Shown: positions 1 through 64,000 of the stretch, one piece after another
Numbering within the stretch: position 1 is the first letter of the stretch
Layout: each line of letters starts with the position of its first letter
Assembly: GCA_963662285.2 (NCBI GenBank)
Contig: CAXXMV010000008.1
Coordinates: forward strand, 1,088,001 to 1,152,000
DNA length: 64,000 nucleotides
Direction: 5' to 3'
Source: a bacterium
Lineage (GTDB): Bacteria > Hinthialibacterota > Hinthialibacteria > Hinthialibacterales > Hinthialibacteraceae
The notes under the pieces: model-generated
What the model was told of the DNA's origin: nothing
Databases searched by the model: none
What the model saw: the letters and a program-made list of their open reading frames with translations, nothing else
Position numbers and translations under genes: made by a program

Positions 1-2
1 TC

Positions 3-911
3 GTACTCAAAAAGTACCAGCCCAAAAAACTGATTATCTTCAGCCGTGATGAACTTAAGCAGCATGAAATGCTTACCGGTGGTTTCGATGATTCACGCCT
101 GAGATATTTCATAGGCGACGTGCGCGACGTGGATCGTCTGCGCCGGGCAATGCATGATGTGGATATTGTGGTTCATGCCGCCGCGCTGAAACAGGTTCCG
201 GCTTGCGAATATAATCCTATCGAAGCCATCATGACCAACATCATGGGCGCCAAGAATATCATCGACGCCGCAATTGATACCGGAGTTAAAAAAGTAATGG
301 CGCTAAGCACCGATAAAGCAGTTAATCCGGTTAATTTGTATGGCGCCACCAAACTGGCTGCGGAGAAACTGTTCGTCCAGAGCAATGCCTATTCGGCTGG
401 CGCCGGCGCCAGGTTCAGCTGCGTCCGGTATGGCAACGTAGTCGGCAGCCGGGGCAGCGTAATTCCCTTATTCAAAAAACAGCGCGAAAACGGCAAGATC
501 ACTGTTACCGATTCACGCATGACCCGTTTTTGGATCACATTGGAAGATGGCGTGGAACTGGTGCTTAAAGGCATCGAAAGAATGCATGGCGGAGAAGTTT
601 TCATCCCCAAAATCTCCAGTATGAATATTATGGATCTCGCCAAAGCTATTGCTCCCGATTGCGCAATAGATACCATTGGAATTCGTTCAGGCGAGAAACT
701 GCATGAAATGCTCATCTCAGCTGATGAAGCGCGGGACTCAATTGAACTAGACGATATGTACGTCATTATGCCCGCCCATCCCTGGTGGTCCAACGAAAAT
801 TGGAGCGGCGGTCGGAAATTACCTGATGGTTTCAGTTATACCAGTGACGCCAACCAATCCTGGTTGACTATTGATGATTTAAAACTGATGGCTAACGAAC
901 CTATTTCTTAA
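3..911 (+). CDS. pseB: UDP-N-acetylglucosamine 4,6-dehydratase (inverting), 5'-truncated by window edge
   Basis: Frame is open from position 3 (VLKKYQPKKLIIFSRDELKQHEM). Motifs HAAALKQVP, STDKAVNPVNLYGATK, RYGNVVGSRGSVIP and GIRSGEKLHE. First gene of the pse cluster. Confidence 0.93.
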   Translation, partial: VLKKYQPKKLIIFSRDELKQHEMLTGGFDDSRLRYFIGDVRDVDRLRRAMHDVDIVVHAAALKQVPACEYNPIEAIMTNIMGAKNIIDAAIDTGVKKVMALSTDKAVNPVNLYGATKLAAEKLFVQSNAYSAGAGARFSCVRYGNVVGSRGSVIPLFKKQRENGKITVTDSRMTRFWITLEDGVELVLKGIERMHGGEVFIPKISSMNIMDLAKAIAPDCAIDTIGIRSGEKLHEMLISADEARDSIELDDMYVIMPAHPWWSNENWSGGRKLPDGFSYTSDANQSWLTIDDLKLMANEPIS

Positions 912-936
912 TAAAATAAGCATATTATATAAATAT

Positions 937-2094
937 ATGAATCAGGAAAACCAATTTATTCCATATGGCCGTCAAAGCATTGATGATGACGATATCGCAG
1001 CAGTGGTTGATGTTTTGCGCTCTGACTGGTTGACGACCGGACCCAAAGTCGATGAGTTTGAAAAAGCGGTATGCTCTTATGTAGATACCGATGACGGAGT
1101 GGCGGTCAATAGCGGCACAGCCGCCTTGCATACCGCAATGTATGCTATCGGCGTCGGCCCCGGTGATGAAGTTATTGTTCCGACGCTAACCTTTGCTGCG
1201 ACCGCCAACTGCGTCTTATACTGCAGCGGCAGGCCGGTTATGGTGGACGTCAAACCGGATACGCTGACCATTGATCCCCAAGCGGTTGAACGGGCTATTA
1301 CGCCGAAAACCAAAGCTATTATCGCCATGGATTATGCTGGCCAGCCTTGCGATTACCAGACGCTGCGTGATATTGCCGACCGGCATAATCTGGTTCTGGT
1401 GGAAGACGCCTGTCATGCCATTGGCGCGCAATACCAGGACCACAAAGTTGGTTCTATCGCCGATTTAACCTGTTTCAGCTTTCATCCGGTCAAGCATATC
1501 ACCACTGGTGAAGGCGGCATGACGGTCACTAATAATCCCGATTACATAAAAAGGATGCGCCTCTTCCGCAATCATGGCATCAACGCCGATCAACGCCAGC
1601 GCTCCGAACAGGGAACCTGGTATTATGAAATGATCGACCTTGGCTTCAATTACCGCCTCACTGATTTGCAATGCGCTTTAGGTATAGAGCAATTAAAGAA
1701 GTTGCCTGCATGGCTGAATCGCCGCAATGATATTGCGGCTCAATATAATAAATCGTTCGCAGATTTTGCCTGCGTTAATCCTCTTGGTATTGAAGATGAT
1801 ATACAACACGCCTATCACCTCTATGTAGTGAAGATTGATTTCGAACGATTGGGCAAAGACCGCAAAGAGGTTTTCAGGGCGCTGAGAAATTGCGGCATCG
1901 GCGTCAATGTGCATTATATTCCAGTACACATGCACCCTTATTATAAAGTAACGTTTAACTATCAACCCGGGGATTTCCCCGTTGCCCAAGCGGCGTATCA
2001 GCAGATTCTCAGTTTGCCGATGTATGCTGGCATGAGTGATGATCAGGTAAAGAGAGTTATAGATTGCTGCCGGGAGATTATGAGTGATGAGTAA
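937..2094 (+). CDS. pseC: UDP-4-amino-4,6-dideoxy-N-acetyl-beta-L-altrosamine transaminase (DegT/DnrJ family)
   Basis: IPYGRQSI start, LTTGP, EDACHAIG, FSFHPVKHITTGEGG PLP-lysine motif, GVNVHYIPVH. Follows pseB. Confidence 0.93.
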   Translation: MNQENQFIPYGRQSIDDDDIAAVVDVLRSDWLTTGPKVDEFEKAVCSYVDTDDGVAVNSGTAALHTAMYAIGVGPGDEVIVPTLTFAATANCVLYCSGRPVMVDVKPDTLTIDPQAVERAITPKTKAIIAMDYAGQPCDYQTLRDIADRHNLVLVEDACHAIGAQYQDHKVGSIADLTCFSFHPVKHITTGEGGMTVTNNPDYIKRMRLFRNHGINADQRQRSEQGTWYYEMIDLGFNYRLTDLQCALGIEQLKKLPAWLNRRNDIAAQYNKSFADFACVNPLGIEDDIQHAYHLYVVKIDFERLGKDRKEVFRALRNCGIGVNVHYIPVHMHPYYKVTFNYQPGDFPVAQAAYQQILSLPMYAGMSDDQVKRVIDCCREIMSDE

Positions 2095-2824
2095 AACAAA
2101 GAAAGTGACCGCTATCATTCAAGCGAGGGTAGGAAGCACCCGGCTGCCCGGCAAAGTACTCAAACCGCTATTGGATAAACCGATGCTGACCTGGGTGGTT
2201 GAGCGCGCCCAAAAAAGCCGCCTGATAGATGAAGTGGTTATCGCCACAACAACTCAATCAGGCGACGACGCCATCGCTGATTTATGCCATAAAGAAGGCT
2301 GGTTCTGTTTTCGTGGAAGTGAAGACGATGTGCTGGATAGATATTATCAGACCGCCCTACAGTTAAAATCTGAAACGATTGTCAGAATCACTTCTGATTG
2401 CCCAGTGATCGATCCGGGGATATGCGATTTGCTGGTCGCGTCGTTTTTGAGCATCGCCCCGTCATGCGATTATGTTACCAATAGTGAACCGGCCAGTTAT
2501 CCACGGGGATTGGATGTGGAAATATTCAGTTTAGACGCATTAAAACAAGCCTGGCGAGAAGATGACAAACCCGAATGGCGCGAGCATGTAACGCCCTTCA
2601 TATATAATAATCCTGATCGTTTTATAATCCATAATATTTCTAATCCAGTTGATTATTCATCGTACCGCTGGACGGTGGATACGCCGGAAGATTTCAGCCT
2701 TATTGAGAAAATTTATAATTACTTCGGTCATGGAGATTTTAGTTGGCATGATATTATAAGCGCCTGCGAAGAGAATCCATCCTGGCGGGATATAAATACA
2801 CACATCCAGCAAAAAACTGTGTAA
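2087..2824 (+). CDS. SpsF-type cytidylyltransferase, probable CMP-pseudaminic acid synthetase (PseF role)
   Basis: AIIQARVGSTRLPGKVL, FRGSEDDVLDRY, RITSDCP, REHVTPFI and RWTVDTPED are typical of the SpsF/CTP_transf_3 family. Lies between pseC and pseG. Confidence 0.8.
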   Translation: MSKTKKVTAIIQARVGSTRLPGKVLKPLLDKPMLTWVVERAQKSRLIDEVVIATTTQSGDDAIADLCHKEGWFCFRGSEDDVLDRYYQTALQLKSETIVRITSDCPVIDPGICDLLVASFLSIAPSCDYVTNSEPASYPRGLDVEIFSLDALKQAWREDDKPEWREHVTPFIYNNPDRFIIHNISNPVDYSSYRWTVDTPEDFSLIEKIYNYFGHGDFSWHDIISACEENPSWRDINTHIQQKTV

Positions 2825-2826
2825 AA

Positions 2827-3858
2827 ATGGATAAAAACTTAATTATCAGAGCTGATGCAAATTCCCAAATAGGCGTGGGGCACGTTATGCGGTGTCTGGC
2901 CTTAGCTCAGGCCTGGCGTGATAATGGTGGACAGGTTGCTTTCGTAATGTGCGATGGACGAAGCGTATTTGCATCCCGTTTGGCGCAAGAACATTTCGAT
3001 TTATACGAGATTGATGTGGAACCCGGTTCGCAGAAAGATGCAGTAGAAACAGTACGGCTCGCTCTTCAAAACAACGCTCAATGGATCGTACTGGATGGGT
3101 ATAATTTTAAGTCTGATTTTCAGCTAGTCGTAAAAAACGCCGGATTGAAATTGCTGTGTATGGATGATTATGGCCATGCGGATCACTATTACGCAGATAT
3201 CGTTTTGAATCAGAATCTCTACGCGGAGGATTCAAAATATTCCTCCCGCGAATCAAACACTATAATTCTGCTTGGAACCCGATATGCCCTGCTGCGCAAA
3301 GAGTTCATTGATAATAAAAAGCCGAAGGAAAAAACTACATCGGAATCATGCAATATTCTGGTGACTATGGGGGGCGGCGACCCGGGCAATGCTTCACTCA
3401 AAGTTATTCAGGCATTGCAGAATGTTAAAATTCCAAATCTAAAAGTTAAAATCATTGCGGGACCCTCCAATCCCTATATCGATCAGTTGCGTCAGGCGGT
3501 GCAGATGGCGGGCGGTGATTTCCAATTACTGCATGCGGTGGATAATATGGCTGTACAAATCGCCTGGTCGGATATTGCGATTACTGCGGGAGGAAGCACT
3601 TGCTGGGAACTATGTTGCATGAGCGTTCCTGCTATAGTTTTAGTGATCTCAGACGATCAAGTTCCCACAGCGGCGGCATTGCATGAAAAAGGCTGCATGA
3701 TAAATCTGGGTTGGGCGACGGAATTATCCAACCATGTCATAGCGCAGACGGTAATTGATTTAATTAATAATAAGCAGCGTCAAAAAGATTTAGCCCTCAA
3801 GGCATCGACATTTGTAGATGGTTCGGGCGCTCAACGGGTGGTTGGTCTGATGCAGTAA
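2827..3858 (+). CDS. pseG: UDP-2,4-diacetamido-2,4,6-trideoxy-beta-L-altropyranose hydrolase
   Basis: IRADANSQIGVGHVMRCLALA, LDGY, YALLRKEF, VTMGGGD, AGGSTCWE (GT28-like PseG). Confidence 0.9.
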   Translation: MDKNLIIRADANSQIGVGHVMRCLALAQAWRDNGGQVAFVMCDGRSVFASRLAQEHFDLYEIDVEPGSQKDAVETVRLALQNNAQWIVLDGYNFKSDFQLVVKNAGLKLLCMDDYGHADHYYADIVLNQNLYAEDSKYSSRESNTIILLGTRYALLRKEFIDNKKPKEKTTSESCNILVTMGGGDPGNASLKVIQALQNVKIPNLKVKIIAGPSNPYIDQLRQAVQMAGGDFQLLHAVDNMAVQIAWSDIAITAGGSTCWELCCMSVPAIVLVISDDQVPTAAALHEKGCMINLGWATELSNHVIAQTVIDLINNKQRQKDLALKASTFVDGSGAQRVVGLMQ

Positions 3859-3906
3859 CACCCGATTATCAAGGCATGAAATTTGTTATACGAAAGCACA
3901 ATCCAA

Positions 3907-4611
3907 ATGAGTCTGACCGCAGTCATAACACAACCGACCTATATGCCTTGGATGGGATATTTTGAACAAATCGCCCGGTCTGACCTATTCATTATTTTGG
4001 ATACCGTGCAATTTGAAAAACAATCCTGGCAAAACCGCAACCGACTTAAAGGCAACAATGATCAACCATTTTGGCTAACCATTCCGGTTGTCACTGATTC
4101 ACACAAGGCATTGATCAATGAAATACGATTCAATCCAAATAAGTCCAACTGGAAAAGAAAACATCTGGAGTCGATCCGTATGCATTTAAAAGCGGCGCCA
4201 TTTTTTGATGTTGTTTTTCCCCGCATAGAAGAGTGGTTAAGCAAAGATTATGAATTATTGGTTGAACTCAATATTGCCGGGATAAAAATGTTTTGTGAAA
4301 TGCTTGGTTTGTCACCCAATTTTATGCGCTCATCGGATATGAAGCCCACCGGCAACAAAACCGACCTGGTTATCAGTCTTTGCAACCAGGTTGGCGCGAC
4401 GCGTTATTACAGCGCAGCCGGTTCGAAGGCCTATATGGAGCAGAATGAACATCTGTTCGTCGAAGCTGGCATTGAATTGATTTATCAGGACTGGACGCAT
4501 CCGGTATATACTCAACGCGGCGCAGGCTTTATATCTCATTTATCTATTATCGATGCGTTGAGCAACATAGGCCCCGAACAGGTTCGGTCGTATATCATAC
4601 AGACAGATTGA
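3907..4611 (+). CDS. WbqC-like family protein (putative aminoacyl/glycyl transferase)
   Basis: QPTYMPWMGYF, DTVQFEKQSWQNRNR, WLTIPV, YTQ...FISHLSIIDAL are WbqC signatures. Alternative TTG start at 3883. Confidence 0.85.
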   Translation: MSLTAVITQPTYMPWMGYFEQIARSDLFIILDTVQFEKQSWQNRNRLKGNNDQPFWLTIPVVTDSHKALINEIRFNPNKSNWKRKHLESIRMHLKAAPFFDVVFPRIEEWLSKDYELLVELNIAGIKMFCEMLGLSPNFMRSSDMKPTGNKTDLVISLCNQVGATRYYSAAGSKAYMEQNEHLFVEAGIELIYQDWTHPVYTQRGAGFISHLSIIDALSNIGPEQVRSYIIQTD

Positions 4612-4696
4612 GTGCATATCTAAAAAGTCGTTACCGGAATATATATACGATAAGGATTATTATTTTGTTGCAGAAAAAAATTGATGGAGCATAATT

Positions 4697-5746
4697 GTGA
4701 ACACAATAGTGATTGGAAATCGACGTATTGGCGCTGGACAACCGACGTATATCATCGCCGAAATGTCAGCGAATCATAATCAGGATTATGATCAGGCGGT
4801 CAAAATAATTCATGCCGCCAAAGCTTGCGGCGCCGATGCGGTTAAGTTGCAAACATACACGCCAGATACCATGACCATCCAATCAGATAAAGATTTTTTC
4901 CAAATCAATAGCGGCACCATTTGGGATGGTCAAAGTTTGTATGACCTATATAAAAAGGCTTATACCCCGTGGGACTGGCAGCCAAAATTGAAAGATATCG
5001 CTGATCAAATCGGCATTGATCTATTCTCCAGCCCATTCGATTCAACAGCAGTGGATTTCTTGGAAAAGATTGATGTTCCAGCCTACAAAGTTGCTTCGCT
5101 GGAGTTGGTTGATTTACCCCTGATTGATTTAATCGCCAAAACTGGCAAGCCGTTGATCATGTCTACCGGCATGGCTTCCCTCAGCGAAATCGATGAAGCT
5201 ATGCAAACCGCCCGTAATGCGGGCGCCGATGAAATAGCGCTGCTCAAGTGCGTCAGCGCCTATCCCGCTCCAGCCGAAGAGATGAATTTGCGCACCATCC
5301 CTCACCTGGCCGAGACTTTTAACGTTACCGCTGGATTGTCGGATCATACTTTGGGCATTACGGTTCCGACAGCTGCGGTAACTCTGGGAGCGTCGATTAT
5401 CGAAAAGCATTTCACTCTTTCGCGTACAGTCGAAGGACCAGATAACGCGTTCTCCCTGGAACCTCATGAATTTGAAGCAATGGTTCAAGCGGTGCGCACC
5501 GCTGAGAAAGCCCTGGGTAGCGTGAAATATGGCGTCCAGCAGGAAGAATCCAGATGCCTGGATTATCGCCGGTCGCTTTTTGTAGTGCTAGATATCAAAA
5601 AAGGCGAACCATTCACTTCGGAGAATATTCGTTCGATTCGACCAGCTAATGGATTACATACCAGATACTATCAGGAGATTTTGGGTCGATGCGCCAGGCA
5701 TGATATCGCCGCAGGAACCCCAATGACCTGGTCGCTGATTCAATGA
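4697..5746 (+). CDS. pseI: Pseudaminic acid synthase (NeuB family with C-terminal SAF domain)
   Basis: IIAEMSANHN, AVKLQTYTPDT, YTPWDW, GLSDHTLG, IEKHFT, RRSLF, IRSIRP. Confidence 0.93.
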   Translation: MNTIVIGNRRIGAGQPTYIIAEMSANHNQDYDQAVKIIHAAKACGADAVKLQTYTPDTMTIQSDKDFFQINSGTIWDGQSLYDLYKKAYTPWDWQPKLKDIADQIGIDLFSSPFDSTAVDFLEKIDVPAYKVASLELVDLPLIDLIAKTGKPLIMSTGMASLSEIDEAMQTARNAGADEIALLKCVSAYPAPAEEMNLRTIPHLAETFNVTAGLSDHTLGITVPTAAVTLGASIIEKHFTLSRTVEGPDNAFSLEPHEFEAMVQAVRTAEKALGSVKYGVQQEESRCLDYRRSLFVVLDIKKGEPFTSENIRSIRPANGLHTRYYQEILGRCARHDIAAGTPMTWSLIQ

Positions 5747-5809
5747 TATCAAACAAAAAACATCTAGCGTTTGTTTTAGATTTGTCTAAATTATGGAGTT
5801 AATTGTCTT

Positions 5810-7336
5810 ATGAGAGTGTTTTTCTACTTTGCGCCTCATTTTCTTGATTGGCCGCTTGCCATATCCCGTGAATTGTTTAATCAGTCTTCAGAGCATTCTG
5901 TATGTGGAGTTATTTCTGGCGCCAAAGATTTATATCATTACGCATTGGCGCATCGCATTCCTACGATTGAACCATTGTATTGGTTGGACGGATTGGAAAG
6001 TGAATGGTTGAAGAGTGATATAGATGAAGATTTATTAAATAAATATGACCGGGATTATGAACCGGGATTTCTACAAAAAATTCTGATCTCTGATCGAAAA
6101 CTGGGCGCTGGATATGTATCAGGTGGAAGAATGCCGCCTTGTCCGTTGATCGACATTTCCTCGGATCATGAAAAAGTTCGGCGTTATATCTGTGGATTAT
6201 TGAAATTCATTGAAAATCAAGTTCTTTCTGAAAAACCGGATATCGTTCTTTCTTATTGCGTGGCTGGTTCATTTGCTTTAGCGCTGGCAGAGATTTGTCG
6301 ACATAATAACGTGGTTTTTTGTCAGATTACCCATTCCAGAATCAACTCAATATCCGTTATTGATACTGATCCTAAAATGGGATTGCATCCAGTAATAGAA
6401 CTTTTTGAGCGTTCTTTGGATAATCCAGAATTGGTGGCTGATTCGGTTCCCGACGCTGAAAAATATTTGAAAGATTACCGCGAAAAACCACTACAACCTG
6501 ATTATGCCAGTTTTAACCGGAATATTGAGAAAAAACTCATTTCATGGTCGGGGATTTTGAAGCAGTTAATTAGTGATATGTATGGCGTCGCCAGTGTGAC
6601 CATTAAAGGACGGCAACCGGATTTACGCAAAGCCGGTGAATGGAGCCTGGCCAGTTATAATTTTCGTCTCGGTCTAAGGCGTCGCAGCATCATGCGTAAT
6701 TTCAAATTTGATAAATTGGAATCCATCCCCCAACGCCCTTTCGTTTATTTTCCGCTGCATGTTAATCCCGAAGCATCGACTATGGTGCTGGCGCCAATGC
6801 ATGATAATCAATTGCATGTCATAGAATCAATCGCCAAAAGCATACCACTGACCTGGAATGTGCTGGTTAAAGAGCATCGTCCTATGATCGGGCTGCGGCC
6901 TGATGGATTTTACGATAGATTACAAAAAATACCTGGAGTCTATTTACTGTCTCCATATGAAAATAATTTCAACCTGATTCAGGGCTCGCAGGTGGTTTGC
7001 ACGATCACCGGAACAACGGCGTGGGAATCTTTGATAATGCGAAAACCCACTATCATAATAGGGCAGTCGCAATACCTTGCTTTGAAAGATGGTTTGATCC
7101 ATTGTCCCGATTTAACCCAAATGCCCTTAGCAATTCGTCAATCGCAAGAGATGGAAGCGATTGATGATCAACGCTTGATTTTATACATCGCCGCTATTTT
7201 TGAATTGGGTTTCGATTTTCCCACCGATGTATATTGGGGTAAAGTAACTAAACAAACCATCGAAAACAATCACAAGATAGCACAGGATATATGCGAGCGA
7301 CTCATTTCATTGTATAAAATATCGCGGACGAATTAG
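5810..7336 (+). CDS. Capsule polysaccharide biosynthesis (KpsS-like) protein, candidate pseudaminyltransferase
   Basis: YFPLHVNPEAST, VKEH and TITGTTAWES motifs of the Capsule_synth/KpsS family. Directly after pseI. Confidence 0.7.
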   Translation: MRVFFYFAPHFLDWPLAISRELFNQSSEHSVCGVISGAKDLYHYALAHRIPTIEPLYWLDGLESEWLKSDIDEDLLNKYDRDYEPGFLQKILISDRKLGAGYVSGGRMPPCPLIDISSDHEKVRRYICGLLKFIENQVLSEKPDIVLSYCVAGSFALALAEICRHNNVVFCQITHSRINSISVIDTDPKMGLHPVIELFERSLDNPELVADSVPDAEKYLKDYREKPLQPDYASFNRNIEKKLISWSGILKQLISDMYGVASVTIKGRQPDLRKAGEWSLASYNFRLGLRRRSIMRNFKFDKLESIPQRPFVYFPLHVNPEASTMVLAPMHDNQLHVIESIAKSIPLTWNVLVKEHRPMIGLRPDGFYDRLQKIPGVYLLSPYENNFNLIQGSQVVCTITGTTAWESLIMRKPTIIIGQSQYLALKDGLIHCPDLTQMPLAIRQSQEMEAIDDQRLILYIAAIFELGFDFPTDVYWGKVTKQTIENNHKIAQDICERLISLYKISRTN

Positions 7337-7354
7337 GATTAATATCAAATTATC

Positions 7355-9145
7355 ATGATAACTTATCAACAAATCAAAAAAGGATTCAATGTTTTAATCA
7401 GTGCTTTTACTCCATATAGAGCATTATTTTTTCTGGTTCTTTTGGTTGATAGCGTTAAAGTAATCCTGGAAGTGCTGCTCCCCATATTGTTTTTACCAGT
7501 TTTTAATAATCTGCTGGGCAAATCAGATGAAACAGTTAATCTACTGGGAGTGTGGGACAACATCCTGACTTGGATGAACAACTCTTTCGGCTTTTCCGCA
7601 ATAACCGTGAGTTTACTTCTCTTATTGAGCGTATCATTTTCTAAATGCATATTCGGCGTATTATTCTCTTATCTTAATTTAAAATTATCTTACAACTACG
7701 CCAGAGATATGCGGGACATTATTTTTCAGGATCTACTCAAAACCAAGTGGTTGTACCAGTTAGAAAAACGGGTGGGTGACTCAATAGACATTATCGTCAA
7801 TCAAGTTGAACGCAGCCGGGTATGCTTGACGGATACAATAGCCTTTTTCGACTTGGCTGGCATGGCTATTCTTTACACTATCGGCGCCGCCTATATCTCC
7901 TATGTCACTATTATAGTCGCAAGCGGAGCCGTTGTGGTTATTGGCGCTGTAATTTTACCCATCGCTTTTATCTCCCGTTATTATGGAAAAAAATTGATTC
8001 AAGTGACCCACGATTTGACCAATCATATGGAAGAATCCTTAAGTGGCTTTAAGATCGTTAAAGCCTGCCGTATGGAAGCGTCAGCTGGAAAATTCGTGGC
8101 TGGTAAAACCGAAATTTGGCGGCGCTATTGCATGATCGTCGACTTGATGAAGAATATTCCCACCCATGTATTAGAATTTATCGTCATATTTGGATTGGCC
8201 TGTTTTTTGATATTGATGAATAAATATCAGATGGTTGGATTATCTGGAGCTGCGGTAACCGGAATGCTGCTTTACCGCTGCTTTACCCGCATCTCAACTC
8301 TACAAACTTTTTGGGTCAGAATATTCCAAAACATCTCCTGCGTAAAATATGTGCAGGATTTTCACGCCGAATTACTGAATAATACCGAACCTATAACAGG
8401 GCGAACCATCAACTCTTTCGAAAAAATCGAGTTTAAGAACTTTGATTTTCAATACGTTCCCGGCCAACATGCCTTGCTTAACCTGAACCTGGATATTAAC
8501 AAGGGAGATACTATTGGCATCGTGGGTGGATCAGGCGCTGGCAAAACCACTTTCGTTGATGTGCTGCTCTCTTTTCTTCCCCCGACCGCTGGTCAGATTC
8601 TGGTGAATGGAATCAGTATGCAGGATATGAATCCACATAAATGGCGCAACCTGATCGGATATGTGCCCCAGGAAGCGGTTATGTTCAATGAAAGCGTTCG
8701 ATACAATATCACATTAGGGCGCACCGACATTTCTGACGATGAGATGCGCGCCGCCGCCAAGATGGCCAATGCGGATGATTTTATCGAACAACTTACCGAT
8801 GGTTATGATACAGTTATTGGCAAGCGTGGATCAAAAATTTCCGGCGGTCAAAGGCAGCGATTGGCTCTAACTCGTGCTTTAGTGGCTAAACCTCAGATTC
8901 TTATTCTCGATGAAGTAACCAGCGCCGTCGACGCCCACACCGAAAAACGTATGCAGGATGCTTTTGAGCAGCTGAAGGGAGAAATGACTATCATTATCGT
9001 AGCCCATCGGTTAGCAACCGTGATGAAATCGGATCGCATCTTTGTTTTGGATAAAGGGCGTCTGGCGGAAAACGGCTCTCCAACTGAGTTGTTGGAAAAG
9101 AAAGGCTTGTTCAGCGAATTGGTTTCTCTTCAGAACCTAACTTAG
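7355..9145 (+). CDS. ABC transporter permease/ATPase fusion (MsbA/PglK-like glycan flippase)
   Basis: N-terminal TM helices, Walker A GGSGAGKT, signature ISGGQRQR, ILILDE, AHRL. Inside the glycan cluster. Confidence 0.88.
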   Translation: MITYQQIKKGFNVLISAFTPYRALFFLVLLVDSVKVILEVLLPILFLPVFNNLLGKSDETVNLLGVWDNILTWMNNSFGFSAITVSLLLLLSVSFSKCIFGVLFSYLNLKLSYNYARDMRDIIFQDLLKTKWLYQLEKRVGDSIDIIVNQVERSRVCLTDTIAFFDLAGMAILYTIGAAYISYVTIIVASGAVVVIGAVILPIAFISRYYGKKLIQVTHDLTNHMEESLSGFKIVKACRMEASAGKFVAGKTEIWRRYCMIVDLMKNIPTHVLEFIVIFGLACFLILMNKYQMVGLSGAAVTGMLLYRCFTRISTLQTFWVRIFQNISCVKYVQDFHAELLNNTEPITGRTINSFEKIEFKNFDFQYVPGQHALLNLNLDINKGDTIGIVGGSGAGKTTFVDVLLSFLPPTAGQILVNGISMQDMNPHKWRNLIGYVPQEAVMFNESVRYNITLGRTDISDDEMRAAAKMANADDFIEQLTDGYDTVIGKRGSKISGGQRQRLALTRALVAKPQILILDEVTSAVDAHTEKRMQDAFEQLKGEMTIIIVAHRLATVMKSDRIFVLDKGRLAENGSPTELLEKKGLFSELVSLQNLT

Positions 9146-9165
9146 AATATTCCATGAGGACTTAA

Positions 9166-10851
9166 ATGAAATCTCTACGTAATGTATATGCGCAAAAAGC
9201 AATCAGCCAAATCCCCCGGCTGCTTTCCGCTCAGGATCGAAACCGGTTTTCGCCCACCTTCGGATGCATGAACCGCGAGTTCTGGTTATGCCGCGCTACC
9301 GATTTTCCTTCGTCTATCGCCCAATTCGGCGTACACGCCCTGGCCCTGGTTTATGCTCATAACATGCCCGGCAACATCTATTATCAGCATCCCAAAGTGC
9401 TCGAATGGACTCTAGCGGGTATGGAATATTGGACCAAAATTCAGCATAATGACGGCTCCTTTGATGAGTTCTATCCCAACGAACGCGGCTGGGCCGGGCC
9501 AACCGGATTCCTGCTCTACGTCATGTGCGATTCCTACCGCCGCCTGCAGGACGTCGTCCCTGAAGAGATCAAGAATCGCCTGTTCAAGAGTATGCATAAG
9601 GCGGCAAAATTTCTAGCCAGCACTGATGAATCGGGCGTGTTAGCCAACCACCACGCTATGGCTATCCTGCCGCTGGTGGAAGCCAATAGTTTCCTGGATG
9701 ACAGTGAAATCAATTTCGCTATCAAACAAAAACTGGATGAGTTCTTCACTTACTGCGACGATGAGGGATGGTGTCTTGAGTATGACGGCGCCGACCCCGG
9801 TTATCTATCCGCCACCGTGAGTTTCATCAGCAAAACCCGGCTGCTTTATCAGGACGAGCGCTTTTTGCCTTTCCTGGAAAAGTGGGTGGAATTCAGCAGT
9901 TATTTCGTCTACCCCAACGGCCATTACGGCGGGACGGCGGGCAGCCGCCAGACGCTGCATTTTTATCCTCACGGCTACGAACTTATGTCAGAAGAGATTC
10001 CACTGGCGGGTTACGTAGCTGACAAGATGCTGGAAGGATTGCGCGACGGCGCCTTGGTTCCACCTGAGATTCAGGGCGAACGCTACTACGTCTACCGCAT
10101 CCCCGAACTGCTGCTCTCATACATCGATTATGGCGAACGCCCCATTTCACCGCCTCCCCTGCCCTACGAGCGCGAGCCGTTCAGAAAATATTTCCCCGGC
10201 GCCCGCATCCTGGTAGAGAAGAAGGAAAACTCATACACCGTCATAAACGCCGCCAAGGGCTGCGTGGTCAAGCATTTCGATTTACCCGGCGGAGAAATCC
10301 GCATTAATAACTGCGGCGTCATCGGTCAACTTTTCAACGGCAAAATTTTCACCAGCCAATGGATAGACGCCAAACACGAAATTAAGGAATCCAAGAGTTC
10401 CATTACCGTGCTTGGTAATTGCCACAAGATTCCCACCAAGGTTTTCAATCCCTGGAAATTCATCATTTTCAGGTTGGTCATGCTGACCTTCGGCTGGCAC
10501 GAAAGACTGGCTTACCACTTAAAAGGTCTAATCAGAAATATCCTGATGACCGGCAGCAAACCTGCGCCGGTGCGCTTTGAACGTTGCTTCCGTTTCTTCA
10601 ACAAGGGCGTGGAGATATCAACCCGCATCTGGCTTCAAAAATCAGCCCGCATCACCGGCTTACAAATCGGAGACGAATTCCCGGCGCGCTACGTCCCCCA
10701 ATCGCGCTATTTCCAACCCCAGGAACTCCAGGTGCAGGGGCGCATGTTAACCACCGAAGAACTGGAAGAACTAAACCGAACCCGCACCCTATGCGTTGTC
10801 GAACAATACATCAACGGAAAAAACCAAAGCATCTTTTCTGTTGAAGATTAA
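9166..10851 (+). CDS. Conserved hypothetical protein, probable (alpha/alpha)-toroid fold, glycan-cluster associated
   Basis: 561-aa ORF with RBS. QHNDGSFDEFYPNE and EGWCLEYDGADPGY resemble heparinase II/III-like or prenyltransferase-like repeats. Confidence 0.55.
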   Translation: MKSLRNVYAQKAISQIPRLLSAQDRNRFSPTFGCMNREFWLCRATDFPSSIAQFGVHALALVYAHNMPGNIYYQHPKVLEWTLAGMEYWTKIQHNDGSFDEFYPNERGWAGPTGFLLYVMCDSYRRLQDVVPEEIKNRLFKSMHKAAKFLASTDESGVLANHHAMAILPLVEANSFLDDSEINFAIKQKLDEFFTYCDDEGWCLEYDGADPGYLSATVSFISKTRLLYQDERFLPFLEKWVEFSSYFVYPNGHYGGTAGSRQTLHFYPHGYELMSEEIPLAGYVADKMLEGLRDGALVPPEIQGERYYVYRIPELLLSYIDYGERPISPPPLPYEREPFRKYFPGARILVEKKENSYTVINAAKGCVVKHFDLPGGEIRINNCGVIGQLFNGKIFTSQWIDAKHEIKESKSSITVLGNCHKIPTKVFNPWKFIIFRLVMLTFGWHERLAYHLKGLIRNILMTGSKPAPVRFERCFRFFNKGVEISTRIWLQKSARITGLQIGDEFPARYVPQSRYFQPQELQVQGRMLTTEELEELNRTRTLCVVEQYINGKNQSIFSVED

Positions 10852-10947
10852 TTGAAGGGTTTTAAAAGAACCATCCTTTTTAATTCTTACTCAGGATTGT
10901 AAGAGCGGCTAGAATACAAATACTCAAATCATTGGAGAGGAGAAATT

Positions 10948-11694
10948 ATGAAACGATTGACTCTTATCACAGTTGCAATGTCTATGTTGTTCATGTACGG
11001 CTGTTCGACCACTGGAAGAAAAGCATCATACCAACCGGGTCAACAGGTTGCATGTGAAATGTCGAAAAAAGTGGAGGTCAATATTGGCTATCAGTTATTC
11101 CTGCCAGCCAGTTATGACCAGAAAGAAAACAAAGACTGGCCCATGATTCTGTTCCTGCACGGCGCAGGCGAACGGGGTGATGATCTGGAAAAGGTCAAAA
11201 TGCATGGGCCTCCCAAGATGGTTGAGACCGATCCAGATTTCAGATTCGTAGTAGTCTCTCCCCAATGCCCCACAGGACAGTTCTGGGATATCGCTGTATT
11301 GAATGCTCTACTGGATGAAATTATCGAAAAATATAACATCGACCAGGATCGCATTTATTTGACTGGCCTGAGCATGGGCGGTTATGGAACCTGGAACCTG
11401 TCCACCTACCACGCCGACCGCTTCGCCGCCATCGCTCCAATATGCGGCGGCGGACAAGCCCGCTTGGCTCTTTGGATGCTTAAGGGAATGCCCATCTGGG
11501 TCTTCCACGGCGCCAAAGATAACACTGTTCCCATATCAGAATCAAAGAATATGGTTGAAGCGCTGAAAAAAGCGGGAGAAGATGTCCGCTTCACCATCTA
11601 CCCCGAAGCAGGACACGATTCCTGGACCCAGGCCTACAACACCCCCGAACTATTCGATTGGTTCCTGTCGCACAAACGCAGCGATAGAAAATAA
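10948..11694 (+). CDS. Lipoprotein alpha/beta hydrolase (phospholipase/carboxylesterase, S9-like)
   Basis: Lipobox MYGC, FLHGAGERG, nucleophile GLSMGG, FHGAKD, GHDSW. Confidence 0.88.
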   Translation: MKRLTLITVAMSMLFMYGCSTTGRKASYQPGQQVACEMSKKVEVNIGYQLFLPASYDQKENKDWPMILFLHGAGERGDDLEKVKMHGPPKMVETDPDFRFVVVSPQCPTGQFWDIAVLNALLDEIIEKYNIDQDRIYLTGLSMGGYGTWNLSTYHADRFAAIAPICGGGQARLALWMLKGMPIWVFHGAKDNTVPISESKNMVEALKKAGEDVRFTIYPEAGHDSWTQAYNTPELFDWFLSHKRSDRK

Positions 11695-11732
11695 CAAGTT
11701 TCACAAAGTTTTAGGTCTATCAACAAACCCAA

Positions 11733-11765
11733 AAGAGGCGCCAGTGATCAACACCGGCGCCTCTT
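11733..11765. terminator. Rho-independent terminator-like hairpin between convergent genes
   Basis: AAGAGGCGCC...GGCGCCTCTT stem flanked by A- and T-rich runs. Confidence 0.65.
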
Positions 11766-11790
11766 GTTTAATATGTCATTAAGCGGAATG

Positions 11791-11956
11791 GGGGTGGCAA
11801 GGGCAAGACCGCAATGCGGTCAGCCCTTGATTTAGTCCACCTCTTCCATTTCAATAATTTCCACAAACGATCCACACGAAAATCATAATCCTTGGTTTGA
11901 TTTCGTTTCTCAACAATTTCCAGTCAAGGGCAGAAAGGACACTGCCCTTGGCACCC
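11791..11956. repeat. Inverted pair of REP-like hairpins (CAAGGGC...GCCCTTG family)
   Basis: Hairpins at 11798-11829 and 11925-11950 face each other. Related copies at 31137-31175 and 35859-35890. Confidence 0.6.
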
Positions 11957-11964
11957 ACTATCCA

Positions 11965-14295
11965 CTATCCACTAATAACAAAATCACCTTCCAACCGAAT
12001 ATCCTCAGATGAATGCCCGATCATGATATGGAATTTCCCCGGCTCTACAACACGGTTCATGTTACGGTCAACCAGGGATAAATGATCCGGGGTCAGGATG
12101 AATTCGACAGTTCGCTTTTGCCCAGGCTCCAAGACGATTTTTTGAAACCCTTTCAATTCTTTCACAGGCTTCACAACCGAACTTTGCACGTCGCGGATAT
12201 AGAGTTGAGCCACTTCGGCGCCTTGCATCTTACCAGTATTCTTGATATCGACGCTAATCTTGATGTTTCCAGCAACGCCGTTCTCTTGGGGAGAGATGTA
12301 CAGGTTGCTATATTCAAAGGTGGTATAGCTCAACCCAAAACCAAATTCATATAATGGTTTGGGAGAAATATCGACGTACGAATTGCCCCATCCTTCAGTA
12401 AGCCAATATTGCTTGGATGGTTTGTGGTTATAGAAAACCGGCAGTTGCCCAACATGACGCGGAACCGTGATCGGCAAACGTCCGCTGGGGTTATAGTCGC
12501 CGAAGAGCACATCGGCGATAGCATGTCCACCCTTTTCGCCGCACATCCACGGTTCGACGATGGCCGGGATATGTTCAGCGATCCAACGGGTAGCCAGCGG
12601 CCTGCCATTAATCAGAATAACTATGGTCGGAGTTCCGGTCTTGTACACTGCTTTGACCAGATCGAGTTGCATACCGGTCAGTTCCAGAGTGGCGCAATCA
12701 TAGCCTTCTCCATTGGTGCCTTTCTTGCCAGCGGTTTCCCACTCGTTCTCACCAATAACCACGATAGCTACTTCGGCTTTTTTAGCAGCAGCGACCGCCT
12801 TATCAATTTCATCCAACTCTTCACCGATGACATCACAGCCTTTGACGTATTCGATATTGGCGGAAACCTTGTCTTTGATGCCGTCCAGTACAGTTACAAT
12901 ATCCTGCAAAACTACCTTGGAGGTGTAATCGCCCAGTTGGTTTTTCTCATGATCTGCGTTAGGACCTATCACCGCAATAGATTTGATATCCTTGCTAAGC
13001 GGCAGCAGGTTCTTTTCATTTTTAAGCAGAACAATTCCTTCACGCGCCGCCTTTAAAGCGACTGCTTGATGCTCTTCGGTAAGACGAACCGCGACGGCGT
13101 GATCAGCGTCAACCAAAGGATTCTCGAACAAACCCAGACGGAATTTTAATCTGAGGATGCGGCGCACCGAGCGGTCAATGTTCTTGATTGAAACCTTGCC
13201 TTGCTTCACGGCATCAACCAGCGGCTTCATAAATCCGGCTTCGTAAGAAATGCCCACATCAAGCCCGGCGTTCAAGCACATAACGCCCGCCTGCTGCTGA
13301 TCGGCGGCGATGCCTTCATAGACTGGAGTGGTTACGCCGCCTCCCTCGCCCAGCACCAGACCTTCGAATTGTAATTCTCCGCGTAATATGTCTGTTAGTA
13401 TTTTCGAAGATACATGCGCCGGAACGCCATCGATAGCCGGATAGGTGGCCATAACGCCTAATGCGCCGCCATGTTTGATCCCAGCCACCCACGAAGGCAG
13501 GAACACTTCGCGCAAGGTGCGTTCAGAGATTTCCATGGCGCCCCGCTCCAAACCGCTGGCTGGTTGGCTTTGTCCGGGGTAATGGCAAAAACCAGCCACC
13601 GTTTTATCCGGCGCCGATATGTCATAACCCTGGATGGCTTTAACGATATTTTTAGCATACATGGAAATCAGATAAGGGTCTTCAGAGTACCCCTCCTGGT
13701 TGCGCCCCAATCGCGGGTCGCGGTTTGGTTCAATAACCAGCGTGAATAACTGATGGATGCCCACCGACCGCGCTTCACGGGCTGCAATGGTATAGACCTC
13801 ATGGATCAAATCAGGATTCCAGGCGCTGCCCAGAGCCAGACCTTCGGGAAAGATGGTTCCGCCGGAACACATCAAACCATGCGTCCCCTCTTCGGTTTGC
13901 AGCAGTGGGATTTTCAGACGGGTCTGTTCTATCGCAATATGCTGAAGTTCATTGAAATACTCGGCCTGCTGCCGCGCTCCCTCTTGCAGGATATGATTAG
14001 CCAGGGTGAAGAATCCCCCGCCTGGCCCGATTTCATCGGTATACTCGCCCAAAGCGAACTTGCGGCAAGAATCCTGTTTTTTCTCAACGCCGTTACCCAG
14101 TTCGCCTACATAGACGCAGGGCATATTCATTTGCCCGACTTTTTCCTTCAAAGTCATACGCGACAATAAATCATCAACCCGCTTCTCGATTGGTTGGCTC
14201 GAATCCATATAGATCGGTTTCGCCATGGAAATGACGCTGGAAAATGAGATGAGGAGAGATGCAAAAATTGTAAGAGATAATAATCTGCGGAACAT
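11965..14295 (-). CDS. Secreted glycoside hydrolase family 3 (beta-glucosidase/xylosidase) with Fn3-like domain
   Basis: Signal peptide, RVDDLLSRMTLKEKVGQ, RDPRLGRNQEGYSEDP, IVLLKN, NPSGRLPIT, FGFGLSYT, KELKGF. GGAGG RBS before ATG 14295. Confidence 0.92.
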   Translation of the reverse strand: MFRRLLSLTIFASLLISFSSVISMAKPIYMDSSQPIEKRVDDLLSRMTLKEKVGQMNMPCVYVGELGNGVEKKQDSCRKFALGEYTDEIGPGGGFFTLANHILQEGARQQAEYFNELQHIAIEQTRLKIPLLQTEEGTHGLMCSGGTIFPEGLALGSAWNPDLIHEVYTIAAREARSVGIHQLFTLVIEPNRDPRLGRNQEGYSEDPYLISMYAKNIVKAIQGYDISAPDKTVAGFCHYPGQSQPASGLERGAMEISERTLREVFLPSWVAGIKHGGALGVMATYPAIDGVPAHVSSKILTDILRGELQFEGLVLGEGGGVTTPVYEGIAADQQQAGVMCLNAGLDVGISYEAGFMKPLVDAVKQGKVSIKNIDRSVRRILRLKFRLGLFENPLVDADHAVAVRLTEEHQAVALKAAREGIVLLKNEKNLLPLSKDIKSIAVIGPNADHEKNQLGDYTSKVVLQDIVTVLDGIKDKVSANIEYVKGCDVIGEELDEIDKAVAAAKKAEVAIVVIGENEWETAGKKGTNGEGYDCATLELTGMQLDLVKAVYKTGTPTIVILINGRPLATRWIAEHIPAIVEPWMCGEKGGHAIADVLFGDYNPSGRLPITVPRHVGQLPVFYNHKPSKQYWLTEGWGNSYVDISPKPLYEFGFGLSYTTFEYSNLYISPQENGVAGNIKISVDIKNTGKMQGAEVAQLYIRDVQSSVVKPVKELKGFQKIVLEPGQKRTVEFILTPDHLSLVDRNMNRVVEPGKFHIMIGHSSEDIRLEGDFVISG

Positions 14296-14387
14296 AATAA
14301 AATAAACCTCCATTAAGAATGAATTGGAGGCATTATTTCATGTTTTAGGATTAATTTTTAGAGAAGGGAGAGATTATTGCGAAATTA

Positions 14388-15734
14388 TTATTCTATAATA
14401 TCTGCCGCTAGCCTAAGTCCAACATATTTATAATGTGAGCCTTCGTAGTCACTAACATCCTTAAGTGTCTTAATTCTATAACTTGCTCGACAATCCCAAT
14501 AACTACTAAGACAATTCCCACCCTTTACAATTCCATCTGTTGATTGGTTCGCATTTATCCAAGCTATTCCTTTGTTTTTGTGTGGGTATTTCCTTATATC
14601 ATCATGCCAATCATCCTTCACCCATTCAGATACATTTCCTAACATATCATATAATCCAAAAGAATTCGGAAAACGAATGTTATTTATTGAGTTGAAAACA
14701 GCTTTAGGTATTCCAAGTCTTTCGTCAGAGTATTTAGAATTTACATAATAATGTGAGAGAATATTAATAACCTGTTGTGCTTCATCAGGTCCAATATCTC
14801 CGCTATTTCTTAATTTTGCTTCTATTTGAGCACCATAAAACATAAATGGATGATGCTTAAAATAGAAAAAAACATCATTTGTTCCTTCCTTACAAGCGTA
14901 TTCCCATTCAGCTTCTGAAGGAAGCCTAAATTTTATTTTCTTATTATTTACTATCTTTTGATTACCACCAAATAAATAATTTTTATTTTCTACATAAATG
15001 ATTTTTGTAGCGCTATTAATCCTGCTATTTAATTGAGATATAAAGGTTTCGCATTTCTCTTGAGAAATATAATAAACAGGAAGATTATCACCAATATGGT
15101 TATATGTACAATCATGTGTTTCTTCATTGATCGGATTGTTATTCATCACGGTTATCCATTGTTTTTGAGTTACTTCATAAATTCCAATATAAAAATCTTT
15201 TTTTATAGATACAGATGTTGACTGTTCATTTCCAGAAGCATTTTTGATTGATGGAATTGGAAATTTATGGTAACTTTGTGGCAATCCCATTTGAAAAGTT
15301 ATACTTCGAGGTTGAATCTTTCTCAAATAAAAAGAAACATACTCCTTATTATTAGATATACTAGGGACTTGTACTTGTAAGGTTTCTATTTTAAGTGGAT
15401 AAAGAAAATCATAAAATAACATGCTAGACTTAGAAATCCAAGGGATATATCCAGGTATAAAAATAGAAAGAAAAATAATTGAAAATACAGCAATCAGGAT
15501 TGGATAAAAACTAAAATAACGAGTTGGTTTCACTCCTCGATTTAGATAAAAAGAAATTTTTTTTTGAATATATTCATGGCATTTTACGTAATAAGAACTA
15601 AGCAACAAACTTATTATTGTTATGATTGAATTCGATAAGTTGCTATCTGAAAAAAAATTCAAGATGATGTTTATACAATATAATAAAATCACTGACAAAA
15701 AAAGATAAATAATTAATGATATTGTAAAAATCAT
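14388..15734 (-). CDS. Membrane-anchored formylglycine-generating enzyme (FGE-sulfatase) domain protein
   Basis: YEVTQKQW, RLPSEAEWEYAC, PNSFGLYDMLGNVSEW, GLRL. N-terminal TM segments; AT-rich. Confidence 0.85.
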   Translation of the reverse strand: MIFTISLIIYLFLSVILLYCINIILNFFSDSNLSNSIITIISLLLSSYYVKCHEYIQKKISFYLNRGVKPTRYFSFYPILIAVFSIIFLSIFIPGYIPWISKSSMLFYDFLYPLKIETLQVQVPSISNNKEYVSFYLRKIQPRSITFQMGLPQSYHKFPIPSIKNASGNEQSTSVSIKKDFYIGIYEVTQKQWITVMNNNPINEETHDCTYNHIGDNLPVYYISQEKCETFISQLNSRINSATKIIYVENKNYLFGGNQKIVNNKKIKFRLPSEAEWEYACKEGTNDVFFYFKHHPFMFYGAQIEAKLRNSGDIGPDEAQQVINILSHYYVNSKYSDERLGIPKAVFNSINNIRFPNSFGLYDMLGNVSEWVKDDWHDDIRKYPHKNKGIAWINANQSTDGIVKGGNCLSSYWDCRASYRIKTLKDVSDYEGSHYKYVGLRLAADIIE

Positions 15735-15762
15735 AATTAACTTCTTAACCTCTCAAGAATTC

Positions 15763-16260
15763 TTATATTTGGCTCAATCTTTTCTTGGCTTTTAACTTTT
15801 TTTCCACTACAACAGGATCAATTTCTTCCTCTACGGGTTCTTCTTCAATATTATTCGCTTTGGTTTTCTCGAAAAACTTTAGGAAGTAGATTACCCCGAT
15901 AATTAAAATAACAGTGCCAACATGAATAATCGGCGACGTCCCCTCCTTTGGATCATTCAAATAAGCATTAAGCATTAGCAGAATCACCAGAAAAACAATA
16001 AAATGAAACAAGAAAACCAGCATCAAAAAACTGGCGTTCTTCCATACATTAACTCTCTTATTTCTGATGATGTAATAACTCATGTAGGATATCCCGATCC
16101 CGTACAAACAAAGAACCAGGAAAAGAAGACGCAGCCAAAAGGGTAAGATATTATGAGATTCAACAAATACCATACCAAATCCGCAAAACGAGACAAACCC
16201 GGCCAGGCCAATTAGCACCCAAGAAAATCGACCCCAAGATTGCTGCTGTTTATCATTCAC
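15763..16260 (-). CDS. Hypothetical membrane protein (about 4 TM helices)
   Basis: Hydrophobic segments, charged C-terminal tail, GGAG RBS before the GTG start. Confidence 0.6.
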   Translation of the reverse strand: MNDKQQQSWGRFSWVLIGLAGFVSFCGFGMVFVESHNILPFWLRLLFLVLCLYGIGISYMSYYIIRNKRVNVWKNASFLMLVFLFHFIVFLVILLMLNAYLNDPKEGTSPIIHVGTVILIIGVIYFLKFFEKTKANNIEEEPVEEEIDPVVVEKKLKAKKRLSQI

Positions 16261-16508
16261 CGTATTTGCTCCCTCAACGATTCAAATTCAATATAATTAA
16301 ACAAATAACCAAGACCTATTATAGATAATTAAGCATATAATTGAATAATAATCTACTACTAATTTGAAGAAATTTTAATAAACATCAGTTTGGGTAATAT
16401 TTATTATGAGTTTTTATTATTAAATAGACTAAACGGGTAGCAAGGGCTTTGCTTCGACGATCATATGAGTTTCACCGTTTAACTTTATACCTACGAGGTC
16501 TTATTACT

Positions 16509-16982
16509 ATGCCAAAGAAATATGAAATTCCACTTTTCCTTGCTAACTTACTTACTCAGGAAACATACGATACGTGGCTCAGGCGAAAAGCTCAGGCACA
16601 TGTTAAAAGGGATAGAAAAAGAGGTAACTCTGAAGCGACTGGGAAAATTTACAGCACAGCAATCCATTCCGCAGTTATCGAAAGCCAAGGAAAAGACGCT
16701 TATACAGGAGAGATATTAAATTGGAAACTTATCAGTCAATACGACAACAAAAGTTCAAAAAAAGGTGGACGTTCCTATAGACATAAATTTGCCCTCCTAC
16801 CGACAGTCGATCATGTTGGCGATGGTATGGGTGCTCCTGATTTCAAAATCTGTTCATGGCGCACTAATGACTCCAAAAACGATCTTTCTTTAAATGAATT
16901 CACCGATTTGTGCAAAAAGGTACTCCGACGCCAAGGCTACTCAATTGTCGATATTGAGAAGAAAAATCGCCGTATCAAGTAA
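16509..16982 (+). CDS. Hypothetical protein with HNH-like nuclease motif
   Basis: DAYTGE...PTVDHV...ICSWRTNDSK fits a beta-beta-alpha-Me pattern. GAGG RBS before ATG 16509. Confidence 0.55.
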   Translation: MPKKYEIPLFLANLLTQETYDTWLRRKAQAHVKRDRKRGNSEATGKIYSTAIHSAVIESQGKDAYTGEILNWKLISQYDNKSSKKGGRSYRHKFALLPTVDHVGDGMGAPDFKICSWRTNDSKNDLSLNEFTDLCKKVLRRQGYSIVDIEKKNRRIK

Positions 16983-17074
16983 AGATTACAATGTTGATGA
17001 GTAACAGGCGGCAAGGATGGAAAAATAACCAGTACGGGGTAATTAGTTAAGCAAGGTATAAATTTAAAAAAATC

Positions 17075-17103
17075 AAGAGGCATAGAAAAAATCCATGCCT
17101 CTT
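17075..17103 (-). terminator. Terminator of the rplS operon
   Basis: AAGAGGCAT...ATGCCTCTT stem followed on the minus strand by a T-run. Confidence 0.6.
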
Positions 17104-17139
17104 AAGATTATTAACTGGTATGCAAGAACAGTTTTATGC

Positions 17140-17586
17140 TTATTCTTTGGCGTCAGCAACTTCAGCAGTTTCCGGCGCGGCTTCCGGTTCTTGCGGAGGT
17201 CGGCAGAAAATATCTATATTATGAAAATCTTTGACCATCTTACGTCTCGCCTTAACGCGCGTTGCTTTACCGATGCGCTCGCGCAGGTAATACAATTTGG
17301 CGCGACGAACGCGACCGCGACGCATTACTTTAATCGAATCAACCCGCTTGGAGTGAATCGGGAAAGTTCGCTCGACGCCTGTACCGTAGGATATTTTCCG
17401 TACCGTAAAGGTCTCGTTCATACCGCCGCCTTTGCGGGCGATGACTACGCCTTCAAAAGCCTGGATACGTTCTTTTTCACCTTCAACAACACGAATATTA
17501 ACGCGAACCGTATCTCCCGGCTGAAAATTGGGAAAACTTTCGCGTAGTTGACTTTGTTCAAACTGGGTTAAACCTGGGTGTTCCAT
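17140..17586 (-). CDS. rplS: 50S ribosomal protein L19
   Basis: [49 protein letters not shown] before ATG 17586. Confidence 0.97.
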
Positions 17587-17641
17587 TTTATGCCTCCTAG
17601 TAATGCTCGTCAGAGCACACAGAGTGAGTATTATAGTCTTA

Positions 17642-18205
17642 TTATCTATTTCCGCAAAGCCTATCAAGCATTATCGCCGCTGCGCTGCGAACCGATAGAT
17701 GATTGTATTCTCCAGCGCCATGAATCGGTTCCAACAACAAGTCGCAACGTCGAATAAATTCGTCAATCATTCCCCACCCCGTACCCAACAGGATCAGGTG
17801 TGGAGTCTCTTCCGTCTTAAGCCGGTCAGCTAAAAAATCGTAACCGACGCTGTTATCGGTCATTCGCGCCGATGTAGCTACCAGAATCGGTCGCTTATTA
17901 TGTCTTTTCTCAATATCTTCCAGGCAGCCTTCAAGATGTTCTTCGAGTTTGACAATCGACATGGCGTCGGTTCTAGTCTGGTTATACTTGGCGCCATAAT
18001 CGGTCTGCCAAAATCCTGTGATGCGCCGGGCTAAAAACTGCATAACCGGCAAATGATTTATCACATAGTAATGCTGAACTCCAAAAGTCAAACAAGAACG
18101 CCCGATGTCGTGAATATCCATAGGGGTAATTGATGTCGTTATAACTTCGCCAGTCTTCTTATACACGGGGTAATGCAGTAAGGCGACATAAAGAGGAGCC
18201 GTCAT
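17642..18205 (-). CDS. SPOUT-class RNA methyltransferase (TrmD-associated family)
   Basis: [39 protein letters not shown]. Overlaps the trmD stop. Confidence 0.85.
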
Positions 18206-18924
18206 TCGTTAGCGCCTCCCGGTTTCTTTGCGCCTTTCTCCATATAATTCCGGTATAAATCAGGGCGGCGTTGAGCGGTGCGTTCCAAAGCCTGATTCAA
18301 GCGCCACTTTTCGATCTCAGCATGATGACCGCCCAAAAGCACGTCCGGGGCGCTAAGCCCCATCACTTCTCTAGGCCTGGTATAACGTGGACAATCGAGT
18401 AACCCGGTGGTAAATGAATCATCTTCAACCGATCCATAAGAACTAACCACTCCCGGAATCAAACGCGCCACCGAATCAGCAATAATCATGGCGGGCAGTT
18501 CGCCTCCAGTGAGCACATAGTCGCCGATGGATATCTCATCCGGCTGCAGGATGTCAATCACCCGCTGATCAACGCCCTTATAATGTCCGCAGATGATAAT
18601 GATATGCGGTTTTACCGATAACTCTTCAGCGATGGATTGTTGATACATCCGTCCCTGGGGAGTGGTAAATATTATATGCGTTTCACAATCAGTCCGGCCT
18701 TGCAGATCCCGAACCGCTTCAATCAACGGAGGGGCCAGCATGACCATGCCATCACCGCCGCCATATTGCTCATCGTCGGTTTTATGATGCCGGTCTGTTG
18801 TCCAGTCGCGCAGATTATGAACGCGAACATCTATTATGCCTGCTTCACGGCCCCGCTTGATAATGCTCTCATCAAACGGTCCGCTAAACATCTCTACTAG
18901 AGTTGTCAGTATATCAATCTGCAT
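18202..18924 (-). CDS. trmD: tRNA (guanine37-N1)-methyltransferase
   Basis: YGGGDGMVM, CGHYKGVDQR, SIGDYVLTGGELPA, YTRP. Confidence 0.96.
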   Translation of the reverse strand: MQIDILTTLVEMFSGPFDESIIKRGREAGIIDVRVHNLRDWTTDRHHKTDDEQYGGGDGMVMLAPPLIEAVRDLQGRTDCETHIIFTTPQGRMYQQSIAEELSVKPHIIIICGHYKGVDQRVIDILQPDEISIGDYVLTGGELPAMIIADSVARLIPGVVSSYGSVEDDSFTTGLLDCPRYTRPREVMGLSAPDVLLGGHHAEIEKWRLNQALERTAQRRPDLYRNYMEKGAKKPGGANE

Positions 18925-19459
18925 TCAATTGCTCATCAAAGTTCGGAAGTTCGACTAAAATCTCTTCATCATCCTTACGGATTTCTTTAATAAATTCCCG
19001 GTTGGCGGGAATTAGGATTTCTTGACCTGAACTATCGCAAACCACCAGGACGTCGCATTCGCCGGTCTCGATTATTTCCTTGACATGACCGATCTCATCT
19101 CCGTCTACTGTGATCACCTTAGCATAGAGAATATCCGCTTCATAAAAGGCGAAATCCTCCAACTCCGGTAAATCTCCATCAGAAACCCAAACCATCGATC
19201 CGCTCAGTTCTTCTGAAGCGTTTCGGCCATCAATAGACTTAAACTTGATAATAGGCCAGGTATCCGTACCACGAACGCGTTCTATTTCCAACTCCCTCTC
19301 AGGAGATTCCAAATTCACGCGTTCAAGGAACTCTAAAACAAACAAATCGCATCCAAAAGGCTTGAATTTAACCTCGCCGCTTAATCCATGCGGTTTGATA
19401 ATCTTACCTAGATACACACGATCTTTGGGAATTGATTTACGACTTCGTCGAAGAACCAT
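18914..19459 (-). CDS. rimM: 16S rRNA processing protein RimM
   Basis: GKIIKPHGLSGEV, FYEADI, C-terminal PRC barrel ILIP. Canonical operon position. Confidence 0.92.
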   Translation of the reverse strand: MVLRRSRKSIPKDRVYLGKIIKPHGLSGEVKFKPFGCDLFVLEFLERVNLESPERELEIERVRGTDTWPIIKFKSIDGRNASEELSGSMVWVSDGDLPELEDFAFYEADILYAKVITVDGDEIGHVKEIIETGECDVLVVCDSSGQEILIPANREFIKEIRKDDEEILVELPNFDEQLNAD

Positions 19460-19516
19460 AATTTTAACCAGCTAATCAGTTTTATGAGAGAAGAAAGCAT
19501 CTCCACCAAAAACCAA

Positions 19517-19786
19517 TTAAGCCTTATCGTCATCCTCTGCAATTTCCACTAAGGTCTTCTTATCCTCAAGCGACCCTTTAGCGGAAACCAACAAACGCAG
19601 AGCGCGGGCGGTTTTTCCGTTACGGCCAATGATGCGACCCATATCCTCTTGATTAACCCGCAGAACAAACTCAACCGTTCCATCTTCCAGGCTCTTCTCA
19701 GACACAACCACATCATCAGGATGTTTAACCAATGACTTACAGAGATATATCAAAAAATCTTTCACTGAGTTTTCTTCCTTATCCAA
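19517..19786 (-). CDS. khpA: KH-domain RNA-binding protein KhpA (YlqC)
   Basis: LVKHPDDV and DMGRIIGRNGKTARALR (GxxG KH motif). Between rpsP and rimM. Confidence 0.92.
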   Translation of the reverse strand: MDKEENSVKDFLIYLCKSLVKHPDDVVVSEKSLEDGTVEFVLRVNQEDMGRIIGRNGKTARALRLLVSAKGSLEDKKTLVEIAEDDDKA

Positions 19787-19871
19787 ACTGAAAACATATT
19801 CACATTCGGATTATTTTTACACATAACTGTTGGTAATGGATATCTAACAAAAACATCCATTACGCCGCAGG

Positions 19872-20291
19872 TTATTCCGAATCAGTTTCAGCCGGTTTCT
19901 CTTCCACAGCAACTTCAGGAGCCGGAGCTTCAGGAACCGGAGCTTCTTCAACCACAGGTTCGGCAACCGCTTCAACCGGAGCAGCTTCAACCACAGCAGG
20001 TTTATCGCTGTTTTCAAGGATTTCTTTATAAGCGCCGGAACGGAACTTCTGGATAAATCCCTGTTTCTTAAGAAGGTTGCGAGCTGTATCCGACAGTTCA
20101 ACTCCCTTTTCCAGCCATTTATAGATTTCAACTTCCTTAAATGACATTTGCGCCGGCTGCTTTACCGGATCATACCACCCGATGTTTGCAATAGTTTTTC
20201 CATCACGGCGCCAACGGGAATCGACCACAACCAGTCGGTAAAACGGAGTATTGCGTTTACCCATACGTTTCAGGCGAATCTTAACTGACAT
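19872..20291 (-). CDS. rpsP: 30S ribosomal protein S16 with acidic Pro/Ala/Glu tail
   Basis: MSVKIRLKRMG...PFYRLVVVDSR...RDG. Confidence 0.97.
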   Translation of the reverse strand: MSVKIRLKRMGKRNTPFYRLVVVDSRWRRDGKTIANIGWYDPVKQPAQMSFKEVEIYKWLEKGVELSDTARNLLKKQGFIQKFRSGAYKEILENSDKPAVVEAAPVEAVAEPVVEEAPVPEAPAPEVAVEEKPAETDSE

Positions 20292-20396
20292 TCAAAATCT
20301 CCTTTCAAAATCTAACTATCTTTTCTAAATCCAAATATATAGAAAACTGATATATTAGTCTCTTTTAATAAGTTATCTGAATTCAACGTTTTATTC

Positions 20397-20482
20397 CTAC
20401 CTCAAGCCTGGGGGAGGTTAGGAGGGGGTTGATTGGTCGAAACGCAACCCCACTCTAACTCCCCCCAGGCTTGGGGGGAGAA
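20397..20482. repeat. Intergenic palindromic element (CCCCTCCTAACCTCCCCC-type REP-like hairpin)
   Basis: CAAGCCTGGGGGAGGTTAGGAGGGGGTT pairs with AACCCCACTCTAACTCCCCCCAGGCTTG. A related half-element (GGGAGAGGGTTAGGGTGAGGG) lies near 32993-33013. Confidence 0.55.
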
Positions 20483-20501
20483 TTCTATATGATGCGTATC
20501 A

Positions 20502-21884
20502 CTACATTCCAGGAAACATATCTTTCATGCCCATAAGTTTTTTCATCATTTTTTTGTTCATCTTGGGCTTTTTAATGCCCCGTTTTTTTACGCCGCCGCC
20601 CGCCATCATACTCATCATCTGCTTTGTCTGGGCGAATTGCTTCAAAAGCCGGTTCACTTCTTTCATGGAGGTGCCGCTGCCCGTAGCGATCCTGCGTTTG
20701 CGGCTGCTATTAATAACCTGCGGCATTGTTCGTTCGCCGGGAGTCATGGAAAGAATAATGGCTTCAACGTATTTCATCTCACCATCACTCATGTCAATAT
20801 TCTTGGCCGCATCCATTCCACCCATACCGGGCAGCATGGATAACATAGAGCCGATGCCGCCCATTTTGTTCACCTGTCGAATCTGACTCAGGAAATCATC
20901 CAAAGTGAATGTTTCATTGAGAATCTTCTTTTGCAAAGCCAGCGCATCTTCTTCACTGATATTGGCTTTGGCTTTTTCGATCAGGGATAATACGTCGCCC
21001 ATACCCAGGATGCGTGAAGCCATGCGGTCCGGATAGAAAGGTTCAAGATCATCAAATTTCTCTCCCATACCAGCGAAGAGAATAGGTTTTCCAGTCACGT
21101 AACGAATGGATAAAGCGGCGCCGCCCCGCGCGTCACTATCCAGTTTAGTCAGTATAGAACCAGTGATCCCAAGACTATCATTAAACTGCTTGGCTTGGTT
21201 TACCGCATCCTGACCAACCATGGAATCGACGACCAGAATGATGTGAGTCGGTTTCCAGAATTTCTTTATCCTTGAAACCTCTTCCATCATATCTTCATCG
21301 ACATGCAGACGACCCGCGGTATCGAGAATAACCGTATCGCATCCTTCATGCCGCGCATGTTTGCTGCCCTGTTTTGCTATTTCAACAGGGTCGGCGTCAG
21401 TACCCATTTGAAAAACAGGCACGCCTACCGTCTCACCGACAACCTGAAGTTGTTTAATAGCCGCAGGTCTGTAAACATCAGCGGCGCAGAGCATCGGCTT
21501 ACGCCCTTCGCCCGCCAATCTCTTGGCCAACTTGGCCGCAGTAGTCGTCTTACCGGAACCTTGCAAACCAACCAGCATGATCCGCACGTCAGAAGCTGGT
21601 AGATCGAGCGAGCCTTCTTTACCGCCCAGCAGATCGACCATCTCTTCATTAACGATCTTGATTACCTGCTGGCCGGCATCCAGACCTTTGAGTATTTCAA
21701 CGCCGAGAGCGCGTTCCTGGATTTTCCGGCAGAAATCTTTGGTAGCATTATAGTTAACGTCCGCTTCCAGGAATGCCAGGCGGACTTCACGAAGAGCTTC
21801 CTTGATTAACGGTTCTGTAAGACGCGCTTTACCCGTTAAGTTTTTGACTATTTTTTGAAAACGAGTTGTCAGATTTTCAAACAT
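20502..21884 (-). CDS. ffh: Signal recognition particle protein Ffh
   Basis: GLQGSGKTT, DVYRPAA, DTAGR, TKLDSDARGGAALS, RILGMGD, Met-rich M domain. Confidence 0.97.
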   Translation of the reverse strand: MFENLTTRFQKIVKNLTGKARLTEPLIKEALREVRLAFLEADVNYNATKDFCRKIQERALGVEILKGLDAGQQVIKIVNEEMVDLLGGKEGSLDLPASDVRIMLVGLQGSGKTTTAAKLAKRLAGEGRKPMLCAADVYRPAAIKQLQVVGETVGVPVFQMGTDADPVEIAKQGSKHARHEGCDTVILDTAGRLHVDEDMMEEVSRIKKFWKPTHIILVVDSMVGQDAVNQAKQFNDSLGITGSILTKLDSDARGGAALSIRYVTGKPILFAGMGEKFDDLEPFYPDRMASRILGMGDVLSLIEKAKANISEEDALALQKKILNETFTLDDFLSQIRQVNKMGGIGSMLSMLPGMGGMDAAKNIDMSDGEMKYVEAIILSMTPGERTMPQVINSSRKRRIATGSGTSMKEVNRLLKQFAQTKQMMSMMAGGGVKKRGIKKPKMNKKMMKKLMGMKDMFPGM

Positions 21885-21962
21885 ATTCGCCGCCGTACTA
21901 TGTAATCCTTATACTTCCACACTATCCGATGATTCAAGCAAAATATTTTGATGCTATATTAT

Positions 21963-22352
21963 TTATTGCATCCCAATTATATCTTTGATGCGTTTAACCT
22001 GCTTCTGAATTGGAATCATATCATAAGCAATATCTACGCTTGTCAGTTTAGATAACCTTGTTATTTGTTCTTTTAATTCATCAATATCTATATCCAATGA
22101 AGACGAACTATCTGGCTTTTCCTTGCTGGATATCAATCCTAAATGTTCTTCAAACCGCAACAAGGATTTCTTTCCATGCGATATAGTATCGTGCACCGCC
22201 TGACGGGAAATATTCTCTGTCTCGGCAATTTCACCATAGGATATATCTTCGCTGTAATAAAGGTCAAGAAAATCCCGTTGACGGTCAGTCAACAAGCCGC
22301 CATAAATATCCAGCAAAGCTCCGATTCTCTGTTTTTCTTGCAATGATTCCAT
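21963..22352 (-). CDS. ylxM: YlxM-family HTH protein (SRP-associated)
   Basis: LLDIYGGLLTDRQ, YYSEDISYGEIA, ISRQAVHD. Immediately upstream of ffh. Confidence 0.85.
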   Translation of the reverse strand: MESLQEKQRIGALLDIYGGLLTDRQRDFLDLYYSEDISYGEIAETENISRQAVHDTISHGKKSLLRFEEHLGLISSKEKPDSSSSLDIDIDELKEQITRLSKLTSVDIAYDMIPIQKQVKRIKDIIGMQ

Positions 22353-22601
22353 ATCAAGAACCCTACCTGAATCCACACGTAAATAACATCCACTTGACAG
22401 AATATTTCTCTCCAGACAATCAGTCAAGCATCATACACTGCCAGCTTAAAATAAAATTCATCCATAGAAAACCATAAGTTATTAATAATCATCGACCTGA
22501 AAACCATAAAAATTATTGTATTTCCTGATTATTTGATTTATTTATGCTATCATCCGTAACAGATCAGTATCATCAACGTTTATAAATCAGATAAATATAC
22601 T

Positions 22602-24299
22602 ATGGTTACTATTTCCAATTACCAAACAAGAACCGCTCCGTCTGTATTACAACAGACCATATCAATTATTTTAAATGGACAATCCCTGGTTTTGCTGCGT
22701 CGCCAGGTCAATTTGCTCTTTCGACAACCAATAGGTTTCTGGTTATTCGGCTCAGTATTGATTTTGATATCATTTGGATTTGTCACCCAATATGGCGCCC
22801 TGGCCGCAAAAACATACGATCTATCACAATTATCTATTATCGGAAATACGCTACTCAATAACTACAGGCTTTTTACCTTTATCACCCTCGTCATAATGGT
22901 TCCCATTATAGGAGTTGCTTCCATCACTCAAGAGCGTGAAGCGAATACGCTCGATTTAATGCTCACCACCGGGATCACTCCCCTGGAATTCATTTTCTCC
23001 AAAGTAGCCTCATCTCTCGCGGTTATATTTGTCGCCATTTTTGCAACACTGCCCATCCTGGCTATAACCCTATCCATGGGAGGCGTCAGCCCCTTGGATG
23101 TTATCGCTATGTTCTTATTAGAGATATTCATAGCCATATCAGGAATTTGCGTGGGTATATCCATGGGCGCCATGATGGCCAGTTTCCCCATCGGCCTGAT
23201 ATCCTCTTATACTATCATTCTGGTAATATTCTATCCCGCATGGCGTATGGCGGCCTTTGGAACAGTGAACGAAAACTTATTTCGCGCCTATCCCGGCATA
23301 GTAGCAATGATGTTCTTGTCATTTGTATTAATTAGACTTGTACCTGCCCTATTGACGCGTGAGATCAACAAAGTCAAACCTAAATCCTGGCGCCCTATCT
23401 CTATAAAAGGCGTCGATGCTCAATTATGGACTTTCCTGGGAACGCGGGATTATTTAGAACCGATTCAGTCCAATGAAAATCCCATTTACGTTTCTGAACG
23501 CGAACGGTTTCTCTCAGCCGTCACCCGGCGCGATTTCGATGCGCCGTCAGTTCTCTGGCTTGTTTCCATTCTCTTATTTTATATTGCCTTGAAAAGCCCG
23601 ACTTTCATGCTGCAATTTGAATATGTAATCGTGTTGTTCTTCGTTCCATCCGTGGCGGCCACCATGTTTTCGGGTGAACATGAACGCAAGAGTTGGGAAT
23701 CACTCAGAGCTTCTTTAATATCATCCACTCAAATATTTTGGGGGAAAATCCGCCTGGCTATCGGGCAGGGTTTGGTTCACGTATACGCCTCTTATATTCC
23801 AGCGCTTATGGTTTTAGGCATGATCTGGTTGTTGATATCTTTTAGAGCCGAAACATCCTACTACAAAACGATAAATCTCTTTACCGTCTGGGGTGGACAT
23901 GGGCTGATTCTTATCATAGTCAGTATAATGGTCTGCTTTATCTCATCTCTATCAATGTTTATATCATCACTTTACAAAAGAAACCTCTATGCCTTGATGA
24001 CCGCTTACTCTATTACTTTCCTCTTCCTGTATTTGCCGATTTTCCTCAAACAGATGCACCCATTCCCCGGCGCCGTACTCGGCGGCGAACATCCAATGGA
24101 TATTTTCTCCTACATTTTAGGGGTATGGCATTCACCTTTTATATTCAACGTATGGCCTAAAGTTAAAACGAATAATGCTCAAGCAGTGATCAATCCACTA
24201 TTCTGGAAACTTTATATCGCTCATTTATCATTGCTCGCTTCAGGAACCGTCTTCTTCTTCATAGCAACCTGGAGACGAATAAAACTTTCAGAAGAATAA
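22602..24299 (+). CDS. ABC-2 type transporter permease with duplicated domain
   Basis: Two copies of the motif (SITQEREANTLDLMLTT and FSGEHERKSWESLRAS) and many TM helices. Confidence 0.75.
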   Translation: MVTISNYQTRTAPSVLQQTISIILNGQSLVLLRRQVNLLFRQPIGFWLFGSVLILISFGFVTQYGALAAKTYDLSQLSIIGNTLLNNYRLFTFITLVIMVPIIGVASITQEREANTLDLMLTTGITPLEFIFSKVASSLAVIFVAIFATLPILAITLSMGGVSPLDVIAMFLLEIFIAISGICVGISMGAMMASFPIGLISSYTIILVIFYPAWRMAAFGTVNENLFRAYPGIVAMMFLSFVLIRLVPALLTREINKVKPKSWRPISIKGVDAQLWTFLGTRDYLEPIQSNENPIYVSERERFLSAVTRRDFDAPSVLWLVSILLFYIALKSPTFMLQFEYVIVLFFVPSVAATMFSGEHERKSWESLRASLISSTQIFWGKIRLAIGQGLVHVYASYIPALMVLGMIWLLISFRAETSYYKTINLFTVWGGHGLILIIVSIMVCFISSLSMFISSLYKRNLYALMTAYSITFLFLYLPIFLKQMHPFPGAVLGGEHPMDIFSYILGVWHSPFIFNVWPKVKTNNAQAVINPLFWKLYIAHLSLLASGTVFFFIATWRRIKLSEE

Positions 24300-24313
24300 C
24301 CTACCAAAAACAA

Positions 24314-24340
24314 GTAGGGTGCGCCCCTCGTGGGCGCCCG
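24314..24340. repeat. GTAG-type REP-like palindrome
   Basis: GTAGGGTGCGCCCCTCGTGGGCGCCCG between convergent genes. Confidence 0.5.
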
Positions 24341-24376
24341 AAACATTAAACAACGTTGATATGCAAAGGTAGATTA

Positions 24377-26482
24377 TCAAATACACACGTTAGCGGTAAA
24401 TTGGTAAATATCGCCTAATGGTTGATAAAATATCGCTCTACGGTCGGATATGAATTGACCAAGAACCCGGTTTAATTCATTCTGCGTATTGAGTTCTGTT
24501 ATAGGCCAAATGATTTTAAGCGAATTCAACGCCTCTTGTTTGATCCCTTCCTCAATATCAAAAACAAACCTTTTCCAATATTTAGAAACATCGAGTTCAA
24601 TGAATTCTGCATCATTGATTAAAATCCGAAGTGGCGCCTCCATCTGTTCAGCATAGGGTAACCGCAATGTAATTTCGAAATGAATCGATTTCTTCAGGCT
24701 GCAAAAAAAGAGAAATTCATTTTGTAGTGAATAAGACCGGAAATAGCCCAATTTATCCAGACAAAATGCCTCTGATTGTTCCCACGAACGAATAGCAGAA
24801 TAGGGCTGGAGTAAATCAATCTTCTTTTTGGCTGCATCATGGTGCGCAGACCGGATTCGTTTAATCGGCGACAATGAATGTTTGTCTTTTGTTTCATAAA
24901 ATTCTATGTTGTCAACTAGATGGCGATAGGAAAATGGACCAAGAGTTCCCAGGCGGTAAATAACATATTTATCGCCATTATCCCAGGTTTTTTGATAAGC
25001 GGATGTCATTATAGGGGGTATTGGAATGCCCGCTATTTTGGTCCATTGATTCAAATTATGATATGTAGTCTCATTACTCCCGGCAGCGACTCCACAATGA
25101 TGGCGGACAATGGCGCCGGGCTGTCCCCACGAGGCATTATGATTGGCGGCCAGCAAATGAGCTCGAGTCAAAACCTCTGAAGGTGGATCAAACGCTTCAT
25201 CAATAAGACTTTCAACGCAGCACTCTGCATCACACAGCTCGGATAGCAGTTGCCGCGCTGTTGAACTCATCGAAACTTTAATTCCCAGCGCCGTCAAATG
25301 GCAATAGTCAAAAAACAAGCGTCGATCCGGCAATTCATTGTTCAGGTAGTTCTTAAAGATAACGGGTAGATCAATCAGTTGAATGTTGAACTTACTGGAT
25401 TCATTACGCAGATGATCTTGAATAAAACCATAACAACGAGGCGTGTTTAACCAATGCCAAAGTTCAGCGTCCCTGGCTTCTTTATAATAGTGTTCACTTT
25501 TATCCGCATTCCCTTGTTCGCAATAAAACTGCGCTAACAATGACGGCGCTATTGATGATGATCCCTTATCTATGGCGGTCATCTCTAATAGTTGCGCTTC
25601 AATTTCGTCTTCATCATTGCGCTGTAAAGCATCCTTGGCATCGCCAAAAACTTTTAACCACCTATTTGTATCCTGGGGTTTTAAATATGGAACAGAATGC
25701 CGGGTATCATTTTTGTAATCAACCAGGTTAAATTCCGGGAGAACGAAAAAGATACGGATGTTTCTCTTTTCCGTAATTTCAAGACAGCATTGCAACAAAG
25801 ATTGAATTTGCTCTTTTACCCAATCTTTTAGTCTTTCTCTATATTCAATTATTGATCCACTCTTTGAGATAATTCCTGCAAATTCAGCGGCTTTTTTTTG
25901 TAGCAAATCATTGTATGCGAGCCAGTTATTTCCTGCGAATAAAACCAGGCAATCCGGTTCAAGTTTCAGCGAGTCTTCCATTAAATACTGTAAATCTTTA
26001 ATCCCCAGATCAGCGCGAGCCAAATCAATAACTTCAAATTCATCACAACCGTTATTATTTTTTATGCTGCTATTCAAAATTGTTTCAAGCACCGAGGCCG
26101 GAGTATAATGCGGCTCAAGAAAAAAACCTCGCGCGACTGATTCTCCTATAAACACAACTCTTTTTTTTGAACTTTTCGGTGGAATATACTGACAATCCGC
26201 CCACATCCCCGCTTCGATAACATCTACATCGGGATTTTTAATATAGCCTGGATTATTATCATCTGAGTCAGGAATCCAAATACCAATTCCATGATTTTGC
26301 TTGCCAGAATTTGGCGCTTGATATGTAGATTCTTCCGCCTGTTGTTTGGGAACAGGATTACCTAAGAGAGAGCATGTATTTAATTCCTGGATAAGATCAA
26401 AAGGTTCATGTGACTGGTGCAGCCGTTCAGCGATCCGGTCGCAGATTTCTTTCTGTTTATGGAGTAGTTCTCTGTTTATCAT
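24377..26482 (-). CDS. Hypothetical protein with SGNH/GDSL-like motifs and a TPR-like segment
   Basis: FIGESVARG (block I-like), FAGNN (block III-like), DYCH (DxxH). Co-oriented downstream of the carbamoyltransferase. Confidence 0.6.
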   Translation of the reverse strand: MINRELLHKQKEICDRIAERLHQSHEPFDLIQELNTCSLLGNPVPKQQAEESTYQAPNSGKQNHGIGIWIPDSDDNNPGYIKNPDVDVIEAGMWADCQYIPPKSSKKRVVFIGESVARGFFLEPHYTPASVLETILNSSIKNNNGCDEFEVIDLARADLGIKDLQYLMEDSLKLEPDCLVLFAGNNWLAYNDLLQKKAAEFAGIISKSGSIIEYRERLKDWVKEQIQSLLQCCLEITEKRNIRIFFVLPEFNLVDYKNDTRHSVPYLKPQDTNRWLKVFGDAKDALQRNDEDEIEAQLLEMTAIDKGSSSIAPSLLAQFYCEQGNADKSEHYYKEARDAELWHWLNTPRCYGFIQDHLRNESSKFNIQLIDLPVIFKNYLNNELPDRRLFFDYCHLTALGIKVSMSSTARQLLSELCDAECCVESLIDEAFDPPSEVLTRAHLLAANHNASWGQPGAIVRHHCGVAAGSNETTYHNLNQWTKIAGIPIPPIMTSAYQKTWDNGDKYVIYRLGTLGPFSYRHLVDNIEFYETKDKHSLSPIKRIRSAHHDAAKKKIDLLQPYSAIRSWEQSEAFCLDKLGYFRSYSLQNEFLFFCSLKKSIHFEITLRLPYAEQMEAPLRILINDAEFIELDVSKYWKRFVFDIEEGIKQEALNSLKIIWPITELNTQNELNRVLGQFISDRRAIFYQPLGDIYQFTANVCI

Positions 26483-26502
26483 GGATTGATATCCCGTGGT
26501 CT

Positions 26503-28260
26503 CTAGAAAAAAGTATAGACTGAGTGGTCGATATTTGCAGATTTGGGGCCTTCGAAAACATCAATAATATCATACCAAAAATCAGGAACGGAATCTTGAT
26601 CGATTATGATATCCTGCAACACTAAAGCATCCATTTTCGAACGAACAAAACAGCGAACCGCATCAATGGGGCTGCAAACAATTGGTTCATCTTTCATATT
26701 GAACGATGTATTCAGTAATATCGGGCAGTTAGTCAACTGGTCAAAACAACGCAACAACGCAGCAAAACGTGGATTATATTCATCTGTAACAGTTTGAACT
26801 CTGGCGGAACCATTAACATGAGTAATCGCCGGTAAATCCAGAGATGAACATACCTGACACACCAGAAGCATGAATGGAGACGGGCGGTCTAATTCGAAAT
26901 GTTCAGCCATTTTGTCATATAACACTACCGGAGCAAACGGGCGGAATGCTTCACGCTTTTTTACTAGAGCATTGATTTTATCGCGCATTTCCGGTCGGCG
27001 GGGATCAGCCAAGATGGATCGCGCTCCCAAGGCTCTTGGCCCAAATTCCATCCGTTCTTGAAACCACCCAATGATTTGCCCTTGGGCTAGACGTTTTGCA
27101 ACATCTTCACATAGGGAATCAAATTTCCCCTGGTAATCCTTAAACGCCAGCGGTGTTTCACCAACCAAACTTACGATTTCCTGAGATGAATAACCGGGAC
27201 CTAAGTAGGTATGTTCCATACGGCCCAAGGAATAAGAACTTGACGTACGTTTAGCGTATACATAGGCTGCGGCGCCAAGTGAACTGCCGGCATCTCCGGC
27301 GGCTGGTTGAACGAAGAGATTTTTGTAAGGACCTTCATCCAGAATACGGCCATTGGCAACGCAATTCAGCGCCACCCCACCCGCCATGCATAAATTATCC
27401 GATGGCGCTTTGGTATAGAGATATTGTACTTTTTCAAGCAATAATTCTTCGAGAACAACCTGTAAACTCTTCGCGACATCTTGATGAAAAGTTTCAATCT
27501 CTTCATCTTTTGTTCTGGCGGGACGCTTGAATAATTCGACCAATGCGTCGGAAAACATTCTCTTGCCTGATAAAAAATCGAAAAACTCGAGATTTAATGT
27601 TAGTTGATTGTCCCTATGCGATTCAATTAATTGCCAAATCTGATCGGTGTAGACTGGCTTGCCATACGGCGCAAGCCCCATGACTTTGTACTCGCCATCG
27701 TTGACGTCAAATCCAAGATAACTGGTTAAGGTGCTGTAAAACAATCCAAATGAATGGGGGAAATGAATTTCATCAATGATTTGAACGCCTTGCTCCGAAC
27801 CCATACCTAGCGTTGTCGTCGCCCATTCACCGACGCTATCCACAGTAAGAATGGCCGCCTGCTCAAATCCAGAAAAACAAAAACTACTAGCCGCATGAGC
27901 CAGATGATGATCAATGCATTCTATATCGCCTTCATAACCAATAACATTCCTTATTTCCTGCTCTGGACGGCGCGAATTCATACGCTCAATTAATTGCTCA
28001 TCATAGGGCAATCCTTGGGATAACAACCACAGTTGTCTTGACAGTTTTTTTTCGGGAGCCTCATAGTATGCGATGCAATCAATATCGCATATTGATAGAT
28101 CAGCTTCTTCTAAACAATATCGGGTTGCTTGTTTAGGAATTCCCGCATCATATTTAATCCGGGAAAATCGTTCCTCCTGAGCGGCGGCGATTAATTTCCC
28201 ATCTTTTATGATGCAGCATGAAGAATCATGATAAAGTGCAGAAATCCCTAATATATTCAT
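26503..28260 (-). CDS. Carbamoyltransferase, NodU/CmcH/TobZ family
   Basis: LGISALYHDS, AQEERFSR, HHLAHAAS, GEYKVMGLAPYG, GGVALNCVANG, EFGPRALG, LLNTSFN. Confidence 0.93.
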   Translation of the reverse strand: MNILGISALYHDSSCCIIKDGKLIAAAQEERFSRIKYDAGIPKQATRYCLEEADLSICDIDCIAYYEAPEKKLSRQLWLLSQGLPYDEQLIERMNSRRPEQEIRNVIGYEGDIECIDHHLAHAASSFCFSGFEQAAILTVDSVGEWATTTLGMGSEQGVQIIDEIHFPHSFGLFYSTLTSYLGFDVNDGEYKVMGLAPYGKPVYTDQIWQLIESHRDNQLTLNLEFFDFLSGKRMFSDALVELFKRPARTKDEEIETFHQDVAKSLQVVLEELLLEKVQYLYTKAPSDNLCMAGGVALNCVANGRILDEGPYKNLFVQPAAGDAGSSLGAAAYVYAKRTSSSYSLGRMEHTYLGPGYSSQEIVSLVGETPLAFKDYQGKFDSLCEDVAKRLAQGQIIGWFQERMEFGPRALGARSILADPRRPEMRDKINALVKKREAFRPFAPVVLYDKMAEHFELDRPSPFMLLVCQVCSSLDLPAITHVNGSARVQTVTDEYNPRFAALLRCFDQLTNCPILLNTSFNMKDEPIVCSPIDAVRCFVRSKMDALVLQDIIIDQDSVPDFWYDIIDVFEGPKSANIDHSVYTFF

Positions 28261-28531
28261 ATTAAAAAGTGTTTTTTATTTTTCCCCTATTATATTTATT
28301 CCAATCACAGAAGAGCAAGTATTATAATCAAGTTAATGAGTGATTGCAAATGAACATGGCAAACGTCTTTATCAACCATTCCCATCCCACAACAAACTCA
28401 TCCAAAAACAAAATCTAAACATTAACCTATGAAAAATCATTAGATCAATTAATTCCAAATCCACTATTTCATGCTAAAATCACTATTACATTCATTCCAT
28501 ATTAAAAATCTCCTAAAGAAGGATTAATTAA

Positions 28532-31114
28532 ATGTTTAAATTATCAAAAAAAAGAATATTTATTATTTTGGTTCTTGCTTTAATTCTATTCACCGGCGCC
28601 ATAGGCCTTACGCTGCTCAACCTTGGTAAAATCGTCAATAGCCAGAAAGATGTGATTATCGCCCAGGCCGAAGAAGCACTGGGACGCAAGATATCCGTGG
28701 ATCGCATCGACGCCACTATCTGGACCGGTATTGGCGTGCAACTAGACAAAACCGCTATCGCCGATGATCCGGCATTTTCCAAAGATGATTTTCTCAGCGC
28801 AGACCGCATCGACGTATATTTCAAACTAATGCCCCTGTTCCGCAAACAATTGGAAATCTCGTATCTGACCATTCATCAACCAGTCATTCACGTCATCCAG
28901 AACAAAAAGAAAGAATTTAACTTCACCAGCCTCCAAAAGCAGACCAAACCAAAACAAGAAGGCGACGCGGCGCCAGTAGAAGCAGGCGCATCATCATCCA
29001 CCGCCCTGCTTCTTTCACGTCTGGAACTTGATGGCGGCAAGATTCTATATACCAATCAAGCGGATAAACAGAATTTAGAGATTAATCAGATCGATGCGAC
29101 CATCCGCAACTTCTCATTGAACAGCCCATTTGATATATCCATGAAATCATCCTTCCAAAGCGACCGGCAGAACATCGCTTTCCAGGGAAACATCGGCTCT
29201 CTTGCCGGAGAACTTAATAAATGCCCTATCAAGGGAAAAATTGACCTGGAATCGTTTTCAACCGATATCTTGAAAAGTTTGCCATCAGTCAAAGCCATGG
29301 CCGGAGATAGTTTGAAATATGATGGAGTAATCAATGGTGAAGTTGAAGTAGATGGAACCTTGGAGAAATTCAAGTTAAAAACTCAAATTGATGCAACTCA
29401 AACCTCTCTGGCAATGGATTCTCAATTCAAAAAAGAGAAAGATATTCCACTTCTAATAGCCATTGATGCTGATGTATCAAAGGACGCAGTTAATTTGCAA
29501 AAAGCATCCGTAACATTAAAATCAGTTGAGATAGAAGGTAAGGGAATAATCAATCTTGGTAAAACCTTGACCTACAATCTTTCTATTGATTCTAAACCTA
29601 TTGAAATATCTGAACTTGTCTCGATGGTTCCCGCTTTGCAGCCCTACTCTCCCCAGGGTAAAACAACCATCAAAGCCCAAGTTGAGCAAAAAGGCAAAAC
29701 GCCCGCCATCAAAGGAACTATCCAATTAGACAAAATCCAGGCCAAATCCGAACTTATCCCTAAACCAATAACCAACTTGAATGGAAATATCCAGTTCACC
29801 GCTAATAACGCCAAGGCTGAAGGTTTAACGGTAGAAATCGGACAATCAAAATTCAAAGCGGATGCCACTGTTACAACTCTTTCACCACTTGAAGCGACAT
29901 ATTCCATCCAATCCGATAAAATCCATGTCGATGATCTAATGGCGCCGCCTGAAGCGATGAAGAATGATGCTCTACAGAAAGTTAATCTCACTGGCTCAAT
30001 TACTCAAGACAAGAAAAATGATTACATCGCTAAAGGGAAAGTCTCTTCTAAAGACGGGCTGTTATACAATCTAGCTTACAGCAACCTAGCAGGTGATTTA
30101 GTTTTCAAAGACCAGATTCTTACATCTGAAAATATTGTATTAAACACTTTGAGTGGAGAAATCAAAGCTTCACTCCAGTATGATATGCGCAAATCGCCCT
30201 ATCAATTCAACCTTTCCACTCAGTCACGAGATGTAAATCTGACAGAACTTATTCAGTCGCAATTTTCATTCTTCCCTAAAATTGTTCAGGGAAAAATCAA
30301 TATGGATTTAAAGTTGCAGGGAGAAGGAACAACTTGGGATACAATCAAACCGGTATTACAAGGACTGGCCAATGTAGACATCAGTGAAGGAGTTTTACTT
30401 GACACTAATATCGTAAATTCAGTGTTAACCAACATGACGGGCATCCCCGGTCTTACTCAATTCATATCGCCCGGCTTACGCAGCGAATATCCACTAGTAT
30501 TTGAATCAAAAAATACTATATTCGACAAATTCAGCCTGCAAACTATCATAAAAGACGGGAAAATGAATTTCTCAAACTTAGTGATTTCAGCGGTTGACTG
30601 GGCGGCGTCAAGCAACGGTTGGATAGATTTTGATCAAAACGTAAAAAGCGAGAATTTGTTGAAATTATCAGACAGTTTTTCCTCTTCCCTGATTCAAAAA
30701 GTAAGCCAGTTCAAATATCTGTCCGACGAGAAGGGCGCCATAGTCATCCCATTCGCCATGACAGGCGCCTTACCCAAAGCAACAGTTAAACCCGATTCAA
30801 AACTGATCGAGACTCTGCTGAAAAAAGCGGTCATGGGAAAAGTAATGGACCAAGTAGGCGGCAAAGGTTTACCCGACTTGTCTAAAATATTCTCATCACC
30901 TTTTGGGAATCTTAATGACCTGGGCAAAAAAACCACCTCAGACCAAACCAAACCAGCCACAAAAACCATTCAGGACGCCACCCAAATCCTGAAAACAAAA
31001 CAGGACGCCACAAAAGCTGAACAAGCCAGCCAGGAATCAGCCAAAGAAATCATGGGATCATTCTTGAAAATGATTGATAAAAAGAAAACCGATGCAGCAA
31101 CACCTGATAAATAA
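28532..31114 (+). CDS. AsmA family protein
   Basis: N-terminal TM anchor, ALGRKISV, PLFRKQLEI, beta-rich body, C-terminal IPFAMTG. Confidence 0.8.
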   Translation: MFKLSKKRIFIILVLALILFTGAIGLTLLNLGKIVNSQKDVIIAQAEEALGRKISVDRIDATIWTGIGVQLDKTAIADDPAFSKDDFLSADRIDVYFKLMPLFRKQLEISYLTIHQPVIHVIQNKKKEFNFTSLQKQTKPKQEGDAAPVEAGASSSTALLLSRLELDGGKILYTNQADKQNLEINQIDATIRNFSLNSPFDISMKSSFQSDRQNIAFQGNIGSLAGELNKCPIKGKIDLESFSTDILKSLPSVKAMAGDSLKYDGVINGEVEVDGTLEKFKLKTQIDATQTSLAMDSQFKKEKDIPLLIAIDADVSKDAVNLQKASVTLKSVEIEGKGIINLGKTLTYNLSIDSKPIEISELVSMVPALQPYSPQGKTTIKAQVEQKGKTPAIKGTIQLDKIQAKSELIPKPITNLNGNIQFTANNAKAEGLTVEIGQSKFKADATVTTLSPLEATYSIQSDKIHVDDLMAPPEAMKNDALQKVNLTGSITQDKKNDYIAKGKVSSKDGLLYNLAYSNLAGDLVFKDQILTSENIVLNTLSGEIKASLQYDMRKSPYQFNLSTQSRDVNLTELIQSQFSFFPKIVQGKINMDLKLQGEGTTWDTIKPVLQGLANVDISEGVLLDTNIVNSVLTNMTGIPGLTQFISPGLRSEYPLVFESKNTIFDKFSLQTIIKDGKMNFSNLVISAVDWAASSNGWIDFDQNVKSENLLKLSDSFSSSLIQKVSQFKYLSDEKGAIVIPFAMTGALPKATVKPDSKLIETLLKKAVMGKVMDQVGGKGLPDLSKIFSSPFGNLNDLGKKTTSDQTKPATKTIQDATQILKTKQDATKAEQASQESAKEIMGSFLKMIDKKKTDAATPDK

Positions 31115-31229
31115 TCGCTGTTTTCCTGAAAACGGCGGGCGCCAAGGGCAAGACCGCATGGCGTCCAGCCATTGATGAGACCTTTGTAAATAATAATTAA
31201 AAACAAATGCTATGGGTTCCTGAAACAAA

Positions 31230-31262
31230 AGAACCGTCGAGTTTCTTAAACTCGACGGTTCT
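31230..31262 (-). terminator. Rho-independent terminator, possibly bidirectional
   Basis: Perfect 15-bp stem AGAACCGTCGAGTTT / AAACTCGACGGTTCT with a T-rich run on the minus strand. Confidence 0.8.
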
Positions 31263-31291
31263 GTTATTTCAAAACAATAACTTACTTATAA

Positions 31292-32605
31292 TCAGGCGAC
31301 CGCCTCTAGCACGCTGTCATTTCTAGGAGTCAGGTCATTGGTATAGATGGCGGATGGTTCAATTCTTGGCATAGGAATTGGTTCCATTTCCCGCTTTTGC
31401 GTTTGAGGTTTGGCGTCTAATATCTCTCTACGCTCTTCTTTCAAGACATTCAACTGTTCATCCAGAAGATCAAGTTCCTGGGTTTCGACGTCTTGCTGAT
31501 CTTCAATAGGATCAACGCCGAACATGCTGCCCAGCAAATCGTTGGTCATACTGAAAAATGTATTCAGGTCGTTCTCAACATCCTCGCCCAACCGTTCGAT
31601 AAAGCCCGGTTCAAATCCCATGTCTTCCAATGTCCCGCCAAACTGTTCTTGCATATCAGAGAAGAAGTTAGTTAATTTGGTAGCGACATGTTCCTGCGTC
31701 GCGCCAACCAGGCCTTGAGTGGCTTCAACGAAGGCGCCCAGGTTGCTGGAATCGGTAGTCAAGATGTTTTGAACAGAGTCCAGGAAACCAGATAATGTAC
31801 CTGAATCATCGAATTGCGACAAATCTTCGGCAACCTGATTGAAATTAGACAGGTCATCGCCTTTAATTGAGATATTCAGGTTGTATTCGTGAGCCACTTC
31901 TCCAGCAACTGACATATACTGGCCGCCAATGTCGCCGCCATAGGCCTGTTCAGCTGATGCCGCGACGGATTTGGCTTCTTCAAAGAAGATATTGGCTTCG
32001 AATCCCCTGGTTTGCAGAGATTGCTCGTAGGAGGTATAGCGTTGATAGGCTGCGCTGGCGCCTTGATAGGCCAGAGAGGCAGGTTCTGTCTCAGAATCGG
32101 GATTTTCGGGATCATCGCTGATTGCCATTTGCGCCTGTTCCATCATGGCTGACCTGGATTCTGCGAAACGAACCGCCAGATCCAACTCGTAACTGCCATC
32201 CTGGTTGACCCGCATGTCTATGGATGCTTCAAAACGGCCATCTTCGCTGACGATAATCTGCTGAGTAACGCCGTTTTGCAGAGCCTCGCTTATTGCTTTA
32301 TCTATTGCATTCTGTTCTTCACTGGTTGCTTCGAGACGATCAGTCTTTTCTTCTTTTTCCGCTTCAGCCTCTTGAGCTTCTCTTAATGAAGGAGTTTTAA
32401 GCCCGATGCCTCCTATATTATTCGAAGATACCTGAGGTAGGCTGACTTGCAATCCAAGCCTTTGCGCCAGAGATTGCCCTGAGCCGCCTAAAATACCGTT
32501 GGATTGTTGCTGAGAATTGTTTCCAATGGCTTGCCCGTTAAGAAATCCGCTTAAACCGGCAATCACTGGAGTTTGGCCACTAAGAATTCCGAGGTTTCCG
32601 ACCAT
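31292..32605 (-). CDS. Acidic hypothetical protein, probably in the sigma28 (flagellar late) regulon
   Basis: 437-aa ORF with Gly/Gln/Ser-rich N-terminus and acidic helical C-terminus. FliA-type promoter upstream. Confidence 0.6.
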   Translation of the reverse strand: MVGNLGILSGQTPVIAGLSGFLNGQAIGNNSQQQSNGILGGSGQSLAQRLGLQVSLPQVSSNNIGGIGLKTPSLREAQEAEAEKEEKTDRLEATSEEQNAIDKAISEALQNGVTQQIIVSEDGRFEASIDMRVNQDGSYELDLAVRFAESRSAMMEQAQMAISDDPENPDSETEPASLAYQGASAAYQRYTSYEQSLQTRGFEANIFFEEAKSVAASAEQAYGGDIGGQYMSVAGEVAHEYNLNISIKGDDLSNFNQVAEDLSQFDDSGTLSGFLDSVQNILTTDSSNLGAFVEATQGLVGATQEHVATKLTNFFSDMQEQFGGTLEDMGFEPGFIERLGEDVENDLNTFFSMTNDLLGSMFGVDPIEDQQDVETQELDLLDEQLNVLKEERREILDAKPQTQKREMEPIPMPRIEPSAIYTNDLTPRNDSVLEAVA

Positions 32606-32668
32606 TTGTCCTATCGCCTTTCATCGTAATCAACCAAATAAAAGAAAAAATAAAATTAATCTTAATAT

Positions 32669-32695
32669 TTATCGGCTTTTAAAGTGATTTCTTGA
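32669..32695 (-). promoter_or_regulatory. Sigma28 (FliA/SigD) promoter
   Basis: Minus strand reads TCAAG-N14-GCCGATAA, a near-consensus FliA -35/-10, about 65 bp upstream of ATG 32605. Confidence 0.7.
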
Positions 32696-33079
32696 GATAA
32701 TGAACAATATAATGTTGTTACATATTCATAAACCACAATAATAAAACTTATATAAACATATATTTATCAAACTAAAACATTATTTTTATATTTATAAAAT
32801 AAATTTCCAATAATCCCATAAATCTCTAAAATTCCATCGAAAGTTTTAATAAATAATGTAGATCATCAACTTATAACAACTCTGAAATGCCAATCTACCG
32901 TATTCAAATATTATCAGGTGATTTATAGTATTATTGCGGTTAACAAAGTCCTCTCTCCCCAGGGATAATACCGTGTTGTCTCCTCTACCAGTGGGAGAGG
33001 GTTAGGGTGAGGGCTAAATTAACAAAACTACCCGATAAACGCACTACTAATCTAAATTCTTATCAGTGGAGTAGAGACT

Positions 33080-35761
33080 ATGACTACAACATGCCTGGAT
33101 TCCTTCAAAACAAAGCAAACGTTGGACGTTAACGGTTTGAAATACGCTTATTACAGCCTTCCCGAAGCGGAAAAGAATGGGCTAAAGGGTATTAAAAAAC
33201 TGCCTTTCTGCCTCAAAGTTCTGTTGGAAAACCTTCTCCGTTACGAAGACGGCGGCATCGTAACTCAAAATGATATTAAAGCCATTGCAAAATGGCTTAA
33301 AGAAAAGAAATCTTCCCATGAAATCGCCTACCGTCCCGCCCGCGTATTGATGCAGGATTTCACTGGCGTCCCGGCTGTAGTTGATCTTGCCGTTATGCGT
33401 GACGCAGTTACTGATCTAGGCGGCGATCCCAAAGTCATTAATCCATTAACTCCAGTTGATCTGGTGATTGACCATTCCGTAATGGTGGATGAATTCGGCG
33501 CGGCTGATTCGTATAAACATAATGTTCAAATGGAATTCAAGCGCAACCTGGAACGTTACTCATTTCTACGTTGGGGTCAGAAGGCGTTTGATAATTTCCG
33601 CGTCATCCCGCCGGGGACTGGAATTATCCATCAAATCAACCTCGAATACCTGGCCAAAGTGGTATGGAGCAACGAACATAACGGCGAACTTACGGCCTAT
33701 CCTGATACCCTGGTCGGCACGGACAGCCACACCACCATGATCAACGGTCTGGCGGTGCTTGGTTGGGGCGTCGGGGGAATTGAAGCCGAGGCCGCTATGT
33801 TAGGCCAGCCCATATCCATGCTGATTCCTGAGGTGATAGGTTTCAAACTAAGTGGAAAGATGTCCGAAGGGGTAACCGCCACAGACCTGGTGCTAACCGT
33901 AGTCCAAATGCTGCGCCAAAAAGGCGTGGTTGGTAAATTCGTCGAATACTATGGTCCAGGGCTGGATAATCTGTCTCTGGCGGATCGGGCGGTTCTGGCT
34001 AATATGGGGCCAGAATACGGCGCCACCTGCGGAATATTCCCTATCGATCAGGAAACCATTAACTTCCTCGAATTTTCAGGCCGTGAAGACAGCCAGATCG
34101 CTCTGGTTGAAGCATACGCCAAAGCCCAGGGCATGTGGCGTGAACCGGGCGATCCCGATCCATCCTTCTCTGACACGCTTGAGCTGGATATTTCCACCGT
34201 AGAACCTTCGCTGGCCGGTCCCAAACGCCCGCAGGACCGGGTGGTTTTATCGGGTATGCCTGATAACTTCAAAAAAGCCGTTCAAGATACCGGAGGCGAC
34301 CCGGATACAATCAATAGCATATCGGCAGGCGACTTTGATATGGAAGACGGTAATGTAGTAATCGCTTCCATTACCAGCTGCACCAATACCTCAAATCCAT
34401 CAGTCATGATCGGAGCGGGTCTGGTTGCGCGTAATGCCGTAAAAAAAGGCTTAAAATCAAAACCCTGGGTCAAAACATCACTGGCGCCCGGCTCAAAAGT
34501 GGTAACCGAATATCTCAAAGCAGCTGGCTTGCAAGATGACCTGGACGCGCTTGGTTTCAACCTGGTGGGTTATGGTTGCATGACATGCATCGGCAATTCC
34601 GGCCCCTTACCTGAGGCCGTAGCGCAAGCGGTTGACGATGGAAACCTGACGGTCTGCGCGGTTCTTTCGGGCAACCGTAATTTCGAAGGCCGCGTAAATC
34701 CCAGGACTAAAGCGAATTATCTCGCATCTCCAGCATTAGTAGTAGCTTACGCCTTGGCGGGCACGGTGCGCCTCGATCTAAACCGGGAACCTCTCGGTAA
34801 TGATAAGGATGGCAATCCCGTCTTCTTAAAGGATATCTGGCCGACCAATGATGAAATTCAGGATGTAATGCTGAAATCCGTAAAGAAAGAGATGTTTATT
34901 TCTGAATATGCAACCGCAACTGAGGGCGGAGAGGAATGGCAGAGCATCAAAACCTCCACTGGACTTACTTATAAGTGGGATGACGCCAGCACTTACGTCA
35001 AAAAACCGCCCTATTTCGATGGTATGTCCCAAACTCCTGATGCAATCATCGATATCCGCAACGCCCGTCCCTTGGCCATTCTGGGCGATTCGGTGACAAC
35101 CGACCACATCTCACCCGCTGGCGTTATCAAAACCGATGGACCAGCAGGGCTTTACTTACAAGAACGCGGTATAAAACCAGAGGATTTCAATTCATTCGGC
35201 TCACGGCGCGGCAACCATGAAATCATGATGCGCGGCACATTCGCCAATATCCGCCTACGCAACGAAATGGCGCCAGGAACCACTGGAGGCATAACCAAGT
35301 ACATGCCCGATGGCGAACAAATGCCCATCTATGACGCAGCCATGAAATATATCGAAGAGGGAACGCCGCTGGTCGTCATTTCCGGCAAAGAATACGGTAC
35401 CGGATCATCACGCGACTGGGCGGCCAAAGGAACCCGACTACTGGGCGTACGGGCGGTTATCGCTGAAAGTTTCGAGCGCATTCACCGCTCTAACCTGATC
35501 GGTATGGGCGTTTTCCCATTACAATTCAAAGAAGGCGAATCACGCAAAACGCTTCGGCTGGATGGTGGAGAAATCTTTGATATCATTGATCTTGAGAAAG
35601 AACTAAAACCGGGCATGGACGTACCATGCCACATCACCAAAGCCAATGGGATAGTCAAAGAGATCATGCTAAGCAGCCGCATAGATACCGAAGAAGAGAT
35701 CGAGTACTACAAAAACGGAGGCATCCTGCAATACGTGCTGCGCAACCTGATTAATAAATGA
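33080..35761 (+). CDS. acnA: Aconitate hydratase A
   Basis: [70 protein letters not shown]. Confidence 0.97.
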
Positions 35762-35839
35762 TCTGAGGCTATGGAAAACAAATCCCCTCTCCCCACGAGC
35801 TAATCTCCGGACACAAATCAAGAGAGGAGATTAAAACGG

Positions 35840-35890
35840 GGAGCATCGGCTTCTAGCCGGTGTGTCAAGGGCAGTGTATTCTGCCCTTGA
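35840..35890. repeat. Composite REP-like hairpins downstream of acnA
   Basis: GGAGCATCGGCTTCTAGCCGGTG followed by TCAAGGGCAGTGTATTCTGCCCTTGA, nearly identical to the reverse complement of 11924-11957. Confidence 0.55.
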
Positions 35891-36012
35891 TTCAATTCAC
35901 CCTTGAATACAACATCAGATTCTTCAATCTCAGGGTTATTTATGTTAATGTTATTAGCGATAAGAATGACTAATAAATCTAATATTTTTTATATCACAAA
36001 GAGGTTAATACA

Positions 36013-37290
36013 ATGAAAAGCAATCGACGCACTTTTCTGGGAGCCGCAACAGCTGGAACGTTGGCCATAGCTGGCAATGTATATGGATCAGCCAAGAACA
36101 AGACGCTAAAAATGGGCGTGATCGGCGTTGGTTGGTATGGCATGGTAGACGCCAAAGCCGCTTTGAAAGCAGGGGGCGTTGAAATCATCGCTATCTGCGA
36201 TGTTGACAGCGAACATTTAAGCAAAAACGCTGAAGAACTGGAAAAACTACAAGGTAAACGCCCCAAAACCTTTAAGTTATATCAAGACCTGCTCGAACTT
36301 AAAGAACTGGATGCGGTAATTATCGCTTCCCCGCCCCATTGGCATCCTCTCCAGTTTATCGCCGCCTTGAAGAAAGGTTTGGATGTATATTGCGAAAAGC
36401 CGCTATCCTACGACATCCGCGAAGGACGCGCCATGGTCGAAGCGGCCAAGAAATACGGCCAAATCGTTCAAGTAGGATTCCAACGGCGCCAGAACCAGGC
36501 TTTCCATGAAGCCAAACAATTCATTGATGATGGCAAAGCAGGGGAAATTGTCCAAGTCGACGCTCAGATTCATTACCAAGCCGGGGTCAAAGACTCAACT
36601 CCTCAGGCGCCGCCCGCTTCTCTGGATTGGGACCTATGGTGCGGTCCGGGACCGAAAATCCCTTATAGCGAGCAAGTAGGGCATTTCAACTGGCGTCTGG
36701 AAAAAACCAGCGGACACGGTCACCTGGTCGATTGGGGCATCCACCTTATTGATGGAACCCGGATGATACTTGGTCTTGGCGCCCCCAATAAGATTATTGC
36801 ATCAGGCGGTTTATACTATATGAAAGATAAAATCACCACGCCGGATACATTAACGGTGCAATACGAATTCGACCGCTGCCCGGTGGTCTGGCGGCATAGA
36901 TTGTGGGGCGCCGAAGAATACGCGCCTGAAGTTAATAACGGCATCTTCTTCTATGGTGACAAAGCCACAGTATACGTCCACGATAGTCGCTGGCTGGTTA
37001 TCCCTAAAGGCAAAAACAAGGAACGTCAGGAATTCAAAAGCCAAACCGACGCAGGACTCAACCACATGGCCGATTTCCTAAAATGCGTACGCGAACGAGA
37101 ACAACCCAGTTGCTCTATTGAAGAAGGCTATAGGTCAACCTCAACCGTACAATTGGGCATGATCGCTTATGAAAGCGAATCAGTAGTTAAATGGGATGCT
37201 GCAACGGAAACTATTCAGGATAATCCAGCGGCCTCGAACCTGCTTAAGCGCGATTACCGGACGCCCTGGAAGCATCCCTACCAAGCATAA
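36013..37290 (+). CDS. Tat-exported Gfo/Idh/MocA family oxidoreductase
   Basis: Tat motif NRRTFL, GVIGVGWYG, YCEKP, QVGFQRR, LDWDLWCGP, DWGIH. Confidence 0.9.
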   Translation: MKSNRRTFLGAATAGTLAIAGNVYGSAKNKTLKMGVIGVGWYGMVDAKAALKAGGVEIIAICDVDSEHLSKNAEELEKLQGKRPKTFKLYQDLLELKELDAVIIASPPHWHPLQFIAALKKGLDVYCEKPLSYDIREGRAMVEAAKKYGQIVQVGFQRRQNQAFHEAKQFIDDGKAGEIVQVDAQIHYQAGVKDSTPQAPPASLDWDLWCGPGPKIPYSEQVGHFNWRLEKTSGHGHLVDWGIHLIDGTRMILGLGAPNKIIASGGLYYMKDKITTPDTLTVQYEFDRCPVVWRHRLWGAEEYAPEVNNGIFFYGDKATVYVHDSRWLVIPKGKNKERQEFKSQTDAGLNHMADFLKCVREREQPSCSIEEGYRSTSTVQLGMIAYESESVVKWDAATETIQDNPAASNLLKRDYRTPWKHPYQA

Positions 37291-37513
37291 GTACTTGATT
37301 ATTAACGTATTGTATAAGGAAGAAGAAACCGATCCACAAGTTTCTTCTCCCTCAGTGTTTTTGATAATAAAATGATTACAATTTTAACGCTTCAACTACT
37401 TGAATGCAAAAAATTGAATGCCTTAATATAAGTACTAATTCATCTAACACGAATATAGAACTATCTATGTAAAGTTATAAATATACATATTTGTTTTCTC
37501 TCTGAGGAATTAA

Positions 37514-39094
37514 ATGGCTCTTACAATTATATGCATTGCTGCCGCCATAATAGTATCTGTCGGCATCTATACATTATCATCTGTTAAGGAAGATCGTAAG
37601 AAGCTGATACTTCACGATTTAGGCCTTGTTCATAGTTTGACCTCCGGATTAAAATCCCCATTTTATAAATGGGGATGGAGAAAAGTTTCTGATGACCGCG
37701 TATGGGGAGAACGCATTGTTCGAGAAGCCTTTGAAAAGCGTAATATTGGATTAACGCAACAGGACCTAGAATATTTCAGTAAAGTTTGCGCACAATTCGC
37801 TGGGGGGAAATCAGTCGATAAAACAGCGGTAATCGGATATATTGAAAAAATTCTGGGAAGAAGTTCTTCCGTTTCTAATTTCGCAACAAAATTTATCCAA
37901 CCAATATTAGAGAATTCATTACGAGCTTCTCCCAATCAAGCAAAGAAATTTCTAGATCGAGTACACATAGATTCATCGGTAGAAAACGCCCCGGATCGCC
38001 TTGCAGTATATCAATTAAAAAAAATGCTGAATCAGCATGGCATGGGCATTATCTGTTCGAATGCGGGTGGATTGCATATCAAAGGCGAATCTAACGAAAT
38101 CTTGATGACGCTGACTGGATTCGATAGTTGGGTGTTCTGGTTGAAATCGTGCAAGGCAAGCATTGAACAATGTTTATCACAACGTGCTCTGTCGACTCCC
38201 AGCCAGGCGAAATTCATTAAAAAGCAAATTTTAGATTTTTATATAAATAACGAAATCAACCACATGAATGCTTCCAGGCAATTCATCAAAACGATGGATA
38301 GTCTAATAAATCAAGAATCATTATCCATCAATATTTCAGTAATTGAGAATCTGGAACGGGCATTCTATGGTTGGCATTTCAGCGAATCATTACAATTCTC
38401 CATTCAAAATCATGAATCAATGAGATCGCTTCTATCGATGCCGGAATTACCTTCGCGCATTCGCAAGGCGCTGCTTGAGTTCATAACTCCAACCTATGAA
38501 TCGCTCCACGCTTTAATGCATAGATTCCCCAGGCATGTTATCTTTTACGGGGCCAATTCCCACACCCGCTTATACGCAACTCAACAATATCTAGTTCATT
38601 TAAATAAAATCAATAAAATCATATCGGATATGCTAAAAAGGAAAAGTACTTTCCCGCTAATGCTGCGCATTTTCGATAGCGATGTTGAAAAAGCGCGGAA
38701 TCCTGAACCAGATGACTTCATGAAACACGTGATGCCTCCTAATCGCCGGAGAAACGTAGATGAAGATGAAGAGGTTGTCAAGAATATCGGTCATATGCCT
38801 TTGATGATTGACACTCAAAAAAGCATGGTATTGTTTGAAAAAGATATTGAACCTGATAAAGCCGAAAAAATTGGCTGGATTATTGAAATCCCGGTTGAAG
38901 ATTTTACTCCAAAAGAATACGCCCAGTTCGATCTGGGAGACTACTTAAAATATAAACGAATTAACTGCGATAAACATGGCGAAATCGATCAAGAGCAAGA
39001 AAGTAAATCTGCTCATATGCAACGTGAAAGATTTCTTAATAGCATTTTTGAAACTCTTCTTGGAGACTCCTCTATCTCACCCTTGTCATTTTAA
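37514..39094 (+). CDS. Hypothetical protein with N-terminal membrane anchor
   Basis: 526-aa ORF with GAGG RBS. No motif recognised. Confidence 0.55.
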   Translation: MALTIICIAAAIIVSVGIYTLSSVKEDRKKLILHDLGLVHSLTSGLKSPFYKWGWRKVSDDRVWGERIVREAFEKRNIGLTQQDLEYFSKVCAQFAGGKSVDKTAVIGYIEKILGRSSSVSNFATKFIQPILENSLRASPNQAKKFLDRVHIDSSVENAPDRLAVYQLKKMLNQHGMGIICSNAGGLHIKGESNEILMTLTGFDSWVFWLKSCKASIEQCLSQRALSTPSQAKFIKKQILDFYINNEINHMNASRQFIKTMDSLINQESLSINISVIENLERAFYGWHFSESLQFSIQNHESMRSLLSMPELPSRIRKALLEFITPTYESLHALMHRFPRHVIFYGANSHTRLYATQQYLVHLNKINKIISDMLKRKSTFPLMLRIFDSDVEKARNPEPDDFMKHVMPPNRRRNVDEDEEVVKNIGHMPLMIDTQKSMVLFEKDIEPDKAEKIGWIIEIPVEDFTPKEYAQFDLGDYLKYKRINCDKHGEIDQEQESKSAHMQRERFLNSIFETLLGDSSISPLSF

Positions 39095-39181
39095 AAATCT
39101 TCCAATTAATAGGCATAAAATTTTATATGCAAAAATAATAACACATAACCTTCGCTGAAAATCTATATGAGGTAAAGCAAT

Positions 39182-39559
39182 ATGAAGAAGTCGTATAGAG
39201 TTCTGGTAGTAGATGATTATGAAATTATCAGAAAAATCCACATAAAAAATTTAGAAAAAATTGGAATTGATAGTATTGATCAAAGCGCCAATGGAGAAGA
39301 AGCACTGGGTGCATTAGAACATAATTCCTATGATTTAATTCTGCTTGATTGGCACATGCCAGTTAAAAACGGCATTGATACCTTAAAAGAAATCCGCTCC
39401 AAAGAGATTAACACTCCTGTTGTAATGTGTACTGACGAAATTGAGCAGGAAAGCATTGATCTGGCCACTCGAGAAGGCGCAACAGATTTCATCAAAAAAC
39501 CCTATTCGCCGAGTGTATTCAAATCTATTATAAAAAATATCTTACGTATTGAGACATAA
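39182..39559 (+). CDS. Single-domain CheY-like response regulator
   Basis: VLVVDD, LLDWHMP, MCT, KKP. Confidence 0.9.
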   Translation: MKKSYRVLVVDDYEIIRKIHIKNLEKIGIDSIDQSANGEEALGALEHNSYDLILLDWHMPVKNGIDTLKEIRSKEINTPVVMCTDEIEQESIDLATREGATDFIKKPYSPSVFKSIIKNILRIET

Positions 39560-39653
39560 ATTGATATATTGAGTTTTTTTTATAATAACCTCCACGTTGG
39601 GTCTTCCATAAAGAACGAACATAATTTTGAAAATCGCTCTACCAGGTGAATTA

Positions 39654-42071
39654 ATGAAAGTATTGATTGCTGATGATGATGCCGGAACTCTCTTAATGCT
39701 GGAATCTTATGTTAAAAAATGGGGTTATGAAACAATAACAGTTTGCGATGGAGCAAAAGCATGGGAAATTCTTAGCAAAAAGAACTCTCCCCAACTCGCT
39801 ATTCTAGACTGGATGATGCCAGGTATGGATGGCATCGAGGTTTGCTTAAAAGTCAAACAAATTCAAAGCAATTCTTACAGTTACATAATTCTGGTCTCAG
39901 GCAAAAGTCAAACGGTAGACATCATTACAGGTTTTGAAGCAGGCGCCGATGACTTTTTGACTAAACCAATACATCCAGACATCCTACGCAGCCGCCTGGT
40001 GGTCGGCGCCAGAATTTTAGAATACGAGAAATCGCTATTAAAGAAAAATATCGCCCTAAACAAAGCCAAAGAACTTGCCGAACAAGCCAGCAAGACGAAA
40101 GCGCAGTTTCTGGCTAACATGAGCCATGAGATACGAACGCCAATGAACGCCATTATCGGCATGAGCGACCTGGCGCTAGACACAAAATTAGACGACGAAC
40201 AATACGAGTATTTGAATATAATAAAATCATCTTCAGAATCTCTGCTGGTTCTTCTTAACGATATTCTTGACTTCTCGAAAATTGAAGCGGGGAAACTTGA
40301 TTTAAATCCTCATGATTTCTTATTGAGAGACAGTATCAGCGAAATGCTGCACTCAATCGCTATCCGTGCGCATGCCAAAAATCTTGAATTATTATTTCAC
40401 ATTAAAAACGATGTGCCCGATGCGCTTAATGGCGATCCAGCGCGACTCAGACAAATCATCGTCAACCTCGCAGGCAACTCCGTCAAATTCACCGAAAAAG
40501 GTGAAATTAAAATCACGGTAAGCCAAGAGATGGAGATGGGCAACGAAATAATTCTCCATTTTGAAATAAAAGATACCGGGATTGGCGTTCCTAAAGACAA
40601 ACAAGACATTATTTTCCAGGAGTTCGATCAGGCGGATTCATCAATCACACGTCAATATGGCGGAACCGGTCTCGGGCTGGCCATCTCTGCCAAACTTGTC
40701 GCAATGATGGGAGGAAAAATATGGATAGAAAGCCCTACTCCCAATCGGGATAAACATTCCGTTGGCGGACCAGGCAGCACTTTTCATTTCACCGTGCGTT
40801 TCAAAGTTAACCGGGATATTGGCGCTCACACCCCAAAAATTTTGGCGGAAATTCCAATATTAATTATTGATAACAACCAATCCAACATTCAAATTATTCA
40901 GGATTACGCCAACTGCTGGAGCATGAAACCCCGTATTGCGGATAACATTGAAGAAGCAATTAAGATATCTCAATTAGCTTTTCAACAGGGTTCTCCTATT
41001 CCCATTATCCTGCTCAATCAGGAATTATTAGACGCTGACCAAAATAACTTTATAGAAAAGATCAAAAGCGATCCAGCGCTAATAAGTTCTAAAATAATCT
41101 TAATGAGTTTATTAGGCGTAAAAAAGGATTTTAAGAAATCTTTGTTCCATGCACTCCTGACAAAACCAATTAAGCTATCAGATTTATTAGAAGCAATAGA
41201 ATCAGCATTAGGGATAGAAAACGAAAAAATAAATAATGCAAATAAAATTGAAGCATTAACTCAAACAATGTCGCCCCTGAATGTTTTATTGGCCGAAGAT
41301 AATCCCTTTAATCAGAAATTGGCGATTATGCTGCTTAAGAAGCATGGACATCAGGTAACTCTGGCCAATAATGGCCGGGAAGCCGTTGAATTATACCGCC
41401 ATAACCCATTCGACCTTATTTTAATGGATGTTCACATGCCGCAAATGGATGGTATTGAAGCCACAAAACAGATACGAATAATTGAAGCGAAAACCGATAC
41501 TCATATCCCCATCCTCGCCGTCACAGCCGCAGCTCTGAAAGATGATATGGCAATTTGCCTTGAAGCTGGTATGGACGACTACATCTCCAAACCTATCAGA
41601 GCCGATGAAATGTTTGTAAAAATTAAATTTTTAACAGAACAAAATTATTGCAATACATCTCATTCCAAACCTGAAGTTACTCCATCAGATCAAAATTCCG
41701 ATAATACACTAATAAATCAAGCAACAACTAAATCCTCCATTGATAAAGAAGCCATCCTCGAACAGGTCGACGGAAACATGGAAGACCTCAAAGATTTACT
41801 GATTACTTTTATTGAGAATACCGACCAAATGATGGCGAAGATTGGTAATGCTGTTGAAAATATGGACTGCGCAGCTTTACGGGAATCAGCCCACAGTCTT
41901 AAAGGAACAGTAGGCTTCTTTGGAGCGCAACAAGCGCGAGAGGCCGCGCTGCAACTTGAGATGATGGGCCGTAACGGTGAGACCAAAGATATTCAGAAAG
42001 TCTGGTCAATTCTTCAAAGCGATATGCAAAACCTTAAAGAGGAATTGTCGTCTCTTGGTTGGATTAATTAG
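39654..42071 (+). CDS. Cytoplasmic hybrid histidine kinase (REC-HisKA-HATPase-pseudoREC-REC-Hpt)
   Basis: ILDWMMP; [16 protein letters not shown]; [10 protein letters not shown]; DTGIG; GGTGLGL; degenerate middle REC (IILLNQ); LMDVHMP; AHSLKG Hpt. Confidence 0.92.
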
Positions 42072-42087
42072 AAAAAGTTAAATAACT

Positions 42088-42720
42088 TTATCCACCGATC
42101 AGGCCGCTGACAGGAATGTCACCGCCGAAGAATCCTAAATCACCGGGGCTAATGATGCCATTGCTGGGATTATAAACCGACTCACCGGGGAAACGATTAA
42201 ACTTTGGAAATGGAAAATCAATAATAAACGAATCCATCTGATCCGGACCCATGCTGGCCAAAGCGAAAGCTTCCTTCCTTAAGTCCTTTAATCCCTGCAA
42301 GTCAGCAAAATTCATATAAGGAGTGTAAGTATATGAATTTTTCAATAGCGGCAGCGCTTTAAGCACCTCTTGATCATCAAAAGCAGGTCTTCCCGGTTCA
42401 GGCGGAGGTTCTTCGTATTCAGTAACCGGACCAAAAGGATCCTTCACATTCACCATATTTATATAAGCAACCGGCGTGGTTAGATCAGGTAATAAGTAAT
42501 CCGCAAAAAATTTCATATCGCTATTTTTACGGGGGTAGATATTCCGGTCTAGCCGATAGGTTTGTAAAGCGTCGCCTAATGTCTTGAGGTCTATTTTGGC
42601 TACAGCCAAGCGGCTTTTTATCATAGCATCCCGATAATTGGGAACCGCGATAGCCGCCAGTATTCCCAGAACCGCTACAACTATTAATAGTTCTATTAAG
42701 GTAAAACCGTTCTTAATCAT
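42088..42720 (-). CDS. Type IV pilin/pseudopilin-like protein (GspG-like N-terminus)
   Basis: NG|FTLIELLIVVAVLGILAAIAVPNY class III signal. C-terminal SMGPD...YNPSNGIISPGD. Confidence 0.85.
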   Translation of the reverse strand: MIKNGFTLIELLIVVAVLGILAAIAVPNYRDAMIKSRLAVAKIDLKTLGDALQTYRLDRNIYPRKNSDMKFFADYLLPDLTTPVAYINMVNVKDPFGPVTEYEEPPPEPGRPAFDDQEVLKALPLLKNSYTYTPYMNFADLQGLKDLRKEAFALASMGPDQMDSFIIDFPFPKFNRFPGESVYNPSNGIISPGDLGFFGGDIPVSGLIGG

Positions 42721-43676
42721 GGTTGCACGCCTGATAACGGGGTTGGCGCCGCTAAAGAAGGATAGTATATCCTCAATTCTTCCTGGTTGCGTCTTTGGTG
42801 TATATCATTGACCCAGCGAACCGTATTGCTTAAATTAACCGATGCCGGAGCAGTGGGATTCTTTAAGGGCTGCACCATGCTTTTCATGCCCATTGCCACC
42901 TTGACTGATGCTTGTCCACTCAACACTTCCACGACGCCGCGCGTGACTTTTACGGTTGACGTCCCCCGCGCCACGGATATCTCGAAAGCGGTTCCCAAGA
43001 CGCGAACCATTCCAGATGGAAGTTGGACTATGAATCCGCTCTTTTGCTTGGGGATATTAAAGAAGGCTTTCCCACGATCAATCCTGACATTTTTGCGCCC
43101 CATAAAAGTTACTTGCGAAAGTGGCGCTACGCATATTTCGGCGCCGCTTTTAAGATGTACGATACTCTCCGCCCCTTGAGTTGTTTGAACCGTAGTATTG
43201 CTTTTCAGAGTATGACCTTTGTTGGCGTTAAGCGATCCATTGGCATGAGCCAGAACTCTACCGCTTTTGTAATCAAATTCTCCGATAGTATTTACTGTAG
43301 TATTAATCCAAAATCCTAATGGGATTAATATTATCAGCAATACAGTTAATGATGTTAGCAAACGGTAGGAATGCTGATGAAAAATGGAAAACCATCCAGT
43401 TGAATCCAAGTCAAAATCCCTGCGCGTCGAATCGGTTAGAGCTGCGCGGCGCTTCTCGCGTAATGCCTGCTCGGTCAACCTTTCATAGAATTTCTCTTCG
43501 GGCGTCCACTCAATGCGATTGGGACGCAGCAGATTAGTCCAACCTTTAACGCTTTCCAACTCAATGCGGCATTTTTGACATTGATTCACATGGGTCTGTA
43601 AGCGTTCGGGTAATTCGGCATCGGGATGATCGATAACCCAATTAGTCATATCCTGAATAATAGAGGAACATTTCAT
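42717..43676 (-). CDS. FecR-domain anti-sigma factor with N-terminal zinc-binding motif
   Basis: HVNQCQKC (HxxxCxxC), one TM helix, FecR motifs GKAFF, VRVLGTAF, VTRGVVEV. Confidence 0.82.
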   Translation of the reverse strand: MKCSSIIQDMTNWVIDHPDAELPERLQTHVNQCQKCRIELESVKGWTNLLRPNRIEWTPEEKFYERLTEQALREKRRAALTDSTRRDFDLDSTGWFSIFHQHSYRLLTSLTVLLIILIPLGFWINTTVNTIGEFDYKSGRVLAHANGSLNANKGHTLKSNTTVQTTQGAESIVHLKSGAEICVAPLSQVTFMGRKNVRIDRGKAFFNIPKQKSGFIVQLPSGMVRVLGTAFEISVARGTSTVKVTRGVVEVLSGQASVKVAMGMKSMVQPLKNPTAPASVNLSNTVRWVNDIHQRRNQEELRIYYPSLAAPTPLSGVQP

Positions 43677-44266
43677 GAGAATAATTCCTCCTCAGTCAAC
43701 CCTTCCTGCCGGGCGTATTTGCGTAGTGTTTTGAGCGCACGATGAATACGGGTATTAACTGTAGAAACAGGCAATTGCAATAACTCGGCCACGCTATCGC
43801 TTGATAGACCTTGTATCATTCGAAGCGTGACAATATCTCTATATTTAGGCGATAACCGATCCACTAATCCTCGAACCTTAACTTGAATCTCCTTGCGTAA
43901 AGATTCTCTTCGGGGATTAGGATCGGATGTTTTAATCTCCAGGTCAGCGTCTTCTAATATTTGATCGAGAGAAACGTTCATTTGCTTTTTCCGCTTATTG
44001 AAATCTTTATAAGCCAAGTTGCGGGCAATTTGAAAAAGCCAGGGTCCTAAAGGACGGCAAGGATCAACTTTTCCATGAGCGCGACAAGCGAGAAAAAAAG
44101 CTTCCTGGCTCAAGTCTACAGCTCTGTCGCGATCATGAATGAGATTAGCTGTAAAATTAACTACCGGAGCGAAATAATTCCTCGCGGCGGCCTCAAAAGC
44201 CCACCGTTCACCCCGGCAAAAACCGGCGCTGATTTCAAGATCGGTATACGAGATGTTAGATTCCAC
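43673..44266 (-). CDS. ECF RNA polymerase sigma factor
   Basis: AVDLSQEAF, PWLFQIARN, region 4 LPVSTVNTRIHRA. Confidence 0.9.
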   Translation of the reverse strand: MESNISYTDLEISAGFCRGERWAFEAAARNYFAPVVNFTANLIHDRDRAVDLSQEAFFLACRAHGKVDPCRPLGPWLFQIARNLAYKDFNKRKKQMNVSLDQILEDADLEIKTSDPNPRRESLRKEIQVKVRGLVDRLSPKYRDIVTLRMIQGLSSDSVAELLQLPVSTVNTRIHRALKTLRKYARQEGLTEEELFS

Positions 44267-44513
44267 TTATTCACCCTACGCACATACTCGTCCTTCCCCA
44301 GCCATTGATTATTCATTCATACTTATTTAATCAACATAAATACTAGAAATCATATTGGCTTTCACATTAATATATCCGGCAGGGAGAAGAAATATTTCAA
44401 TTTTTATGAGGATTTTTTTAACAGCAACTTGAAAATCAGTAAGTTGTATTTTAACAGCAAGTTACAGACATTTAAATAAGAATAACCGATGAGTATAATA
44501 ACATATATTCTAT

Positions 44514-46034
44514 TTATTTTTCTTCTCTGGAGAATAAGAGACTGCGATTAGACAGAAGGCTTTGAAATAATATTTTACCCTGAATGACATATACTATCCC
44601 AGGATTTTCGAGGGGTGATTCTCCAGGCAATGCCTGAACAGGGGCGCCGATGATGACATCACATAATCCATCGCCCTGAATGTCGCCTAAACCGGCAATT
44701 GAAGCTCCAAAAGCGCCAAATGGTTGGGTTCCTTCTACTACTACATATTCAACAGGAGATAATTCACCAATACACATGGGTTGAGTATTGATTATATCAG
44801 GCCATTTCTCGCCGCCAAATAAAAAGATTACCCGACCAGCATGCACTTTGTCGCGTACCGAATCCATAGGTAAGCCAATTGCTATGTCAGCGTATCCATC
44901 TCCGTTGACGTCGCCAACTCCATTGGCAATCTGTACGCTGTTATTTGCATTTTTAATAACGGTTCCCATCTCAGGCGTGAGAGAATGCAGGTCCATTTTA
45001 CCCGGCAAATCTTTACCTCCCCATAACAGGAAGACAGATTGATCTTCCATACCAATAAGAAGATCGGGGAAGCCATCACCATTCACATCACCAGCGTTTT
45101 TAACAAAACGATCAGCATGATCAATAACGATATCGTATTCAGCAGTGTCAACCGATTCTCTACCTTTGATAAGAAAGGCGCGTCCTTTATTATCAGCGCC
45201 TCCTTTGGAGGCGACAATAACTATGTCCGATAATCCATCTGCATCAATATCGATATCACCGCAAACCTTTTGTCCCGCCCTGGTTCCAGCTATTTCACGA
45301 ATGGAGAAGGTATTATCACTTGGGATGCGGGAATCTATTTGAGCAGGGAGTTGTGAATTTCCGTAAATTACAGTAACACGGCAAGCATCATATTCTGTTT
45401 CTTTGGTTCCACTTTTAACTTGAATCTTTTGCGATTTGGGATTTCCAAAAAGAACATCGCTGAAACCATCGCCATTAAAATCACCCGCTCCGGCTACGGA
45501 AAAACCAGTATGAGTGACTACTACGCCTGATTCATTCAGATCGTTAATAGGAATCAAGCGTCGGGATTTTGAAGAACCAAAGATAATATATCCAGTTTTC
45601 AACACAGCAGATCCGATGACGATATCATCGAATCCGTCACCATTGACATCTTTCACACAATCAACCGCACTGCCAATTCGGGACTCAAAGCGTCCCATGA
45701 TTGTCACGCCATCAAAAGAGTTACTCGATAAATCAATTTCACCCCGGTCACGATTCAATTGAGCGCCCGAAACAATAAAAACAGCTCCATTATTATATTC
45801 ATTGCCGAAATCAACCGGTTCAAAGGAGGGAGCGCCAATTATTGCATCCCGGTAACCATCGCCGTTAAAATCACCGGCGGAAGCTACAGAAGCGCCTATT
45901 TCGTAATTTATTGTTCCAGGAAAGGTTATGCGAACCGCCCCTAGAGCATCAATTGTGATAACCGGCCCCGCCCAAACGGAAGAACCGATTAATAACAAGA
46001 TTATTAATGTAAAACAAAATTTATTGTTATACAA
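44514..46034 (-). CDS. Secreted FG-GAP / integrin-alpha beta-propeller repeat protein
   Basis: Signal peptide and seven GD(F/V/I)NGDG-x-x-D...IGAP-like repeats. Confidence 0.9.
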   Translation of the reverse strand: MYNNKFCFTLIILLLIGSSVWAGPVITIDALGAVRITFPGTINYEIGASVASAGDFNGDGYRDAIIGAPSFEPVDFGNEYNNGAVFIVSGAQLNRDRGEIDLSSNSFDGVTIMGRFESRIGSAVDCVKDVNGDGFDDIVIGSAVLKTGYIIFGSSKSRRLIPINDLNESGVVVTHTGFSVAGAGDFNGDGFSDVLFGNPKSQKIQVKSGTKETEYDACRVTVIYGNSQLPAQIDSRIPSDNTFSIREIAGTRAGQKVCGDIDIDADGLSDIVIVASKGGADNKGRAFLIKGRESVDTAEYDIVIDHADRFVKNAGDVNGDGFPDLLIGMEDQSVFLLWGGKDLPGKMDLHSLTPEMGTVIKNANNSVQIANGVGDVNGDGYADIAIGLPMDSVRDKVHAGRVIFLFGGEKWPDIINTQPMCIGELSPVEYVVVEGTQPFGAFGASIAGLGDIQGDGLCDVIIGAPVQALPGESPLENPGIVYVIQGKILFQSLLSNRSLLFSREEK

Positions 46035-46266
46035 TGTCCATCCCTGCCAGATATGGATTGTAAGTACAAGTTATAGAGTGGTTTTATCACGAAAACCATA
46101 TAAAGTAAATAGGAAACAGATAAATGCAACTTTATAGTCAGTATATCATCAATCACCATAACCACCAGGAATGACATACTTTATGTTATTTTTATCAACC
46201 AGATCAACATAAACAAGTTTAACTCTGATTAAAAAACCGCCTTTATACTGATGAGTTGGAAAATAC

Positions 46267-46309
46267 ATTAAGGATAATTCACAAAAATCTTTCGTGAATT
46301 ATCCTTAAT
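46267..46309. terminator. Perfect AT-rich hairpin downstream of the pilin gene
   Basis: 16-bp inverted repeat ATTAAGGATAATTCAC...GTGAATTATCCTTAAT. Confidence 0.5.
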
Positions 46310-46423
46310 TATCCTTAATGTAATATTGTCCTATAAACGTTTTCGGCTTATCACCGTTTCATCTTAATTAATCGTACAAAAAACAGTTATGACTATAGTC
46401 AAGAGTTATTGGTAATGAGGCGA

Positions 46424-47059
46424 TCAGTTGCCGATTCGAACTATATCTCCATCGCTCATCAGACCATTACTTGAATCATAAGGCAATCCACGCAAAACGC
46501 CGGGATTCCGACCTATTCCCATAGCGCCATCAGGTCCAATACTGATTAGAGCAAATTCCTTTTCTTTCAATGGCCTTAAGTTATAAAGCGGCGCGTTGGC
46601 TGCTTTATAAAGATCTATGCCAAAATCTTCTCCACGACCCGGTTCATTATCAAAATAGATATAACTTCTTCCCTGTTCATTCGCACTGAATCCAACATTC
46701 TTTTCACGTGGGCTGAATGGATCCTGGGGTAAAGAAGACATATAGGAAACTGGTGATGTCAAAGGATAGAATGGGCCTTCAAAAGTAGTATATGGCGGTT
46801 TAGGCCCCACGCTGCTGAAACTATTCTGCCAACGCGGTATAGCTATATCGGCATCATCATCCCAGAAGTCAAGCAGCATAACATTCTTATCCATAGTGAA
46901 CATTTGAATAGATGAAGAGACATTGCGCATATCCGCTTGGGTACGTGCAATTTTTGCTTTTAATTGGGCATTGAGAAAATTGGGTACGGCAATGGCGGCG
47001 AGAATGCCGATAATCGCTACGACTATAAGTAATTCAATTAAAGTAAAAGCGCGCTTCAT
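46424..47059 (-). CDS. Type IV pilin/pseudopilin-like protein
   Basis: RA|FTLIELLIVVAIIGILAAIAVPNFLNAQ, LTSPVSY, SIGPD, YDSSNGLMSDGDI. Paralog of 42088-42720. Confidence 0.87.
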   Translation of the reverse strand: MKRAFTLIELLIVVAIIGILAAIAVPNFLNAQLKAKIARTQADMRNVSSSIQMFTMDKNVMLLDFWDDDADIAIPRWQNSFSSVGPKPPYTTFEGPFYPLTSPVSYMSSLPQDPFSPREKNVGFSANEQGRSYIYFDNEPGRGEDFGIDLYKAANAPLYNLRPLKEKEFALISIGPDGAMGIGRNPGVLRGLPYDSSNGLMSDGDIVRIGN

Positions 47060-47356
47060 TTTGATCTCCCTTATGTTATATGTGACTATTAATTTTAGAT
47101 ACCATTATAATGATGATTCCATTTTAGGGGAAATGACAATAATTTTGTAAAAACATGTCATAATATTAATCTAATATGATCTAGCAAGGATTAATATAAA
47201 CAATCTAACGTTAACGTTATTTATTCTAAAACATAAATCTAAAGTAAAACAACCGATTAGTATAGATCATCAAAACAAAATCATGTTTTTTTATGGGATT
47301 TTTCATCAAAAAAGTTATAGTTAACGGGAAGATTTAGTCGTTGATGCGATGAAACC

Positions 47357-47981
47357 GTGTATGCTCTGGATGCCTCAACCATAGATTTGTGTTTGTCGCT
47401 GTTTCCCTGGGTAAAATTCCGGCAACAGAAAGGAGCCGTTAAACTGCATACCCTGATCGACCTGGGGGGAAGCATTCCGGTCTTCATCCATATCACGGAT
47501 GGCAAGATTCACGATGTGAATGTCTTGCATGTTTTGTTTCCCGAACCCGGTTCGATTTACTTGATGGATCGGGGATATCTCGATTTCCAGCGCTTGTACG
47601 CAATGAACCGGGAGCGCGCCTTCTTTATTATTAGTTCGAAAAAAAACACGCAATTCGAACGTGTCTATTCCCGTCCTATCGATAAAAGCACGGGCTTGCG
47701 GTGCGATCAAACGATCGAACTGTCCAATGCGGATTACGCCAAGGATTATCCTGGCCATCGTCGCCATGTTGGATATTTTGACCGGGAGAAAAAAAAGGCG
47801 GTTTGATTATTTGACGAACAATTTCACGGTTCCGGCGTTGATCGTCGCAGACCTGTATCGTTGCCGGTGGCAGTTGGAACTATTCTTCAAATGGATCAAA
47901 CAACACCTGCGGATCAAAGCGTTTTATGGAATATCCGAAAACGCCGTCAAAACTCAAATCTGGATTGCGATCATCCCATAA
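47357..47981 (+). pseudogene. IS4 family transposase fragment (frameshifted, truncated at both ends)
   Basis: ALDASTIDLCL, KLHTLIDL and MDRGYLDF in one frame; YLTNN...YRCRWQLELFFKWIKQHLRIK in another. Shift near the A-run at about 47789-47796. Confidence 0.88.
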
Positions 47982-48074
47982 CTAAATGGAACTCAATAGA
48001 AAAAAGAGCAGGAAAGGAGTATCGTTTTCTTTGACAAACCAAGAAGCACTGAAAGTGCTCAGGAAGGAAACGAC

Positions 48075-48788
48075 ATGTCACCCTCTCCCATGCCAACCGG
48101 AACCGCAAGGCCGCCATGGCGCAAGATCTCTTTTGGGAAACATTTTCTCATCTGCACAAAAAGTTTTCCGCGCTTTGGAGGGCGAACCTTCAAGGGAATG
48201 CCTCGTCGGTTCAAGCGCACCATTAATGTGGTGGACTCAACCACGATCCAGCTCGTCCACAACTGCATCGACTGGGCGCGGCATCGCCGCAAAAAAGCCG
48301 CCGCCAAACTCCATCTCAGTCTCAACCTTCAGTCGTACCTTCCCCGCTTCGTTTTGGTAGACAGCGCCCGTCACAGCGATCCCAAAAAGGCCTGGCAACT
48401 CTGCGCCCTCATGGGCCAGGGCGAAATCGTCGTCTTCGACAAAGCCTACGTCGATTTCAGCCATCTCAATGACCTCAACCAACGAGGCGTTTTCTGGGTC
48501 ACAATCGCAACGCTATTTTGTGGCAAATTTGGACAGCGCTCCTACTTTATATTTTGCTGCGTTTTCTTGTCTTTTCCAACAGTTGGAATGCCGGGTTCAA
48601 ACGGCTCTTTTGCTTGTTGCGTTCCTGCGTCTGGGATACCTTTTCCATAATCAAATTGCTTGCATCCTGTGGGACAGCACGCGGTGCGCCACGCCATGTC
48701 GCTACGGCGCACCACGCATATTTGCCTGGTTTTATCCCCTTTGAGGAGAATTAGGCAATTGGCTCAGTCGATCCTATGGGACAGCAGT
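48075..48788 (+). pseudogene. Second IS4 family transposase remnant with internal deletion and right terminal inverted repeat
   Basis: VDSTTIQL, KKAAAKLH, VFDKAYVDF, then a jump to C-terminal QIWTALLLYILLRF. IS4-type end CTATGGGACAGCAGT at about 48774-48788. Confidence 0.8.
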
Positions 48789-49073
48789 TGACCGCGTTGG
48801 ATAGGGAATCTGGGTGGTAAGAAAAAAAGTCTGCGTTTTCTTTGAAGTATGTGGTGGTGCTTGATCCATTACTACGACTAAGTGTCTTCTCTTATGGTGT
48901 TTCAATAATTGATCCAGAAAATGGATCACTTCGTCCGATGCTATTCTTTTAGGTTTCAGTGGAATATTTTAGTATGCTTATGATGGACATGTCTCGAAGA
49001 ACGATTGAAATAGAGGGCTTTGGGAAATTAATTCTCAGAGCCCTCTATTTTTCTGAATCTTGAAGGTGACAAA

Positions 49074-49307
49074 ATGGAAATAAACAATCCCAACCAATCG
49101 ATCAAATCAGAAACACGGCCAGTGGAGTATCTAACCCGACAGAAAGCAGCAGATTATCTCCGTATATCGGTGCGATTGTTGGATCAGAAAGCGGCAGTCG
49201 GGGAGATCGCATATTAGAAGTTGGGGAATGGTCCGACTAGCCGTGTATTGTACAAATTCATTGACCTCAAGAAGTATATCGAAAAAAAGTGCCGGGTTGA
49301 GATATAA
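49074..49307 (+). pseudogene. Excisionase-like HTH_17 protein with premature stop
   Basis: Translates MEINNPNQSIKSETRPVEYLTRQKAADYLRISVRLLDQKAAVGEIAY*KLGNGPTSRVLYKFIDLKKYIEKKCRVEI*. In-frame TAG at 49215-49217; absent from the ORF track. Confidence 0.7.
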
Positions 49308-49414
49308 TGTGTTTAGAGAGACCACGGATTAAAACCGTTGGTCACCATTTGGTCACCATCACCAAAACGGGAAAATGGATAAATTCGTAAGTCAAATTTT
49401 TTGTGGGTATTAAA

Positions 49415-49461
49415 TGGTGGGCCATATAGGAATTGAACCTATAACCTGCCGATTAAGAGTC
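49415..49461 (-). mobile_element. att site: 3' half of tRNA-Lys(CTT), not an intact tRNA
   Basis: Minus strand GACTCTTAATCGGCAGGTTATAGGTTCAATTCCTATATGGCCCACCA gives the anticodon loop (CTT), T-arm, acceptor 3' strand and CCA. No D-arm or 5' acceptor strand. About 240 bp from the integrase. Confidence 0.85.
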
Positions 49462-49699
49462 ATTTGATGCACTGATTTTTCTAATTCTTCATATCTTCTT
49501 ATGAGTCAATATTTTATAACGTAATTCACATGATGTCAATAGTTTATAGCGATATTTTTTTGTGACGTCTTTTCACGTTGAGTCACTTTTTCGTTCATGA
49601 AACGCCGCATAATCTGAGTCAAAAATGAGTCAGTTTATATTCCCATTAAATCAAAAATCGGCTATATTATTGTAGAGATTCCAATTGAAAGGACCGGGG

Positions 49700-50734
49700 A
49701 TGTCTCATCTCACTAAACGAAAAGGCTCTTCATACTGGCATATTCGCTACACGCATCCCATAACAGGAAAAACGACTTTTAAGAGCACGAAATCAAAAGA
49801 ATATAGGCAGGCTTTGAGTCTGAAAAAAGAATTCGATAAAAAGATGGCGAAAGGGGCCATGGCGGAGGTAGTAGGAAGCAAAGGTACGCTTGCTGAACTC
49901 GCCGAGAAATATTGTGAGTGGGTGAAAGATAGACGATCACCGAAATGGTCGATGCAATTGGGAAGAATGATCAATAATGAGATTTTGCCATTTATCGGTA
50001 AAAATACCCGGATTACAAAAATCACGAAAAACAAACTCTATTCGTTTCAGACCTACTTGATCGACAGAAAACTTTCGAAACGTACCGTTAATCTGTACGT
50101 CGGAACCCTTCGCGCAATGTTGAGAAAAGTACCGGAATGGTATTCCACATTAAGAGATTGGAATCCTCCACGTATTGAGGAACTTCGTTTGGAAGTAAAA
50201 CCGCCCCGGTTCTTTTCGGAAGAAGAATGCGATCACCTGCTACATGTTGCGAAAGAATATAGCGAGCCCATTTATCTGACAGTAGCGTTTGCCCGGTACT
50301 GTGGTTTCCGCAAGAGCGAAATCATGAGGCTAAAATGGGAAGACATCGACCTGAAGGAGAATCGCATCATGGTTGATACAAGAAAGAACAAACACTTTCT
50401 TGGCGTTCCAATCCATCCAAAACTTGCTGAGATTCTGATGACGATTCCCAAAACTGAACGAGAAGGGCAAGTCATTAAAAAGAAAGGCGAGGGATTTCGC
50501 CTCGATATCCGTTACCCTTGGGAACAAGTTCGAAAAATCGCTGGCGAAAAGCATGGCGTTCGGCAGGATTTGGGATTACATGGACTCCGGCATTCTTTTG
50601 GCGCTCATCTCGCTCAAAAAGGAGTTGGGATTCACGCCCTTCGCGAATTAATGGGTCATAAAGATCTTCAGGTCACACAACGATACGCTCATCTCAATGA
50701 TGAACGGTTAAGAGAAGATATTGAAAAACTGTAA
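49700..50734 (+). CDS. Tyrosine recombinase/integrase
   Basis: Arm-binding-like N-terminus (YWHIRY), catalytic R (GFRKSE), HGLRHSFG, LMGH, TQRYAH. Confidence 0.93.
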   Translation: MSHLTKRKGSSYWHIRYTHPITGKTTFKSTKSKEYRQALSLKKEFDKKMAKGAMAEVVGSKGTLAELAEKYCEWVKDRRSPKWSMQLGRMINNEILPFIGKNTRITKITKNKLYSFQTYLIDRKLSKRTVNLYVGTLRAMLRKVPEWYSTLRDWNPPRIEELRLEVKPPRFFSEEECDHLLHVAKEYSEPIYLTVAFARYCGFRKSEIMRLKWEDIDLKENRIMVDTRKNKHFLGVPIHPKLAEILMTIPKTEREGQVIKKKGEGFRLDIRYPWEQVRKIAGEKHGVRQDLGLHGLRHSFGAHLAQKGVGIHALRELMGHKDLQVTQRYAHLNDERLREDIEKL

Positions 50735-50752
50735 TTATTACAGGGAGGATCA

Positions 50753-51043
50753 ATGTCCAACGAAATCAAAATTCAACTCGAACAAAATATAAAACTCGAA
50801 TCATTGCTTGAAGAATTGATTGATGAGCAAAAAGAAACCAATCGGCTTCTAGCCGAATTAATCCAGAAGGATTCAACCGGAAAAGAGAATTTCAATCACA
50901 AAGAAGCATCTGCGTTTTTGGGAATTAGTCCTGCAACTTTGTATGATATGGTGAGTGAGAAACGGATTAAATGCAGAAAGATCGGCGGAAAAAATCTGTA
51001 CCATAAAGATGAACTTGAGAGAATAATCGAAGACAAGAAATGA
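50753..51043 (+). CDS. Excisionase-like HTH_17 DNA-binding protein
   Basis: FNHKEASAFLGISPATLYDMV...RKIGGKNLY. GGAGG RBS; directly after the integrase. Confidence 0.85.
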   Translation: MSNEIKIQLEQNIKLESLLEELIDEQKETNRLLAELIQKDSTGKENFNHKEASAFLGISPATLYDMVSEKRIKCRKIGGKNLYHKDELERIIEDKK

Positions 51044-51608
51044 CCTTCAAGAAACATTTTGCATGGATTCTTAAACAGTGATTTCATCAAGAAAATTATG
51101 AGGTACAAAACGCAGTACAAATCTTTATATTAAATCCATAAACCCTATTTCAAATCCTAGAATCCGTTGATTTTAAATGTGAGATCTAATTTTCGTTTCT
51201 CAGCTTGGGAATAAGTCGCCTGCTTGAAGAGCATTGCGTAACAACCGATAACAACAAGTAGCAATAGACTCGCAATATTGGACTTACGAAACCAATCTGA
51301 ATAACAACGAGTAACATCGGATAGCGCAAAAACTCCACCGGTGTAGCGCATTGCTCCACGATGCTACTCAATGATTCTGCCCACATTATCATAACTTATG
51401 AGCCTGTCAATATGAATTCTATATTGATTTTCACAATGGCCCTCAGCCCAACTAGCTGATGTCCTTGCCATTTGCTCCCTAATATTCTAAATCTGATCTT
51501 AGAATATGTCTTTCAGCCCAAATATCTGATTCCATCAATAGTGAATCCCATAATGTGTCTTTTTTACAAGTCTTTTAATCAAGGTCAGTTACTGTTCAAC
51601 CGACTTTT

Positions 51609-52076
51609 TTGACCCTACGGGAGGGCGTGATGCTTCCCGCGAGCGAGAAGGTGTACAGTCTGTTTGAAGAACATACGGAACTGTTGAAACGGGGCAAGGC
51701 GGGCAAGCCGGTCGAATTCGGACATAAGATTTTGGTGGCGCAGAACGAAGACAAATACATCACGCATTACGAGGTGTTGCCCCAGCGGAAAGAAGATAAA
51801 GATTTGCTGGAGGATACTCTGCAGGCGCATAAAAACTTGTTCGGGCAAGCGCCGAGCGTGTTGGCGGCGGACCGAGGATTCTATCAAGACCGCCAGCAAC
51901 TCAAGGCCTTGGCCGAAGAGATCGAAACCGTATCAATGGCCGTAAAGGGGAACCGAACGGAAGAAGAGAAGGCCTGGGAAAGCAGCGAAGAATTCAAGGA
52001 GGGGCAAAGGTTCCGGGCGGGCTCGGAAGGCTCGATCTCGGTCTTAAAACGGGCGTATAAGTTAAATAAATGGTAA
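51609..52076 (+). pseudogene. IS5/ISNCY-like DDE transposase C-terminal fragment
   Basis: KVYSLFEEHTELLKRGKAGKPVEFGHK, ADRGFY, FRAGSEGSISVLKR. Confidence 0.8.
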
Positions 52077-52159
52077 CTGGTCAGCGTCATACGGAAAAAA
52101 GTAAAGAAAGTTATGCTGTACATCTGTTTAAAAATTCTGCCTGTGCCATCATGTAGCCT

Positions 52160-52507
52160 ATGAAGGCAGATAACATTGACATCGAAGCCACACTAACCAA
52201 GGCTCGCGAAACGCTCGCATCCAATTCATTGGACCCTAGTATCAAGGGACTGATCGAGTTACTCATTTTGATCGTCTCAATCCTCAGCGGCCGCTTGAAA
52301 CTCAATAGCAAGAATAGCAGTAAGCCGCCGTCCCAAGATCCCAATCGAAAAAAAACTCCAAAGGACTCAGTCAAAAAAAAGCCCGGCGGTCAGGAAGGGC
52401 ACCAAGGAAAAACGCTTAAGCAGGTCAAGAATCCCGATCGCATTGTAAAACTATCCGTGGTGCCGACAACGTTCAGAAAATGCCCCAGTGTGACGATTGG
52501 ATTTTGA
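52160..52507 (+). pseudogene. IS66 family transposase (TnpC) N-terminal fragment
   Basis: LNSKNSSKPPSQDP and KKPGGQEGHQGKTL are typical IS66 N-terminal motifs. Truncated afterwards. Confidence 0.8.
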
Positions 52508-52705
52508 CCCACTCCAGTGATGTTTTACATGTTTGTAAATCTCCTTGCAAGTTTAAATAAAGAAAATCATGAATGACGCATTCACATGGTTGTGGAGGAG
52601 GCGATTTCCGAAACGTATGCAATGGCATCTTTCCTGTTTAGCAATTCACACACAACTCTCTAAATTCTTTACATCACAGTGCAGACCATCAATCGAATAT
52701 GCGAT

Positions 52706-52762
52706 TGCAAACTAAACGTTAACCTCATCTTTTATTAGACTTGATGGTCGGATGAATAGTTT
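52706..52762 (+). repeat. 57-bp direct repeat, copy 1
   Basis: TGCAAACTAAACGTTAACCTCATCTTTTATTAGACTTGATGGTCGGATGAATAGTTT. One mismatch to 56156-56212. Confidence 0.9.
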
Positions 52763-52794
52763 GACCGTGTTATGAAAACAGACAACATTATCAT

Positions 52795-53046
52795 TCACAC
52801 CGACTCCTGCGCCCCGGCTGGACAACCAGCCTTGCGGGCCAGGCCATCTGGATTGGTACCGTCGTTGGCCAGTTCGGGAAAAGCCGCAGGGGCGAGTAAC
52901 GCGGCGACCAGACCCTCGAAGAGGCGACCGCGAGCGCCGGACGGCTTGACGATGGCCGTCCGCCAGAAGCCGAACCCTTCGATCACGCCGGGCGTGGTGA
53001 GGGCGGGGTCAGACCGGCGCGGTAAATCATCGAGACCGGCCCTCAT
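52795..53046 (-). pseudogene. Remnant of a STAND (nSTAND1-like) NTPase gene
   Basis: With a 1-nt frame correction it reads RAGL(I)PALTTPGVIEGFGFWRTAIVKPS...LFEGLVAALLAPAAFPEL, resembling the segment just after Walker A in nSTAND1 proteins. Confidence 0.5.
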
Positions 53047-54563
53047 GTTTCCGCCTTGTCGATCTGATCGAAGCCCTTTGTTTCGCTGGAGCGTTCAAGG
53101 TCGTACATCGCACGCTCATGCCGCCCAAGAACCCAGTTTGCGTATCCTATGTAATAGAAATCCTCTTTCGTATTCGGCAGCATTTTCGCGAGGTGCTCGG
53201 CCGTTTGCAGGGCATCTTTACACCCCGCCCGGCGCTCGACGATCAGCCGCTCAAACCAGACATAGAGCCGGTCCGGCAGAAGTTCCGTCACGCGATTCGC
53301 AATCGGCACGGCTTCTCCGTACTGACCCGTTTCGAGAAAGTATCTGACGAGGTGACAGCCCAATTCAGCGTCTTCGGAATGTTCCTTCCAAGCCTGGAGC
53401 AACAGTTCGCGAGCCTCCGTATGACGCCGCATGTCGACCAAGACGTTGGCTAAATTGATATAGGTAGATGGCGTCGCCTGGCGCTCGCGCACTTTTTTGA
53501 AAAAGATCGCTGCCGCCTGCTCACTTTGCCCCATTCCGGCTAAACCGAGAGCCAAAGCCTCCTGTGCCTGTTCTCGTTCGTCCTCGGTCAGATAGCGCCC
53601 GGTCTCGATCACGCTGCAGGCCTTGGGAAGATCCACGACCTTTTCGCCCGCAAACAGTTCGTTGACCACCACGCCCGTGGCGGCCGCCGGATCGGACGGG
53701 TCGCGGCGTAAAGCCTCCCGGTACAACTCCGCCGCTTCGGCGAACAACCCCTGGGCCTGCCGAACGTAGCCCAGCGCGCCGAAGAGGCTCTCCTCACATT
53801 CGGGATGAAGCCTTAAGGCGGTCAACGCCTGAACCGATTCGGGCAACCGTCCCACCGCGATAAGGCAAACCGCCCGGGCCACATAGGGGTAATAAAACGT
53901 TTCCCCCTCGTATTCGTTCTCGACCATTGCGGTGAAATACTCGATTGCCTTCAATGCTTGCGCATAATCGCCTTGCTCCAACCCGAGTTTGCAGACGCGG
54001 ATGGCCTTGTCCAACCGGGCATAGAGAATATTGGACCGTTCCGTGTCGCGAGGAACGCGCTGCATAAGCTCGCGGTCGACCCGTTCCATCAGCGGCAAAC
54101 GTGGCGTGTCGGCGACCAGTCCAAAAAAGGGAACGCCGACGTCCTGACACACGCGGGCGACGGCGTCCTCCATTTGCGCTCGCGCCTCCACCCCGCCGCC
54201 GAAAAAGTGATAGCGGATAGCGCGGAGACCGGCATACGGACCCGGCCAGAGATCGATGTCGAGCACCGAGCGTTCCACTAAGGGAATAATCCGTAGACCG
54301 CCGTCGACGTGCCGATTCAGAGCACACTCGACTTCCGCCGCCGTAAACGGGGAACGCAGGCTGTTGAGGGACACGACCGGCAGGAAGAGCGTGCACTTGC
54401 CGACCCGGTCCCGAAGATAAGAAGTGATCGTCTCGCCTCCGGGAATTTCATCCCCCTCGACGGAGTAATCCCAAACATTCAGGCTTTGCGCCTGAAGCCG
54501 GGTCAACAGCCGCGGCACAAACGTATCGCGGCTTGAAAAAGATAAGAAGGTCTTCAACTCCAT
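53043..54563 (-). CDS. TIR domain + TPR repeat protein
   Basis: TFLSFSSRD, FLPVVSLNSLRSPFTAAEV (candidate catalytic Glu), IIPL, then multiple TPR-like repeats (ALGYVRQAQGLFAEAAELYREALRRDP). Confidence 0.85.
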   Translation of the reverse strand: MELKTFLSFSSRDTFVPRLLTRLQAQSLNVWDYSVEGDEIPGGETITSYLRDRVGKCTLFLPVVSLNSLRSPFTAAEVECALNRHVDGGLRIIPLVERSVLDIDLWPGPYAGLRAIRYHFFGGGVEARAQMEDAVARVCQDVGVPFFGLVADTPRLPLMERVDRELMQRVPRDTERSNILYARLDKAIRVCKLGLEQGDYAQALKAIEYFTAMVENEYEGETFYYPYVARAVCLIAVGRLPESVQALTALRLHPECEESLFGALGYVRQAQGLFAEAAELYREALRRDPSDPAAATGVVVNELFAGEKVVDLPKACSVIETGRYLTEDEREQAQEALALGLAGMGQSEQAAAIFFKKVRERQATPSTYINLANVLVDMRRHTEARELLLQAWKEHSEDAELGCHLVRYFLETGQYGEAVPIANRVTELLPDRLYVWFERLIVERRAGCKDALQTAEHLAKMLPNTKEDFYYIGYANWVLGRHERAMYDLERSSETKGFDQIDKAET

Positions 54564-54577
54564 AAACGCAAGTATCC

Positions 54578-55801
54578 CTAGTTGGAGGGGGGAATCAGGA
54601 CGGTTGGCGTCTTTATCTTAGGCTGCGGCGTCACGCCGCGGATTTGCCGCAAGAATGCCGCATAGACGTCCGGCTGTGTGGTCTTCACGAAGCGGAAGAA
54701 CGCCGCATAGTACATGGTTTGCCGAGCCGCATGATAGACGGGCGGGTTACCCCCTTCCAGTTCCTCCATCTTGTCGGAGAGCCGGCGGCTCAGATCCGGC
54801 AACATCTCGAAGTAGTTGGCGTCGATGTACTCATTTACCAGTTTTGTTTGCTCATCGAATTCGATCCTATTGGTATCGTCTTCGGAAAGGTTGTCGCCCA
54901 AGAAGGCCTTCCGTTTCTTAACGCGATCCATCAGTTTTTCAATGGTCTCAGGACGATCAAAATAATCGATCAGGTCTTGTTCGTCGAATCCTTCTTTTAA
55001 CCGCCAACAAGCCCAATAGGGACGCCCCCCGAATGTGAGCGTCATGACTTTCGATATCTTTTCCAAACGCATGCTCACCCCCTCGGGATCATCAGTGATG
55101 ACATATGAGTGCGGATCCCCCCCCTGGTAGAGGTCGCTCAACACGTTGAAATCGGAGCGGTTACGTTCGACATTGCGGGGATATTCGCCTGGGGCTTTCA
55201 TAACTCCGTCGCCCGCCGTCAGGTTCTCCGACGCCACGGGGTGGAAGGCCAGCAGGTCGGTCTGCATCAGGCGCAGTCCCAAAAACGTGTCCTGTATGGC
55301 GGCATGGTAGTTCATAATCCTTTGCCCCTCTTTCATCCGCCTTGCAGTGTCTTCCTCGTCGATGAGCTGGCCGAACAGCGTAAACAGCGCGTCCTGTTCG
55401 CCATTGGCGAATTGGGCGACGGGCACGGCGAGCCAGTCGTAAACCGGCAGCGTCACCGTATAGGTGACGTCTTTGAAAACGGTTGCCTGAAGCCGTTTCC
55501 CATCGGGCTGCCTGGCATCATAGCGAAGCGCCGTCACTTTGCTGCCGTCCAACGGCTTCGCAACAGCCCCGAAGGCGACACCCCCGACCCCTGAACAGAA
55601 GCCGAACGACTTGATTCCTTGCGCGGCTTTCATGCTATTCACTAACGGTTTCGCAATCGGGTTGGCAAAGGAGTACATACCCGCCATAATTTGCGCCAAG
55701 GACGGCAGCGCAATAACGGCGCCAACCACGCACGCCCAGATCCATTTCCGCCAAATCGATTTCATGAATCGTTTGACATAACCATCACTCTCATTCTTCA
55801 T
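54578..55801 (-). CDS. Hypothetical exported or membrane-anchored protein
   Basis: GGGAG RBS before ATG 55801, hydrophobic N-terminal segment (WIWACVVGAVIALPSLA), GC-rich codon usage like the TIR gene 14 bp downstream. Confidence 0.65.
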   Translation of the reverse strand: MKNESDGYVKRFMKSIWRKWIWACVVGAVIALPSLAQIMAGMYSFANPIAKPLVNSMKAAQGIKSFGFCSGVGGVAFGAVAKPLDGSKVTALRYDARQPDGKRLQATVFKDVTYTVTLPVYDWLAVPVAQFANGEQDALFTLFGQLIDEEDTARRMKEGQRIMNYHAAIQDTFLGLRLMQTDLLAFHPVASENLTAGDGVMKAPGEYPRNVERNRSDFNVLSDLYQGGDPHSYVITDDPEGVSMRLEKISKVMTLTFGGRPYWACWRLKEGFDEQDLIDYFDRPETIEKLMDRVKKRKAFLGDNLSEDDTNRIEFDEQTKLVNEYIDANYFEMLPDLSRRLSDKMEELEGGNPPVYHAARQTMYYAAFFRFVKTTQPDVYAAFLRQIRGVTPQPKIKTPTVLIPPSN

Positions 55802-56155
55802 CGCATTTTCTCCCGTCGCGAATCCCAGTTTTGTGACCACCGGTTATGATGTAACATGCCGTGTGGTGCGTTACAAACGGAAAGGCCTTCAATCGGGATT
55901 TTCCATTTAACCTGAGAAATCTCACTGATTTTTTTAATACCATCTAATTCCCTCAAAGAAAATACTCAATGTCAAGTTCTCTTCGAGAATTTCACTCGTT
56001 TTCATGAATCCAAGGGCCTATAAATTCTGTCAATTCAAAAAAATAGACGCACTTCCACAGTTTCAATCTCAAATATTCTCAATTTATGCTATTCAAATCC
56101 GAATCATCACACTGGAATCGATTTGAGTCGGTGAATCTTCTGAAGAACCTTTCAA

Positions 56156-56212
56156 TGCAAACTCAACGTTAACCTCATCTTTTATTAGACTTGATGGTCG
56201 GATGAATAGTTT
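56156..56212 (+). repeat. 57-bp direct repeat, copy 2
   Basis: Matches 52706-52762 except C at 56164. Confidence 0.9.
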
Positions 56213-56318
56213 TATCAAACGTAGTATAATAGTATCAAATGACTGCGTAACTTGATCTCTTGGATGAAATACTGTCAAACTTAAGTCAATCAAGAATCTA
56301 AGTTGAACTTATAAAAAT

Positions 56319-57934
56319 GGTTCCTCGGAAAAATCTGTGGGTAAAAAATGAGTTTTTTTAGGCATATGGGAATGCTCTGAATTGTCGAATGATCTTCACA
56401 CGGAGAAAAATCGCGGAAGAAAAGAACGGTTTAAAGTTGCCTTGGATTTACGGCTGATTTTATTGGGTATCGAGATTGACGGAGGCTTGTGGATTCTGTC
56501 CCCCCAATTGGGGCAAGATGATCAAATGCTTTAATCGCTACAAAAAAATAACATGAAAAACTGGTTAAGAAGAGAGAGGCGAAGGGATTAATGAAGAGGA
56601 GGTAGAAAGAGACATCCGGTCCCTTATCCTGAGAAAATGGGAGTCGCGAACAACCATTGATCGGGAGGAAACCGGATGCATCTGAAAACCATCCTCAATC
56701 GCGTGCATAAAATCAAGGGATACGTGTACGGATCGATCCAGTTTGGGGAGTGGAACGGCAAAACGGCCCTGGAGGTCGAAATCCATCCTCGGGCGGGAAG
56801 CCGGGCTATGTGCTCGGGGTGTGGAAAGAGGAGGCCGGGATACGATAAGTTGGAGAGACGTCGCTTCGAGTTCGTCCCCTTGTGGGGCATCGCCACCTAT
56901 TTTCTATACGAAATGAGGCGCGTGAATTGCCCCCAGTGCGGCGTGAAAGTCGAACAGACGCCGTGGGCGGATGGGAAGCATGAGTTGACGGGGACCTATC
57001 AGTGGTTTCTGGCGGGCTGGGCGAAACGACTGAGTTGGAGTGAGGTCGCAGAAGCGTTCGAGACGAGTTGGTACAACGTGTTTCATTCCGTGGAACGGGC
57101 GGTGGAGTGGGGCCGCCGTCATATGGACTTGAAGGGAATTACGGCGATCGGTGTGGACGAAATGCAGTGGGGAGGCGGGCATCGATACGTGACGGTGGTG
57201 TACCAAATCAACGAAGGGTGCAAGCGGCTGTTATGGATTGGGCAACACCGAAAAGTAAAAACCTTGTTGCGATTTTTTCGATGGTTTGGAGAAGAACGTT
57301 CGGCCCAGTTAGAGTTCGTATGCAGCGATATGTGGAAAGCGTATCTCAAGGTGGTGGCCAAGAAAGCGAATCAAGCCATTCATATCCTGGACCGGTTTCA
57401 TCTTGTGGCGCACCTCAATAAAGCGATCGACGAAGTGCGGGCGGGAGAAGCCCGTGCGTTGAAAGCCAAGGGATGCGAGCCGATCTTGAAAGGAAGCCGC
57501 TGGTGGTTTCTGAAACGGCCGGTCAATTTGACGGCCAAGCAAGTGGAAAAACTGGCGGACGTACTGCGGTACAATCTGCGCACGGTGCGAGCGTATCTAT
57601 TGAAAGAAGAATTCCAGTTTTTCTGGGAATACCAATCGGCATGGTGGGCGGGGCGATTTTTGGATCAATGGTGTACAAAGGTCATGCGTTCGCGAATCGA
57701 ACCGATGAAAAAGGTAGCAAAAATGTTGCGGAGTCATCGAGACCTGATTTTGAACTGGTTTCGAGCGAAAAAGAGTTTTCCTCGAGTGTGGTAGAAGGCT
57801 TGAACAACAAAGCAAAATTGACAACGAAAAAAGCCTATGGTTTTCGAACCTTCCGAAGTTTGGAAATCTCTTTATATCATACACTTGGGAAACTTCCTGA
57901 ACCGGAATTTACCCACAGATTTTTTTGACGAGGC
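56319..57934 (+). mobile_element. ISL3 family insertion sequence
   Basis: 27-bp imperfect terminal inverted repeats: GGTTCCTCGGAAAAATCTGTGGGTAAA versus reverse complement GCCTCGTCAAAAAAATCTGTGGGTAAA. No target duplication evident. Confidence 0.85.
56676..57928 (+). pseudogene. ISL3 transposase with a single frameshift near the C-terminus
   Basis: Zinc finger CSGC/CPQC, IGVDE, CSDMWKAY, DRFH; continues in another frame as SSVVEGLNNKAK...AYGFR. Shift at the A-run at about 57768-57772. Confidence 0.88.
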
Positions 57935-57985
57935 TTTTTTCGACTGGATCGCTTGGCATGATATAGGCCAAAAAGGAGTCTTCCT

Positions 57986-59092
57986 ATGGTTATGGAGCAA
58001 AATTCTAGTAATCCAATTGTTGGAAATATGGTTCTGTATTGCCTTCTGCGCCGCTGGAACAGTGATCGTAAAGAGTCACAGTTCCTGTTGATAAAAAAAC
58101 AGGACTATTTTACCTTTCCTGCAACCAAACTTCGCGCAAATGAAGACTTATACCATGCTTTAATCCGTGCATTGGATGAAGATTTGAAAATAAAATCTGG
58201 AAAATATTTCATTGAGGAAGAACTACCGATGATTCCATCCTCTGGTACAAGTCCTCGTCCAAAGCATGGGGATGGACTCCCTAAAAATTGGTTCTTATAT
58301 CCGTTGGTTATGTCCTACCATGAAGACGCTCTTGATGCGATACCGCTCGATCAGATCAACTGGATGACAATTGATGAGATTATTGATCAAAACAAGGAAC
58401 CCAATATCCTAACTATTGCACAAATGATCAAGAAGAATCGATCCGATCTTTGCTCAGAACCTCCTAAAACGCCTTCAATGGATGCCCTTGCTTGTGCCTG
58501 GTCTGCACAAAATAGTCAAGAAGTACGCATTGTACGTCAAAATGATATTAAAGGGATTCTTAACATAGGCAATCGAGCCTTTAACCTTAGGGTGGCAGAT
58601 CCTTATTTACCCTATCATAAGCAAGGATTGGGATTCACCTGGAGTTTCTTTACCCCGAAAGATAAACAGGATTTGCATGTCCATGGTTTGCCCTCCGTAG
58701 AAATTTATGGGATTCTTGAAGGAGAGTTGCTTCTGTGGTACAAACCCATGAATCAAAGGGGAGCGCGATCTTGGAGTTTTCAGTTACTTCGCGCCGGGGA
58801 TTGGGCGGAAGTTGGCCCTCTTCAGTGTCATTTTGCCTGTTGGCTGACCAAAGATGGGCTAGGAACAGTAATAAAAGCCGCAGGAGCAGGAGAACTAGCC
58901 GGAGTAGGCCGTTTAGGAATCTCTGGCAAAACAGTATGTCAATGGAAAGATCATGCTGGAAATGAACAACATTGCAGCAATTATGGTCACTGTTTAATCC
59001 ATCCGATTATGGAAAAACTGATGATCGAATATGGAAAACCTTTTGAAGATAGAAAATATGATATCATTCGTATGTTGTACGATCAAATATAA
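57986..59092 (+). CDS. Degenerate Nudix-fold domain fused to a cupin domain
   Basis: FPATKLRANEDLYHALIRALDEDLKI aligns to the Nudix box but lacks key residues. Cupin motifs DLHVHGLPSVEIYGILEG and LRAGDWAEVGPLQCHF. Cys/His-rich tail. Confidence 0.65.
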   Translation: MVMEQNSSNPIVGNMVLYCLLRRWNSDRKESQFLLIKKQDYFTFPATKLRANEDLYHALIRALDEDLKIKSGKYFIEEELPMIPSSGTSPRPKHGDGLPKNWFLYPLVMSYHEDALDAIPLDQINWMTIDEIIDQNKEPNILTIAQMIKKNRSDLCSEPPKTPSMDALACAWSAQNSQEVRIVRQNDIKGILNIGNRAFNLRVADPYLPYHKQGLGFTWSFFTPKDKQDLHVHGLPSVEIYGILEGELLLWYKPMNQRGARSWSFQLLRAGDWAEVGPLQCHFACWLTKDGLGTVIKAAGAGELAGVGRLGISGKTVCQWKDHAGNEQHCSNYGHCLIHPIMEKLMIEYGKPFEDRKYDIIRMLYDQI

Positions 59093-59106
59093 GAATATCG
59101 ATAAGG

Positions 59107-59517
59107 ATGCATTTAATGTCAAAACCATTTCGCCTCTCGGTTAAAGCCATCGTTCGCAATGAAGAAAACGAGTGCCTTGTTATTCGCCGGTCTAACTATT
59201 CAAAACATAACGCTGGGAGATGGGATTTCCCAGGTGGGAAAGTCGACGTAGGTGAGAATTTCGATGCTGCTCTTATCCGTGAAATTGGCGAAGAAACATC
59301 GATTGAAATTAAACTGACAGGTTTTGCCGGTTGTGGTCAATCGCAAGCCCCTGAAAATACAGTTATTTACCTTTTTATGAATGCGATGGCTCTAACCCAA
59401 GAGGTTGTATTAAGCGAAGAGCATACGGAGTATCAGTGGGTTCCTCTGTCTAATCTTCTAAATGTAGATATGGGGGATCAGTTTAAAGATATTTGTGAAG
59501 TTCTTGCAGCAGAGTAG
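59107..59517 (+). CDS. Nudix hydrolase
   Basis: Intact Nudix box WDFPGGKVDVGENFDAALIREIGEETSI; LSEEHTEYQWV. Confidence 0.92.
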   Translation: MHLMSKPFRLSVKAIVRNEENECLVIRRSNYSKHNAGRWDFPGGKVDVGENFDAALIREIGEETSIEIKLTGFAGCGQSQAPENTVIYLFMNAMALTQEVVLSEEHTEYQWVPLSNLLNVDMGDQFKDICEVLAAE

Positions 59518-59541
59518 GATAGATGAAAGGTTGACAACATT

Positions 59542-62500
59542 ATGAATTCCGAAAAACTAAAAGAATATTCGGATAAATATAAAGAAGATCTTTTCCCAAA
59601 ATTTCAAATTTACTCATCTACGCTTGAGTGTATATTAAAATCTATTGCTAATGATACTGATCCTTTAGCATTTGTCAGCGCAAGACCAAAGAGTCTTGAA
59701 TCCTTTATTGAAAAAATTAATAGAAAAGGGTATGAAGAACCATTTAAACAAATGACAGATATGTGTGGAGCAAGAATTGTTGCCCATACGATTGATCAAA
59801 TAGATCAGATAAGAGAAATCATTGAAAGAGAATTCATTATTGACCAGAAGAACTATGTTGATGCAATAGAAAGATTATCAAAAAATGAATTTGGGTATCT
59901 TTCTGTTCATTATATTGTGCAATTAAAAGCAGGTACTATATTGGGCATTGTTGTTCCAAATGATATACTGCCAAATGATGAAATACCATTTAAAGCAGAA
60001 ATTCAAGTTAGAACATTAAAACTAAAAGATTATTTGGATCAATATAAAGATCTTTTCCCAAAATTTCAAATTTACTCATCTACGCTTGAGTGTATATTAA
60101 AATCTATTGCTAATGATACTGATCCTTTAGCATTTGTCAGCGCAAGACCAAAGAGTCTTGCATCCTTTATTGAAAAAATTAATAGAAAAGGGTATGAAGA
60201 ACCATTTAAACAAATGACAGATATGTGTGGAGCAAGAATTGTTGCCCATACGATCGATCAAATAGATCAGATAAAAGAAATCATTGAAAGAGAATTCATT
60301 ATTGACCAGAAGAACTATGTTGATGCAATAGAAAGATTATCAAAAAATGAATTTGGGTATCTTTCTATCCATTATATTGTGCAATTAAAAGCAGGTACTA
60401 TATTGGGTATTGTTGTTCCAGATGATATACTGCCAAATGATGAAATACCATTTAAAGCAGAAATTCAAGTTAGAACATTATTGCAACATACTTGGGCAGA
60501 TACATTCCATGATCGTTTGTATAAAAATAATATCAAGAAACCTAAATCCCTTGAACGTGATGTCGCAAGAGTGGCTGCCATTCTTGAAGAAGCCGATAAC
60601 CTTATTTCCAAAGAAACAAGTATGATCGATGACTTTATTGTTGATATTGGCGCATATCTGTCAAAGAAAGAAATTGAAAAAGAAATCGATATACTGAAAA
60701 ATGTTTTTTCATTGGATGAAGATGTAAAGAATAAACAAAATCTAGCCCTACGTATATCTAAACTATATCGCGCTATATTTGAATGGGATCATATTATAGA
60801 TTTTCTAAATAAAACAAATATTTATCAATCTAATCCAAAATTACTTGCAGAATTAGGTAATGCGTATTGTGAAAACTACTCTCTCACACCGAATGATGAC
60901 AACTATGATAAAGGCATAAAGTTACTGAATGAATCTATTGATTCAAATAATTCTGATCCTTTATCACTTTCCCTATTAGCTCAGGCCTATATTAGAAAGA
61001 GAGGAGAAAATGATAAAACAAAAATGCATTTCAAAAGAGCATTTGAACTGAACCCGAAAAATCCTTACTATTTTTCAAATTATCTCGTTTTTGAATTGTC
61101 TCATTCTTCATTTTTGCTACAACCATTTATCAATCTAGCTATAGATACATGTCAGCAACATATTGAAGCAAGAATTGAATTACCACAAGCCTATTTGACA
61201 ATTGGACGCCTTTCTTTATTGTTATTAAATGACATATATACGAATGACAATAAAGATAGAATCGAAAAAGTAAAAATGGAACATTTTATTAATCAAATAA
61301 TTGAAAATTATGCTCTTGCTATTAAAATGTACTTAGAAATGGATTCTTGCATATGTTCATCGGTTATAAATAATGAAATTATCTTCATAAAAGAAATCAA
61401 AGGTAAATTATCATCTTTACGTAACGATCCTAAAAAAATATTAGAGTCTATTTTATTTATGCTCATTATTGCAAATTATCTTAAGAATAAAGAATGTCCT
61501 AAATGTCAAGTTGATAATATTGAATTAAATAAAATGAAACCCGAAAATGAATTACCTTATGAGGAAAATAAAAAAATTCTGTTTGTTGTAGGAGGATGTT
61601 CAAAGGATATTTCATCTGATATAAAGCATTACAAACCAGTCTTAGAAAATATACTTAAACATTTTAATGGGATTGTTATTGGAGGTGGTACAACATCTGG
61701 AATAAGTGGTATGCTAGGAGAAATTGCCTCAAAAACAATAAATGATCGAAAGTATATATTATTGGGTTATCATCCTTCAAGACTTGGAACTGATTATACA
61801 GTTGATCGTGATAATTACGACGTACTAGTAAAAACAAAATCAGAAGATAACTGCCTTTTTGACTCTCTACAGGCTTGGATCGATATTCTGGCCTCAAATA
61901 TTCCAATTGAAAATATAAGAATTTTAGCCATTAATGGAGGGAATATTACTTTACAAGAATGTTTTGTTGGAATATCTTTTGGTTCTTTAACTGGTGTTGT
62001 AAAAGGGAGTGGTCGTTCTGCGGATATTATTTTGTCTAATCCTCGATGGAGTAAAATGGATAATATAATTCCGCTTATCGATGAAGATATGACAATAAAT
62101 GCATTTGTAAATCAGGGTCAATCAAAATTAAATGTAGAACTAATAGATTCAATATCTAAATGTGCTCATGAAAAATTTATCGAACATTGTGGAAGTGAAA
62201 AGTATGAAAAATCATATCGTCCATGGGAAGACTTAAGTGATTATTACAAAGAAGCCAATCGAAGGCAAATTCGATATGCTGAAGTAATATTAAAGGCAAA
62301 TGGTTATCAGATGGTTGAAATTGGAGATGAGAAACAAGTAAAAGTTTATTCTTTCACTGATGATGACTCTAAACGTGTTGAAGAAATGTCAAAAATGGAG
62401 CATGGAAGATGGGTTCTTTCGAAAATAATGGATAAATGGGTTGAAGGAAAACCCAGGGATGATAGCAAGAAAATTCATCCTGATATAACCGGATGGGATA

Positions 62501-62592
62501 ATTTAGATCAAAATACAAAAAATAAGGATATAAACGCTGTTAAATCATGGCCTGAAATCTTTGCGAAAGCTGGGATTGAGATACGTCGCTAA
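59542..62592 (+). CDS. RelA/SpoT-type nucleotide pyrophosphokinase (two tandem copies) + TPR + SLOG-like + RyR domains
   Basis: Synthetase motifs ARPKS, TDMCGAR, FGYLS(V/I)HY and EIQVRT occur twice, then LQHTWA...HDRLYK. TPR-like FKRAFELNPKNPYY; SLOG-like FVVGGC...IGGGTTSGISG; RyR-like EHGRW...RDDSKKIHPDITGWDNL...KD. Confidence 0.85.
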   Translation: MNSEKLKEYSDKYKEDLFPKFQIYSSTLECILKSIANDTDPLAFVSARPKSLESFIEKINRKGYEEPFKQMTDMCGARIVAHTIDQIDQIREIIEREFIIDQKNYVDAIERLSKNEFGYLSVHYIVQLKAGTILGIVVPNDILPNDEIPFKAEIQVRTLKLKDYLDQYKDLFPKFQIYSSTLECILKSIANDTDPLAFVSARPKSLASFIEKINRKGYEEPFKQMTDMCGARIVAHTIDQIDQIKEIIEREFIIDQKNYVDAIERLSKNEFGYLSIHYIVQLKAGTILGIVVPDDILPNDEIPFKAEIQVRTLLQHTWADTFHDRLYKNNIKKPKSLERDVARVAAILEEADNLISKETSMIDDFIVDIGAYLSKKEIEKEIDILKNVFSLDEDVKNKQNLALRISKLYRAIFEWDHIIDFLNKTNIYQSNPKLLAELGNAYCENYSLTPNDDNYDKGIKLLNESIDSNNSDPLSLSLLAQAYIRKRGENDKTKMHFKRAFELNPKNPYYFSNYLVFELSHSSFLLQPFINLAIDTCQQHIEARIELPQAYLTIGRLSLLLLNDIYTNDNKDRIEKVKMEHFINQIIENYALAIKMYLEMDSCICSSVINNEIIFIKEIKGKLSSLRNDPKKILESILFMLIIANYLKNKECPKCQVDNIELNKMKPENELPYEENKKILFVVGGCSKDISSDIKHYKPVLENILKHFNGIVIGGGTTSGISGMLGEIASKTINDRKYILLGYHPSRLGTDYTVDRDNYDVLVKTKSEDNCLFDSLQAWIDILASNIPIENIRILAINGGNITLQECFVGISFGSLTGVVKGSGRSADIILSNPRWSKMDNIIPLIDEDMTINAFVNQGQSKLNVELIDSISKCAHEKFIEHCGSEKYEKSYRPWEDLSDYYKEANRRQIRYAEVILKANGYQMVEIGDEKQVKVYSFTDDDSKRVEEMSKMEHGRWVLSKIMDKWVEGKPRDDSKKIHPDITGWDNLDQNTKNKDINAVKSWPEIFAKAGIEIRR
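59554..60480 (+). repeat. In-frame tandem duplication of the synthetase domain (465 bp + 462 bp)
   Basis: 59554-60018 and 60019-60480 are near identical, with about ten substitutions and one 3-nt indel by my reading. Confidence 0.92.
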
Positions 62593-62698
62593 TAAATATG
62601 GGAATAAATTTAATTTCCAAAAATTTACATGAAACAATAATGCATCGATAAGGATATGCCAGTCGGCATGAATCTCAGTAGTTATGAGGATCAATATC

Positions 62699-64000
62699 AT
62701 GACCACCTCCGGTAGTGGAAAACGACTGCGACCGGTCATTCGAGTGTTTGTCAGTTCGACGTTCAGCGACATGAAGCACGAGCGGAACGCTTTGGAGGCC
62801 GATGCCTTTCCGAAACTGGAGCAGCTCTGTCAGCGTCATGGGTTTCAGTTCCAAGCCATCGATCTGCGCTGGGGCGTCTCGACTGAAGCTGGGCTGGATC
62901 ACCGAACGATGCAGATTTGCTACGAGGAATTGCGCCGGTCGCAAGAGATTTCCCCGGAACCAAATTTCCTTATCTTGCTGGGCAACCGCTATGGATGGCG
63001 GCCTTTGCCAGAAGCGATCTCACAGAAAGAATATGAAAATCTTCGCAATGCAGCAATGGAATGCGATAAAGACGGCAAGGCTATCATCAAAGGAATAGGT
63101 GACAAGTCAGCCGAACAGATACTCAAAGAATGGTATCGACTCGATGAAAATATTCTCCCCTCCGATCGAACACGGGATGATCCTGACTGCGCGCCACTGA
63201 ACTACATACTGCAATCACGTCTACAAGTTGTTGATGGGCATCTAAAGTATGGTCGTAGGAAGAAAGTCTCAGGCATGGGAGACGAAGACACGCCAGAATG
63301 GATTGCCGTCCAGAATGTTCTCTGGAATATGATCAACGCAGCATTTCCAGCTGATGCCCGTTTCAAAAACCGCTTCAAAAACATTGATGGGAACAAGCAT
63401 ATCCAGGATGTCGACAGTACACTAGACCCCAAGCGCACCGTACCACAGATCGTGCGTTTCCAGGGCTCCGCGACCGAGCAAGAGATATGGAGCGGCGCTC
63501 TTAGCGTCCCACATGCCGATCAACACGTCTTGGCGTTTTTCCGGGAGATCGAGAACCGCGCCGCCTTCTCCGATCCGAAGCAGATTGAGAACTTCGTTGA
63601 TGTGGACCCGTCCGGTACACTCCAGATTGAGCAGTTGAAGGCAGAACTTCGCCTGCGGTTGGGCAGTTCGAATCTTTTCCACAACGAGGCTCCCGTGAGG
63701 TTGGTGGAGGCTCAAGACAATCAGGGTGACCGAAGAGTTGATATCACGACGGATCACCTAGACCAGCTTTGCGCCAATGTGGTAAGCCGGCTGTCAGAGA
63801 GCATCCAGGGCCAGATCGATGAGTATTGGCACAATACCTCACCAGCTTCAATGAATCGCGCCGCTCGCGAACTAGAAATCGAACAGCGCGAATACGAACG
63901 GTTCGCCAAGGAGCGTGGCGGTGAAGAGTCGTTTGTTGGCCGACAAGTCGAGTTGCAGTCTATTCTCGACTACATGGGGAGCGATTCCTGTTGGCCATTG
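62699..64000 (+). CDS. DUF4062 (TIR-like) + NACHT/STAND NTPase protein, NWD1/2-like, 3'-truncated by window edge
   Basis: GAGGA RBS and 434 codons without a stop. IRVFVSSTFSDMKHERNAL, IDLRWGV, LLGNRYGWRPLP, WYRLDEN, SATEQEI; ends at FVGRQVELQSILDY, the usual lead-in to Walker A. Absent from the ORF track. Confidence 0.85.
   Translation, partial: MTTSGSGKRLRPVIRVFVSSTFSDMKHERNALEADAFPKLEQLCQRHGFQFQAIDLRWGVSTEAGLDHRTMQICYEELRRSQEISPEPNFLILLGNRYGWRPLPEAISQKEYENLRNAAMECDKDGKAIIKGIGDKSAEQILKEWYRLDENILPSDRTRDDPDCAPLNYILQSRLQVVDGHLKYGRRKKVSGMGDEDTPEWIAVQNVLWNMINAAFPADARFKNRFKNIDGNKHIQDVDSTLDPKRTVPQIVRFQGSATEQEIWSGALSVPHADQHVLAFFREIENRAAFSDPKQIENFVDVDPSGTLQIEQLKAELRLRLGSSNLFHNEAPVRLVEAQDNQGDRRVDITTDHLDQLCANVVSRLSESIQGQIDEYWHNTSPASMNRAARELEIEQREYERFAKERGGEESFVGRQVELQSILDYMGSDSCWPL

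Follow-up and report, generated by a model that had tools for sequence, protein, structure and literature searches.

The stretch of DNA analysed here (64,000 nucleotides; hereafter, the window) ends in four open reading frames that, according to the ORF list, share one orientation from position 57986 to the window's end, as the initial annotation had described. These genes and the features around them are as follows.

near 48075-48650: DDE transposase fragment
49685..50734, + strand: tyrosine recombinase/integrase, a marker of mobile context (Phage_integrase, E 7.5e-29), without an adjoining tRNA
53043..54563, - strand: TIR-TPR protein of 506 aa, a candidate producer of an NAD-derived signal (TIR_2, E 6.8e-11, residues 6-120; TPR repeats)
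54578..55840, - strand: 420-aa ORF from the ORF list (only a sub-threshold WelO5 match, E 0.0043)
56676..57794, + strand: ISL3-family transposase that separates gene 1 from the TIR-TPR gene and its neighbouring ORF (DDE_Tnp_ISL3, E 2.4e-61)
57986..59092, + strand: gene 1 (368 aa), in which a degenerate Nudix fold at about residues 14-150 is joined to a metal-binding cupin at about 215-300 and to a Cys cluster
59107..59517, + strand: gene 2 (136 aa), a small MutT/NudG-like Nudix hydrolase with an intact box from G44 to I66 (NUDIX, E 9.8e-23)
59542..62592, + strand: gene 3 (1016 aa), with a RelA/SpoT synthetase (a partial and a complete copy), a TPR-like linker, a TRPM-type SLOG and an RyR repeat-12 domain
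59553..60480, + strand: in-frame tandem duplication of 462 bp inside gene 3 (TRF, 2.0 copies, 97% matches)
61573..62109, + strand: SLOG domain of the LSDAT/TRPM MHR1/2 type, the predicted ADPR-type ligand sensor of gene 3 (LSDAT_prok, E 1.7e-6)
62134..62589, + strand: RyR repeat-12-type domain at the C-terminus of gene 3 (RyR, E 4.8e-10)
62684..64000, continuing to window-equivalent position 67309, + strand: gene 4 (1541 aa), a DUF4062(NIR)-NACHT-WD40 NLR-like STAND NTPase
downstream of the four-gene cluster: IS21 element

The gaps of 14 bp (genes 1 and 2) and 24 bp (genes 2 and 3) were as annotated, but the 106 bp given for genes 3 and 4 holds only if gene 4 starts at its second ATG; from the first, the gap is 91 bp. 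The GC content is mosaic (0.41, 0.42, 0.30 and 0.52 for genes 1 to 4), and mobile elements abound around the cluster: the integrase, the DDE fragment, ISL3 and IS21. The suggestion of a tRNA-integrated island was not borne out, as ARAGORN found no tRNA or tmRNA gene in the window or the 35 kb downstream, and Rfam gave no matches at the gathering threshold. The domain calls were upheld by profile and fold searches on all four genes, with weak support for the TPR stretch of gene 3. PADLOC returned no complete-system match, as had been predicted; it also matched neither the TIR-TPR gene nor the 420-aa ORF.

The synthetase of gene 3 (RelA_SpoT, E 6.1e-34, in two stretches) has RelQ (E 3.5e-12) and RelP as its closest solved relatives, and the synthetase motifs are invariant across 47 family members. 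The two RelA/SpoT stretches recognized initially are present, but they do not reflect an ancestral two-domain design: they coincide with the tandem duplication, which is recent and specific to the source genome. After a 3-nt shift near their start, the copies differ at six codons, two synonymously and four not; an 88-nt contig from sequencing runs X1 and X2 spans the copy junction, with a depth like that of the flanks; and an orthologue (P0005, 845 aa) has a single copy. The first copy ends after the EIQVRT motif, without the next helix, and this additional, truncated catalytic domain may impair gene 3, whose GC content (0.30) is aberrant.

What might the C-terminal half of this protein sense? 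The model of the SLOG-RyR portion had a pLDDT of 93.7. The top Foldseek matches for the SLOG domain were structures of the TRPM2 chanzyme (8sre_A, E 7.6e-8); its fold resembles the ADPR-binding MHR1/2 domain of TRPM2, and it is of the LSDAT rather than the ThsA type. The RyR domain matched Repeat12 of RyR3 (9ls7_A, E 1.3e-6) in structures that were solved with adenine nucleotides. Its residues H954 and D996 correspond to the catalytic dyad of the phage protein RyDEP; in hhalign, the family's RyR domain paired with RyDEP gp78 (probability 93.9) such that H75 and D117 fell on the family's His and Asp, neither of which varies across 59 sequences. RyDEP is reported to be a glycosidase of 2'cADPR and 3'cADPR that acts via this H75/D117 dyad (PMC13232231). 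The predicted ADPR-type sensor domains are of the kind used by the animal TRPM2 and ryanodine-receptor channels. Because RyR and SLOG domains bind adenine nucleotides generally, (pp)pApp or ATP is also possible as a ligand.

The full-length architecture of gene 3 is represented by 567 cluster representatives at E <= 1e-30, the best 150 of which all have E <= 5.1e-92. Relatives were confirmed in species genomes for 392 of 453 candidate stretches, across many bacterial and archaeal phyla, and members are typically about 840 aa long. For the neighbourhood census, 80 loci were fetched with flanks of +-9 kb, and 76 of them contained the anchor gene. A Nudix gene adjoins the synthetase gene in 43 of the 76 (on the same strand in 42), and the two are fused in three of nine longer members examined. 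When 396 neighbouring ORFs were clustered, only three families recurred, namely Nudix (48 loci), TIR/DUF4062/STAND (39) and TrkA_N-RyR (21); every remaining cluster was confined to five loci or fewer. We conclude that the conserved core consists of the Nudix gene and the RelA/SpoT-TPR-SLOG-RyR gene, and that gene 3 has its conserved partner in gene 2. Across the partner genes, E59, E62 and E63 are retained in 49 of 50 aligned rows; a proline that we take to be the mark of an ADPRase occurs in only 18 of the 50. Gene 2 itself is nearer to MutT/NudG-type enzymes (MutT, E 2.9e-15; NudG, E 1.4e-13; both under the curated cut-offs) than to ADPR pyrophosphatases, and its casting as an "eraser" is viable.

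The other prominent neighbours are potential NADases. The TIR/DUF4062/STAND cluster comprises 47 proteins, among which Pfam recognized TIR_2 in 24 and DUF4062 in 11. In 37 of the 76 loci (26 of the 49 with at least three genes per side), the anchor has a TIR or DUF4062 protein, in many cases a STAND NTPase, no more than three genes away; the count rises to 47 over the whole +-9 kb fetched, and the flanks of the other 29 contain neither. Of 43 such nearby ORFs, 35 share the anchor's strand. As a control, the 50 genomes behind loci L018-L067 (about 222 Mb) yielded 139 TIR_2 matches in a summed table, so that the 28 TIR ORFs found in the 0.745 Mb of these loci compare with about 0.5 expected at random, a rough ratio given the different detectors. 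TIR and DUF4062 proteins are the family's most specific large neighbours, and we regard the NADase sensors as frequent yet exchangeable partners of the core pair. The 29 loci lacking them imply that the NADase link is facultative or operates in trans, and some of the co-location may be non-functional because defence genes cluster in islands.

Both types of candidate NADase occur at the source locus. Gene 4 overruns the window (full genomic span L004:5685-10310). Its annotation as an NWD-like STAND NTPase is sound (AAA_16, E 1e-13; NACHT, 4.3e-6; NPHP3_N, 2.8e-6; HTH_NWD1, 7.8e-6; WD40 propellers), but an N-terminal DUF4062 domain (E 7.2e-10) had been overlooked. DUF4062 is reported to be a TIR-like NADase that yields ADPR, also as an Avs effector (10.64898/2026.05.01.722283; 10.64898/2026.09.04.749371). 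The architectures nearest gene 4 are those of human NWD1, NWD2 and NPHP3, for which one 2026 preprint reports no NADase activity of the purified proteins. Downstream of gene 4 lies its twin, broken by IS21. The TIR-TPR gene, which the initial annotation had missed, is 3.4 kb upstream of the cluster on the opposite strand; the 420-aa ORF shares its strand and is located 14 bp away, upstream in the direction of transcription. The ISL3 element cuts this pair off from genes 1-4, a point against a common system.

The same components are found again in the source genome. At this second locus (L016), one strand encodes a gene-1 paralogue (57% identity), a TrkA_N-RyR protein and a DUF4062-NACHT-TPR protein; the other encodes a TIR-NACHT-TPR protein, a kinase-TPR protein, a RelA/SpoT-TPR-SLOG-RyR protein (26-34% identity) and a Nudix protein, such that all four components are repeated. 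Elsewhere, at L040 (on the same contig as L107), all four genes and a TIR gene are co-directional. Homologues co-occur in many genomes, and twice in this one, as a recurrent functional guild.

These observations bear on whether the core pair acts by itself, as a toxin-antitoxin or abortive-infection module. Gene 3 would then be a toxic synthetase responding through its TPR, SLOG and RyR portions to a cue from a phage or from metabolism, without an intermediary; gene 2 would be an antitoxin that degrades the alarmone, and the remaining genes (gene 1, gene 4 and TIR-TPR) would be separate defence genes sharing the island. Nudix and synthetase do form the sole near-constant pairing, adjacent or fused, and more than a third of the loci (29 of 76) have no TIR or DUF4062 gene nearby; over-expressed MutT and NudG, which gene 2 resembles, are reported to counteract (p)ppGpp in E. 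coli (PMC7593582). Moreover, gene 4 may be independent, because DUF4062-STAND proteins can, according to a 2026 preprint, defend as single-gene systems via NAD+ depletion. Yet this reading leaves the strong, specific and mostly same-strand TIR/DUF4062 enrichment unexplained, as well as the recurrence of the same guild at two loci of one genome and the ADPR/cADPR-binding types of the sensor domains; a Nudix fused to the synthetase and destroying its product would also run a futile cycle unless gated. We consider it rather unlikely, though the likeliest of the alternatives.

Gene 1 bears on a different possibility. Its Pfam NUDIX match is weak (E 3.1e-4, 21.2 bits vs. a cut-off of 21.1), and its Nudix box reads RALDED in place of REUXEE. 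The AlphaFold2 model (pLDDT 82.8) resembles Nudix folds, including those of the non-catalytic proteins CFIm25 and NrtR, and cupins. Residues H231, H233, E239, H282, C318, C330 and C336 are invariant in the family alignment (A3), and 339 relatives were found at E <= 0.001. The initial annotation had proposed a self-contained circuit in which an alarmone is the second messenger: RelA/SpoT writes it, SLOG and the inactive Nudix-cupin protein read it, Nudix erases it, and the STAND protein is the sensor upstream. The domains and the recurrence of the guild agree with that scheme; the synthetase motifs look active, an intact Nudix is adjacent, and the degenerate box of gene 1 suits binding over hydrolysis. 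In addition, the product of RelQ-type enzymes acts back on them allosterically. The writer and reader roles fit less well. The scheme has no place for the TIR/DUF4062 NADase domains that define the neighbourhood, and the structural relatives of SLOG and RyR bind ADPR, cADPR or adenine nucleotides. Further, gene 1 was found in only 2 of 50 synthetase-carrying genomes, which excludes a general role as reader; we place it as an accessory part of a TIR/DUF4062/RyR network. The alarmone circuit is accordingly improbable in our estimation.

Could the system instead be a non-immune regulator of NAD/ADPR homeostasis or stress, coupling ADPR/NAD status to the stringent response in starvation or damage, with incidental immune-like neighbours? 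Common nucleotides are ligands of all the domains concerned (SLOG, RyR, TrkA_N and Nudix), and the family is widespread, archaea included. Among relatives of the source genome it is patchy, however (5 of 60 besides the source genome had a match, strong in only one), and the mosaic GC content, the flanking IS elements and integrase, and neighbours typical of conflict systems (STAND, TIR, DUF4062) all disfavour this proposal, as does the finding that viral contigs held only the RelA/SpoT domain by itself. We give it little credence.

The TIR/DUF4062 neighbours, the TRPM2-like SLOG fold and the cADPR-glycosidase dyad of RyR make it more probable that the signal being read is NAD-derived (ADPR or cADPR), that NADase domains write it and that the synthetase is the output. 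In this view, the large alarmone synthetase is probably turned on by immune sensors that cleave NAD, through its ADPR-type sensor domains. From domains and gene context we infer a nucleotide relay resembling Thoeris but ending in an alarmone synthetase, a proposal that we judge to have an even chance of being correct. STAND/NLR-type sensors with N-terminal NADase domains (here gene 4, its IS21-broken twin and the upstream TIR-TPR gene) would detect the invader via WD40 or TPR repeats, oligomerise and break down NAD+, releasing ADP-ribose or a cyclic isomer of ADPR. This product would be bound by the TRPM2-type SLOG and RyR repeat-12 domains of gene 3, the latter of which may additionally open cADPR to ADPR. 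Binding would release the N-terminal RelQ/RelP-like pyrophosphokinase to make (p)ppGpp or (pp)pApp, or to pyrophosphorylate another 3'-OH substrate, presumably resulting in growth arrest and abortive infection. Gene 2 may reset the system or set its threshold by hydrolysing the alarmone or ADPR, and gene 1 may be an accessory binder or processor of ADPR-type nucleotides, travelling with TIR, DUF4062 and RyR genes.

In agreement with the initial annotation, our searches found no named or experimentally tested system of this kind, no family member with reported biochemistry or phenotype and no paper combining toxSAS and Nudix. Individual features are nevertheless shared with known systems. As in type I Thoeris (ThsB TIR, ThsA SIR2-SLOG), TIR-type NADase genes adjoin an effector with a SLOG sensor, and the predicted logic runs from an NAD-derived signal to an abortive response. 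Here, the effector is a RelA/SpoT pyrophosphokinase rather than SIR2, the SLOG is of the TRPM/LSDAT type, an RyR domain and a constant Nudix partner are added, and TIR/DUF4062 domains are often part of large STAND NTPases, not a small ThsB. Gene 4 shares an N-terminal DUF4062, a central STAND NTPase and C-terminal repeats with the DUF4062 (NIR) Avs/NLR-like effectors described in 2026 preprints, but it is NWD-like (NACHT, NPHP3_N, HTH_NWD1, WD40) and has no match among the Avs models. In toxSAS/CapRel-type systems, a RelA/SpoT synthetase is likewise the growth-arresting output, as predicted here, beside a small neutralising partner gene; the gene 3 family differs in its length, its TPR, SLOG and RyR sensors, its closest sequence relatives (RelQ/RelP) and its partner, a Nudix instead of a small alarmone hydrolase or protein antitoxin. 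The TRPM2 channel/chanzyme (MHR1/2 SLOG plus NUDT9-H Nudix), the source of the best structural matches to the C-terminal half of gene 3, also pairs an ADPR-binding SLOG fold with Nudix; the present system is prokaryotic, its output is an enzyme and not an ion channel, and its Nudix is usually a separate gene. Finally, RyDEP has the RyR repeat-12 fold and the His/Asp dyad in common with gene 3, but is reported to be a stand-alone 138-aa phage anti-defence protein, a cADPR glycosidase or sponge (PMC13232231). In gene 3 the RyR domain closes a cellular protein that has several domains and TIR genes nearby, so a role in sensing or in built-in signal processing is more probable.

The four co-oriented genes that the initial annotation had read as an alarmone-based defence and signalling cluster are indeed present in the ORF list of the window:

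57986-59092, gene 1, degenerate Nudix-cupin protein, 368 aa (ORF call)
59107-59517, gene 2, small Nudix protein, 136 aa (ORF call)
59542-62592, gene 3, RelA/SpoT-TPR-SLOG-RyR protein, 1016 aa (ORF call)
62684 to the window end, gene 4, DUF4062-NACHT-WD40 STAND NTPase, 1541 aa in the genome (ORF call)

The first two intergenic gaps measured 14 and 24 bp, as claimed; the third is 91 bp, or the 106 bp originally reported if gene 4 is counted from its second ATG. Pfam, NCBIfam and fold searches bore out the domain calls. In gene 3, Pfam and NCBIfam recognized RelA_SpoT in two stretches, a weak TPR, an LSDAT_prok SLOG domain and RyR. The NACHT, NPHP3_N, HTH_NWD1 and WD40-propeller assignments of gene 4 also stood, but the earlier list had omitted its N-terminal DUF4062: this domain occupies residues 20-118 and is followed by AAA_16/NACHT (417-567) and by WD40 propellers (~950 to 1520).

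Gene 3 had been credited with two RelA/SpoT domains. Both stretches are real, but they stem from a 462-bp in-frame tandem duplication (97% identity) and not from the design of the system. Apart from a 3-nt shift within the first 11 codons, the copies differ at six codons, two synonymously and four not. Copy one stops after EIQVRT, without the next conserved helix; copy two is complete and keeps the catalytic motifs. A single copy is found in the closest gene 3 orthologue (P0005; 845 aa, 46-49% identity) and in other family members of ~840 aa. The short-read contigs of two DNA runs break at the repeat, and an 88-nt contig spans the copy junction at the depth of its flanks. This contig fits a real duplication, yet it provides no independent support, because both runs come from one sample of one study, possibly the source of the assembly; no RNA run was listed among the sequencing runs with this sequence. 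The duplication arose recently and is particular to this genome, and the extra copy might impair the protein.

The C-terminal part of gene 3 (residues 660-1016) was modelled with AlphaFold2 from 59 family sequences (pLDDT 93.7, pTM 0.92). Foldseek matched it best to structures of the TRPM2 chanzyme and of TRPM2, several of which had been determined with ADP-ribose (ADPR); RyR3 Repeat12 (R12) domains solved with ATP, ADP or AMP-PCP came next. The SLOG domain (LSDAT_prok, E 1.7e-6) thus has a fold like that of TRPM2 MHR1/2. In a 2026 preprint (PMC13232231), the phage RyR-domain glycosidase RyDEP was shown to convert 2'cADPR and 3'cADPR to ADPR by hydrolysis via a His75/Asp117 dyad, and homologues were shown to sequester these signals. 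RyDEP (gp78 of phage DyoEdafos) aligned to the family profile with a probability of 93.9%: its H75 fell on the invariant His of EMEHGRW (H954 in gene 3) and its D117 on D996, both columns being invariant in 59 sequences.

How widespread is this protein? When the single-copy portion of gene 3 served as the query of an exhaustive profile search, 9268 proteins reached E <= 0.001, and 567 cluster representatives passed the stricter limit of E <= 1e-30. The best 150 of the 567 all had E <= 5.1e-92, and most were ~830-900 aa long and matched end to end; a word-indexed search with residues 330-1016 gave only gene 3 and P0005 among the matches listed. A scan of species genomes with the single gene 3 protein produced no matches, whereas an alignment-based scan (one genome per species) yielded 453 candidate stretches and confirmed 392 of these as relatives. 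The best 80 of the 392 confirmed loci were kept for ORF calling, and the synthetase-family gene, or anchor, was recognized in 76 of them. These 80 loci belong to Nitrospirota, Planctomycetota, Bacteroidota, Chloroflexota, Gemmatimonadota, Desulfobacterota, Bathyarchaeia, methanogens and other taxa. In genomes related to that of the window the distribution is patchy: this genome aside, 5 of 60 matched, only one of them strongly.

R43, K45, D68, G71, Y114, H118, E148 and Q150 of the RelA/SpoT domain are invariant in an alignment of 47 members, as are the glycine-rich SLOG motifs and the E-H-x-R motif of RyR. The solved structures nearest to the synthetase domain are RelQ (E 3.5e-12) and RelP. 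Because its score with the NCBIfam model GTPPhKinYjbM (86.8 bits) lies far under the equivalog cut-off of 320, we regard the domain as a relative of RelQ/RelP and not as a member of that family. Nineteen viral contigs (L167-L185) matched as well, each match being confined to the RelA/SpoT domain (query residues up to ~250); neither the full-length form nor the SLOG-RyR tail was found among these matches.

The initial annotation had suggested a search for relatives of gene 3 beside, or fused to, Nudix genes, and both forms were found. In 43 of 76 loci the anchor stands directly next to a gene-2-like Nudix; 42 of the 43 are co-oriented with it (22 upstream, 20 downstream), mostly with overlaps or gaps of <45 bp; an N-terminal NUDIX domain is joined to the synthetase in three of nine longer members examined. 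The Nudix box of gene 2 (GX5EX7REUXEEXGU) reads G44-K-V-D-V-G-E50 ... R58-E-I-G-E-E63-T-S-I, departing only by a penultimate G to S change, and the catalytic Glu residues are kept in 49 of 50 aligned partner Nudix rows. Gene 2 carries P82 at what we take to be the proline mark of ADPR pyrophosphatases; this proline was discarded as evidence of such an activity, as it occurs in only 18 of the 50 rows. The NCBIfam models closest to gene 2 are MutT and NudG. Since (p)ppGpp in E. coli is counteracted when these two enzymes are over-expressed (PMC7593582), the likeness favours gene 2 as an alarmone eraser, while the TRPM2 precedent of a SLOG domain paired with a Nudix domain favours it as an eraser of ADPR.

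To analyze the neighbourhoods further, the 396 ORFs lying at most three genes from an anchor were clustered all against all. Just three neighbour families recurred: the Nudix proteins (48 loci), a group of large proteins (47 ORFs from 39 loci) and a third group (27 ORFs from 21 loci); no other neighbour cluster exceeded 5 loci. In Pfam, 24 of the 47 large proteins had TIR_2 and 11 had DUF4062, accompanied by STAND NTPase and WD40 signatures. In the third group, TrkA_N was present in 17 and RyR in 16 of 25 scanned proteins; such TrkA_N(RCK)-RyR proteins, ~570-900 aa long, recur beside the synthetase gene in 21 of 76 family loci. With locally iterated profiles, a TIR/DUF4062 protein was detected at most three genes from the anchor in 37 of 76 loci and anywhere in the fetched flanks in 47; where at least three genes were available on each side, the former count was 26 of 49. 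Among the 43 TIR/DUF4062 ORFs within three genes, 35 lie on the strand of the anchor and 22 measure 700 aa or more. For comparison, 139 TIR_2 matches (summed from the table) were counted in the ~222 Mb of the 50 genomes from which loci L018-L067 come. The 0.745 Mb of fetched loci contained 28 TIR ORFs against ~0.5 expected at random, a rough ratio because two different detectors were used. TIR_2 was found in 45 of these 50 genomes vs. 4 of 14 control genomes.

These associations bear on the main rival to a NADase-driven system, namely that the Nudix and the synthetase constitute an autonomous toxin-antitoxin or abortive-infection pair, lodged in a defence island beside independent NLR-like genes. 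The fetched flanks of 29 of 76 loci held no TIR or DUF4062 gene, which counts against the NADase link; on the other side stands locus L040 (on the same contig as locus L107), where DUF4062-NACHT-WD40, synthetase, Nudix, gene 1 homologue, a 74-aa ORF and a TIR protein follow one another in that order and are all co-directional. With regard to the NADase itself, two 2026 preprints (10.64898/2026.05.01.722283; 10.64898/2026.09.04.749371) present DUF4062 as a TIR-like NADase that yields ADPR and nicotinamide, including the N-terminal effector of an Avs STAND protein. In one of the two, purified human NWD1, NWD2 and NPHP3, whose architectures are most like gene 4, had no NADase activity. A candidate catalytic glutamate for the NADase domain of gene 4 is E110, which comes after a conserved RYGW and whose place is similar to that of E97-E108 in the characterized proteins; its column is only loosely conserved in 20 domains.

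Gene 1 proved to be a less regular companion. Its NUDIX match in Pfam is borderline, and its AlphaFold2 model (pLDDT 82.8) resembles both Nudix proteins, including the non-catalytic CFIm25 and NrtR, and cupins (RmlC, cupin phosphoglucose isomerase and FdtA-type ketoisomerases). We found 339 relatives at E <= 0.001, with 49-67% identity among the matches listed. An alignment of 32 members shows no variation at the cupin metal ligands H231, H233, E239 and H282 or at three cysteines; the Nudix box has degenerated (R61-A-L-D-E-D; family consensus RP..ED, with RE changed to RA/RP and EE to ED). By these residues, the protein would be a binder or an atypical enzyme. Some members (P0163, P0206, P0246) have an extra true Nudix domain, and a protein atlas look-up gave generic Nudix/cupin clusters only.

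Gene 1 turned up in just 2 of 50 genomes with the synthetase and in 1 of 80 loci and so does not belong to the synthetase system in general, but its own neighbourhoods reach the same network. Among 64 metagenome loci, many of them on short contigs, 57 had a recognizable gene 1 ORF. A TIR/DUF4062 gene adjoins it in 14 of the 57 and lies within three genes in 18; the synthetase is within three genes in 4, and another SLOG or RyR protein is near in 8. At least one such partner is present in 24 of 57 loci, and in 10 of the 21 having at least two genes on each side. P0005 and a 67%-identical gene 1 homologue (P0204) share a source, each with 9408 bases given for its longest contig, and may be neighbours.

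A second locus of the same genome (L016), ~380 kb away on the same contig, houses the same guild in another arrangement. One strand encodes a paralogue of gene 1 (57% identity) and a DUF4062-NACHT-TPR protein, with a TrkA_N-RyR protein between them; the other encodes TIR-NACHT-TPR, kinase-TPR and RelA/SpoT-TPR-SLOG-RyR proteins (the last with 26-34% identity to gene 3) and an overlapping Nudix. These identities are low, and L016 is therefore not a recent segmental copy. Two of its genes are:

L016:3411-5126, - strand, TrkA_N-RyR protein, between the gene 1 paralogue and the DUF4062-NACHT-TPR gene
L016:11746-15843, + strand, kinase-TPR protein of 1365 aa, a protein-kinase fusion beside the synthetase gene

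Another kinase fusion beside the synthetase gene, a kinase-FGE-sulfatase protein, was observed in locus L018 (L018:6800-8815, - strand).

The island was originally described as tRNA-integrated. That description fails, as ARAGORN and Rfam detected no tRNA in the window or in the 35 kb downstream. The surroundings are nonetheless mobile: an integrase, a DDE transposase fragment and, directly upstream of gene 1, an ISL3 transposase are present. The GC content is 0.41-0.42 in genes 1 and 2, 0.30 in gene 3 and 0.52 in gene 4; the value for gene 3, set against neighbours at 0.42 and 0.52, suggests that the cluster was put together from parts of differing origin. Nearby features include:

53043-54563, - strand (opposite to the cluster), TIR-TPR gene, 3.4 kb upstream
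54578-55840, - strand, 420-aa ORF, co-oriented with the TIR-TPR gene and 14 bp from it
L004:10653-19185 (window-equivalent about 67652-76184, past the window end), second DUF4062-STAND-WD40 gene, split by IS21 (domain searches)

The 420-aa ORF may be a partner of the TIR-TPR protein; it had no family match besides a sub-threshold WelO5-like one (E 0.0043). The IS21 element (IstA-like, 523 aa; IstB, 271 aa) divides the second DUF4062-STAND-WD40 gene into a 142-aa DUF4062 stub and a 1715-aa STAND-WD40 remainder. More gene 4-like fragments (79-98% identical) lie further downstream at contig positions 1155676, 1158842, 1164523 and 1166579 (C8). At 42088-47059 (- strand), two pseudopilin-like genes with an N-terminal methylation motif are grouped with genes for an FG-GAP repeat protein, an ECF sigma factor and its FecR-like partner; this group has no relation to the four-gene cluster.

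The model best supported by the domain identities, conserved catalytic residues and gene associations that we observed is a Thoeris-like relay, for which we infer the ligand, the direction of signalling, the product and the phenotype. NADase-headed sensors would write an ADPR-type signal, which the SLOG and RyR domains would read and perhaps process; the RelA/SpoT domain would serve as a growth-arresting output, the Nudix (gene 2) would reset the system, and gene 1 would be an accessory nucleotide binder or processor. If this relay works, alarmone synthesis would be a new effector class in TIR/NADase-based bacterial immunity, NAD-derived immune signals would be joined to stringent-response chemistry, and a tractable prokaryotic model would be at hand for the reading of ADP-ribose-type ligands by TRPM2-type SLOG and RyR repeat-12 domains. 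A more ambitious version, which we entertain tentatively and at somewhat under even chances, is a two-tier relay across bacteria and archaea: TIR/DUF4062-headed NLR-like sensors produce an ADPR-type signal, TRPM2-type SLOG and RyR repeat-12 domains decode it (RyR possibly opening cADPR to ADPR), the fused RelA/SpoT domain answers with an alarmone burst, and the Nudix acts as a timer. Were it true, NAD-based immunity would be wired directly to the stringent response, and the modules by which two animal calcium channels sense their ligands, MHR1/2 with NUDT9-H in TRPM2 and R12 in RyR, would derive from a single prokaryotic immune effector or have a common origin with it. Because no experimental work was found on this large, multi-phylum family (392 genomic relatives, 567 representatives), a single series of assays would serve to annotate many genes. 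With its 339 relatives, gene 1 represents a further conserved family, likewise unstudied, that is connected to this network.

As had been forecast, PADLOC (2023) reported no complete system. Partial matches were limited to gene 2 (PDC-S07) and the RelA/SpoT domain (PDC-S33); nothing was returned for the gene 4 N-terminus, the TIR-TPR gene or the 420-aa ORF, and no Thoeris model matched. The literature searched contained no description of or experimental work on a Nudix plus RelA/SpoT-TPR-SLOG-RyR system. SLOG/LSDAT contexts were reportedly defined by Burroughs et al. in 2015, and that work may cover contexts of this kind. The cluster resembles Thoeris in that a TIR (or DUF4062) protein is encoded near the effector (37/76 loci; in the window, the adjoining gene 4 has DUF4062) and in that the effector bears a SLOG domain. 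However, this SLOG is of the LSDAT and not the ThsA subtype, and the effector domain, RelA_SpoT, is none of the described Thoeris modules (SIR2, membrane, other). The RyR domain of gene 3 keeps the His/Asp dyad of RyDEP-type glycosidases in an R12 fold, and the corresponding activity is predicted. Gene 4 shares an N-terminal DUF4062, a central STAND NTPase and C-terminal repeats with the DUF4062 (NIR)-STAND NLR-like defence proteins. With toxSAS, the common element is a RelA/SpoT synthetase domain with its catalytic motifs; the gene 3 family, at ~840 aa with TPR, SLOG and RyR, is unlike the small, near-single-domain toxin. By analogy, the gene 2-type Nudix that adjoins the synthetase in 43 of 76 loci is a candidate for the place of a cognate antitoxin.

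Follow-up and report, generated by a model that had tools for sequence, protein, structure and literature searches.

Organisation of the locus

The window, a stretch of 64,000 nucleotides from a bacterium of the Hinthialibacteraceae, contains a gene whose 1016-residue product (P0001) combines, from the N-terminus onward, a RelA/SpoT synthetase, a TPR-like region, a SLOG domain of the LSDAT type and two RyR repeats (Table 1). Only the synthetase, the helical repeats, the SLOG domain and the RyR repeats are discernible in the full-length AF2 model (pLDDT 85.8, pTM 0.73), and the HD, TGS and ACT families are absent from the protein (Pfam, E<=0.01), in agreement with the initial annotation, which had described a synthetase-only RSH enzyme. 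The gene lies between a Nudix gene and a DUF4062-NACHT-WD40 gene, and the gap before the latter contains no terminator-like site.

Table 1. Genes and domains of the locus, in window coordinates
Feature	Position	Strand	Basis
Tyrosine recombinase of the phage-integrase family, close to what is probably the island's left border	49685..50734	+	mosaic GC from about 50.7 kb onward
TIR-TPR protein, 506 aa	53043..54563	-	Pfam TIR_2 43 bits and TPR families
420-aa protein paired with the TIR-TPR gene	54578..55840	-	no Pfam family above cut-off
Transposase of the ISL3 family, separating the TIR pair from the Nudix/synthetase block	56676..57794	+	DDE_Tnp_ISL3 208 bits
Nudix-like/cupin-like protein, 368 aa, 14 nt upstream of the Nudix gene	57986..59092	+	weak NUDIX match, 21.2 bits
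Nudix hydrolase, 136 aa, 24 nt upstream of the synthetase gene	59107..59517	+	Pfam NUDIX 81 bits; PADLOC PDC-S07
RelA/SpoT-TPR-like-SLOG-RyR x2 gene (P0001)	59542..62592	+	ORF, Pfam, AF2 full-length model
Duplication copy 1, truncated synthetase domain, residues ~5-159	59553..60017	+	tandem repeat, conservation, pLDDT
Copy 2 (60018-60482) running on into the complete synthetase domain, residues ~160-335	60018..60546	+	motifs, Foldseek
All-helical TPR-like repeat region, residues ~336-664	60547..61533	+	AF2 helices, family-level TPR matches
SLOG domain, LSDAT/TRPM type, residues ~677-857	61570..62112	+	Pfam, AF2 model, fold matches
Two tandem RyR repeats, Repeat12-like, residues ~865-1016	62134..62589	+	Pfam, profile, fold matches
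Start of DUF4062-NACHT-WD40 gene, 1541 aa, 91 nt downstream of the synthetase gene and running past the window end	62684..64000	+	Pfam DUF4062 42 bits; full translation from genome

The synthetase gene is of foreign composition. Its GC content of 0.304 lies below that of the neighbouring genes (0.41-0.59), as had been observed before, and far from the genome mean of 0.440 (sd 0.035), such a low value being reached by only 24 of 14,529 genome windows of equal size. Within the putative operon, GC content is strongly uneven (0.41/0.42, 0.30 and 0.52), which suggests that the genes were recently assembled here as a mosaic and do not form a co-evolved unit.

A RelQ/RelP-like synthetase domain and its in-frame duplication

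RelA_SpoT (PF04607) scores 117.1 bits in P0001 against a Pfam cut-off of 27, and it is reported as two stretches because the gene carries a 465-nt in-frame tandem duplication, so that a partial synthetase domain precedes the complete domain. Copy 2 contains the motifs RxKxxxSxxxK, DxxGxR, YxSxH and ExQxRT, the catalytic motifs of RSH synthetases, and 13 synthetase residues (R202, K204, S208, K212, D227, G230, R232, Y273, S275, H277, E307, Q309 and T312) are invariant in 55 family sequences, with the same outcome in 67. Against solved structures, to which the toxSAS comparison is confined, the profile matches RelP and RelQ at 7e-22 to 1e-14, CapRel at 1.6e-5, Rel at 4e-3 and FaRel2 at 0.016. 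Foldseek likewise matches the domain to RelQ (5dec, TMt 0.79) and also finds CapRel (7ztb and 9erv). Judged by sequence and predicted structure, the N-terminal domain is a pyrophosphokinase fold of the RelQ/RelP kind, with catalytic motifs kept throughout the family.

RelQ and RelP (YjbM/YwaC) are single-domain tetramers of ~210-aa subunits under allosteric control by pppGpp or RNA. They share with P0001 a synthetase-only RSH domain with all four motifs and are its best match in sequence, profile and fold; however, identity is only ~25%, and P0001 differs by about 680 additional residues of TPR, SLOG and RyR, by a Nudix partner and by its location in a mobile defence island.

The duplication had been overlooked in the initial annotation. 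Copy 1 stops at EIQVRTL, without the next helix, which bears the family-invariant residues H323, Y327 and K328, and AF2 models residues 1-100 with a pLDDT of 73-81 and residues 101-160 with one of 41-66; this truncated copy is probably inactive. The duplication may have impaired the present gene copy, and it could be argued that the gene is decaying whatever the rest of the family does, having gained a misfolding or dominant-negative partial synthetase. The missing helix and the low pLDDT would agree with such damage, as would the abundance of IS elements in the island, the mostly 800-900 residues of homologous proteins, and the finding that none of the 20 RelA_SpoT-bearing relatives of long or odd length that were scanned has a second synthetase stretch. 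Nevertheless, the frame of 1016 codons is intact, copy 2 and everything downstream of it are complete with pLDDT mostly >90, and the two copies have diverged (7 nucleotide differences in 139 aligned codons and a 3-nt indel in the head) with no stop gained. Furthermore, the duplication junction is spanned by read-derived contigs at the same read depth as its flanks, and the duplicated form was therefore predominant in that sample. A damaged or neutralised copy is quite improbable. The half-domain duplication could represent a regulatory variant that occurs in nature, such as an N-terminal pseudo-substrate or a brake on oligomerisation, and the locus offers a natural experiment, namely an intact gene with a duplicated partial catalytic domain.

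TPR-like, SLOG and RyR regions

The region behind the synthetase, which had been described as TPR repeats, consists of helices spanning residues 335-664 in the full-length AF2 model. Its helical nature is thus upheld, and it can be called TPR-like only at the level of the family: TPR matches (NCBIfam) are weak in P0001 itself, homologues carry TPR and TPR-S Pfam matches, and the family profile matches the consensus TPR 8bu0 at 2.6e-13.

The SLOG/LSDAT assignment is supported by an LSDAT_prok match of 27.9 bits (cut-off 25.4), which covers only residues 794-835 in P0001 and is longer in homologues (e.g. residues 665-832 of P0130), and by an AF2 model of residues 665-1016 with a pLDDT of 93.5 and a pTM of 0.91. 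In this model the SLOG domain resembles TM1055 (1rcu, VIA Z 18.1, 161 aligned residues), 2iz5 (Z 15.8), TRPM2 MHR1/2 (8sr7, Z 15.4 over 191 residues), LOGs (Z 13-14), DprA (Z ~13) and the SLOG domain of ThsA (7uxs, Z 12.0), and in Foldseek the C-terminal model is matched best by TRPM2 entries solved with ADP-ribose. The motifs GGTTSG and NGGxxxxxE are conserved, G684, G720, W779, D781, G799, G800 and E806 are invariant, and the pocket positions G684, G710, G715, G716, T717, G720, G799, G800 and E806 are all invariant or at least 90% conserved.

RyR (PF02026) is detected with 40 bits (cut-off 27.4) at residues 939-1015. The initial annotation had recognised a RyR repeat and considered it split; it proved to be two complete repeats (about 865-926 and 940-1016), the first of which escapes Pfam. 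The family profile matches RyR2 in 3 stretches (E 5.6e-32), and the last ~190 residues match Repeat12 of RyR3 by Foldseek (9ls7/9l9b/6uhh, TMt 0.57-0.60, ~197/205 columns). In addition, VIA pairs the two repeats with 6uhs (152 residues) and 3nrt (82/93), both at Z 9.8. The AlphaFold and Foldseek comparison that had been proposed for these domains found matching folds for the synthetase, the SLOG domain and the RyR repeats alike.

Among the closest folds, those solved with a ligand are TRPM2 MHR1/2 with ADP-ribose, ThsA SLOG with 3'cADPR and RyR3 Repeat12 with ATP, ADP or AMP-PCP, and by analogy with these we infer that the SLOG and/or RyR modules may bind a nucleotide ligand. Alternatively, the SLOG domain might be an enzyme and not a sensor, that is, a LOG-like N-glycosidase or nucleotide-processing domain acting on the synthetase product or on an NAD-derived nucleotide. 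It does retain the LOG-like GGxxxG and GG-x5-E motifs with the invariant E806, its top structural match, TM1055, is LOG-like, and LOG enzymes are among the matches given above; yet its Pfam family and its best long matches belong to the non-catalytic TRPM MHR1/2 clade, and the ThsA SLOG, a pure sensor, is matched as well. An enzymatic role is highly improbable.

The Nudix partner

PADLOC candidate models PDC-S33 and PDC-S07 match the synthetase and Nudix genes, respectively. In 80 family loci taken from 434, a Nudix gene was found in 46, directly abutting the family gene in 42 and fused to it in one more, whereas none was found in 34 (E<=1e-3). Its placement is variable: it immediately precedes the family gene in 26 loci and immediately follows it in 15, is fused to it in 1, and adjoins it on the opposite strand in 1. 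N-terminal Nudix fusions occur in 7/83 homologues and in 5 of the 20 long or odd-length relatives bearing RelA_SpoT. The Nudix-box glutamates E59, E62 and E63 are invariant in 41 partner proteins, which would make the partner a catalytically intact enzyme. Its nearest solved structures are the MutT-related 3grn (7e-34) and then NudI, and it is closer to MutT, NudI and CTP-pyrophosphohydrolase types than to classical ADP-ribose pyrophosphatases. This likeness fits hydrolysis of the synthetase product, and is compatible with more than one Nudix substrate.

The Nudix-like/cupin-like protein encoded further upstream appears to be an occasional accessory of the family. A homologue with 54% identity adjoins the family gene at another locus (L061), and a paralogue, also 54% identical, lies in the second island of the present genome beside a TrkA_N-RyR protein.

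A defence island and recurrent NADase neighbours

The synthetase gene is situated in a defence island. The locus is flanked by transposases and an integrase, GC content becomes mosaic from about 50.7 kb onward in the window, and the gene keeps company with TIR, DUF4062, STAND and CHAT genes. The TIR-TPR gene lies 5 kb upstream of the synthetase gene on the other strand; at locus L046 its homologue adjoins a family member and is itself adjacent to a homologue of the 420-aa protein. The genome holds two divergent family genes (~30% identity), each in such an island, and the second belongs to a same-strand run of TIR-STAND, kinase-like/TPR protein, RSH and Nudix genes. Within 25 kb of one of these two genes lie 9 of the genome's 12 TIR/DUF4062 matches.

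Family members, which are ~840 residues long, occur in many bacterial and archaeal phyla, and their distribution is patchy (1 of 40 genomes of relatives searched has one). This pattern bears on a physiological, non-immune role, in which SLOG and RyR would read the NAD/ADP-ribose or adenylate status and trigger a stringent-like response, with the Nudix enzyme as the matching hydrolase and the whole as an analogue of the bifunctional long RSH enzymes. The wide occurrence of the family in free-living bacteria and archaea would suit such a role, as would the nearest likeness being to the housekeeping RelP and RelQ and the order Nudix-synthetase-regulatory region, which mirrors the hydrolase-synthetase-regulatory order of long RSH. 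It is nonetheless distinctly improbable in view of the patchiness among relatives, the foreign composition, the flanking transposases and integrase, the TIR/DUF4062/STAND/CHAT company and the two divergent island-borne copies in one genome.

DUF4062 has been described as a TIR-like NADase that converts NAD+ to ADP-ribose, and STAND-bearing DUF4062 and TIR proteins as defence systems complete on their own (2026 preprints, passages available to us); the same passages do not name a RelA, SLOG, Nudix or RyR partner. Using naive ORF calls and HMMs built from the same 80 loci, a TIR or DUF4062 gene is found within ~6 kb of the family gene in 43 of them and is absent from that distance in 37. In 25 loci such a gene lies directly against the RSH/Nudix block, with a shared orientation in 21 loci from many phyla, and the family members with NADase neighbours range from Chloroflexota to methanogenic archaea. 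Given their density in the genome, TIR-STAND and DUF4062-STAND genes are strongly over-represented next to the module. The association with NADases is not a strict one, and it may reflect only the clustering of defence genes in islands.

A putative ligand-gated and Nudix-reset module

Alarmone synthetases are stress regulators that have more recently also become known as toxins of antiphage systems, and TIR-type NADases signal through SLOG-bearing effectors. The P0001 family joins these two themes in one protein, recurrently beside NADase genes. We propose that the Nudix enzyme and the RelA/SpoT-TPR-SLOG-RyR protein, as effector and sensor in one, form a two-gene nucleotide-signalling conflict module that is gated by a ligand and reset by Nudix, a proposal that we consider evenly balanced between right and wrong. 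In outline, neighbouring TIR/DUF4062 NADases would fire and release ADP-ribose or a related NAD-derived product, the most likely ligand; binding of this ligand by the SLOG and/or RyR modules would release the synthetase, which would then synthesise alarmones of the (p)ppGpp or (p)ppApp type and bring growth to a halt. The Nudix enzyme would hydrolyse the synthetase product (the ligand is a less probable substrate) and would stand in for the HD domain of long RSH enzymes. A ligand-gated, alarmone-type synthetase with a Nudix partner had already been envisaged in the initial annotation, and this idea is strengthened across the family by the invariant motifs, the Nudix adjacency and fusion, and the defence island. 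The built-in nucleotide-binding feedback module that had also been suggested found no support; the recurrent TIR/DUF4062 adjacency suggests an incoming NAD-derived signal instead.

The main competing reading is an autonomous CapRel-like fused toxSAS, in which the TPR or RyR part would directly sense a phage protein and free the synthetase to pyrophosphorylate tRNA CCA ends, with Nudix as an antitoxin that eliminates this modification or holds the enzyme in check, and with the NADase genes as independent neighbours in the island. CapRel and toxSAS systems likewise combine a toxin-type RelA/SpoT domain with a C-terminal regulatory or sensor region in a defence setting, and the conserved Nudix gene sits at the antitoxin position, in a tight bicistronic or fused layout like that of toxin-antitoxin loci. 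TPR arrays commonly sense proteins, CapRel is recovered by both profile and fold, and the 37 loci with no NADase gene nearby would be accounted for. Among solved structures, however, RelP/RelQ are much nearer to the synthetase profile than CapRel or FaRel2 are, the TPR-SLOG-RyR sensor is unrelated to the pseudo-ZFD of CapRel, and the partner is a Nudix enzyme and not an SAH or proteinaceous antitoxin. Moreover, two nucleotide-binding folds with invariant pocket-type glycines would be needless for a pure protein sensor, and same-strand abutment of NADase genes in 21 loci of many phyla is difficult to attribute to chance. Such a toxSAS is rather unlikely.

If the ligand-gated module is as proposed, its logic would be like that of Type I Thoeris (ThsB TIR and ThsA SIR2-SLOG), where an NAD-cleaving TIR-type enzyme stands beside a SLOG effector, and the 3'cADPR-bound ThsA SLOG is among the matches of the P0001 model. 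In P0001, by contrast, the SLOG domain belongs to the LSDAT/TRPM clade, the NADase neighbours are large STAND proteins instead of a small ThsB, and the Nudix and RyR parts are without a Thoeris counterpart; the terms alarmone, ppGpp, Nudix and RyR are absent from the passages available to us from a preprint survey of Thoeris. P0001 itself is not a ThsA, having no SIR2 domain (Pfam) and RelA_SpoT as its enzymatic domain instead. More tentatively, and with doubts outweighing our confidence, the family could form the receiving end of a Thoeris-like pathway not described before, in which phage-activated TIR/DUF4062 (NIR) STAND NADases produce ADP-ribose or a derivative, the SLOG domain and the ATP-binding-type RyR pair receive it, the RelQ-like synthetase, thereby switched on, brings about alarmone-driven dormancy and the MutT-like Nudix enzyme serves as the off-switch.

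Should this be true, NAD cleavage would be converted into reversible growth arrest rather than cell death, a function would be at hand for bacterial RyR domains and for TRPM-type SLOG outside animals, and a Nudix enzyme would join the known off-switches of alarmones and signals. TRPM2 likewise combines an LSDAT-type SLOG (MHR1/2) with a Nudix domain (NUDT9-H), and a prokaryotic precedent for this logic would then also be at hand. TRPM2 is, however, a eukaryotic ion channel, whereas the output of P0001 would be a pyrophosphokinase and the Nudix part of the family is either a MutT-like protein of its own or fused at the N-terminus.

For DUF4062/NIR NADase defence, NAD depletion is given as the end point in the preprint passages available to us. 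Swarozyc and Avs with the NIR effector share their DUF4062-NACHT-repeat architecture with the gene that begins at 62684, which is a neighbour of the synthetase gene and not P0001 itself.

Domain Organization and Structural Relatives

The 1016-residue protein belongs to the synthetase-only class of RSH enzymes, to the SLOG/LSDAT clade and to the RyR-domain family by each test run. Pfam detects RelA_SpoT (117.1 bits, split into two stretches), RyR in residues 939-1015 (40 bits) and LSDAT_prok, whose match of 27.9 bits (cut-off 25.4) is confined to residues 794-835; none of HD, TGS and ACT is detected in the protein. The GC content of the gene is 0.304, compared with 0.41-0.59 in neighbouring genes, therefore the initial annotation, which described an AT-rich gene for a synthetase without these three domains, stands. 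The top NCBIfam model is the RelQ-type GTP diphosphokinase YjbM, which at 86.8 bits is far under its equivalog cut-off of 320 bits, and residues 366-517 give weak matches to TPR proteins.

Modelled on its own (pLDDT 93.5, pTM 0.91), the C-terminal segment of residues 665-1016 matches SLOG and RyR folds, and the proposed SLOG/LSDAT domain is confirmed by its similarity to TM1055, TRPM2 MHR1/2 and the SLOG domain of ThsA. The RyR region had been described as one split repeat. RyR is indeed present, but it forms two full repeats instead, because the fold matches to RyR3 Repeat12 and 3nrt are accompanied by a match of the family profile to RyR2 (E 5.6e-32); the first repeat contains RPWEDLSDYYKEANR and the second EHGRW...IHPDITGWDNL. 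Although the protein may work like Thoeris ThsA, it lacks the SIR2 domain and is therefore not a Thoeris ThsA. LOG enzymes stand in the same ranking as ligand-bound TRPM2 and ThsA entries, and a catalytic role of the SLOG domain itself is considered very improbable.

Structural matches of the synthetase-domain profile (E-values) and of the 665-1016 model
Query	Match	Score
Synthetase profile	RelP/RelQ	7e-22 to 1e-14
Synthetase profile	CapRel	1.6e-5
Synthetase profile	Rel	4e-3
Synthetase profile	FaRel2	0.016
Synthetase profile	RelA	0.03
SLOG part	TRPM2 channel entries, several solved with ADP-ribose	top of Foldseek
SLOG part	LOG-like TM1055 (1rcu)	Z 18.1
SLOG part	MCP (2iz5)	Z 15.8
SLOG part	TRPM2 MHR1/2 (8sr7)	Z 15.4, 191 aligned
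SLOG part	LOG enzymes	Z 13-14
SLOG part	DprA	Z ~13
SLOG part	ThsA SLOG with 3'cADPR (7uxs)	Z 12.0
RyR pair	RyR3 Repeat12 entries solved with ATP, ADP or AMP-PCP	TMt 0.57-0.60, ~197 columns
RyR pair	Bacterial RyR protein 3nrt	Z 9.8, 82/93 aligned

The Synthetase and its In-Frame Duplication

The motif residues of the synthetase (R202, K204, S208, K212; D227, G230, R232; Y273, S275, H277; E307, Q309, T312) are invariant in 55 full-length and 67 domain sequences. RelQ (5dec, E 8.6e-7, TMt 0.79) and RelP lead the fold ranking, with CapRel far below (TMt 0.40). The profile scores favour an alarmone-making enzyme, but they do not amount to a phylogeny and leave the substrate unfixed. A CapRel-like, protein-sensing tRNA toxin with the Nudix protein as its antitoxin would agree with CapRel being the next profile match after RelP and RelQ; this alternative appears rather unlikely.

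The initial annotation overlooked an internal tandem duplication. Over 139 aligned codons its two copies differ at 7 bases, with 2 synonymous and 4 non-synonymous codon changes, and their 15-codon heads contain three further substitutions and a one-codon indel. Copy 1 (residues ~5-159) ends at EIQVRTL and lacks the next helix (LLQHTWADTFHDRLYK in copy 2), which bears H323, Y327 and K328, invariant in the family, and H316, W318, A319 and D324, nearly so. In the full-length AF2 model (pLDDT 85.8, pTM 0.73), pLDDT is 73-81 in the first 100 residues of copy 1 and 41-66 in residues 101-160, and mostly above 90 from copy 2 onward. The poorly modelled extra copy might mean that the enzyme is impaired by the duplication, which would be compatible with any of the other readings; with a complete synthetase following it, such impairment seems improbable.

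An 88-nt Logan contig covers 59989-60076, the junction between the end of copy 1 and the copy-2-specific head, at a depth of ~6 versus 6-7 in the flanks, whereas the collapsed 434-nt repeat contig reaches ~9.8. The reads thus contain the duplication, and in that sample it is the prevailing form. The contigs come from two runs of one sample, possibly the one that was assembled, hence they are not independent confirmation; sequencing run X3 has no cover of the locus, and the sequencing runs listed include no RNA run holding it. Of 40 long or odd-length proteins scanned, 20 are relatives bearing RelA_SpoT, and none of these has two synthetase stretches. No close orthologue that could date the event was found, since only one of 40 relatives' genomes has a family member, at 31-37% identity.

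Coordinates of the features (in the window unless another locus is named)
Feature	Position	Strand	Remark
RelA/SpoT-TPR-SLOG-RyR gene	59542-62592	+	ORF, 1016 residues
Duplication copy 1	59553-60017	+	tandem, in frame with copy 2
Duplication copy 2	60018-60482	+	tandem, in frame with copy 1
Nudix-like/cupin-like protein	57986-59092		368 aa
Its paralogue, second island	L082:16123-17208	-	54% identical
Its homologue in another locus	L061:9092-10120		54% identical
Nudix-like stretch	L050:2777-3082		in-frame stop
Member of the 530-714 aa family	L003:3918-5660		
TIR-TPR gene and 420-aa protein	53043-55840	-	pair
Same pair, Calditrichota MAG	L046:9674-11768		same order
DUF4062 fragment	L081:3652-4077		142 aa
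IS21-type element	L081:4196-6626		Mu-transposase-like gene and IstB
AAA_16-WD40 ORF	L081:7037-12181		1715 aa
DDE transposase fragment and phage-type tyrosine recombinase	48075-50734		

Family Members and Their Distribution

A word-indexed search returned 83 other proteins, mostly of 800-900 aa, the best at 47% identity. In precomputed Pfam assignments nearly all of them combine RelA_SpoT with RyR and about half carry LSDAT_prok; seven are fused to Nudix, and 11 shorter ones (~600-810 aa) lack RyR, most having TPR-S instead. Across GTDB, with one genome per species, relatives are encoded at 434 of 463 pattern matches. The best 80 of the 434 loci lie in Chloroflexota, Planctomycetota, Desulfobacterota, Acidobacteriota, Bacteroidota, KSB1, Cloacimonadota, Gemmatimonadota, Bacillota, Actinomycetota, Nitrospirota and other phyla, and also in archaea (methanogens and Bathyarchaeia). 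A second copy, ~30% identical, resides 380 kb away in the same genome. In plasmid and phage collections, only the synthetase domain was matched, with at least 80% query coverage in none of 16 plasmid records and not in the single phage record. The family is patchy and laterally mobile.

With the profile of the SLOG-RyR module alone, 2,280 clusters (50% identity) are matched at E<=1e-30, a number that rises to 12,391 at E<=1e-3. Among the 40 odd-length matches listed there is one protein-kinase fusion with the module at its N-terminus (P0153), and three TrkA_N-RyR proteins (P0109, P0215, P0222) with three RyR repeats each behind TrkA_N, which might hint at effector swapping on the module.

Many loci contain two family genes in tandem (L006, L008, L078, L030, L052, L055, L056, L062 and others), frequently pairing a product of ~850-880 aa with another of ~600-690 aa. 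Duplication of whole genes is common in the family, whereas the one described here lies within a gene.

The Nudix Partner and Accessory Genes

A homologue of the 136-aa Nudix protein encoded upstream of the synthetase gene is present in 46 of the best 80 of 434 loci, while the other 34 have none at E<=1e-3. It lies directly upstream in 26 and directly downstream in 15, always on the same strand; of the rest, one is fused, one adjoins on the opposite strand, two are farther off and one is unclassified. In fused forms Nudix is N-terminal to the synthetase, in the order of the window's two genes. The layout of hydrolase, synthetase and regulatory region is that of long RSH enzymes, with their HD replaced here by Nudix. 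Among 41 partners the Nudix-box residues G43, G44, E59, E62 and E63 do not vary, and the closest solved structures are the MutT-related 3grn (7e-34), NudI, MutT and CTP pyrophosphohydrolases, with ADP-ribose pyrophosphatases ranking lower. Complex prediction of Nudix with the synthetase domain, run with alignments, scored 0.00, which is evidence neither for nor against an interaction. PADLOC lists both genes as candidates only (PDC-S33 and PDC-S07).

The 368-aa Nudix-like/cupin-like protein has a paralogue in the genome's second island, overlapping a TrkA_N-RyR protein, and a homologue downstream of a family gene and its Nudix in another locus, therefore it recurs beside differing kinds of RyR-domain proteins. 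In locus L050, a decayed partner may be represented by a Nudix-like stretch with an in-frame stop, 2.7 kb upstream of the family gene. A family of 530-714 aa, without a Pfam match at 1e-5, adjoins the RSH/Nudix block in seven of 80 loci (L003, L033, L036, L038, L039, L046, L075).

TIR and DUF4062 Neighbours

A second recurrent neighbour is a protein bearing TIR or DUF4062, usually together with a STAND NTPase and WD40 or TPR repeats. HMMs built from the same loci, combined with naive ORF calling, place TIR in 32, DUF4062 in 19 and either in 43 of the best 80 of 434 loci. In 25 of these 80 the gene abuts the RSH/Nudix block with no ORF of at least 80 aa between, 21 times on the same strand (gaps of 2-393 nt, one overlap). 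In the window's genome, nine of all 12 TIR/DUF4062 matches lie within 25 kb of either family gene. A DUF4062-NACHT-WD40 protein (1541 aa) is encoded 91 nt downstream of the window's family gene, and a TIR-TPR gene 5 kb upstream on the other strand. The second copy belongs to a same-strand run of TIR-NPHP3_N-TPR (1541 aa), kinase-like/TPR/TPR-S (1365 aa), RSH (825 aa) and Nudix (143 aa).

Two 2026 preprints report DUF4062 to be a TIR-like NADase; one has it yielding ADP-ribose and nicotinamide, and the other depleting NAD+ as an Avs effector. Their accessible text mentions none of RelA, SLOG, Nudix and RyR, and neither alarmone, Nudix nor RyR effectors figure in the accessible part of a 2025 survey of TIR signalling systems. 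The label TIR-like is taken from the preprints, because hhalign of DUF4062 with TIR alignments (probability 4.9%) could not show kinship by sequence.

The domains, their conservation and the gene associations, which are the parts directly shown, point to a nucleotide-gated, RelQ-like pyrophosphokinase, a reading that we hold to be about evenly balanced between right and wrong. The SLOG and/or RyR modules would bind a ligand, likeliest ADP-ribose or a relative made by the neighbouring NADases; the enzyme gated by that nucleotide would make a product, likeliest (p)ppGpp or (p)ppApp, that stops growth, and the Nudix partner would hydrolyse it. As a caveat, defence genes cluster anyway, and 37 of the best 80 of 434 loci have no NADase gene within the DNA examined. 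A metabolic, non-immune alarmone switch is judged quite improbable.

Burroughs et al. 2015 (NAR) reportedly defined LSDAT and TPR-S. A literature search found no paper on this fusion, though the 2015 study may already depict the architecture, and the main text of Jimmy et al. 2020 contains no Nudix and no TPR. What is new is the duplication within the gene, the count of loci that associate with NADase genes, and the fit of this association to the recent DUF4062 biochemistry.

The TIR-TPR gene forms a pair with a 420-aa protein of no known family, and in a Calditrichota MAG the two recur, in the same order, on the downstream side of a family gene. Just beyond the window (L081, C8:1152001-1171000), a DUF4062 fragment, an IS21-type element and an AAA_16-WD40 ORF follow one another, apparently a second DUF4062-STAND gene into which the element inserted.

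Base Composition and Genomic Setting

In windows of the gene's length, the genome (7.29 Mb, 8 contigs) has a mean GC of 0.440 (sd 0.035); out of 14,529 such windows, just 24 go as low as the family gene. The two Nudix genes are at 0.41-0.42, the DUF4062 gene at 0.52, and ISL3, orf420 and TIR-TPR at 0.53-0.59. Since the genes of the putative operon differ so sharply, the arrangement appears to be a recent mosaic. No terminator-like site was found in a scan between the family gene and the DUF4062 gene, and the promoter scan around the operon was uninformative (29 sites versus 22 expected). The 64-kb window contains no tRNA gene as an integration site. The transposase fragment and the tyrosine recombinase lie ahead of the compositionally mosaic stretch.
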